Shown here in pieces: positions 1-32,000 of a DNA stretch of 32,000 nt (positions within the stretch are counted from its first letter, which is position 1; each line of letters begins with the position of its first letter). Both the position numbers and the translations under genes were made by a program. The notes below the pieces were generated by a model. It was given only the letters and a program-made list of their open reading frames with translations. It was not told the origin of the DNA and searched no databases. Source of the DNA: Tissierellales bacterium (GTDB lineage: Bacteria; Bacillota; Clostridia; Tissierellales; Tissierellaceae). The stretch lies in the NCBI GenBank assembly GCA_014360205.1, contig JACIXZ010000001.1, positions 58,137 to 90,136 of the forward strand. Reading direction: 5' to 3'.

Positions 1-324
1 AATGAAATATCTGTATTTGACATTGGCCTTGACAACAGGACTTGTGCAGATGGACTTGCAGTAGGCAGACCTTCTGGTTTTGTTGGTAAGTTTATAGAAA
101 ACATGATACATGGGTGTTTTACCGTAAGCGATGAAAAATTATTCTATTACTTAAAAGGGTTATATAGTTCAGAGAATATATTTATAGAACCATCATCATT
201 AGCAGGGTTTAATGGCATATCATTTACAAAGGATTTGTACAGTGGAAAATCTCCTTATTATATCATGTGGGCAACAGGAGGTAGTCTTGTTCCTGAAATT
301 GAGAGAGTAAAATTATTAAAGTAA
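1..324 (+). CDS. dsdA: D-serine ammonia-lyase (D-serine dehydratase), C-terminal part; the 5' end lies outside the window
   Basis: Frame 1 is open from base 1 to the TAA at 322-324. The translation NEISVFDIGLDNRTCADGLAVGRPSGFVGKFIEN...IEPSSLAGFNG matches the C-terminal block of E. coli DsdA as I remember it (ADGLAVGRASGFVG...LEPSALAG). Confidence 0.8.
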   Translation, partial: NEISVFDIGLDNRTCADGLAVGRPSGFVGKFIENMIHGCFTVSDEKLFYYLKGLYSSENIFIEPSSLAGFNGISFTKDLYSGKSPYYIMWATGGSLVPEIERVKLLK

Positions 325-328
325 GGAT

Positions 329-358
329 TTGAAAATTAGACTAAAAATATTTTATAAT
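329..358 (+). promoter_or_regulatory. Candidate sigma-A promoter for the tautomerase gene (TTGAAA-N18-TATAAT)
   Basis: TTGAAA at 329-334 and TATAAT at 353-358 with an 18-nt spacer, about 28 nt upstream of the ATG at 386. Confidence 0.4.
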
Positions 359-385
359 AACAAATTTTTGAAAGAGGGTGAATTT

Positions 386-577
386 ATGCCATTTATTCAG
401 TTTGACGGAGGACAAATGACAAGAGAACAAAAGATGGAGTTAGCAAAAAAACTTACAGAGGTATCTCATGAAGTATTGGGAATTCCGGTTGAAGCTTTTT
501 CGGTGATTATAAGAGAAAATAGTATGGACAACATAGCAACTGGAGGGAAGTTACTTTCTGAAAGGCATAAAAAATAA
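386..577 (+). CDS. 4-oxalocrotonate tautomerase family protein (63 aa)
   Basis: ATG at 386 follows the RBS AGAGGGTG. The product starts MPFIQF (catalytic Pro1 after Met removal) and has the size and beta-alpha-beta pattern typical of the 4-OT family (PVEAFSVIIRE). The track start at 329 is an upstream extension with no RBS. Confidence 0.8.
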   Translation: MPFIQFDGGQMTREQKMELAKKLTEVSHEVLGIPVEAFSVIIRENSMDNIATGGKLLSERHKK

Positions 578-585
578 TTTAGGGA

Positions 586-614
586 TTGATTTTTAGATTA
601 TTCTATAATATATT
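586..614 (+). promoter_or_regulatory. Candidate sigma-A promoter of the antiterminator-PTS operon (TTGATT-N17-TATATT)
   Basis: TTGATT at 586-591 and TATATT at 609-614 with a 17-nt spacer. The predicted transcription start falls just before the RAT element at 623. Confidence 0.45.
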
Positions 615-622
615 ATATTTGT

Positions 623-655
623 AAGGTGTGTTACTGGATTATCAGGCATGAACCT
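623..655 (+). promoter_or_regulatory. RAT (ribonucleic antiterminator) element, the target of a PRD-type antiterminator
   Basis: AAGGTGTGTTACTGGATTATCAGGCATGAACC closely resembles the LicT/SacY/GlcT RAT consensus (GTGTTACTG...CAGGCA(T/A)GA) and overlaps the 5' arm of the following terminator, which is the classical arrangement. Confidence 0.8.
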
Positions 656-685
656 ATGTTTATACATATGGTTTATGCCTTTTTA
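644..685 (+). terminator. Conditional intrinsic terminator overlapping the RAT
   Basis: Stem AGGCATGAACC (644-654) pairs with GGTTTATGCCT (670-680) with one G-U pair, followed by TTTT. The 5' arm is shared with the RAT. Confidence 0.75.
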
Positions 686-707
686 CATTTTAAAGGGGAG
701 ATGGATT

Positions 708-1562
708 GTGAGGGAAAAGAAATATAAAGTTAATAAAGTATTAAACAACAATGTTATCCTTGCAATCGATGTCGAGAAAATGCAAGAAATTGTACTTGTC
801 GGTAAAGGCATTGGCTTTGCTAAAAAAGCAAATGAGTTGATAACTCTGAGTGACAAAGAGATTGAAAAGTCATTTCTTAATTTTGATGAAAGCACTAAGA
901 AGGAATATCTAAATTTAATCAACGATATAGATGACAGGATAATTTTAATATGCGAAAAAATAATTAATATATCGGAGGCGGCATTTGGCAAATTAAATAA
1001 TCACATTCATATAGCTTTAACAGATCATATCAGCTTTGCCATGGAAAGAACAAACTCTGGTTTAGAGTTGTCAAACCCTTTTCTATATGAAATAAAAATG
1101 CTTTATCCAAGAGAATTTGAAATTGGAGAATTAGCAATTAAAATGATTAAGTCAGAGCTTGGAGTGGACTTAAAAGAAGTAGAAGCTGGTTTTATAGCTT
1201 TGCATATTCACTCTGCAAGGCAGAACAAAAACGTCAGTGAAACAATAAAAAATACAAAACTATTAATGGACTTGATTAGATTAATCGAAACAGAATTGGA
1301 CATTACAATAGGTACATATGAATTAACTTATACTAGGTTAATAAATCATCTTAGAACTAGCTTAAACAGAATGGAAGAAAATAAAAACATAAAAAACCCT
1401 TTATTAAATCATATTAAAGAACAGTTTACACAATCTTTCGATATAGCGTATAAAATAGGAAAGCATATCAGAGATATCAAACATATAGAGGTTTCTGAAG
1501 ATGAGTTAGGATATTTAGCGCTTCATATTGAAAGAATTAAAGAAATAAAAAATATAAATTAA
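708..1562 (+). CDS. BglG/LicT/GlcT-family transcription antiterminator (CAT RNA-binding domain plus two PRDs)
   Basis: GTG at 708 lies 7 nt after the RBS AAAGGGGAG. The N-terminus KVNKVLNNNVILAIDVEKMQEIVLVGKGIGFAKK is the CAT domain signature. Two PRD-like halves carry conserved His (TDHISFAMER, ALHIHSA, HLRTSLNR, ALHIERI). The track start at 648 would run through the terminator. Confidence 0.9.
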   Translation: MREKKYKVNKVLNNNVILAIDVEKMQEIVLVGKGIGFAKKANELITLSDKEIEKSFLNFDESTKKEYLNLINDIDDRIILICEKIINISEAAFGKLNNHIHIALTDHISFAMERTNSGLELSNPFLYEIKMLYPREFEIGELAIKMIKSELGVDLKEVEAGFIALHIHSARQNKNVSETIKNTKLLMDLIRLIETELDITIGTYELTYTRLINHLRTSLNRMEENKNIKNPLLNHIKEQFTQSFDIAYKIGKHIRDIKHIEVSEDELGYLALHIERIKEIKNIN

Positions 1563-1574
1563 GGGGGAGTTTTC

Positions 1575-3044
1575 ATGAAAAAATATTTTCAAAGGTTAGG
1601 AAGTTCTTTGATGCTGCCAGTAGCTGTACTTCCAGCAGCAGCTATACTTTTAGGTATAGGATATGCAATTGATCCTTCTGGTTGGGGTGGAGGAAGCCCA
1701 ATAGCTGCTTTTTTAATAAAAGCAGGTGATTCAATAATTGGGAATATGAGCATTTTATTTGCTATTGGTGTTGCATTGGGAATGTCAAAAGAGCGCGACG
1801 GCTCAGCTGCATTAAGCGGACTAGTTGGATACTTAGTTGTTACGACTCTTTTATCTACAGAATCAGTTGCAATGCTTAAAGGAATCGATGTATCAGAAGT
1901 GAATGCTGCATTTTCAAAGATCGAAAATCAATTTGTGGGAATTATCTCAGGATTAATAGCAGCATCAATGTACAATAGATTTAGTCAAGTAAAGCTTCCG
2001 GATGCATTAGCATTTTTTAGTGGGAAAAGACTAGTCCCCATAGTTACATCTGCTGTTATGCTACTAGTATCGATGGTATTATTGTTTGTTTGGCCAGTAG
2101 TTTATACAGGTTTAGTCAACTTTGGTACAGCTATTAGTGGATTAGGATTCATAGGAGCAGGTCTTTATGGTTTTTTCAATAGGTTGTTAATTCCAACAGG
2201 ACTGCATCACGCCTTAAACTCTGTATTTTGGTTTGATGTAGCAGGAATAAATGATATAGTGAATTTCTGGGCTGGTACGGGAACAAAAGGTGTTACTGGA
2301 ATGTATCAAGCCGGTTTTTTCCCAATAATGATGTTTGGTCTTATTGGCGCTGCAATTGCTATTTATCAAACAGCTAAACCAGAAAGGAAAAAGGAAATAA
2401 AATCTCTTATGATGGCAGCGGGTTTTGCATCATTCTTAACAGGAGTTACAGAACCATTAGAATTTTCATTTATGTTTGTAGCACCTATGCTATATTTAGT
2501 TCATGCAATATTAACAGGAATATCATTAGCTGTAAGTGCTTTTTTTCAATGGACAGCTGGATTTGGATTTAGTGCAGGGTTAATTGACTTTGTATTAAGT
2601 TCGAGACTTCCTTTAGCAAATCAACCATATATGTTATTAGTCCAAGGGCTTGTTTTTGGATTGATATATTATTTTATTTTTAGATTTTTAATAGTAAAAT
2701 TTGATATCAAAACACCAGGTAGAGAAGCAGAAGCTAGTTCTTATGAAAGTAATTCAATAGCAAAAGAAACTATAGAAGAGAAGAAAGAAACAAATGACAA
2801 ATTTTTGAAAATAGCAAACGCAATTCATTCTGGGTTAGGTGGGAATGAAAACATTGTAAATATAGAAAATTGTACTACACGACTTAGGATAGAAGTAAAG
2901 GACATTGATAAAGTAGACATTGAAAAGATAAAGAAAGCAGATGTTGCAGGAGTCAAAATAACAGGTCCTTATACTCTGCAGATAGTCATTGGACTACAAG
3001 TTCAATTTGTATGGGAAGAACTAGAAAAATTAAGAAACCAATGA
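1575..3044 (+). CDS. ptsG: PTS glucose-family transporter subunit EIICB
   Basis: The N-terminus LQRLGSSLMLPVAVLPAAAILLGIG is typical of Glc/Nag/Mal-family EIIC, with multiple TM segments. The C-terminal EIIB domain has the phospho-Cys motif NCTTRLRIEV. The RBS GGGGGAG precedes the ATG. Confidence 0.9.
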   Translation: MKKYFQRLGSSLMLPVAVLPAAAILLGIGYAIDPSGWGGGSPIAAFLIKAGDSIIGNMSILFAIGVALGMSKERDGSAALSGLVGYLVVTTLLSTESVAMLKGIDVSEVNAAFSKIENQFVGIISGLIAASMYNRFSQVKLPDALAFFSGKRLVPIVTSAVMLLVSMVLLFVWPVVYTGLVNFGTAISGLGFIGAGLYGFFNRLLIPTGLHHALNSVFWFDVAGINDIVNFWAGTGTKGVTGMYQAGFFPIMMFGLIGAAIAIYQTAKPERKKEIKSLMMAAGFASFLTGVTEPLEFSFMFVAPMLYLVHAILTGISLAVSAFFQWTAGFGFSAGLIDFVLSSRLPLANQPYMLLVQGLVFGLIYYFIFRFLIVKFDIKTPGREAEASSYESNSIAKETIEEKKETNDKFLKIANAIHSGLGGNENIVNIENCTTRLRIEVKDIDKVDIEKIKKADVAGVKITGPYTLQIVIGLQVQFVWEELEKLRNQ

Positions 3045-3072
3045 TATTAAAACAAAAAAGGAAGGTCAAAAG

Positions 3073-3561
3073 ATGTTTAATATTTTTAACAAGCAAAAGT
3101 CTTTATCTATCTATGCTCCAATGAATGGTAAGTTAATTGACTTAACTGAGGTGGAGGATCCAGTGTTTTCGGAGAAAATGGTCGGAGACGGAGTTGCTAT
3201 AGAGCCTAACGAAAACATTGTATTATCTCCAGTAAAAGGCAAAATCACTCTATTATTTCCAACAAAACATGCGATTGGTATTGAAACAGAAGAGGGATTG
3301 GAAATTTTGATTCACCTAGGCATAGATACAGTAGAGCTAAAGGGAGAAGGATTTAACGCATTTGTAAAAGTAGGTGATAGAGTAAACATTGGTGATAAGC
3401 TTTTGGAGATGAACATAGAAATAATTCAAGAAAAAGGGAAATCAACACATACACCTATTTTGATAACCAATATGGACAAAGTTAAAGAATTAAAACTTAT
3501 GAATAAAGATAGTGTAAAAGCTGGAAAAGATATAATAATGGAAATAATATTAAAGGACTAG
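3073..3561 (+). CDS. crr: PTS glucose-family EIIA component
   Basis: DPVFSEKMVGDGVAIEP plus HAIGIETEEGLEILIHLGIDTVELKGEGF align with the two active-site His of E. coli Crr (HAFSIESDSGVELFVHFGIDTV). Confidence 0.9.
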   Translation: MFNIFNKQKSLSIYAPMNGKLIDLTEVEDPVFSEKMVGDGVAIEPNENIVLSPVKGKITLLFPTKHAIGIETEEGLEILIHLGIDTVELKGEGFNAFVKVGDRVNIGDKLLEMNIEIIQEKGKSTHTPILITNMDKVKELKLMNKDSVKAGKDIIMEIILKD

Positions 3562-3583
3562 TTACTAGTCCTTTAGTTTATTT
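3552..3583 (+). terminator. Intrinsic terminator after the PTS operon
   Basis: A 10-bp stem AAAGGACTAG / CTAGTCCTTT with a TTA loop overlaps the TAG stop, followed by the T-rich AGTTTATTT. Confidence 0.6.
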
Positions 3584-3674
3584 AAAAGATATTAATGTAC
3601 ATTAAATTTTAAAAACTTCTGCCGATTATACTAATAAGGCTAAGTGTATTTACGATTTTGGAGGGGTTGTGTGC

Positions 3675-5369
3675 ATGTTAAAGAACATCGATTTAAAAGT
3701 TTTTAATAAAGACAATCGTAAAGAATTAATATATACATGTAATGAGTTAAAGGATATATTGGAGTTTAAAGACTGGGAGATAATAGTTTTTGATGATGAT
3801 AATATAATTGGATTTAGCATTACTCAAAACATTGGGAATAAAAGTGATAAATTTCATCTAAACAAAAATAATATATACTGTTTTAATAAAGATAATGAGA
3901 ACGATAACATAAGGAAATTATTTAAAGAAAAAAAAGTTTTATTTATTGGAAATGATGAAAACGTATCTGAATCAGAGTTATATATTCCATTGTTTATGAA
4001 TAAGGATAATCATAAAGCACTGATAGGGACATTACATTTAACAGGCGGAGGGATTGCTTTTGATTCACTTATTAAAAATTTAGAAGATGATAAGATATCA
4101 ATGCTGGTTGAAAAAATTTCTGATAAATATGCGATTCACTATATAAGTTCACTAGAAGAGCAATATTTTAAGAATTTCATTCATCTGATTTTTGAAATAA
4201 TAAATGAAAAAGATCCCTCTATGCGATCTCATCCATATAATGTAGCATATTTATCAAATCTATTAGGGCAAACTCTTGGTTTTCCTCAAGAAAGGCTAGA
4301 AAAATTATATATGGCTGCATTGCTTCATGATGTTGGGAAATTATTCATTGACAGTAAAATTTTAAACAAAAAAGGAATACTAACAGATGAGGAAAGAAAA
4401 GAAATACAAAAACATAGTGAATATGGATACAATATTTTGAAGGATATACTTCAAAAGAATAATTCCATTTCAGGAATTGAAGATATTGTACTTCAACATC
4501 ATGAAAGATTTGATGGGACTGGATATCCAAATAGAATTAAAGGGAATAATATTTTACTTGAAAGCAGAATAATATTTATAGCTGATGCCGTAGATGCAAT
4601 GCTGTCGAGAAGAGCTTATAGAGAAGAAAGTTCTATTGATAATGTAATTAGTCAAATAAGAATGAATGCTGGGAAACAATTCGATCCAAAACTATCAAGG
4701 CTCATGATAAATATACTCGTGAATAACAAGAGAATGGAAAATATGATATTGGAAGAACCACTGCTTTTGGGTACATTGGTTGTTCCTCAATTAAATGGAG
4801 TAAAAAATATTCAAGGAACATTGATTAAGAAAAACATTGGATATGAGTTTAAAATTAATATTAATGACTTAAAGAAGAATGGTGATTCTCTTGTAAAAGC
4901 ACCTGAGGGTGTATTTTATACTCAAAGCAAGGGAATGGTGTACGAATATGACGTAAAAATAATTAATTGGGAAGATAACAATATATATTTATCTGATATT
5001 TCACCTAAACCATCAGCTAATTTCTTCAGCATGTCTTGGGAAATAGAAGGAAATCTTATTTTAGGCAAAAATATCGGTTCTGGTGTTACAATAAATAAAA
5101 TAGGTGGAGATTCATTGAGCTTTTACTTAGAAGAGGAAGATGCTGATAATATAGATTTCGACAATGTAAATGCCATCATAATCAAGTTTGATGAAGAAAA
5201 AACCTTAGTACAGGGTGAGATAATTAGGACTATAAAAATAGAAGATAAAACATATGCAGATTTTAAATTCATAGGAATTCCTGAAGCAACTAGGGATATT
5301 ATATTCCGTCAGATATTTAGGAAACAAGCAGAACTTAAAAAAAGAGCAAAGGACTTATTTGAAGAATAG
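3675..5369 (+). CDS. HD-GYP domain protein (putative c-di-GMP phosphodiesterase) with an N-terminal GAF-like region and a C-terminal YcgR-like PilZN+PilZ-like module
   Basis: ATG at 3675 lies 8 nt after GGAGGGG (the track GTG at 3669 is too close to the RBS). The central region has HPYNVAYL...AALLHDVGK...HSEYGY...QHHERFDGTGYP...FIADAVDAM, a complete HD-GYP signature. The C-terminal 200 aa ends in a PilZ-like pattern (FFSMSWEIEG...IGGDSLSF...FKFIGIPEATRDIIFRQIFRKQ). Confidence 0.85.
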   Translation: MLKNIDLKVFNKDNRKELIYTCNELKDILEFKDWEIIVFDDDNIIGFSITQNIGNKSDKFHLNKNNIYCFNKDNENDNIRKLFKEKKVLFIGNDENVSESELYIPLFMNKDNHKALIGTLHLTGGGIAFDSLIKNLEDDKISMLVEKISDKYAIHYISSLEEQYFKNFIHLIFEIINEKDPSMRSHPYNVAYLSNLLGQTLGFPQERLEKLYMAALLHDVGKLFIDSKILNKKGILTDEERKEIQKHSEYGYNILKDILQKNNSISGIEDIVLQHHERFDGTGYPNRIKGNNILLESRIIFIADAVDAMLSRRAYREESSIDNVISQIRMNAGKQFDPKLSRLMINILVNNKRMENMILEEPLLLGTLVVPQLNGVKNIQGTLIKKNIGYEFKININDLKKNGDSLVKAPEGVFYTQSKGMVYEYDVKIINWEDNNIYLSDISPKPSANFFSMSWEIEGNLILGKNIGSGVTINKIGGDSLSFYLEEEDADNIDFDNVNAIIIKFDEEKTLVQGEIIRTIKIEDKTYADFKFIGIPEATRDIIFRQIFRKQAELKKRAKDLFEE

Positions 5370-5387
5370 GCTAGCCTATTCTTTTTT
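5364..5387 (+). terminator. Intrinsic terminator after the HD-GYP gene
   Basis: GAATAGG-CTAG-CCTATTC hairpin overlapping the TAG stop, followed by TTTTTT. Confidence 0.75.
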
Positions 5388-5389
5388 AA

Positions 5390-5418
5390 TTGAAAATGTT
5401 TGCGATAAGACCTATAAT
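5390..5418 (+). promoter_or_regulatory. Sigma-A promoter (TTGAAA-N17-TATAAT)
   Basis: TTGAAA at 5390-5395 and TATAAT at 5413-5418 with exactly 17 nt between them, 31 nt upstream of the ATG at 5450. Confidence 0.6.
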
Positions 5419-5449
5419 TATTGTAATAAATTTGAAGAGGTGATAATAC

Positions 5450-6190
5450 ATGTGGATATTAGCAGTTATTGGTTTAATGTTTATTTTCTTAGGTTTCGCT
5501 GTACATAAACTTAAATGGTACTTTTTGATTTCGGGATATAATATGATGCCAAAAGACAAGAAAAAGAATGTAGATACTGAAGGATTAGGGAAATTAATGG
5601 GCATTTATATGTATTTTATTGGAAGCTTATTTATATTAATGAGTATTATTTCATATTTTAACATTAAGATCATATCACAACTTAATGCTATTTTTATTTC
5701 AGTTTTTATCTTATCAACTATACTGCTTTTGATAAAAGCTCAGAAATACGATCATAATAAACGAGAGAATATTTTCAAATCCAAGGATAAAAATGTATTG
5801 ATAAGTTTGATCATAACCATACCTATAATTATATTTGTCGGAGTTATGATTTTTAGATCTTTACAGCCTGTTGAGATGGAAATAAATGAAATAGGGATTG
5901 AAATTAAAGGTATGTATGGGGATTTGTATCATTGGGAAGAAATTCAAGCATTAGAGTTGAGAGAAGACTTGCCTACCATAGAAATGCGATCAAACGGATC
6001 AAGCATTGCAGGGAAACATAAAGGATATTTTAAAACAAAAGAATATGGGAAAGTGAAATTATATTTAGATTCTAAAAATCCACCATTTATATATATGAAA
6101 GTAAATGATGAATATATAATCATTAATTTAGGGGAAAAGGAAAGAACAACAGAGGTTTATAAAAAGATACAGAGCTTAGATAATAATTAA
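5450..6190 (+). CDS. Membrane protein: N-terminal DUF3784-like TM module plus C-terminal bacterial PH-like domain
   Basis: The RBS GAGGTGA precedes the ATG. The N-terminus has 4 TM segments with the ISGYNMMPKDKKKNVDTEGLGKLMG motif I associate with DUF3784. The C-terminal soluble part (GYFKTKEYGKVKLYLDSKNPPFIYMKVNDEYIIINLGE) resembles bPH domains. Confidence 0.7.
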   Translation: MWILAVIGLMFIFLGFAVHKLKWYFLISGYNMMPKDKKKNVDTEGLGKLMGIYMYFIGSLFILMSIISYFNIKIISQLNAIFISVFILSTILLLIKAQKYDHNKRENIFKSKDKNVLISLIITIPIIIFVGVMIFRSLQPVEMEINEIGIEIKGMYGDLYHWEEIQALELREDLPTIEMRSNGSSIAGKHKGYFKTKEYGKVKLYLDSKNPPFIYMKVNDEYIIINLGEKERTTEVYKKIQSLDNN

Positions 6191-6198
6191 GAGCATAT

Positions 6199-6256
6199 GC
6201 TATTTGGTGAATATTTTATTGGGAAATAACCAATAAGTCACCAAATAGCTTTTTTT
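6199..6256 (+). terminator. Nested hairpin plus T7: terminator of the upstream gene, possibly doubling as an inverted-repeat activator site
   Basis: Outer arms GCTATTTGGTGA (6199-6210) / TCACCAAATAGC (6238-6249), inner arms TTATTGG (6216-6222) / CCAATAA (6230-6236), then TTTTTTT (6250-6256). Confidence 0.6.
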
Positions 6257-6292
6257 ACATATAGAGAATGAGTATTTTTCGAATTTATAAGT

Positions 6293-6308
6293 TGGCACAA
6301 TTTTTGCA
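6293..6308 (+). promoter_or_regulatory. Sigma-54 (RpoN) -24/-12 promoter
   Basis: TGGCAC-AATTT-TTGCA is an exact match to the TGGCAC-N5-TTGCW consensus. It lies about 35 nt upstream of the SBP start codon, and a sigma-54 activator gene sits in the same locus. Confidence 0.85.
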
Positions 6309-6342
6309 ATATTAAATATCAAATTGATGAGGAGGGAACTTT

Positions 6343-8244
6343 ATGAAAAAATCTGTTTCATGGCTACTTATAATTACAATGCTTGTGCTTACTTTAGCAG
6401 GATGTTCTAATAGTAGTACAGGAGATTATGAGGATGTTTTTTATGGCACTTTTTCAGGGGAATATAAGACAATAAACCCATACGATTTATCTTCAGTTAC
6501 AGGTTATACAATAATTGCTAATACTATAGATGGGCTTGTGGAAAACGATAAATATGGCATGGTTGTACCATCTTTAGCTGAAAGTTGGACTAACAATGAA
6601 GACTATACAGTATGGACATTTAAATTAAGACCCGATGTATATTGGGTAGATAACAATGGTCAAAAGACAGAATACAAAGTTACAGCAGATGACTTTGTTG
6701 AAGGAATTAGATATATAGCTGATCCAAAGAATGCTGCAAAGAATTTCAGAATTATATCGAATGTAATTGAAGGAATTTCTGATTATTATTATAATTTAGC
6801 AGACATCGATGATGGTGTTGATATTGGGATGACTAGAGAGCAGGTAGAAAATTCATTTGAAGAAACAGTTGGAGTAAAAGCATTAGATGAATATACAGTA
6901 GAGTATTCTTTAGCTACTTCAACACCGTATTTTCTATCATATTTAGTCATGGAACTTTTTTATCCAGTAGAGAAAGAATTTCTAGATAAAGTAGGAGAGG
7001 ACTTTGCAACATCTAAAGAAACTTTGCTTTATAATGGTGGATATTACATATCTACATGGGAAAGAGATAAGCTCATAGTGCTTGCTAAGAATGAAAATTA
7101 TTGGGATAAGGACAATATAATAGTAAAAGAAATAAATTTGCAAAAAGTTGGAGATGAAATAACAGGGCTTGAAATGTTTCAAAGAGGAGAATTAACAAGC
7201 TGTTCTATATCTGCAGATCAATTGAAAGCTCTAAAAGGCACACAATGGGAAAAATATGTAAATTTAAAAGACAAGAATACTGTTACTTTTTGGTTTACAT
7301 TAAATTATCAATCTAAAAATCCAGAATATAAAACTTTTGTGAACAATTTAAATTTCAGAAAAGCATTGCTTCATGGAATAGATAGAGTAAAGATATCATC
7401 ACTTTATGAACCTAATCAGCCAGAATTCTTTATTAGAAACACAATTATTCCAGAAGAAACAGTATTTGATCCTAACGGTGTAGATTATACAGATTATCCA
7501 AACTTGAAACCATTCAAAGAAAACAATCCTTACGATCCAGAACTAGCTAAAGAGTATATGCTAAAAGCAATATCTGAGCTTTGTGATGATAGTGGAAATA
7601 TAAGAGGAGTTGAAGCTTCAGCAGTTGATATGGATAGGATAGCTAAATTCAATGTTGATGGGAAATTGCCAGTAGATATAGTTTTAGCAACTACCACTGA
7701 CCCCGTAGAAACTAAAAAAGCATTGTTAATCGCAGAAATGTTAAAACAAAATTTAGGAGAAGAAAATGTAAATGTAATAGTTGGATATGCTTCAACGAGT
7801 TTCCAAGACGAAGTTTTTAGTCCAATGAATTTTGACTTAGTAGATGATTCTTATAGTTTTAGATTTGCTGATCCTTCTGCAAATTTAGCACGATTAACCA
7901 CAGACGGTAGCTTAAATGAAGGAGGATATAATATTCCTGAATACGATAAATTAGTTGAAGAAGCTTCGTTGAAGAGCGATTTAGTAGAGAGATACACAAT
8001 ATTTTCAGAAGCGGAAAAATATATGTTAGATAACGTTATTATAATGCCATATATGACCGGTGGAGGGTCTTACTACATGAGCAAAGAAGTACCTTTCCAA
8101 ACTCCAAAGGGACAATTTGGATTAACTAAATATAAGATGAAAGGTGCTAAAATTCAGTCTGATCCAGTGACCAAAGAAGAGTATGAAAAATTGAAAGCAC
8201 AGCATGAAGAAGAGATAAAGAAATTATTCCAAGAAGGGAATTAG
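6343..8244 (+). CDS. Peptide/nickel-type (family 5) ABC substrate-binding lipoprotein
   Basis: Signal peptide with lipobox LTLAGC. OppA/DppA-family blocks are present (TIDGLVENDKYG..VPSLAESW, LAKNENYWDKD, FRKAL..GIDR). The RBS GAGGAGGG precedes the ATG. Confidence 0.9.
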   Translation: MKKSVSWLLIITMLVLTLAGCSNSSTGDYEDVFYGTFSGEYKTINPYDLSSVTGYTIIANTIDGLVENDKYGMVVPSLAESWTNNEDYTVWTFKLRPDVYWVDNNGQKTEYKVTADDFVEGIRYIADPKNAAKNFRIISNVIEGISDYYYNLADIDDGVDIGMTREQVENSFEETVGVKALDEYTVEYSLATSTPYFLSYLVMELFYPVEKEFLDKVGEDFATSKETLLYNGGYYISTWERDKLIVLAKNENYWDKDNIIVKEINLQKVGDEITGLEMFQRGELTSCSISADQLKALKGTQWEKYVNLKDKNTVTFWFTLNYQSKNPEYKTFVNNLNFRKALLHGIDRVKISSLYEPNQPEFFIRNTIIPEETVFDPNGVDYTDYPNLKPFKENNPYDPELAKEYMLKAISELCDDSGNIRGVEASAVDMDRIAKFNVDGKLPVDIVLATTTDPVETKKALLIAEMLKQNLGEENVNVIVGYASTSFQDEVFSPMNFDLVDDSYSFRFADPSANLARLTTDGSLNEGGYNIPEYDKLVEEASLKSDLVERYTIFSEAEKYMLDNVIIMPYMTGGGSYYMSKEVPFQTPKGQFGLTKYKMKGAKIQSDPVTKEEYEKLKAQHEEEIKKLFQEGN

Positions 8245-8245
8245 T

Positions 8246-9187
8246 ATGAAAAAATATATTGTCAAAAGATCGATTCAATCATTAATAACAATATGGATAG
8301 TAATATTTGTTGTATTCATGCTTCTTAGATTAATGCCTACTTCTGGTTATTTTACGCGAGATGACTATTTGACTATGACTGAAGAAATGAGGCAAGCTTA
8401 TTTAAAAAGCATAGGTGTATTGGATCCGCCTTTAACACAGTTTAAAAATTTCGTAATAAATCTTTTCCGTGGGGATTTAGGTAGAAGTATAACCGTTTAT
8501 CCAAAACTTAGCATTACCACCATTCTCAAAGAAAAAATTGGATATTCTGCAGCATTTGGATTTGCGAGCATTGTCATTAGCATGGGCATTGGTATACCGA
8601 TGGGTATACTAATGGCTCGCTATAAGGGAAAGTTAATTGATGATCTAGGAACATTCTATTCGGTAATTGTAAGAGCTGTACCAAGCTTAATATATCTTTT
8701 TCTATTTCAAGTTTGGGTATCTAAAATATTTGGCTTACCGATGCTTTTTTATAAAAACAGACCTGAATCATGGATATTACCCGCAATATCAATGTCGTTG
8801 TCAAGTATTGCTTGGTATGCTATTTGGCTTAGAAGATTTATGGTTGACGAAGCTAATAGAGACTATATAAAGTTTGCTCAAGCTAAAGGATTGTCAGAAA
8901 GCTATGTTATGAAAAATCATGTCCTTAGAAATGCTTTTGTACCAATAGCTATTGGGATACCATCAGATTTGCTATTAATTATTTCAGGTTCGCTAATTAT
9001 TGAAAACTTATATTCAATTCCAGGCATGGGAGGTTTGCTTATAGATTCAATAAAGCAGATGGACAATAATTTAGTGCAAGCACTTGTTTTGATTTATTCA
9101 GTTCTTTCGGTATTGGGTGTATTTTTAGGTGATTTATTGATAGTATTAGTAGACCCTAGAATAAGGCTAACAGAGAGTGAGGATTAA
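8246..9187 (+). CDS. ABC transporter permease (OppB/DppB/GsiC type)
   Basis: The N-terminus YIVKRSIQSLITIWIVIFVVF, six TM segments, and an EAA-like loop (DYIKFAQAKGLSESYVMKNHVLRNA). Confidence 0.9.
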   Translation: MKKYIVKRSIQSLITIWIVIFVVFMLLRLMPTSGYFTRDDYLTMTEEMRQAYLKSIGVLDPPLTQFKNFVINLFRGDLGRSITVYPKLSITTILKEKIGYSAAFGFASIVISMGIGIPMGILMARYKGKLIDDLGTFYSVIVRAVPSLIYLFLFQVWVSKIFGLPMLFYKNRPESWILPAISMSLSSIAWYAIWLRRFMVDEANRDYIKFAQAKGLSESYVMKNHVLRNAFVPIAIGIPSDLLLIISGSLIIENLYSIPGMGGLLIDSIKQMDNNLVQALVLIYSVLSVLGVFLGDLLIVLVDPRIRLTESED

Positions 9188-9190
9188 ATT

Positions 9191-10132
9191 ATGGATAAGA
9201 TGTATTATAACGGAATAGAATTAACTGATGACTTATTTGATAAAATACCGTTAGATGAACATTTATCAGAAGAAAGTGGGTACTCTAATTACTCATACTG
9301 GAGATCAACATTTAGGACCTTTTTTAAGAGCAAACTGAGCATCTTCTTAGTGGTGGTTATTTTGGCATTAAGCTTATTTAGTTTCCTATATCCTGTTTTT
9401 TCTAGCACTGATCCTCAACAAATTACATTAGATGTTGATAAATGGAATATGGGTCCAAACAGTGAAAATTGGTTTGGTACAGATGGACTAGGCAGAGATA
9501 TATGGGCAAGAACATGGTATGGGACTAGGAATTCTTTACTATTGGCCCTAGTTATAGCAGTAATAGAAGTAGGAGTTGGAAGCATAATTGGGGCTATATG
9601 GGGCTATGTAAGGAAAATGGACCGATTTATGATTGAACTTTATAATATTATAACTAACATACCTTCTACAGTTTATCTAATATTATTGTCTTATATACTC
9701 GAACCAAGTTTTACAACTATAGTTATAGCATTAGCATCGAGTGGATGGATAGTGGAAGCTAAATTTATGAGAAATAAAGTACTTTCTTTAAGAGAAAGTG
9801 AATATAATATTGCTTCACAGTGTTTAGGAACTCCATTAAGAAGAGTGGTTTCTAAAAATATCATTCCTCATCTTATAAGTTTAATAATCATGGAAGCAGC
9901 ATTGACAGTTCCTTATTCTATAGGTTCTGAAGTTTTCTTGGGATTCATTGGATTAGGATTACCATTGGATACTGTTACTTTAGGCAATATGGTAAATCAA
10001 GGTAGAGCTAATTTTATGCTCTATCCTTATCAAATGCTGTATCCAACAATTGTATTATGCATCATAACAATCTCATTTTATATTGTTGGGAACAAATTTG
10101 CTGATGCATCTGATCCTAAGAATCATGTGTAG
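9191..10132 (+). CDS. ABC transporter permease (OppC/DppC/GsiD type)
   Basis: [18 protein letters not shown] motif, TM core, and EAA-like loop ([24 protein letters not shown]). Confidence 0.9.
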
Positions 10133-10140
10133 GAGGAAAT

Positions 10141-12141
10141 ATGGATACTAAAATATTAGAAGCTAAAAATATAGTTATTAAGTTTAATCTCAGAGGGAAA
10201 ATTTTAACGGCTGTTAGAAATTCCTCTCTAGATTTATACAAAGGAGAAACACTTGCAATAGTCGGAGAGAGCGGATCTGGCAAGAGTGTGTTTACAAAAT
10301 CTTTTGTTGGAATGTTAGACAAAAATGGTTGGATAGATGAAGGAGAGTTACTATATGATGGAAAAGATTTAGCGAAATTCAAAACAGAAAAAGAGTGGCT
10401 GTCTATAAGGGGAAAAAGAATTGCAATGGTATTTCAAGATCCTATGACTTCGCTTAACCCATTGAAAACTATCGGCGAGCAGATAAGAGAAGTAATAACT
10501 TGGCATAGGAACACTCCCAAAGATGAAGCAAAAAAAGAAGCTATCGAAATATTAAAAATGGTCGGAATAGATGATGCAGAAAAAAGATTTAAGCAATACC
10601 CTCATGAATTTTCTGGCGGGATGAGGCAAAGAGTAGTAATAGCAACAGCAATAGCATGTAGACCGGATATACTTATTTGTGATGAACCAACTACGGCTTT
10701 GGATGTAACCATACAAGCTCAGATCTTAAAGCTAATAAAAGATCTACAAAAAGAACTTAATATGACAGTTATTTATATAACTCATGACTTAGGGGTAGTA
10801 GCAAATGTGGCAGATAGAGTAGCCGTTATGTATGCAGGTCAAATAGTTGAATATGGACTTAGTAATGAAATATTCAAAGATCCAAAACATCCATATACAA
10901 AAGCATTATTATTATCATTGCCTCAACTTGGATTAAAAGGAGAAGATCTATTTTACATAAAAGGAACTCCTCCAAACCTCTATAGAGAAATTAAAGGTGA
11001 TGCATTTGCACTTAGAAATCCACACGCACTTAAGATAGATACTATGTACGAACCACCATTTTTCAAAGTATCTGAAACCCATTATGCAAAGACATGGTTA
11101 TTGCACGAAAAAGCCAATGACAATCTAGTTGTTGAAAAATTAGAACATAATGGGAAACAGAAAAAAGAACTCAACAAATACAATGAGAAAAAAGAAGTTT
11201 TAGTTTCATTGAGAAATGTTACTGTGAAATTTAAACTTGATGGCAAACAATTTAAAGCAGTTGAAGATGTTAGCTTTGATATATACAAAGGTGAAACTTT
11301 TTCATTAGTCGGAGAAAGTGGATCTGGGAAAACAACTATCGGAAGAGCCATCATGAAAATTCATCCTGTTTCAGAAGGGGAAATATATTTTAAAGATAAA
11401 TTAATCAGCAAAAAATTAAAAAAAGATGATATGAAGGCATTTAGACAGAGTGTGCAAATGATATTTCAAGACCCTATGGCTTCACTCAATGAAAGAGCAA
11501 AAGTAGACTACATTGTATCTGAAGGGTTGTATAACTTTAAACTTTATAACGATGAAGAAGATAGGAAAAGAAAAGTCGAAAAAGCTATGGAAGAAGTAGG
11601 ATTATTAAAAGACTTTTTAACTAGATTTCCACATGAATTTTCTGGTGGTCAGAGGCAAAGAATAGGGATAGCTAGAGCATTGGTTATGGAACCGGAATTT
11701 ATAATAGCTGATGAGCCTATTTCGGCTTTAGATGTATCAATAAGAGCTCAGATAATTAATTTGCTTAACAAATTAAAAGATGAAAAAGACTTAACATATT
11801 TGTTTATTGCTCACGATTTAAGTGTAGTAAAGTTTATATCTGATCGAATTGCAGTTATATACAAAGGACATATTGTAGAATTAGCCGATAGTGATGAGCT
11901 TTTTGAAAATCCTCTACATCCATACACTAAATCACTTTTATCTGCTGTTCCTATTCCTGACCCAGATCTAGAGAAAAATAAAAAAATATTGATTTACAAT
12001 CCAAAGATTCATGATTATTCTATCAACAAACCTAAATGGACTGAGATAAAAAAAGGACATTTCATATGGGCAAATGATAAAGAAATAGATCAATATAAAG
12101 TAGAGCTAGATAGAAATCAATATGATAAGGAGAAAAATTAA
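10141..12141 (+). CDS. Fused double-cassette ABC ATPase (OppD-OppF fusion, GsiA-like)
   Basis: Two complete cassettes lie in one 666-aa ORF. Cassette 1 has Walker A GESGSGKS, signature FSGGMRQR and Walker [13 protein letters not shown]. Cassette 2 has [16 protein letters not shown] and [12 protein letters not shown]. Each is followed by the oligopeptide-type C-terminal HPYT motif. Confidence 0.9.
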
Positions 12142-12998
12142 TGAAAGGTAAATTAGTTATTGCAGGCGGAAACTTAGAAGAAAGCGAATATAAAATTCAT
12201 AAATATTTTGTAGAGAATGCGTCTAAACATGGAAATAAAATTGCTATAGTTCCAACTGCATCTGGAAATGAACCAATTGAAACCATAGAACACGTTAAAT
12301 CGATTTGGAAAGGACTGGGGGTAGATGAAGATAATATTATAATAGTTCCAATATATGGTGACGAAGGTAGTTTTTGGCGAGATCCACCCCTTGGAGACGA
12401 TGACGAAATTGTCGATACTTTTGTTGACATAAATGGGTTCTGGTTTACAGGCGGAGACCAATACTATACTCACAAAGCTTTTATTAGGAAAAATGGGGAT
12501 GACACGAAAGCCCTTATGAAAATGAAAGAGATATATGAGACAGGAGGCATAATTGGGGGCACTAGTGCAGGAGCAGCAATAATGAGTAAAGTAATGATAG
12601 GTTCAGGGGATAACACTGATGTGCTAAAAGGTAGGATAAAATATGGCTATGATGATTATGATGAAGAAAATGATGACTATATGAGAATAGTAAAAGGATT
12701 AGGATTTTTTGAATTGGGCATAGTAGATCAACATTTTGATAAGCGAGCTAGGCTCCTTAGACTTGCTAGAGCAGTATTGGAATCTGATAATAAGACTTTA
12801 CTAGGATTTGGAGTATCTGAGGACACAGCATTGATATATGATAAGGACAAGGAGACTTTAGCAGTATTAGGGTCTGGTGCGGTTTTTATGCTAGATTCAA
12901 GGCGAACAAAAAACTGTAAAACAGATGAAAAATTTTCTTTTGAAAGAATAGAAGTAAGCATATTTAGAGATGGTGAACGAATAGAGCTTACACTATGA
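12141..12998 (+). CDS. cphB: Cyanophycinase-type S51 serine peptidase, with no signal peptide (predicted cytoplasmic)
   Basis: The ATG overlaps the ATPase stop (TAATG). LVIAGGNLEE..IAIVPTASG..FTGGDQ..GGTSAGAAIMS (nucleophile Ser)..VDQHF..RARL..RL..GVSEDTAL follows the cyanophycinase/S51 layout, and the length of 285 aa fits cyanophycinase better than PepE. Confidence 0.75.
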   Translation: MKGKLVIAGGNLEESEYKIHKYFVENASKHGNKIAIVPTASGNEPIETIEHVKSIWKGLGVDEDNIIIVPIYGDEGSFWRDPPLGDDDEIVDTFVDINGFWFTGGDQYYTHKAFIRKNGDDTKALMKMKEIYETGGIIGGTSAGAAIMSKVMIGSGDNTDVLKGRIKYGYDDYDEENDDYMRIVKGLGFFELGIVDQHFDKRARLLRLARAVLESDNKTLLGFGVSEDTALIYDKDKETLAVLGSGAVFMLDSRRTKNCKTDEKFSFERIEVSIFRDGERIELTL

Positions 12999-13001
12999 TT
13001 A

Positions 13002-13367
13002 TTAAATAAAGTTTGAAATAATTATTAGAATTATACCTGCAACAATATTACTAAGTATTGGTTCTCTTGTATTTTTTTCTGATTTGGCAGTAAATGAATC
13101 ATCTTCATACATGTTTAAAATACCTTTATTTTTAGGCTTTTTAAAGATTGATTTTATGGAAGATGACTTTGAAAACAATTTAAATAGTTTAAGACCATCT
13201 TCTGACAAATAATTAATCCAGCCAATAAGTAGGAGTAAGCCTCCTGAAAAACCAAACAAAATATTAAGCCTACTAAATTCAAAGAATAAGAGATTATCTA
13301 AGACATATATTAGAGCTGAGGATATAACTAATTTTAGAATTAGGTGTTTAATAAACATAAATCGCAT
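13002..13367 (-). CDS. Small hypothetical membrane protein (121 aa)
   Basis: Start chosen at the ATG at 13367 (MRFMFIKH...), preceded by GGAG. There are 3 predicted TM stretches and a basic central loop. The longer track start at 13460 would overlap the activator gene start. No family recognised. Confidence 0.5.
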   Translation of the reverse strand: MRFMFIKHLILKLVISSALIYVLDNLLFFEFSRLNILFGFSGGLLLLIGWINYLSEDGLKLFKLFSKSSSIKSIFKKPKNKGILNMYEDDSFTAKSEKNTREPILSNIVAGIILIIISNFI

Positions 13368-13381
13368 AATTTCATCTCCAA

Positions 13382-13390
13382 TGATATAAT
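13382..13390 (+). promoter_or_regulatory. Candidate extended -10 promoter (TGaTATAAT) for the activator-hydrolase unit
   Basis: TG at 13382-13383 and TATAAT at 13385-13390, about 57 nt upstream of the ATG at 13447. No convincing -35 element. Confidence 0.35.
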
Positions 13391-13446
13391 TATAAATTAT
13401 AGCATAAGCTAAAGCATTAAACAATTCTGAATGGATAGGTGATATT

Positions 13447-15486
13447 ATGCAAAAGAGCATAGTTTTGATAACAGGTTCTGGGAATACAAAAAAACATCTT
13501 TATAGTCAGCTTCGAGAGTTTATTCCTGAGTATATAACTATTAAAAGTTTGGCGATTGAAGAGAATGTCCCAAATGAAATAACTGCAGACTTAATGATAT
13601 ATTCAAGTGAAAATCTTGTAAATGAACTAAAAGAAAGAGGAATAAAGTTAAATTGTAAAGATTATATAATAAGCGAAAGAAGTATAAATTTTGATCATAT
13701 TGAACTGGTTGCAAATATTCCTCCCAAAACAGAAGTTTTACTAGTTAACGATGAGAAGGAAACTGCACAAAGTTCAATTGAAGACTTGATGGAGTTAGGA
13801 TTAAACCATATAAAATATTATCCATATTATCCAGGGATTGATAAATATAAAAAATTAAAAATTGCGATAACACCTGGAGAATCAGATAAAGTACCTGACT
13901 GTGTAGAAAAGGTAATAGATTTAGGACCTAGGATTATGGACATTAACACTCTTTACAAAATAATGGATAAATTAAATTTTGACAACAAAGATACAAGATT
14001 TTTTACTAAGAGATATATGCAAAAAATCATAAATGTATCAAAAAATATTTCTTTAGTCAATAATAACATAAACACTTTAAACACGTATCTTAACAATATA
14101 GTAAACAGTTTAGTTAACGGTATACTGGTAATCGATGAAAATGGGTACATCAAATACGCTAATGAACAGATGACCAAATTACTTTCTCCAGACAAAAGGA
14201 ATATTGAAAATAGAAATGTAAAGAACTTAGTTGATAAAGAAGTTTTAAAATACTTTATGAGTGCTGAGTTTTATGAAAATAAAGAAATAGAAATTGCAGG
14301 ACTTATTATAAAAGCATCAAAATTTAAGATTCCAAATAGTGATAATATTGTCATAACAACGAGTAAAGAAAAAAGAGCAAATTCTAAAAGCAAATATAGT
14401 CATGATTTACTCTTAAAAGGACATTTTGCAAAATATGATTTTGATGACATAATTGGGAAAAGTCCTCAAATAAACGAAGTTAAATTAACTGCATTGAAAC
14501 TTTCAAAGTCTGACTTAACAGTATTAATTGAAGGAGAAAGCGGTACAGGAAAAGAATTATTTGCATCGGCAATTCACAATACATCAAAACGAAAAGACGG
14601 ACCATTTTTAGCCGTTAATTTCAGTGCACTTCCTGATGAGTTGATTGAGTCTGAGCTTTTTGGATACGAAGAAGGAGCTTTCACTGGGGCAAAAAAAGGA
14701 GGGAAAATAGGATTATTTGAGTTAGCTGATGGAGGAACGATTTTTTTAGATGAAATTGGCGACATATCTTTAAAAGTACAGACTAAATTATTAAGGGTAC
14801 TACAAGAAAAGGAGATAATGCCGATTGGGGGAACAAACATTAAATCAGTTGATGTTAGAGTTATTGCAGCAACAAATAAAGATTTAAGGAAAATGGTAAA
14901 AGAAAAACAATTCAGATCTGATCTTTATTATAGATTAAAAATTGGATATATCAATTTACCACCTCTTAGACAAAGAGTTTCTGATATTAAAGATTTAGTC
15001 GAATATTTTATTTCAAAAGAAACATCTAAAAGAATAGATATTTCAAAAGAAGTGATTGAGGAATTTGAAAGCTATAAATGGCTAGGTAATGTAAGGGAAT
15101 TAGAGTCAACAATTAAATATATGCTAGCTGTAAGAACTAGTGAAATATTGACAATAGAGGATTTACCTGATAAGAAATTTTTCGAGGAAGAAATAGAAAA
15201 TTATGATTGCGAAGATGAATATGAATTCAAAATTCTTAGTGGAGAGATGTTAACTATATTGAATACAATTAAAAAATTAGAAGATAACAATTTAAATGCA
15301 AGCAGAGAAAAAATAACGAAGTTTTTGAATGATATTGGGATAAATATAACAGAAAATATGATAAGAACTAAACTCAATTATTTAGAAGAATATGGATATA
15401 TCACTAAAACTAGAGGAAAGAAAGGCACAGTCTTAACCAGAAAAGGATTGGCTTATTTGAATAGTATGATTATTGAAGGTGAATAA
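13447..15486 (+). CDS. Sigma-54-dependent transcriptional activator (N-terminal sensory region, PAS, AAA+ and a C-terminal winged-helix-like DNA-binding domain)
   Basis: Walker A GESGTGKELFA, ESELFGYEEGAFTGA (GAFTGA loop), GGTIFLDEIG, VRVIAATN, FRSDLYYRL, WLGNVRELE. A PAS-like segment (VNGILVIDENGYIKYANEQMTKLL) precedes the AAA+ core. Confidence 0.9.
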   Translation: MQKSIVLITGSGNTKKHLYSQLREFIPEYITIKSLAIEENVPNEITADLMIYSSENLVNELKERGIKLNCKDYIISERSINFDHIELVANIPPKTEVLLVNDEKETAQSSIEDLMELGLNHIKYYPYYPGIDKYKKLKIAITPGESDKVPDCVEKVIDLGPRIMDINTLYKIMDKLNFDNKDTRFFTKRYMQKIINVSKNISLVNNNINTLNTYLNNIVNSLVNGILVIDENGYIKYANEQMTKLLSPDKRNIENRNVKNLVDKEVLKYFMSAEFYENKEIEIAGLIIKASKFKIPNSDNIVITTSKEKRANSKSKYSHDLLLKGHFAKYDFDDIIGKSPQINEVKLTALKLSKSDLTVLIEGESGTGKELFASAIHNTSKRKDGPFLAVNFSALPDELIESELFGYEEGAFTGAKKGGKIGLFELADGGTIFLDEIGDISLKVQTKLLRVLQEKEIMPIGGTNIKSVDVRVIAATNKDLRKMVKEKQFRSDLYYRLKIGYINLPPLRQRVSDIKDLVEYFISKETSKRIDISKEVIEEFESYKWLGNVRELESTIKYMLAVRTSEILTIEDLPDKKFFEEEIENYDCEDEYEFKILSGEMLTILNTIKKLEDNNLNASREKITKFLNDIGINITENMIRTKLNYLEEYGYITKTRGKKGTVLTRKGLAYLNSMIIEGE

Positions 15487-15487
15487 A

Positions 15488-16363
15488 ATGAATATGAGAA
15501 AAATAATTGTAGAAGACAACCCTTCATTTGAGCAAGAAGTATATGAATTTGGGGAGAATCACCCTAAACTAATGATAACTGCTGGGATTCATGGAGATGA
15601 AGTAGCTGGGATATCTATAGCATATGAGTTGATTGAGTTTTTAAACAGTACAAAGCTTAAAAATGGGAGCATCAAGATTATGCCTAAGTGCAATCCAGTT
15701 GCAACTAGGGGATTTAGTAGAACTTCTTTTTATGATGAAGTGGATATGAATAGAATATTTCCTGGAAATGAAATAGATGGGGCAACTCATAAAGCTGCAA
15801 AAAATATTTGGGATGAAGCTTGTGATATGGATATAATAATTGATCTACATTGTGCAAATCAATATTCGATACCTTATATTCTATCAATATATGATAAATT
15901 TCCAAAGGCACTATCAGTTATAAATCATTTGCCACTAGATAATTTAGTTCAGTCGGCAGGGCTTAGAGGTCAATTCTTTGTTGAAAGCAATTACTTAAGG
16001 GAGCAAATTGCATTTATCATAGAAATTCCAAGTGGGTCGTCAAAAGGTGCAATTAACACTCATTTAGCGAAAAAGTGTTTTGAGGCCTTAAAAAATCTGC
16101 TAATAGCTCTTGACTTTATCGAAGGAAAAACCGTTAACAATCCACCCACATATTATGGAGAAATTTTTGAAATAAAAACACCTGCTTCTGGATTGTTTAA
16201 ACCAATAAAATCATCAGGAGATATGGTATATGAGGGGGAAATATTAGGGGAAATTGGTGATTTTAAATTAATAGCTGAAACTGATTTAAAGGTTCACAGC
16301 ATAATACCTGATTCTTTTGTATACAAAGGAGATTTCATATATTCATATATATTAAAAAAGTAA
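15488..16363 (+). CDS. Succinylglutamate desuccinylase/aspartoacylase (AstE/AspA, M14-like) family zinc hydrolase
   Basis: ATG at 15488 lies 7 nt after GAAGGTG (the track TTG at 15473 overlaps the upstream gene). Motifs are ITAGIHGDEVAG (His/Glu Zn ligands), NPVA..R....DMNRIFPG and IIIDLHCA (third Zn His). Confidence 0.8.
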   Translation: MNMRKIIVEDNPSFEQEVYEFGENHPKLMITAGIHGDEVAGISIAYELIEFLNSTKLKNGSIKIMPKCNPVATRGFSRTSFYDEVDMNRIFPGNEIDGATHKAAKNIWDEACDMDIIIDLHCANQYSIPYILSIYDKFPKALSVINHLPLDNLVQSAGLRGQFFVESNYLREQIAFIIEIPSGSSKGAINTHLAKKCFEALKNLLIALDFIEGKTVNNPPTYYGEIFEIKTPASGLFKPIKSSGDMVYEGEILGEIGDFKLIAETDLKVHSIIPDSFVYKGDFIYSYILKK

Positions 16364-16390
16364 ACTTAAAGCTACCTTTAGGAGGATAAC

Positions 16391-17557
16391 ATGATAAAAC
16401 TAATTAGGAACGGGATAGTATATGCTCCATCATACATTGGAAAGAAAGACATATTGATTGCTGATGACAAGATAATTGATTTAAGGGACAATATATCTTT
16501 GGAAGGACTTGAGTATGAGTTAATAGATGCTAAGGGAAAATTCGTAGTTCCTGGGCTTATTGATAGCCACGTACATGTATGTGGCGGTGGCGGAGAAGGT
16601 GGATACAAGACAAGAACTCCAGAAATCACTCTTACGGATATAACTACAGCAGGGGTTACCACAGTTGTTGGAGTCCTAGGTACAGATGGAACATCAAGAA
16701 CAATGTCAAATTTATTAGCTAAAGTTTATGCTTTAAATGAAGAAGGAATTACAGCATATGCTTACACTGGATCATATCAAGTGCCAGTAAGAACTGTAAC
16801 AGGAAGCATTACTGATGATTTGATATTGATAGAAAGAATAATAGGGACTGGTGAAATAGCTATATCAGACCATAGATCTTCTTGTCCAAGTGTAGAAGAA
16901 CTTATTAGGCTTACATCAGATACTAGAGTTGGCGGGATGCTATCAGGTAAAGCTGGAGTAATAAACTTACATTTAGGAGATAGCAAGAATCCACTAAAGA
17001 TAATTTATGATCTACTTGACAAATCTGATATACCAATAACTCAGTTTTTACCGACTCATATGAGTAGAAATGAATGGATTTTGGAAGAAGCAATTGAGTA
17101 TGCAAGGCATGGAGGATATGTCGACTTTACAACAAGCACAACTAAAAAGTTCATAGAAGAAGGAGAAATATCATCAAGCAAAGCAGTAAGAAAAATGATT
17201 GACCATGGAATAGACATATCGCAAATAACAATTTCGTCAGATGGACAGGGAAGTCTACCTTCATTTGACAAAGAAGGAAATCTTGTTGGGCTAATGATTG
17301 GGAAAGTCTCCTCAATTTTGCAATGTATAAAAAATATGTATTTTGAAGAGAGGATAGATTTCGAAAGCTGCTTAAAGGTAGCCACAGAGAACCCTGCTCA
17401 AATATTGAAATTAAAGAACAAAGGGCAAATTAAAAAAGGTTTTGATGCTGATATATTGATTTTGAGTAAAGAAACTTTAGATTTGGATACATTAATCTCA
17501 AAAGGGCAAATCATGATAAAGCAAAAGGAAATTAAAATCAAAGGAACTTTTGAATAA
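16391..17557 (+). CDS. iadA: Isoaspartyl (beta-aspartyl) dipeptidase
   Basis: Collinear with E. coli IadA as I remember it: PGLIDSHVHVCGGGGEGGYKTRTPE, GVTTVVGVLGTDG.SR, LLAK..ALNEEGI, AISDHRSS.P, RVGGMLSGKAG, LPTH..RN, SSDGQGS.P.FD.EGNL, and the identical C-terminal KGTFE. The RBS is AGGAGG. Confidence 0.92.
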   Translation: MIKLIRNGIVYAPSYIGKKDILIADDKIIDLRDNISLEGLEYELIDAKGKFVVPGLIDSHVHVCGGGGEGGYKTRTPEITLTDITTAGVTTVVGVLGTDGTSRTMSNLLAKVYALNEEGITAYAYTGSYQVPVRTVTGSITDDLILIERIIGTGEIAISDHRSSCPSVEELIRLTSDTRVGGMLSGKAGVINLHLGDSKNPLKIIYDLLDKSDIPITQFLPTHMSRNEWILEEAIEYARHGGYVDFTTSTTKKFIEEGEISSSKAVRKMIDHGIDISQITISSDGQGSLPSFDKEGNLVGLMIGKVSSILQCIKNMYFEERIDFESCLKVATENPAQILKLKNKGQIKKGFDADILILSKETLDLDTLISKGQIMIKQKEIKIKGTFE

Positions 17558-17581
17558 ATACTATGAAATTTCATAGTATTT
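17556..17581 (+). terminator. Hairpin after iadA (probable terminator)
   Basis: AAATACTATGAA / TTCATAGTATTT perfect palindrome starting in the stop codon, followed by the moderately T-rich ATTATTATTT. Confidence 0.5.
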
Positions 17582-17700
17582 ATTATTATTTAAAGCAAAT
17601 AAATTTGTAAAATTGGATTTAGATTTATAAGAGCAAATTTTATACATTTGTGTTTATTTTTGGGAATATGGGTAATATAAATTCAAAAGGGGGAATAATA

Positions 17701-18552
17701 ATGACAGTAAAAGTTGTAATAGACAGTATTTGCTCACCTTCTTTGAATTTGGTGAGAGAGCACAATATTCCTATAGTACCTATAAATATTCATGTAGGTG
17801 AGGATATATTTGAAGATGTGATTGATGTTGATGCACAAGAACTTTATGAAAAATTAGAAAAGGATGAAGTTAAAATAACAACATCAGCACCATCTTATGA
17901 AAGATTTTATCAAGAGTTCAAAACGGCAATTGAATCTTATGACCATTGCTTATGTATGACAGTAGCATCTTCGGTTAGCAACACTTACTCGTTAGCTATG
18001 AAGGCGAGAGAGGAGTTTAATGAAAAGGATAGAGATCGTATAATTATATTTGACACCAATACTGCAGGACCAGCCTCTAGTTTATTAGTGATGGAAGCTA
18101 TAAAAATGGCTGAAAATCAGGAAGATATTGACCAAATATTAAATGTTTTAAATGAATTAAGGCCGAACGCAAAATTTTCCCTTATATTATCTACATTGAA
18201 ATATGTTCAAAGAAGTGGAAGAATTGGCAAAGTAGCCTCAGTAGCTGGTGATTTATTCAATATAAAGCCACTAGTATATTTAAAAAATGGTGAAATTAAA
18301 TTTTTTGGTAGAGCAAGAGGAATGAATCAAGGGTACAAAATGATGATAGAAGAGCTAAAAAAAGATACAGAGGGCAAAGATATGTTAAGGGTAGCGATAT
18401 CTCACTCAAATGTAGAGGATGAGGCGTTAAAGCTTAAAAGCATGATAGAAGAAGTCTACCCTGATTTAAGCATTGACATCTCTCCTCTAACACTTGCTAT
18501 TGGACTACATGTAGGGCCAGGAGTTGTTTCGATAGGTTATACTTATAAATAG
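17701..18552 (+). CDS. DegV family fatty-acid-binding protein (FakB-like)
   Basis: ATG at 17701 follows AAAGGGGG. VKVVIDSICS, TTSAPS, ASSVSNTYSLA and LKYVQRSGRIGKV match DegV hallmarks. The track start at 17650 has no RBS. Confidence 0.85.
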   Translation: MTVKVVIDSICSPSLNLVREHNIPIVPINIHVGEDIFEDVIDVDAQELYEKLEKDEVKITTSAPSYERFYQEFKTAIESYDHCLCMTVASSVSNTYSLAMKAREEFNEKDRDRIIIFDTNTAGPASSLLVMEAIKMAENQEDIDQILNVLNELRPNAKFSLILSTLKYVQRSGRIGKVASVAGDLFNIKPLVYLKNGEIKFFGRARGMNQGYKMMIEELKKDTEGKDMLRVAISHSNVEDEALKLKSMIEEVYPDLSIDISPLTLAIGLHVGPGVVSIGYTYK

Positions 18553-18553
18553 C

Positions 18554-20068
18554 TTATTCAATAGTTACTATTATTGGATTTTCGCTACCTGAAAATATAG
18601 TATATATATTGTCAATATCTGGATATTTATCATTAATCCTCTTTAATAGTATATTAATTTCATCTTTAGTTAGATCATAACCATAATATATTGTTAAACT
18701 GTCACCTTTTTGAGGATTTAATTTTTCAATTGCTTCCATGGCTAGATCTAAATAATCTTTTACATCGTTTGTGCTAACTTCTTTAACAATTTGTTCATTT
18801 ATTATTAAATGGCAAACATCTTCTGTATGATTTAGTCTAGCATAATTTGTATAACTTGATAATCTTTCGATTTCTGATTTTGAAGGTAAATCTTCAGAAT
18901 ACATTGAAATAAGTACCGACAAAATTTGAACTTCATTTAATATATAGATGGGGCTAGGTGAATTCAATTGAATTTTTTCTGTAGATAAAATCAAAGTATT
19001 TGAGTTAATATACTCATTTATAATATTTTTCTTTTTATTAGTAAGTTCTTTATCCATTGCGGCATCTGCACCAGACATTGCATACATTGCGATTAGACCA
19101 GGGCTAGAACCAAAAGCTAATATGTGGTATTTTCTCGATTTCATTTCATCTTGAGAATAATCTGCATATTGGCTTTGCATATCTCTTATGATAATATTTT
19201 CTATTTTTGATATTTTATAAACCTCTTCAATTACTCTAAGAGGATTAGATGTGTGTATGTGAACATAAATGCCAGATGAACTATCTCTGGTTATTAGTTC
19301 ATCACCTAAGGTTGATAAAGAAGCTCTGAGAGTTGGTTCTATTTTTTTCTCTTGAGCAGCTACTTTGAACTCCATATCATAAGGGTTTTCGAAATCGAAA
19401 CTATCATCATATACAAAGTAATTTTTTTCTAAATCTATGGTTATATCATCATTAACATCTAACCCTATGGCTTTTGCAAGAGATGAAAAAAACAAATATA
19501 GTCCCCAAGCCCCAGCATCAAAAGCATCTTTGTTTTTTAATACCGAAAGTATGTCCTTTGTTTTTAGAAGGGATTTTTTAGATTCAAAAAACAAATCATT
19601 AATAAATTCATCAAGTGTTGTTTTGTCCGATACTTCTGCTTTTTCAGCTACTTCTCTAGCAACAGTGAGTATCGTGCCTTCTTTAGGATTCATTAAGGAA
19701 TTATATGAAGATTCATAAGCGGTTTTGAAAGCTTTAGATAATAAATTTAAATCTGCTTTATCGTGTCCTTCAAAGGTTTCACTTAATCCTCTGAAATATT
19801 CGGATATAATAGCCCCAGAATTGCCAGTGGAACCTGATCTAGCACCTAAAAAAATTGCTTTAGATATATCATCGAGTTTATCTGAATCTATATTAATCAA
19901 ATTTTCATAAGCCGACTCAACAGTTGCTAAAAGATTATTTCCGGTATCTCCATCAGGAACAGGATAAAGGTTTATCTTATTTAAATTGTCTTTTTTCTCC
20001 TTAAGTTCTTTAAGATAAATGGAGATAGTGTCTTTATAAATTTTACCGGTAAAATATGAATTTTTCAT
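18554..20068 (-). CDS. DAK2/DhaL-domain protein of the YloV/FakA (fatty acid kinase) type
   Basis: The N-terminal DhaL-like domain has LYPVPDGDTGNNL and GARSGSTGNSGAIISEYFRG. A central VHIHT motif and a C-terminal DegV-like half follow the YloV layout. The RBS is GAGGAGG. Confidence 0.8.
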   Translation of the reverse strand: MKNSYFTGKIYKDTISIYLKELKEKKDNLNKINLYPVPDGDTGNNLLATVESAYENLINIDSDKLDDISKAIFLGARSGSTGNSGAIISEYFRGLSETFEGHDKADLNLLSKAFKTAYESSYNSLMNPKEGTILTVAREVAEKAEVSDKTTLDEFINDLFFESKKSLLKTKDILSVLKNKDAFDAGAWGLYLFFSSLAKAIGLDVNDDITIDLEKNYFVYDDSFDFENPYDMEFKVAAQEKKIEPTLRASLSTLGDELITRDSSSGIYVHIHTSNPLRVIEEVYKISKIENIIIRDMQSQYADYSQDEMKSRKYHILAFGSSPGLIAMYAMSGADAAMDKELTNKKKNIINEYINSNTLILSTEKIQLNSPSPIYILNEVQILSVLISMYSEDLPSKSEIERLSSYTNYARLNHTEDVCHLIINEQIVKEVSTNDVKDYLDLAMEAIEKLNPQKGDSLTIYYGYDLTKDEINILLKRINDKYPDIDNIYTIFSGSENPIIVTIE

Positions 20069-20157
20069 TTTTTCCTCCTCATAATGTAGTAATCAATACT
20101 TATAATATACCAGAAAAAAAGATAATTAATCAGAAAAATGAAAGAGAGGTTTGATAA

Positions 20158-20727
20158 ATGAATATACTTATTTTAATACTAGCTTATTTATTAGGCTCTA
20201 TTCCAACTGCATTCATTATAGGTAAAATATTTGAGAAAAAAGATATCACAGAACTTGGTAGTGGAAACGTAGGTACGATTAATGCGATTAAGAATTTTGG
20301 CATTATACCAGGTGTTTTGACATTTTTATTTGATGCGTCAAAAGCGGTATTAGCAGTTTCAATAGCAAAAAATTACAGCAGATATGATATATTACCATAT
20401 TTTGCATCGTTTCTTGTTATTTTAGGGCATAATTTTAGCATTTTTCTGAAATTCAAAGGAGGAAAAGGATTAGCATGCCTAGTTGGTATATTACTGATAA
20501 TTTCTCCTGTTACAATAATATATCTATTTGGGTTTATTGGTATTTTGACTCTTGCTTTCGGGAAAAAAGCAAATGCAGCAACTGGAATTGGAATTTTTAT
20601 CCTGCCAATTATATTATATTATCAAAATGCACCATTAGAAGGAGTCATTACTAGTTTCTTAATTTCTTTGCTTGTTATGTATAAGAATTTAGATTATATA
20701 AAAGCTTTTCTAAATAAAGAATCTTAA
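20158..20727 (+). CDS. plsY: Glycerol-3-phosphate acyltransferase PlsY (acyl-phosphate dependent)
   Basis: LLGSIPTAFIIGK, GSGNVGTINA, LGHNFSIFLKFKGGKGLA are the PlsY motifs. Product is 189 aa with 5-6 TM segments. Confidence 0.9.
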   Translation: MNILILILAYLLGSIPTAFIIGKIFEKKDITELGSGNVGTINAIKNFGIIPGVLTFLFDASKAVLAVSIAKNYSRYDILPYFASFLVILGHNFSIFLKFKGGKGLACLVGILLIISPVTIIYLFGFIGILTLAFGKKANAATGIGIFILPIILYYQNAPLEGVITSFLISLLVMYKNLDYIKAFLNKES

Positions 20728-20748
20728 TATTAGGAGAGGGATAAAATC

Positions 20749-21963
20749 ATGGAAAAACAATCCAAATATTCACCTGCTGTAACAGTAATAATATTATTTG
20801 GGGTTATTAGTTTACTAGGAGATGCAGTATATGAAGGAGCTAGAAGTGCAAACAGCCAGTACTTTAATTTGTTAAATATAAGTGCTACTCAAGTAGGGAT
20901 AGTTTTCGGAATTGGAGAATTTATAGGTTATGCTTTAAGGTTAATAGCTGGAATTTTCTCAGACAAGACAAGGCGATATTGGCTATTTATGTTTTTGGGA
21001 TATGGAATGCTAATAGCAGTTCCTTTAATGGGATTTACCATGAATTGGAATATATTAATAGTATTGATTTTAATGGAAAGAATTGGGAAAGCAATAAGAA
21101 ATCCATCTAAAGACACAATAGTTTCAGCAGTTGCTCAAAATCAAGTTGGAGTTGGCTTCGCATTTGGGCTTCAAGAAGCCTTAGATCAAATAGGTGCTTT
21201 AGTTGGACCATTGATATTTACACTGGTGTTTTTAGTAGCAGGAGAAAATGAGATATCACAATACCAATTAGGCTATAAAACACTATTTATTCCATTTATA
21301 TTGCTAATGGGTTTTCTAATATTTTCATACAACAAGATAAAAAAAGAAAATTTGATAAAAGAAGTTCATGTAAATGACTTTATTGAAGAACAATTACAAC
21401 CTACTTTTTGGATATATACTGCTTTTACTTTTTTTGCAACTTTAGGATTTTTGAATTTCAGCATTATTGGATATCATTTAAAAGATACAGGAATATTTAG
21501 CGATGGAAACATAACTTTACTATATGGGATAGCAATGGGAATAGATGCATTAACTGCTCTTTTATTTGGCAAGATTTATGATAATTTGAAATCAAAAACA
21601 GGAATAAAGACATCAGGACTTTTAACATTACTTGCAATACCTTTTTTATCAGTAATATTACCAATATTTGCATTGACTGATTCAAAAGTGCTAGTAATCA
21701 TAGGAATGGTAGTTTTTGGTATTATAATGGGAGTCCACGAAACAATTATGAGATCAGCTATTGCGGATATAACACCATTTAATAAAAGAGGAACAGGCTA
21801 TGGAGTGTTTAATGCAGCATATGGTTTAGCATTATTAGGAGGATCTTCACTAATGGGATTCTTATATGACAAGGGATCAATAAGCACTATAGCATTTATT
21901 GTTGCTTTATTTGAAATAATTGCACTTATGCTTTATTATAAGATGAATAAGATGATTAAATAG
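20749..21963 (+). CDS. MFS transporter, substrate unknown
   Basis: 404 aa with about 12 TM segments in two halves joined by a charged central loop (NKIKKENLIKEVH). The RBS is AGGAGAGGG. Confidence 0.8.
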   Translation: MEKQSKYSPAVTVIILFGVISLLGDAVYEGARSANSQYFNLLNISATQVGIVFGIGEFIGYALRLIAGIFSDKTRRYWLFMFLGYGMLIAVPLMGFTMNWNILIVLILMERIGKAIRNPSKDTIVSAVAQNQVGVGFAFGLQEALDQIGALVGPLIFTLVFLVAGENEISQYQLGYKTLFIPFILLMGFLIFSYNKIKKENLIKEVHVNDFIEEQLQPTFWIYTAFTFFATLGFLNFSIIGYHLKDTGIFSDGNITLLYGIAMGIDALTALLFGKIYDNLKSKTGIKTSGLLTLLAIPFLSVILPIFALTDSKVLVIIGMVVFGIIMGVHETIMRSAIADITPFNKRGTGYGVFNAAYGLALLGGSSLMGFLYDKGSISTIAFIVALFEIIALMLYYKMNKMIK

Positions 21964-22161
21964 GTGAATTGCATAGTTATTAAAACGCAAAAAAAGAAAA
22001 ACATAAAATTTGATTAGTGTATAATAATAAGACAATATAATTTATAAATACATTTTTATGAAAGATAACGATAAAGTCTTTTTGGTTGCTTGTGATTAAA
22101 GCACGTTCGCAATAAGCACAAATTAGAACTAAATGAGAAGTTACTTGTTCATTTGAGTTAT

Positions 22162-22240
22162 AACAATGGCCAACATTTCTATTTAAATTTGATGTATGTA
22201 AATTTAAATTATTAGATATAATGAGGCCATTGTTTTTTTT
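22162..22240 (+). terminator. Orphan compound hairpin plus T8, about 200 nt downstream of the MFS stop
   Basis: Outer stem AACAATGGCC (22162-22171) / GGCCATTGTT (22225-22234), inner all-AT stem ATTTAAATTT (22181-22190) / AAATTTAAAT (22200-22209), then a T run to 22240. Confidence 0.5.
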
Positions 22241-22273
22241 AAATACCTAACGAGTCAATAATATAAATCATTC

Positions 22274-22290
22274 TTAGAATACCATTCTAA
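22274..22290 (-). terminator. Short hairpin immediately after the stop of the 114-aa gene
   Basis: TTAGAAT-ACC-ATTCTAA perfect 7-bp stem adjacent to the stop at 22292-22294. The T tract is weak on the minus strand. Confidence 0.3.
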
Positions 22291-22291
22291 T

Positions 22292-22636
22292 CTATTTTTT
22301 ATTAAACTTCAGATAAATTGAAACATATATAATAAGCATAGTGGCAAATACAATATATTTTATATAATTATTTATATTTTCCATAAGCAAAACTGATATA
22401 TATACACCTGCCATGATAACTATTAATAAAATCAATGTAGGTCTTAAACTTGGCCAATCTTTAACCCTATTAAAATACTTGTATCTTATTAGAACAAGTA
22501 AAAATCCCCAAACAATAGTAGAGACTAATGCAATAATATCATAATGATGAATTAAAGAAATAGATATAAATATTATGTACACAATATTTATAATAAAGTT
22601 TATTACAGTAAATTTGTTTTTATTATTAATTTTCAT
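22292..22636 (-). CDS. Hypothetical small membrane protein (114 aa)
   Basis: An ORF with 3-4 hydrophobic segments and a basic loop (RYKYFNRVKDWPSLR). A GAAGG-type RBS lies close to the ATG. No family recognised. Confidence 0.5.
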   Translation of the reverse strand: MKINNKNKFTVINFIINIVYIIFISISLIHHYDIIALVSTIVWGFLLVLIRYKYFNRVKDWPSLRPTLILLIVIMAGVYISVLLMENINNYIKYIVFATMLIIYVSIYLKFNKK

Positions 22637-22886
22637 CTGCCTTCACTCACATAAATTAAATTTGACATAAAACCACCATAAACTTGATATTGTAGTGCTC
22701 TAGATATGTTACTAATTTTCCGCCAATATTGCTTGGCACAGGAATATATTCTAATCTTTCAATGCTTCATCTGTTATGTCATTTGAAAATGAGATGCTGA
22801 TGAAAATGCCATAAAAACCATTAATAAGCTTAGTGTGATAATAAAAATTTATTTTGATTTTAATATAAACATCATGATGTCCTTAC

Positions 22887-22925
22887 ATATAATCTAATTA
22901 TATTTCGAATATAACTAGATTATAT
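22887..22925. repeat. Near-perfect 18-bp-arm inverted repeat
   Basis: ATATAATCTAATTATATT-tcg-AATATAACTAGATTATAT, with 17 of 18 positions complementary. It ends about 47 nt upstream of the -35 of the riboswitch promoter. Confidence 0.6.
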
Positions 22926-22972
22926 CAATAAACTAATGTTAATACAAATATTTATAACCATAATAATTAGTA

Positions 22973-23004
22973 TTGACAATCAGATGACAAAGATATATTA
23001 TAAT
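22973..23004 (+). promoter_or_regulatory. Sigma-A promoter of the FMN riboswitch-ribU unit
   Basis: A perfect TTGACA at 22973-22978. With a 17-nt spacer the -10 reads TATTAT (22996-23001), and a TATAAT lies at 22999-23004. Confidence 0.6.
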
Positions 23005-23012
23005 AGCAGAGT

Positions 23013-23118
23013 ATCTTCAGGGCGAGGTGCAATTCCTCACCGGTGGTAAAGCCCACGAGCCGAAAGGTTGATCTGGTGAAATTCCAGAGCCGACAGTATA
23101 GTCTGGATGAAAGAAGAT
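23013..23118 (+). promoter_or_regulatory. FMN riboswitch (RFN element) aptamer
   Basis: ATCTTCAGGGCGAGGTGCAATTCCTCACCGGTGGTAAAGCCCACGAGCC...GGTGAAATTCCAGAGCCGACAGTATAGTCTGGATGAAAGAAGAT carries the invariant RFN blocks (GGGC.GGGTG.AATTCC..ACCGG.GGT, AGCCC.CGAGC, GGTGAAATTCC...GCCGACAGT.TAGTCTGGATG..AGAAG) and a P1 closing helix ATCTTC/GAAGAT. Confidence 0.93.
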
Positions 23119-23130
23119 TTTATTCGATTT

Positions 23131-23161
23131 GTGCCCCGAAGATTGCTTCGGGGATTTTTTA
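23131..23161 (+). terminator. Riboswitch expression-platform terminator
   Basis: CCCCGAAG (23134-23141) / CTTCGGGG (23147-23154) followed by ATTTTTT. The GAAGATT in its 5' arm and loop repeats the 3' strand of P1, which fits an antiterminator switch. Confidence 0.85.
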
Positions 23162-23195
23162 TTCCCGAAGTAATTTTAAATTATGGAGGGATTTT

Positions 23196-23804
23196 ATGTA
23201 CACTTTAAGCAAAGACATGTGGAAAACAGAGACTTTGACAAAGCTTGCAGTATTGGGAGTATTAGCATTTGTATTAATGCTTTTTGAATTTCCTTTAGTA
23301 TGGCTTGCACCACCATTTTTAAAACTTGATATTTCTGATTTGCCCGCATTACTAGGTTCTTTTGCACTAGGACCCATGGCTGGAGTAATTGTACAACTCT
23401 TAAAGAATTTACTTTTTATAACAATAAGAGGTTCAGCTTCTTCTGGAGTTGGTGAGTTGGCTAATTTTATAGTTGGTAGTGTATTTGCATATACTGCAGG
23501 AGCTATTTATTTCAAGAAGAAGACTATGAATAGAGCTGTTTTAGGGCTAGTATCTGGTACTTTAATGATGACTTTAATTATTACATTTGCGAACTACTTC
23601 TTTTTATTCCCAATGTATGCCAGAGTATATGGACTTTCAATAGAGACTTTAGTTGAAATGGGAACAGCTATTAATTCTAATATAGTTGATTTAAAAACAA
23701 TGATGGTTTATGCTATAGTTCCTTTCAATTTATTGAAAGGGATACTAGTAAGTGCAATAACAATACTTGTTTATAAGCGACTCTCCCCAATATTGCATAA
23801 ATAA
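23196..23804 (+). CDS. ribU: Riboflavin transporter RibU (ECF S component)
   Basis: ATG at 23196 follows TGGAGGG. TKLAVLGVLAFVLMLFEFPL...PFLKLDISDLPALLGSFALGP..G matches RibU/YpaA, and the FMN riboswitch lies directly upstream. The track start at 23043 translates the riboswitch and is rejected. Confidence 0.9.
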   Translation: MYTLSKDMWKTETLTKLAVLGVLAFVLMLFEFPLVWLAPPFLKLDISDLPALLGSFALGPMAGVIVQLLKNLLFITIRGSASSGVGELANFIVGSVFAYTAGAIYFKKKTMNRAVLGLVSGTLMMTLIITFANYFFLFPMYARVYGLSIETLVEMGTAINSNIVDLKTMMVYAIVPFNLLKGILVSAITILVYKRLSPILHK

Positions 23805-23807
23805 GAG

Positions 23808-23840
23808 AAAAAGTCAGTGCCTTAAGGCACTGACTTTTTA
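23808..23840 (+). terminator. Intrinsic terminator after ribU
   Basis: AAAAGTCAGTGCC-TTAA-GGCACTGACTTTT, a 13-bp stem ending in a T run. Confidence 0.85.
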
Positions 23841-23851
23841 ATGAACTTTGT

Positions 23852-23880
23852 TTGAAGAATAATTTATATTTTGCTATAAT
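23852..23880 (+). promoter_or_regulatory. Sigma-A promoter of the tsaE operon (TTGAAG-N17-TATAAT)
   Basis: TTGAAG at 23852-23857 and TATAAT at 23875-23880 with a 17-nt spacer. Confidence 0.6.
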
Positions 23881-23910
23881 TAGATGACAATATTTTATGG
23901 AGATAAAAAA

Positions 23911-24363
23911 ATGGAGATAGTTTTTAAAAATTTAAATGAAGTTGAAAAATTTGGTGAAAAACTTGGTTCATTATTAAATGAAGGGGACATAATCTGTCTT
24001 AATGGTGATTTAGGGGCAGGAAAGACTACTCTAACTCAAGCAATAGGAAGAGGCCTTAAAGTGAAAGACTATATTACAAGTCCAACTTTCACAATAATAA
24101 ATGAATATGAGGGAAAATTACCATTATATCATTTCGACATCTATAGACTCGATAATGAAGAAGATTTAAGTTTATTAGGTGCTGAAGATTATTTTTATTC
24201 ATATGGAGTATGTGTAATTGAATGGGCTGATAATGCAAGGAATATACTGCCAAAGGAAAGATTGGACATTTGGATTTATATAGAAGATGAAAACATAAGG
24301 AAGTATGATTTAATTCCTCATGGAAAAAGGTACATTAAATTACTGGAGGAGCTACTTAAATGA
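23911..24363 (+). CDS. tsaE: tRNA t6A37 biosynthesis ATPase TsaE
   Basis: ATG at 23911 lies 8 nt after GGAG. GDLGAGKTTLTQ, SPTFTI.NEY, LYHFDIYRL and IEWA are YjeE/TsaE motifs. Confidence 0.9.
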   Translation: MEIVFKNLNEVEKFGEKLGSLLNEGDIICLNGDLGAGKTTLTQAIGRGLKVKDYITSPTFTIINEYEGKLPLYHFDIYRLDNEEDLSLLGAEDYFYSYGVCVIEWADNARNILPKERLDIWIYIEDENIRKYDLIPHGKRYIKLLEELLK

Positions 24364-25055
24364 AAATATTAGGTATGGATACATCGACGTTGATGACAAC
24401 TGTGGCTATAACTGAAGATAAGAAACTTTTAGGAGAATATTCCTTATCTGTTGATATGAGTCATTCGGAAATGTTAGTGCCAATGATAAAAAATGTATTA
24501 GATAGTTTAAAAATCAAGATAGAGGATATTGATCTATATGCAATCTCAATTGGGCCAGGTTCATTTACAGGATTAAGGATTGCTTTAGCAACAGCAAAAG
24601 GATTTGCTTTAGCTCAAAAAAAACCAGTTATTGGAGTATCGACACTTGAAGTCTTAGCTTATAATGTTTGCTCAAAATCATACATAGTACCTATGCTTGA
24701 TGCAAGAAAAGACAGGGTATTCTCTGGGATATATAAATGGGAAGAGAACAAATTAGTTGTTATAAAACCAGATGATGCTCTAGAAATTGAAGAGTATTGC
24801 AAATATCTTAATAAAAATTATGATAAACTTTATGTAAATGGGAATGGTAGCATCACATATAAAGCTATAATAGAAAAGATTTTAGGAGAGAAAGTTACTT
24901 TCACTCCATATAATCTAAATTATATAAGAGCTAGTAGCATTTGTGAGATTGCTTATGATAGATTTAAAGAAGGATTAATCGATGATGTAGACAATTTAAA
25001 ACCAGTATATTTAAGAGAATCTCAAGCTGAAAGACAGTTTTCAAAGGGAGAATAG
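24360..25055 (+). CDS. tsaB: tRNA t6A37 biosynthesis protein TsaB
   Basis: ATGA overlap with the tsaE stop. ILGMDTST...SIGPGSFTGLRIALATAKG is the YeaZ/TsaB signature. Confidence 0.9.
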   Translation: MKILGMDTSTLMTTVAITEDKKLLGEYSLSVDMSHSEMLVPMIKNVLDSLKIKIEDIDLYAISIGPGSFTGLRIALATAKGFALAQKKPVIGVSTLEVLAYNVCSKSYIVPMLDARKDRVFSGIYKWEENKLVVIKPDDALEIEEYCKYLNKNYDKLYVNGNGSITYKAIIEKILGEKVTFTPYNLNYIRASSICEIAYDRFKEGLIDDVDNLKPVYLRESQAERQFSKGE

Positions 25056-25056
25056 A

Positions 25057-25500
25057 ATGAAAGTTACAATCAGACAAATGGAATCAAAAGACTTAATGGA
25101 AGTTTATGACATAGAGAAAGAATCTTTCTCAATACCTTGGAGTTACGAAGCATTAAAGAAAGAGGTTGAAGAAAACTTATTGGCGCTATATATTGTTGCT
25201 GAAATAGATGAAAAAATAGTTGGTTATTTAGGCATGTGGAAAATAATGGATGAAGCTCATATAACAAACATTGCTGTAAAAAAAGAGTATAGAGGTCAAG
25301 GTATTGGGGATTATTTAATTTTAGCAATAATAGATTATTGTGATAAACACAATATACCAAATATCACGTTAGAGGTAAGAAAATCTAATGAAGTCGCTAT
25401 AAATTTATATAAAAAACATGGATTTAGCGAATGTGGGATTAGACCAAAATATTATATTGATGACGATGAAGATGCTTTGATAATGTGGCGAAGAAAATAG
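25057..25500 (+). CDS. rimI: Ribosomal-protein-alanine N-acetyltransferase RimI (GNAT)
   Basis: GNAT motif A is IAVKKEYRGQGIGDYLI. The position between tsaB and tsaD is the conserved rimI slot. Confidence 0.85.
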   Translation: MKVTIRQMESKDLMEVYDIEKESFSIPWSYEALKKEVEENLLALYIVAEIDEKIVGYLGMWKIMDEAHITNIAVKKEYRGQGIGDYLILAIIDYCDKHNIPNITLEVRKSNEVAINLYKKHGFSECGIRPKYYIDDDEDALIMWRRK

Positions 25501-25509
25501 AGGTGAAAT

Positions 25510-26511
25510 ATGAAGACATTGGCGATAGAAACTTCCTGCGATGAAACTTCAATAGCTGTAATCGAAGATGGAAGAAAAATACTTTCAAATATAATTTCAA
25601 CACAGATAGAAACTCACAGAAAATTTGGAGGGGTAGTACCAGAAATAGCATCGAGAATGCATGTTGAAAATATTACAAAGATTATGCAAATAGCATTAGA
25701 TGATGCAAAAGTCAATTTAAGTGAAATTGATTTTATATCAGTTACAAAAGGACCAGGTTTAGTAGGAGCATTACTTGTAGGGGTATCATTTGCAAAAGCT
25801 TTAGCTTATAGCTTAGACATACCTTTAGTTGGAGTAAATCATATAGAAGGGCATATTTGTGCAAATTATTTATCATATGAGGATGTAGAACCGCCTTTCA
25901 TAGCTCTAGTTATTTCTGGAGGGCACACATATTTAGTGGAAGTTATTGGATATGACAAATATAATGTAATCGGAAGAACAAGAGATGATGCAGTCGGAGA
26001 AGCTTTTGATAAAGTTGCTAGAGCTTTGGGATTAGCATATCCTGGTGGGCCTCTTATAGATAAATTAGCAAAAAACGGAAATCCACAAGCAATAAACTTT
26101 CCTAGAATATATTTAGAAGAAAATAGTTACGACTTTAGCTTTAGTGGACTTAAGACAGCAGTATTAAATTATTTAAACCAAAAGAAATTAAAGGATGAAG
26201 AAATTTGTGTTGAAGATGTAGCTGCTAGTTTTCAAATGGCTATAATAGAAGTTCTGTGTGAAAAAACATTCAGATTACTTAAAGAGAAAAAAATGAACAA
26301 ACTGGTAATAGCTGGAGGTGTAGCAGCAAATAGTGCTATAAGAGATATATTTAATCAAAAATCATTAGAAAACAATATTAAGCTTTATATACCAAAGATA
26401 AATCTTTGTACAGATAATGCTGCAATGATTGGTTCAGCAGGATATTATAGTTATATTGCTGGGAATAAATCTACTCTAGACTTAAAGGTAAATGCTAATT
26501 TGAGCCTGTAA
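25510..26511 (+). CDS. tsaD: tRNA N6-adenosine threonylcarbamoyltransferase TsaD
   Basis: LAIETSCDETS, GGVVPEIASR.H, GPGLVGALLVG, VNHIEGH, SGGHT, DDAVGEAFDKVAR.LGL.YPGGP, AGGVAAN and CTDNAAMIG are Kae1/TsaD motifs. Confidence 0.95.
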   Translation: MKTLAIETSCDETSIAVIEDGRKILSNIISTQIETHRKFGGVVPEIASRMHVENITKIMQIALDDAKVNLSEIDFISVTKGPGLVGALLVGVSFAKALAYSLDIPLVGVNHIEGHICANYLSYEDVEPPFIALVISGGHTYLVEVIGYDKYNVIGRTRDDAVGEAFDKVARALGLAYPGGPLIDKLAKNGNPQAINFPRIYLEENSYDFSFSGLKTAVLNYLNQKKLKDEEICVEDVAASFQMAIIEVLCEKTFRLLKEKKMNKLVIAGGVAANSAIRDIFNQKSLENNIKLYIPKINLCTDNAAMIGSAGYYSYIAGNKSTLDLKVNANLSL

Positions 26512-26530
26512 AGGATGGGAAACCATCCTT
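26511..26530. terminator. Shared hairpin between convergent tsaD and the ABC-F gene
   Basis: AAGGATGG-GAAA-CCATCCTT touches both stop codons (TAA at 26509-26511 on the plus strand; TAA complement at 26530-26532). There is no clear T tract on either side. Confidence 0.4.
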
Positions 26531-28431
26531 TAAGAGAGCTCTATCCATTTATCATACAATTCATTCAGATTTTTTTCAATTGTTTCCCTTTTATTTGACA
26601 GACTAAGAGCTTTTTCATGATCATCATAAGTATTTGGATCAGCTAAAATCATATCTATTTCATTCAACTTTTGTTCTAATTCAGAAATCTCTCTTTCCAA
26701 TAGTTTTTGTTTTTCTTTTAGCTTTTTTTCCTTAAGCATTAACTCTTTTTCTTTCTTTTTCTCAAGTTTTAGCTGTGTTTTTGTTTTTTCTTCTTCTGTT
26801 GGAATATCTTCTGTTAATTCTTTTTTCTTTTCCAAGTAGTAATCATAGTTTCCAAGATACTCAAAAATACCTTCTTCTGTGAGTTCATAAATTTTAGTCG
26901 CAATCTGGTTTAGAAAATATCTATCATGTGATATTACCAATACAGTCCCTGAGTACATATTCAAAGCATCTTCTAAAACTTCTTTAGAATCAATATCTAA
27001 ATGGTTGGTAGGTTCATCCATTAGTAAAAAATTAGCATCAGAAAGCATAAGTTTTAATAATGATAGTCTTGCCTTTTCTCCACCACTCAAAGATGATACC
27101 TCTTTAAATAAATCATCGCCAATGAAAAGAAATCTACTCAAATATGACCTTACTTGGAAATGAGTTAAATAGGGATAAGAATCCCAGATTTCGTCAATTA
27201 CTGTCTTATCATCTGAAAGATGAGACATTTCCTGATCAAAGTAACCTGCTTTAACATTTTTGCCTAAAAACACTTCTCCTCTATCTGATGGCATTTTACC
27301 CAATAATATTTTGAAAAGAGTTGTTTTTCCAATTCCATTAGGACCAATTAGACCAACCTTTTCACCTCTATATATACTTAATGAAATGTCTTTGAAAATT
27401 GTTTTACCATCGAAACTTTTAGATATGTTTTCAGCCAATAAAACATCCCTACCTGAAGTAACACTCGTTTCAAAGGTTAGAGATAATTTCTTATTGGTTT
27501 CTACCTTATCTAAGACTTTTATTTTATTGAGCATTTTTTGTCGACTTCTAGCTTGTTTTATATATCTTTCATCACCATATTGCATATATCTTTCAATGAT
27601 TTCTTGCTGTCTTTTTATCTCCTTTTGCTGATCTTCATATTGTTTTTTAAGAATTTCGATGTCTTTTTTTCTCTGTTGCATAAATTTTGTATAATTTGAA
27701 TTGTATATATACAATTTTTGATTTTCCAAATAAAAGACTCTATTTACAACTTTATCAAGAAAATATCTATCATGAGAAATCAATATAAGTGCCTTATTAT
27801 AATCTTTTATAAAATTTTCCAACCATTCGATAGATTCTATATCTAAATGATTTGTAGGCTCATCTAGCAATAAAATATCTGGCTTCTCCAATAATAGCTT
27901 AGCTAATGCTACCCTAGATTTTTGACCACCACTTAATATATTTATAGTTTTATCAAAATCCTCATCTTCAAAACCCAAACCCTTTAGAACACCTTTTATC
28001 TCAGATTTAAAGCCATATCCGTTTCTGTTGTTAAATTCCTCTAGAAGATATCCATATTCTTTCAGATATTGCTCATAAGACTGATCTGAATTATCACTTT
28101 TTCTGGATATTTCTTCTGCCAAAAAATTGATTCTTTTCTCCATCTCTATGATATCTTCAAAAACAGTCAAACACTCTTCAAAAATAGTTTTGCTAGAATT
28201 AACCATTGTTTGTTGTTTTAAATAGCCAATTTTCATTGTGGATTTAATAAATATTTCACCACTATCAGGTTCTAAATTTTTAGAAATAATTTCAAACAAT
28301 GTAGTTTTTCCTGCTCCGTTTAAGCCGAGCAAACCTATTTTATCTTTTTCATCAACAAAAAAAGAAACATTATCAAGTATTTTTTTGTCTATAAATGATT
28401 TTGTTATATTTGAAGCTGAAAGCACTAGCAT
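26530..28431 (-). CDS. ABC-F family ATPase (translation-associated, Uup/YdiF-like) with a C-terminal coiled coil
   Basis: ATG at 28431 lies 5 nt after GGAGGGA. There are two cassettes with no TM domain (GLNGAGKTT/LSGGQKSRV/LLLDEPTNHLD and GPNGIGKTT/LSGGEKARL/LLMDEPTNHLD), a charged inter-domain linker and a Lys/Glu-rich tail. Confidence 0.9.
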   Translation of the reverse strand: MLVLSASNITKSFIDKKILDNVSFFVDEKDKIGLLGLNGAGKTTLFEIISKNLEPDSGEIFIKSTMKIGYLKQQTMVNSSKTIFEECLTVFEDIIEMEKRINFLAEEISRKSDNSDQSYEQYLKEYGYLLEEFNNRNGYGFKSEIKGVLKGLGFEDEDFDKTINILSGGQKSRVALAKLLLEKPDILLLDEPTNHLDIESIEWLENFIKDYNKALILISHDRYFLDKVVNRVFYLENQKLYIYNSNYTKFMQQRKKDIEILKKQYEDQQKEIKRQQEIIERYMQYGDERYIKQARSRQKMLNKIKVLDKVETNKKLSLTFETSVTSGRDVLLAENISKSFDGKTIFKDISLSIYRGEKVGLIGPNGIGKTTLFKILLGKMPSDRGEVFLGKNVKAGYFDQEMSHLSDDKTVIDEIWDSYPYLTHFQVRSYLSRFLFIGDDLFKEVSSLSGGEKARLSLLKLMLSDANFLLMDEPTNHLDIDSKEVLEDALNMYSGTVLVISHDRYFLNQIATKIYELTEEGIFEYLGNYDYYLEKKKELTEDIPTEEEKTKTQLKLEKKKEKELMLKEKKLKEKQKLLEREISELEQKLNEIDMILADPNTYDDHEKALSLSNKRETIEKNLNELYDKWIELS

Positions 28432-28555
28432 ATTAATCCCTCCGACCAATACATTTTAACATAATAAATAATTATTATAAATAGTTATACAAATTGAAGA
28501 TTTTTGTTATAAAAAAATTTTTTATTATGTTATCATTATTTTGGGAGGAATAGAC

Positions 28556-30247
28556 ATGATAATCTTAATAATAAGAAATTTATTAAGCTGTATTGGGATC
28601 ATAATGTTATTATCATTTTTGATGACAAGAAACAAATATCTAAGAAATATAATAACTAAAAATGAGAAAAGTTTTAAAGAGAAAATTATATTAATTTTAA
28701 TTTTTTCGATATATGGGATAATTGGTACATATACTGGTATTCAAATAAATGGAGCTATTGCGAATTCAAGGGTAATAGGAGTATTTGTCGGAGGACTTTT
28801 AGGCGGACCATTTGTTGGTGCTATATCTGGGTTAATTGCGGGATTACATAGAATAGCAATAGACATAAATGGATTTACAGCTTTTGCTTGTGCAATTTCA
28901 ACTTTTACTGAAGGAATACTAGCAGGATTACTAAAGAATAGGTTTGATAAAAGTGAAAATAAAATTGCATTTGCACTTGTATTTGGTATGATAGCAGAAG
29001 TTATACAGATGATAATCATACTTATATTTGCTAGACCTTTTTCTGAAGCATTAGAATTGGTTAGGATAATATCTTTGCCAATGATTATTACAAATGGTAT
29101 TGGAATAAGTCTCTCCATATCATTAATCCATAGTTCTATTACTGAAATAGATTCAAGAGAAGCATATCAAGCACAATTAGCATTAAAAATTGCTGATAAA
29201 ACTTTTCCTTATATGAGGAAAGGTTTAACGGCTGAAACTGCTAAGACTGTTGCTGAAATAATTTATTCAATGACTAATTTCGATGCAGTTTCTATCACAG
29301 ACCAAAATAAAATTCTTGCTCATGTAGGTGTTGGGGAAGAGCACCATAAAGAGAATCAAGGTATAATGACTGGATTAACTAAAAGAGTTTTGAGAAGTGG
29401 GGAAAAACATTTTGCACTTGAACGAGAAATGATCAATTGTTCTAATAAAAATTGCAAACTTAATTCAGCAATTGTAGTTCCTCTAAAATATGGAAATAAA
29501 ATTGTTGGAGCATTGAAACTATACAAGAAATCAAAACTTTCAATATCTAAAACTGAAGAAGCACTAGCCGATGGATTAGGAAAGCTATTTTCGACTCAAA
29601 TTGAGCTTAGTGAATTTGACTATCAAAATGAACTCTTAATGCAATCAGAGCTTAAGGCATTGCAAGCTCAGATAAATCCACATTTTTTATTTAATGCAAT
29701 TAACACTATAGCTGCTTTGACAAGGTCATCTCCAGATAAAGCTAGGGGGCTGTTGATTCATTTGAGCAATTATTTTAGGAATAGTTTGACTGATCCTAAT
29801 GATGAAGTGGATTTACAAAGAGAAATTGAAAACATAAAATCATACTTAGAAATAGAAAAAGCTAGGTTTGGTGACAAGCTTAACATAGTATACGACATAC
29901 CTGAAGGATTAAATTGTTATCTTCCGCCTTTGATAATCCAACCAATTGTTGAGAATGCAGTAAAACATGGCATATTTGAGAAAAATGGCAATGGAGAAAT
30001 AAGGATTGAAATAAAAAATGATGAAAATGATATTTTGATTTATGTTATTGATAATGGGGTCGGAATGGATGAGAAAACTTTAGAAAATATCTATATGTCA
30101 ACGAATAATAATTGTATTGGAATTAGAAATGTAAACGATAGACTAAGAGTTAAATATGGAGAAGATTATAAGCTCAGATTAGATAGTAAGTTAAATTGCG
30201 GAACAACAGCATTAATTAAAATTCCTAAAAAACTAAAGGTGGTGTGA
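28556..30247 (+). CDS. LytS/BtsS-type sensor histidine kinase (5TMR-LYT, GAF, His_kinase and HATPase domains)
   Basis: ATG at 28556 lies 7 nt after GGGAGG. An N-terminal multi-TM region with GG-rich helices is followed by a GAF-like middle. LKALQAQINPHFLFNAINTI is the phospho-His box of the LytS family, and ENAVKHG...DNGVGM is the ATPase domain. Confidence 0.9.
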   Translation: MIILIIRNLLSCIGIIMLLSFLMTRNKYLRNIITKNEKSFKEKIILILIFSIYGIIGTYTGIQINGAIANSRVIGVFVGGLLGGPFVGAISGLIAGLHRIAIDINGFTAFACAISTFTEGILAGLLKNRFDKSENKIAFALVFGMIAEVIQMIIILIFARPFSEALELVRIISLPMIITNGIGISLSISLIHSSITEIDSREAYQAQLALKIADKTFPYMRKGLTAETAKTVAEIIYSMTNFDAVSITDQNKILAHVGVGEEHHKENQGIMTGLTKRVLRSGEKHFALEREMINCSNKNCKLNSAIVVPLKYGNKIVGALKLYKKSKLSISKTEEALADGLGKLFSTQIELSEFDYQNELLMQSELKALQAQINPHFLFNAINTIAALTRSSPDKARGLLIHLSNYFRNSLTDPNDEVDLQREIENIKSYLEIEKARFGDKLNIVYDIPEGLNCYLPPLIIQPIVENAVKHGIFEKNGNGEIRIEIKNDENDILIYVIDNGVGMDEKTLENIYMSTNNNCIGIRNVNDRLRVKYGEDYKLRLDSKLNCGTTALIKIPKKLKVV

Positions 30248-30251
30248 TAGT

Positions 30252-30998
30252 TTGATAAAAATACTTATAGCTGATGATGAAAATTTAGCCAGAGAAGATA
30301 TAAAGTATTTCTTAAATAAGTATGAAGAATTTCATGTAATCGGTGAAGCTAAAGACGGCAAAGAAGTTTTGGATATGAATCAAAAGTTAAAACCTGATTT
30401 AATTTTTTTAGACATCAAAATGCCAGTTTTTAATGGAATAGAAATCGCTAGAATAATCAACAACTTCAAAGTTAAGCCAGAGATAATATTTCTTACAGCA
30501 TATGATGAGTTTGCATTAGATGCTTTTAGCTTAAATGCACTTGACTATTTATTGAAACCCATTTCGGAAGAGCGATTTTCCCAAATGGTTAATAAATTGC
30601 TATCAAGATTTCAAAACAATGAAAACATACAAAATGAAGCAAAAAATAATATATATAACAATAGCACACAAGTTATAAGTGCACATAAGAATGGTGTTAT
30701 TATACCGATAAAATTTAAAGATATCATTTATGCAACTATAGACAATAAAGATACTATTTTAGTGACAAAGAATGACAGTTATAAAGTTAATATGACACTT
30801 TCGGAACTCTATAATTTAGTGAAGGAGCATAATTTTTTTAGAACACATAAATCATTTATTGTAAATATAAATTTCATTGAGAAAATTGAACCTTGGTTTA
30901 ATTCCACTTACAATATAAAAATGATCGGGAAAGATTCTAACATTCCCGTAAGCAGAAATTATGTTAGAGAATTCAGAGATAGAATGAATATCAACTAG
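30252..30998 (+). CDS. LytTR-family response regulator
   Basis: TTG start lies 9 nt after AAGGTGGTG. The receiver has ILIADDE...LIFLDIKMP (phospho-Asp)...LTAYDEFAL.AF...DYLLKP. The C-terminal LytTR domain has FFRTHKSFIVN...IPVSRNY. Confidence 0.9.
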   Translation: MIKILIADDENLAREDIKYFLNKYEEFHVIGEAKDGKEVLDMNQKLKPDLIFLDIKMPVFNGIEIARIINNFKVKPEIIFLTAYDEFALDAFSLNALDYLLKPISEERFSQMVNKLLSRFQNNENIQNEAKNNIYNNSTQVISAHKNGVIIPIKFKDIIYATIDNKDTILVTKNDSYKVNMTLSELYNLVKEHNFFRTHKSFIVNINFIEKIEPWFNSTYNIKMIGKDSNIPVSRNYVREFRDRMNIN

Positions 30999-31024
30999 TT
31001 GCATTTTACTAGTTGATATTTTCA
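30990..31024 (+). terminator. Intrinsic terminator after the response regulator
   Basis: ATCAACTAGT (30990-30999) / ACTAGTTGAT (31008-31017) perfect 10-bp stem overlapping the TAG stop, followed by ATTTTCATTTT. Confidence 0.65.
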
Positions 31025-31105
31025 TTTTAACCATTAAATTTTACTTTTTAGCAAAAAATTAAGATTAATTTATTTCATTTGATATAGTTTAATTAGGAGG
31101 ATGTT

Positions 31106-31600
31106 ATGGAGAGTATTCAATATATAGATTTTTTAAAAGAAAGATTAAGTAAATATTATGACATTACAGAAAATTACATGATAAGTGATATTAACTTTGA
31201 AGTCATTGCTAAATGTAATGTTATTTCAGAGAGATATTTTTTCACTAAAGGAGCTGTGATAGATTCATTTAATACTTATGAATATTATCTAATAAAAACA
31301 ATAGATACTTATAACTTAGATTATTTCAAAAGTTTATTAGAGAAAATTATCACAAATCTAGATTCATATGAAGTGGAAGAAAATCACATGAGAACAATAG
31401 TAAACTTAGTATTTTTAATTAATGAAAATAGTGGGGAGAATATAGAAAATTTTGTTAAAAAGTTTAGATATTCAAGAAATATAAAATTTGGGTTAAAAGG
31501 ATGGATAGAGGCAAGCTTGGTATTGGTAAATTTAAAAGAAAATATAATAATATCTAACAAAAAAGGTAAGGACATAATTGAATTTTTAAAAATAAAATAA
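31106..31600 (+). CDS. Hypothetical cytoplasmic protein (164 aa), no recognised family
   Basis: A strong RBS AGGAGG lies 6 nt before the ATG. It is the only long ORF here, is 25 nt from cstA on the same strand, and has no TM segments. Confidence 0.6.
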
Positions 31601-31625
31601 AATTTTATTAGAAAGGGGTATTATT

Positions 31626-32000
31626 ATGAGTTCATTATTAATTGTAGTAAGTAGCATATTGATATTTATATTAGCTTATGCTACATATGGATCTTGGCTT
31701 GCTAAGAAGTGGGGCATAGATATTAGCAGAAAAACTCCTGCTAACGAAATCAATGATGGAATAGACTATGTGCCAACTAGACCTCAAGTCTTATTAGGAC
31801 ATCATTTTGCTTCTATAGCAGGTGCAGGGCCAATAAATGGGCCAATTCAAGCGGCAGTGTTTGGATGGGTACCTGTGTTATTATGGATTGTTATAGGAAG
31901 TATTTTCTTTGGTGGTGTTCATGATTTTGGATCTCTGTTTGTTTCAATTAGACACGATGGAAAATCAATAGGAGAAGTTATAAACGATACCATGGGGAAA
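31626..32000 (+). CDS. cstA: Carbon starvation protein A / pyruvate-peptide transporter family (CstA/BtsT), N-terminal part; the 3' end lies outside the window
   Basis: ATG at 31626 follows [25 protein letters not shown]....DG.DYVPT....[34 protein letters not shown] is the CstA N-terminal signature. Confidence 0.9.

Follow-up and report, generated by a model that had tools for sequence, protein, structure and literature searches.

A sigma-54-associated locus for probable scavenging of cyanophycin fragments in a Tissierellales bacterium

A cyanophycinase may mobilize a cell's own cyanophycin or serve the use of cyanophycin made by others, and the DNA analyzed here (the window, a 32,000-nucleotide stretch of a Tissierellales contig) raises the question of which applies, if either does. 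A sequence-only reading of its importer, S51 peptidase, and isoaspartyl dipeptidase genes (Table 1) had proposed the salvage of beta-aspartyl peptides, a proposal that is supported in part. The S51 protein does score as a cyanophycinase, and the sigma-54 element holds up and is conserved. We consider that the locus probably represents Firmicute-type cyanophycin scavenging, that is, the import and digestion of polymer fragments from other microbes.

Table 1. Features of the locus, with positions in the window
Feature	Position	Strand	Remarks
Perfect 12-bp inverted repeat GCTATTTGGTGA / TCACCAAATAGC	6199..6256	+	encloses TTATTGG and CCAATAA, then T7
Sigma-54 -24/-12 element TGGCACAATTTTTGCA	6293..6308	+	heads five-gene unit
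Lipoprotein SBP, family 5, OppA/AmiA-like, 633 aa	6343..8244	+	PF00496, 177 bits; lipobox LTLAGC
OppB-like permease	8246..9187	+	PF00528; Opp3B-like matches under equivalog cut-offs
OppC-like permease	9191..10132	+	PF12911 and PF00528
Fused OppD-OppF ATPase, 666 aa	10141..12141	+	two ABC cassettes: 2x PF00005 (ABC_tran), 2x PF08352 (oligo_HPY)
Cytoplasmic S51 cyanophycinase, 285 aa	12141..12998	+	TIGR02069; TAATG overlap with ATPase gene
Small three-helix membrane protein, 121 aa	13002..13367	-	conserved component of locus type
Sigma-54 enhancer-binding protein (EBP), 679 aa	13447..15486	+	PF00158, 231 bits; GAFTGA
AstE/AspA-superfamily zinc amidohydrolase (AstE-like), 291 aa	15488..16363	+	PF24827; COG3608-type "predicted deacylase"
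Isoaspartyl dipeptidase IadA, 388 aa	16391..17557	+	TIGR01975, 531 bits (cut-off 331)
AT-rich hairpin with T-rich tail	17558..17592	+	likely terminator of EBP/AstE-like/IadA unit; read from sequence

Importer, cyanophycinase, and dipeptide hydrolases

The first five genes are tightly packed: gaps of 1, 3, and 8 nt separate the first four, and the S51 gene overlaps the importer ATPase gene in a TAATG (12139-12143), through which the two appear to be translationally coupled. This packing, the double-cassette ATPase, and the coupled S51 protein without a signal peptide had all been described from the letters alone, and all are confirmed. The nearest solved relatives of the SBP are the pneumococcal oligopeptide binders AliD, AliC, AliB, and AmiA (E values of 1e-46 to 5e-42), whereas its matches to DppA (1e-7) and GsiB (2e-6) are far weaker. 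Profile searches, the check suggested earlier for the SBP, place it in family 5, with 34 bits against the GsiB model (cut-off 594), and the ATPase reaches 591 bits against the GsiA model (cut-off 1077). The parallel that had been drawn with the E. coli gsi-iaaA operon thus holds as an analogy and not as orthology. The likeness of the SBP to binders of long oligopeptides fits the import of (beta-Asp-Arg)n oligomers without proving it, and the coupling of a cytoplasmic S51 protein to the importer throughout related loci likewise may point to oligomers as the cargo.

The S51 protein scores 160.3 bits against the cyanophycinase model TIGR02069 (cut-off 126.6) and has no match to PepE models in the profile search, which addresses a distinction that the sequence-only reading had left to such a search. 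It aligns with the solved cyanophycinases 7uqv and 3en0. The catalytic triad (S142/H198/E227) is invariant across the family alignment, as are Q107, D196, Q197, R202, R204, and R207, equivalent to Q101, D172, Q173, R178, R180, and R183 of CphB; all six residues of the CphB beta-Asp-Arg pocket are thus kept.

Both hydrolases named in the sequence-only reading downstream of the activator gene, an AstE/AspA-family enzyme and an IadA orthologue, are recovered by their family models. The AstE-like gene most likely starts at the ATG at 15488, 1 nt past the EBP stop codon. Its AF2 model (pLDDT 96) has as top Foldseek matches 2qj8, 3fmc, 3cdx, CphZ (8eip/8ein), and DoeB (6twm), with TM-scores of 0.76 to 0.81, and is structurally equidistant from CphZ, DoeB, and proteins of unknown function. 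We regard it as a candidate beta-Asp-Arg/Lys hydrolase; its gene accompanies the S51 clade in every Opp-type locus. By sequence, the orthology of IadA is unambiguous (E values of 7e-115 to 7cdh and 4e-98 to E. coli IadA, 1onw). In this organism, the AstE-like and IadA genes would be cotranscribed with the EBP gene, and the hairpin that follows them (AATACTATGAA-AT-TTCATAGTATT and then TATTATTATTT) was not detected by a G+C-based terminator scan. The presence of two dipeptide hydrolases, IadA and AstE-like, counts against the scavenging reading.

The sigma-54 promoter and its activator

A pattern scan for TGGCAC-N5-TTGCW found a single exact match in the window, the -24/-12 element that the sequence-only reading had singled out; the sole site with one mismatch lies within a PTS gene. 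The ATG of the SBP gene follows 34 nt past the end of the element, and orthologous SBP genes in four related loci (L002, L082, L004, and L084) have the same element at a spacing of 34 to 37 nt. In 83 related loci there are 40 sigma-54 matches (2.2 expected from shuffles), counts that do not represent independent events because many of the compared loci are interrelated. About 35 loci from Bacillota and one from Treponemataceae have an element 20 to 150 nt 5' of a target, which may be the SBP gene, genes for secreted tandem cyanophycinases, an operon of a YfcC-type transporter and IadA, or IadA. The evidence thus supports a real and conserved sigma-54 element. In the window this promoter covers the five-gene unit only, and the AstE-like and IadA genes are outside it.

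Upstream, TTATTGG (6216-6222) and CCAATAA (6230-6236) are both enclosed by the 12-bp inverted repeat, which folds as RNA at -25.1 kcal/mol (z = -6.8) and forms an intrinsic terminator for the DUF3784 gene that precedes it. The repeat is kept in L002 and L082, where its flanks have diverged. Among 32 sigma-54 promoter regions of related loci, 23 contain the motif TWATTGG/CCAATWA, compared with 6.9% of random windows; copies of the motif show 10-bp phasing, and the promoters that have it often adjoin orthologues of the EBP. The repeat is therefore a candidate upstream activator site (UAS) for the EBP; because the putative site overlaps the terminator hairpin, conservation of the repeat may partly reflect termination.

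The EBP, recognized earlier as a sigma-54 activator with an intact GAFTGA, is composed of an unclassified N-terminal alpha/beta domain (model pLDDT about 90), a weakly matched PAS domain, the AAA+ domain, and a C-terminal winged helix, and it also matches PF25601 and PF08461. Its identification as PrdR was rejected, the score of 359 bits lying below that model's cut-off of 795. Full-length EBP orthologues adjoin cyanophycinase or IadA genes in many Bacillota. Transcription of the importer-cyanophycinase operon would require sigma-54 and this adjacent EBP, which would bind the TTATTGG/CCAATAA repeat about 60 to 80 bp upstream and sense a pathway metabolite via its N-terminal or PAS domains.

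Origin of the imported peptides

The whole locus is syntenic in the cultured Soehngenia longivitae (GCA_004684055.1) and in a Tissierellaceae MAG; the source organism is itself a Soehngenia-like anaerobe. A recurrent core (SBP, two permeases, ATPase, S51, small membrane protein, AstE-like, and usually IadA) is found at 34 to 73% identity in Sedimentibacter, two Clostridia/Eubacteriales MAGs, metagenome contigs, and Brevibacillus, the last with an asparaginase-II-family protein in place of IadA. The coupling of S51 to the importer is conserved over this deep divergence. The 121-aa membrane protein has no Pfam or NCBIfam match, and its homologues lie between the S51 and AstE-like genes in six related loci, with G42, L46, W50, Y53, L54, and G58 invariant. 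Sedimentibacter is also the genus of S. hongkongensis KI, which degrades cyanophycin and is listed with an extracellular CphE (PMC6920838, Table 3).

If the locus serves cyanophycin scavenging, polymer from lysed producers would be partly degraded outside the cell by secreted cyanophycinases, either of neighbors or encoded elsewhere in the genome. The SBP (OppA/AmiA class) would capture beta-Asp-Arg/Lys dipeptides and probably also short (beta-Asp-Arg)n oligomers, and the permeases and fused ATPase would take them up. Cytoplasmic S51, made in a fixed ratio to the importer, would cut oligomers to dipeptides, from which IadA and the AstE-like enzyme would release Asp and Arg/Lys.

The same genes could instead salvage isoaspartyl and aspartyl peptides in general, for example from aged proteins or proteolysis; S51 would then be a peptidase of broader Asp specificity, with a physiological substrate other than cyanophycin. 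The SBP and permeases have generic Opp scores only, with no diagnostic specificity signal; S51 shares only about 30% identity with characterized cyanophycinases and has an acidic insertion (residues about 160 to 180), to which many relatives add a 110-aa C-terminal extension; and IadA enzymes of cyanophycin clusters are still promiscuous for beta-aspartyl dipeptides (PMC10206079). However, the CphB-type pocket is invariant, the cyanophycinase model is the only one matched, and the Glu through which CphZ touches the Arg/Lys side chain is also present in the AstE-like enzyme. Furthermore, the Bacillaceae version of the EBP/sigma-54 regulon drives secreted tandem cyanophycinases, an arrangement that is sensible only with a polymer substrate, and we therefore regard general salvage as unlikely.

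Improbable as well is the turnover of an endogenous store, in which S51 would mobilize the organism's own granules, cphA would lie elsewhere, and the importer would be an unrelated or recapture peptide transporter. S51 is cytoplasmic, as are CphB and CphI, and cyanophycinase is present in 179 of 179 cphA1-positive Firmicute genomes; yet cphA1 and cyanophycinase genes cluster in 81% of genomes with both, and IadA/IaaA, the former almost always present in this locus type, occurs in only 10% of cphA1-positive Firmicutes (PMC10206079). Inspection of ORFs and P-loops found no cphA in the 32 kb, since there is no ORF longer than 679 aa and no Mur-ligase P-loop, in agreement with the sequence-only reading; nor does a cphA-like ORF lie within 10 kb in any of 91 related loci. 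The conserved coupling in which S51 overlaps the ATPase gene's stop codon also argues against an endogenous store. Hardly credible is a locus that takes up some other N-acyl or branched amino-acid compound and deacylates it, the AstE-like enzyme performing the central reaction and S51 and IadA being ancillary: the AstE-like enzyme is the importer's most constant partner and resembles DoeB (an N-acetyl-diaminobutyrate deacetylase) as much as it does proteins of unknown function, and IadA is replaced in Brevibacillus, but a constant cyanophycinase-class enzyme with an intact pocket would be left unexplained, and no ectoine, AST, or other pathway genes are nearby.

Relation to known systems

The E. 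coli iaaA-gsiABCD operon likewise encodes a beta-aspartyl peptidase with a family-5 SBP importer and a fused double-cassette ATPase, but its proteins are nonorthologous, its peptidase is IaaA rather than IadA, and it has no cyanophycinase. With the intracellular cyanophycinases CphB and CphI (3en0, 7uqv, and 7uqw), S51 shares the fold, the Ser-His-Glu triad, the beta-Asp-Arg pocket, and the lack of a signal peptide; it differs in its sequence, its acidic insertion, and its linkage to an importer instead of cphA.

Sigma-54 and an EBP also govern amino-acid catabolism in the RocR regulon of Bacillus subtilis. As for PrdR, OrdR, and other Clostridiales regulons (PMC6615313), a PAS and AAA+ EBP lies beside its target operon here, and the -24/-12 promoter with upstream repeats and the catabolism of N-rich amino acids recall the amino-acid regulons of Firmicutes. 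The present EBP group differs in its own N-terminal domain, its winged-helix DNA-binding domain, and its candidate site, TWATTGG/CCAATWA instead of the TGT-N10-12-ACA reported for many EBPs of clostridia. The Clostridiales reconstruction does not include a cyanophycin regulon (PMC6615313).

CphZ, of the AstE/M14 family, is an established beta-Asp-Arg hydrolase (PMC9974463), a link of this family to cyanophycin that is absent from the sequence-only reading. In Pseudomonas, CphZ/AotO is likewise encoded beside an ABC importer with no synthetase in view (PMC9974463). The two hydrolases have a common fold (TM-scores of 0.76 to 0.79 to 8ein/8eip), and the AstE-like enzyme retains the zinc ligands H-E-H, the catalytic Glu, and a Glu equivalent to E223. 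However, the AstE-like enzyme is shorter than CphZ (370 aa), is about 18% identical to it, under its authors' threshold of >30% identity and >70% coverage (PMC9974463), and lacks the substrate-contact residues D222 (V/T) and D181 (A/S/G); it belongs to a subfamily distinct from CphZ, which is described as essentially proteobacterial (PMC9974463). The importer here is of the Opp type, whereas AotJQMP beside CphZ is of the amino-acid type.

The closest counterparts are published cyanophycin utilization loci. Sharon and Schmeing (2023) described scavenging clusters in cphA1-less genomes (45 of 52 such genomes), in which genes for cyanophycinase and isoaspartyl dipeptidase lie together and are often joined by transporter genes (PMC10206079), and a utilization locus in a Bacteroidetes isolate is cited there from Ben Hania (2017). 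As here, cyanophycinase and isoaspartyl dipeptidase genes lie within 5 kb, with a transporter and no cphA1 nearby, and the inferred purpose is the use of others' cyanophycin (PMC10206079). The gene combination, which had been thought uncharacterized, is thus not new; of that earlier claim only the RpoN control stands as apparently unreported, since we found no report of sigma-54 control of cyanophycin utilization in the literature. In the accounts of these loci, the 2017 one as cited, we found no mention of an Opp/Ami importer, a coupled cytoplasmic S51, an AstE-like enzyme, the small membrane protein, or sigma-54 with an EBP. The present locus differs from the published ones in its transporter, an ABC importer of the Gram-positive Opp/Ami type that has a lipoprotein SBP and a fused ATPase, in having as the only cyanophycinase in view a cytoplasmic, importer-coupled one, and in its extra AstE-like hydrolase, conserved small membrane protein, and dedicated EBP. 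The new details are the sigma-54 switch, the coupling of an Opp-type importer to an intracellular cyanophycinase, and the CphZ-like zinc hydrolase.

Enzymes, importer and relatives of the locus

The best-supported reading of this locus is that it takes up cyanophycin-derived peptides and hydrolyzes them in the cell, controlled by sigma-54 and an enhancer-binding activator (EBP), the substrate being suggested by the enzyme families and the literature. The sequence-only reading had described a tight five-gene unit for a substrate-binding lipoprotein (SBP), two permeases, a double-cassette ATPase and an S51 peptidase, followed by an opposite-strand small membrane gene, a GAFTGA activator, an AstE/AspA-family gene and an isoaspartyl dipeptidase (IadA). 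All of these genes were recovered at the same positions, the five products of the unit by profile, with intergenic gaps of 1, 3 and 8 nt and a TAATG stop/start overlap joining the ATPase and S51 genes.

Locations of the features discussed, in the window unless a related locus (L number) or accession is named
Feature	Location	Strand	Description
Upstream neighbors	648-5369		BglG-type antiterminator, PTS EIIBC and EIIA, 566-aa HD-GYP-type (HD_5) protein
Inverted repeat	6199-6249		perfect, 12 bp; T7 after
Candidate operator copy TTATTGG	6216-6222
Candidate operator copy CCAATAA	6230-6236
Sigma-54 element	6293-6308
SBP	6343-8244	+	family-5 solute-binding lipoprotein, PF00496, lipobox LTLAGC
Permease 1	8246-9187	+	Opp-type
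Permease 2	9191-10132	+	Opp-type
ATPase	10141-12141	+	two ABC and two oligo_HPY domains in one protein
S51 peptidase	12141-12998	+	TIGR02069 cyanophycinase equivalog
Small membrane protein	13002-13367	-	121 aa
EBP	13447-15486	+	679 aa; PF00158, 231 bits; GAFTGA in translation
EBP residues 1-175	13447-13970		N-terminal alpha/beta domain
AstE-like	from 15488	+	AstE/AspA family; best start ATG, 1 nt past EBP stop
IadA	16391-17557	+	TIGR01975, 531 bits
FMN riboswitch	23009-23122	+	RF00050, 119 bits
Soehngenia longivitae locus	SRIB01000001.1:165260-186117		assembly GCA_004684055.1
Tandem-S51 genes	L018:8654-11260; L021:8675-11179; L028, L030, L048, L049, L054, L059, L069, L071, L075, L078		secreted
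YfcC/DcuC transporter genes	L018:13714-15384; L021:4758-6179 (-); L029, L038, L042, L046, L053, L063, L068, L072		PF03606
RpiR-type regulator genes	L088:1275-2165 (-); upstream regions of L006 and L007		HTH_6 and SIS
Small membrane protein genes	L082:10859-11227; L085:6987-7388; L004 ~7340-7760 (-); L006; L007; L088:9579-10004 (+)
Asparaginase-II-family gene	L089:435-1463	-	PF06089
Second-type S51	L086:10001-10894; also L005, L087		49% identical

The S51 protein matched the cyanophycinase model TIGR02069 with 160.3 bits (cut-off, 126.6) and no other NCBIfam family, and it aligned with the solved cyanophycinases 7uqv (E 3e-20) and Synechocystis CphB (3en0/7uqw). The CphB triad, which we take after Law et al. 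2009 to be Ser132-His174-Glu201 (numbering checked on the tagged chain 3en0), and its beta-Asp-Arg pocket, presumably Gln101, Asp172, Gln173, Arg178, Arg180, and Arg183, have equivalents (S142/H198/E227 and Q107, D196, Q197, R202, R204, and R207) that are invariant across 15 clade members, down to 43% identity. Identity as dipeptidase E (PepE), against which the sequence-only reading had proposed to check the protein, is rejected because the cyanophycinase model alone matched and the pocket residues are kept. As that reading had also held, the protein has no signal peptide, since its N terminus begins directly in the catalytic domain. The 394-aa relatives, which are extended C-terminally and not N-terminally, likewise lack one, so that a secreted enzyme can be discounted here and a cytoplasmic, importer-coupled cyanophycinase is the rule in the clade. 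The ~394-aa cytoplasmic type, with a C-terminal extension of ~110 aa, is very abundant in metagenomes (relatives P0048-P0120); in all, metagenomic S51 relatives form 1297 clusters at E <= 1e-10, and one of them (P0058) holds 1450 member sequences. Given this abundance, the pathway may be common. A second signal-less S51 type in three Tissierellaceae loci stands alone, with adjoining HTH/DUF2975 genes and no importer, IadA, or AstE-like gene.

The downstream dipeptidase scores well beyond the TIGR01975 cut-off (331 bits) and matches solved isoaspartyl dipeptidases from end to end (7cdh, E 7e-115; 1onw, E 4e-98); judged by sequence, it is their full-length orthologue. Orthology of the importer to the Gsi system was rejected (SBP, 34 bits with the GsiB model, cut-off 594; ATPase, 591 bits with the GsiA model, cut-off 1077). 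Because no ORF in the window exceeds 679 aa and none contains a Mur-ligase P-loop, no cyanophycin synthetase (cphA) is in view there, in agreement with the earlier reading; rpoN is absent from the 32-kb window as well. No cphA-like ORF was found in any of the 91 fetched related loci (1.6 Mb, +/-10 kb) by a motif-level screen for ORF size, an N-terminal motif and the Mur-ligase P-loop motif.

The annotated cyanophycinase of Soehngenia longivitae shares 78% identity with the S51 protein, and in this cultured host the locus is matched gene for gene, flanks included. A Tissierellaceae MAG (L002) carries a matching locus at 82-96% identity. More distant relatives share a core of SBP, two permeases, ATPase, S51, small membrane protein and AstE-like genes, with IadA beside it (here, Opp-type loci); they are found in a Sedimentibacter MAG (L004), two metagenome contigs (L084 and L085), two Bacillota/Eubacteriales MAGs (L006 and L007), a Clostridia MAG (L088), and a Brevibacillus genome (L089) with split ATPases and IadA replaced. 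In the last, an asparaginase-II-family gene takes the place of IadA between the Opp ATPase and S51 genes. For 17 of the 120 best AstE-like relatives, the length of the longest contig equals exactly that of a relative among the 120 best for S51, pointing to shared contigs. The genes upstream of the window locus also flank that of S. longivitae and are apparently not part of the system. Farther downstream, the FMN riboswitch precedes the gene for the S component of an ECF-type transporter, so that the ORF listed mechanically at 23043-23804 begins too early.

Sigma-54 promoter, activator and candidate operator

The element TGGCACAATTTTTGCA, recognized in the sequence-only reading as an exact sigma-54 promoter, is indeed the sole exact match to TGGCAC-N5-TTGCW in the window and has the canonical -24 GG/-12 GC spacing; transcription is predicted to begin near 6320. 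The only site with one mismatch, at 2345 inside a PTS gene, was treated as a chance occurrence. The element is conserved across orthologous loci, and TGGCAY-N5-TTGCW matched 40 times in 83 non-redundant loci, compared with 2.2 matches in shuffles (18-fold), while the reversed pattern gave 0. Nearly all 40 matches sit 20 to 150 nt upstream of four types of target gene, namely, (i) orthologous SBP genes, (ii) genes for secreted proteins of ~835-870 aa with two S51 domains (Bacillaceae and Clostridium), (iii) YfcC/DcuC-family transporter genes followed by IadA, and (iv) IadA itself (in a Treponemataceae MAG). In Brevibacillus, the Opp-S51 operon and an EBP/AstE-like pair are divergent, and the promoter sits between them. 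The tandem-S51 proteins carry a signal peptide, and each of their genes, in Bacillaceae and a Clostridium MAG, lies directly behind a sigma-54 promoter. The YfcC/DcuC-family secondary transporter, with the promoter in front and IadA after it, stands in for the ABC importer in many Bacillota loci and is a candidate beta-Asp-Arg dipeptide carrier.

Of 32 regions upstream of the related sigma-54 promoters, 23 contain CCAATWA or its complement; among random 140-nt windows, 6.9% do. The proximal copies, at -42, -52 to -54, -62 to -64, and -72 to -74 relative to the -24 element, are spaced by ~10 bp, which amounts to helical phasing. TWATTGG/CCAATWA is a candidate upstream activator site for the EBP. 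Both window copies lie within the inverted repeat (fold, -25.1 kcal/mol; z = -6.8), which is kept in L002 and a second related locus (L082) while the flanking sequence diverges; as a stable hairpin followed by T7, the repeat also terminates the upstream gene. Scans of 5300-18700 for sigma-70 promoters (70 matches versus 72 in shuffles) and for terminators were uninformative in this AT-rich DNA.

The EBP has four parts: an N-terminal alpha/beta domain, a PAS domain, an AAA+ module, and a winged helix. Residues 1 to 175 are modeled with a pLDDT of ~90, carry the signature LLVND...YYPYYPG...ITPGE...VID.G.R, and have no Pfam match; a fold search with the N-terminal half returned PAS-domain matches only, and none in the PDB for these first 175 residues. 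The domain is conserved from Tissierellia to Bacilli and Spirochaetes. A protein search with the EBP N terminus found 26 relatives, mostly partial. Full-length EBP orthologues, 38-48% identical with the N-terminal domain included, are adjacent in ~20 loci. Identity as PrdR was rejected (359 bits; cut-off, 795), the N-terminal domain lying outside the match. In the window, IadA and the AstE-like gene ride on the EBP's own transcript and not on the sigma-54 transcript, and their products may already be present before induction. Three Opp-type loci (L006, L007, and L088) have an RpiR-type regulator and no sigma-54 element, indicating that one catabolic module has been wired to different regulators. 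The sigma-54/EBP pair with its candidate operator provides a regulatory marker for finding cyanophycin-scavenging loci, and it could serve as a tool if it proves to be a switch responsive to beta-Asp peptides.

The AstE-like hydrolase and the small membrane protein

The predicted AstE-like model (pLDDT 96) finds its best structural matches in one tight group (TM 0.76-0.81; identity, 17-21%) comprising 2qj8, 3cdx, and 3na6 (function unknown), 3fmc and 3lwu (suggested CphZs in PMC9974463), 8ein/8eip (CphZ itself), and 6twm (the N-acetyl-diaminobutyrate deacetylase DoeB). The working definition of CphZ is >30% identity over >70% coverage to AbCphZ (PMC9974463); phmmer aligned the AstE-like protein in fragments only (E 2e-7), and its structure-based identity is 17-18%. 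The CphZ zinc site (H50, E53, and H179) has invariant counterparts in H35, E38, and H121, and an N88-R89 pair is also kept. The catalytic E251 of CphZ (TFELGS) corresponds to the invariant E179 (IIELPSG) in a manual alignment, which is less certain, as HMMER put this stretch in an insert. The loop GQ(L/F)F(T/V)ES(C/N) aligns with CphZ GHPFDEAC, so that the Glu touching the Arg/Lys side chain in CphZ (E223) is retained as E166 (at least 90% conserved), and D222 becomes V or T. Of the Asp-moiety contacts of CphZ, D181 is not kept, the residue two past the zinc His being A, S, or G (DLHCA/DLHCCS/DLHCCG), and the protein ends short of any assignable equivalent of K366. Orthology to CphZ was rejected on identity and on the contact residues D222 and D181, leaving the suggestion that the protein works like CphZ; it belongs to a separate subfamily within the CphZ superfamily. 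To our knowledge, its characterized close relatives all deacylate amino acids at the alpha-amino group, the same chemistry that beta-Asp-Arg requires. CphZ, described as proteobacterial, already connects the use of beta-Asp-Arg with both an ABC importer and the AstE/M14 superfamily (PMC9974463). In the words of the same authors, Sharon and Schmeing, the isoaspartyl dipeptidases of both Firmicutes and Bacteroidota "remain undiscovered." The AstE-like subfamily is a concrete candidate for the Firmicute enzyme.

Every Opp-type locus also has a gene for a three-helix membrane protein, which lies in the interval from S51 to the AstE-like gene and mostly runs on the opposite strand. Its homologues in these loci share invariant G42, L46, W50, Y53, L54, and G58 (motif G..L...W..YL...G) and a basic and then acidic loop, and profile searches gave no family match.

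Proposed pathway and relation to known systems

In sediments, digesters, and guts, cyanophycin is increasingly viewed as a shared currency of nitrogen and carbon, and anaerobic Firmicutes may commonly consume fragments released by others via an overlooked pathway. In the proposed route, cyanophycin-derived peptides would be imported and then hydrolyzed inside the cell under sigma-54/EBP control. The cargo would include (beta-Asp-Arg)n oligomers, taken up before intracellular depolymerization, because (i) every relative shows translational coupling between the importer and the cytoplasmic depolymerase and (ii) the SBP is closest to the pneumococcal oligopeptide binders AliD/AliC/AliB/AmiA (626-638 aa; E 1e-46 to 5e-42) and, in sequence comparison, far from DppA and GsiB. 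As no secreted cyanophycinase is in view, the extracellular first cut must come from elsewhere. Work of the Steinbuchel group reportedly found that some CphE enzymes release (Asp-Arg)2 tetrapeptides. We offer the following joint proposal tentatively and regard it as rather doubtful in its entirety: a previously unrecognized sigma-54/EBP regulon marked by TWATTGG/CCAATWA would govern cyanophycin scavenging in Bacillota; in its Opp-type variant, an AmiA/Ali-like SBP would import soluble (beta-Asp-Arg)n oligomers beyond dipeptides for intracellular depolymerization; the COG3608 AstE-like protein would be the "missing" Firmicute cyanophycin dipeptide hydrolase; and the small membrane protein would be a new essential component.

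The interpretation in the sequence-only reading thus stands in substance, but its claim to novelty was too broad. RpoN control does appear uncharacterized: a full-text literature search found nothing relevant linking cyanophycin or cyanophycinase with sigma-54 or rpoN, and a reconstruction of clostridial sigma-54 regulons contains no cyanophycin regulon (PMC6615313). The gene combination, however, is already known as a kind. According to Sharon and Schmeing, 45 of 52 complete genomes without cphA1 have clustered genes for cyanophycinase and IadA/IaaA, with accompanying transporters (PMC10206079); their survey also cites Ben Hania et al. (2017) for a "cyanophycin utilization locus." Scavenging loci are recognized by a cyanophycinase and an isoaspartyl dipeptidase gene no more than 5 kb apart, plus a transporter; in the window, 3.4 kb separates the end of the S51 gene from the start of IadA, and the ABC importer lies directly upstream of S51. 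Compared with these known systems, what appears to be new is the conserved sigma-54/EBP regulon with its candidate operator, the coupling of an Opp/Ami-type importer to an intracellular cyanophycinase, the distinct AstE-like subfamily, and the conserved small membrane protein.
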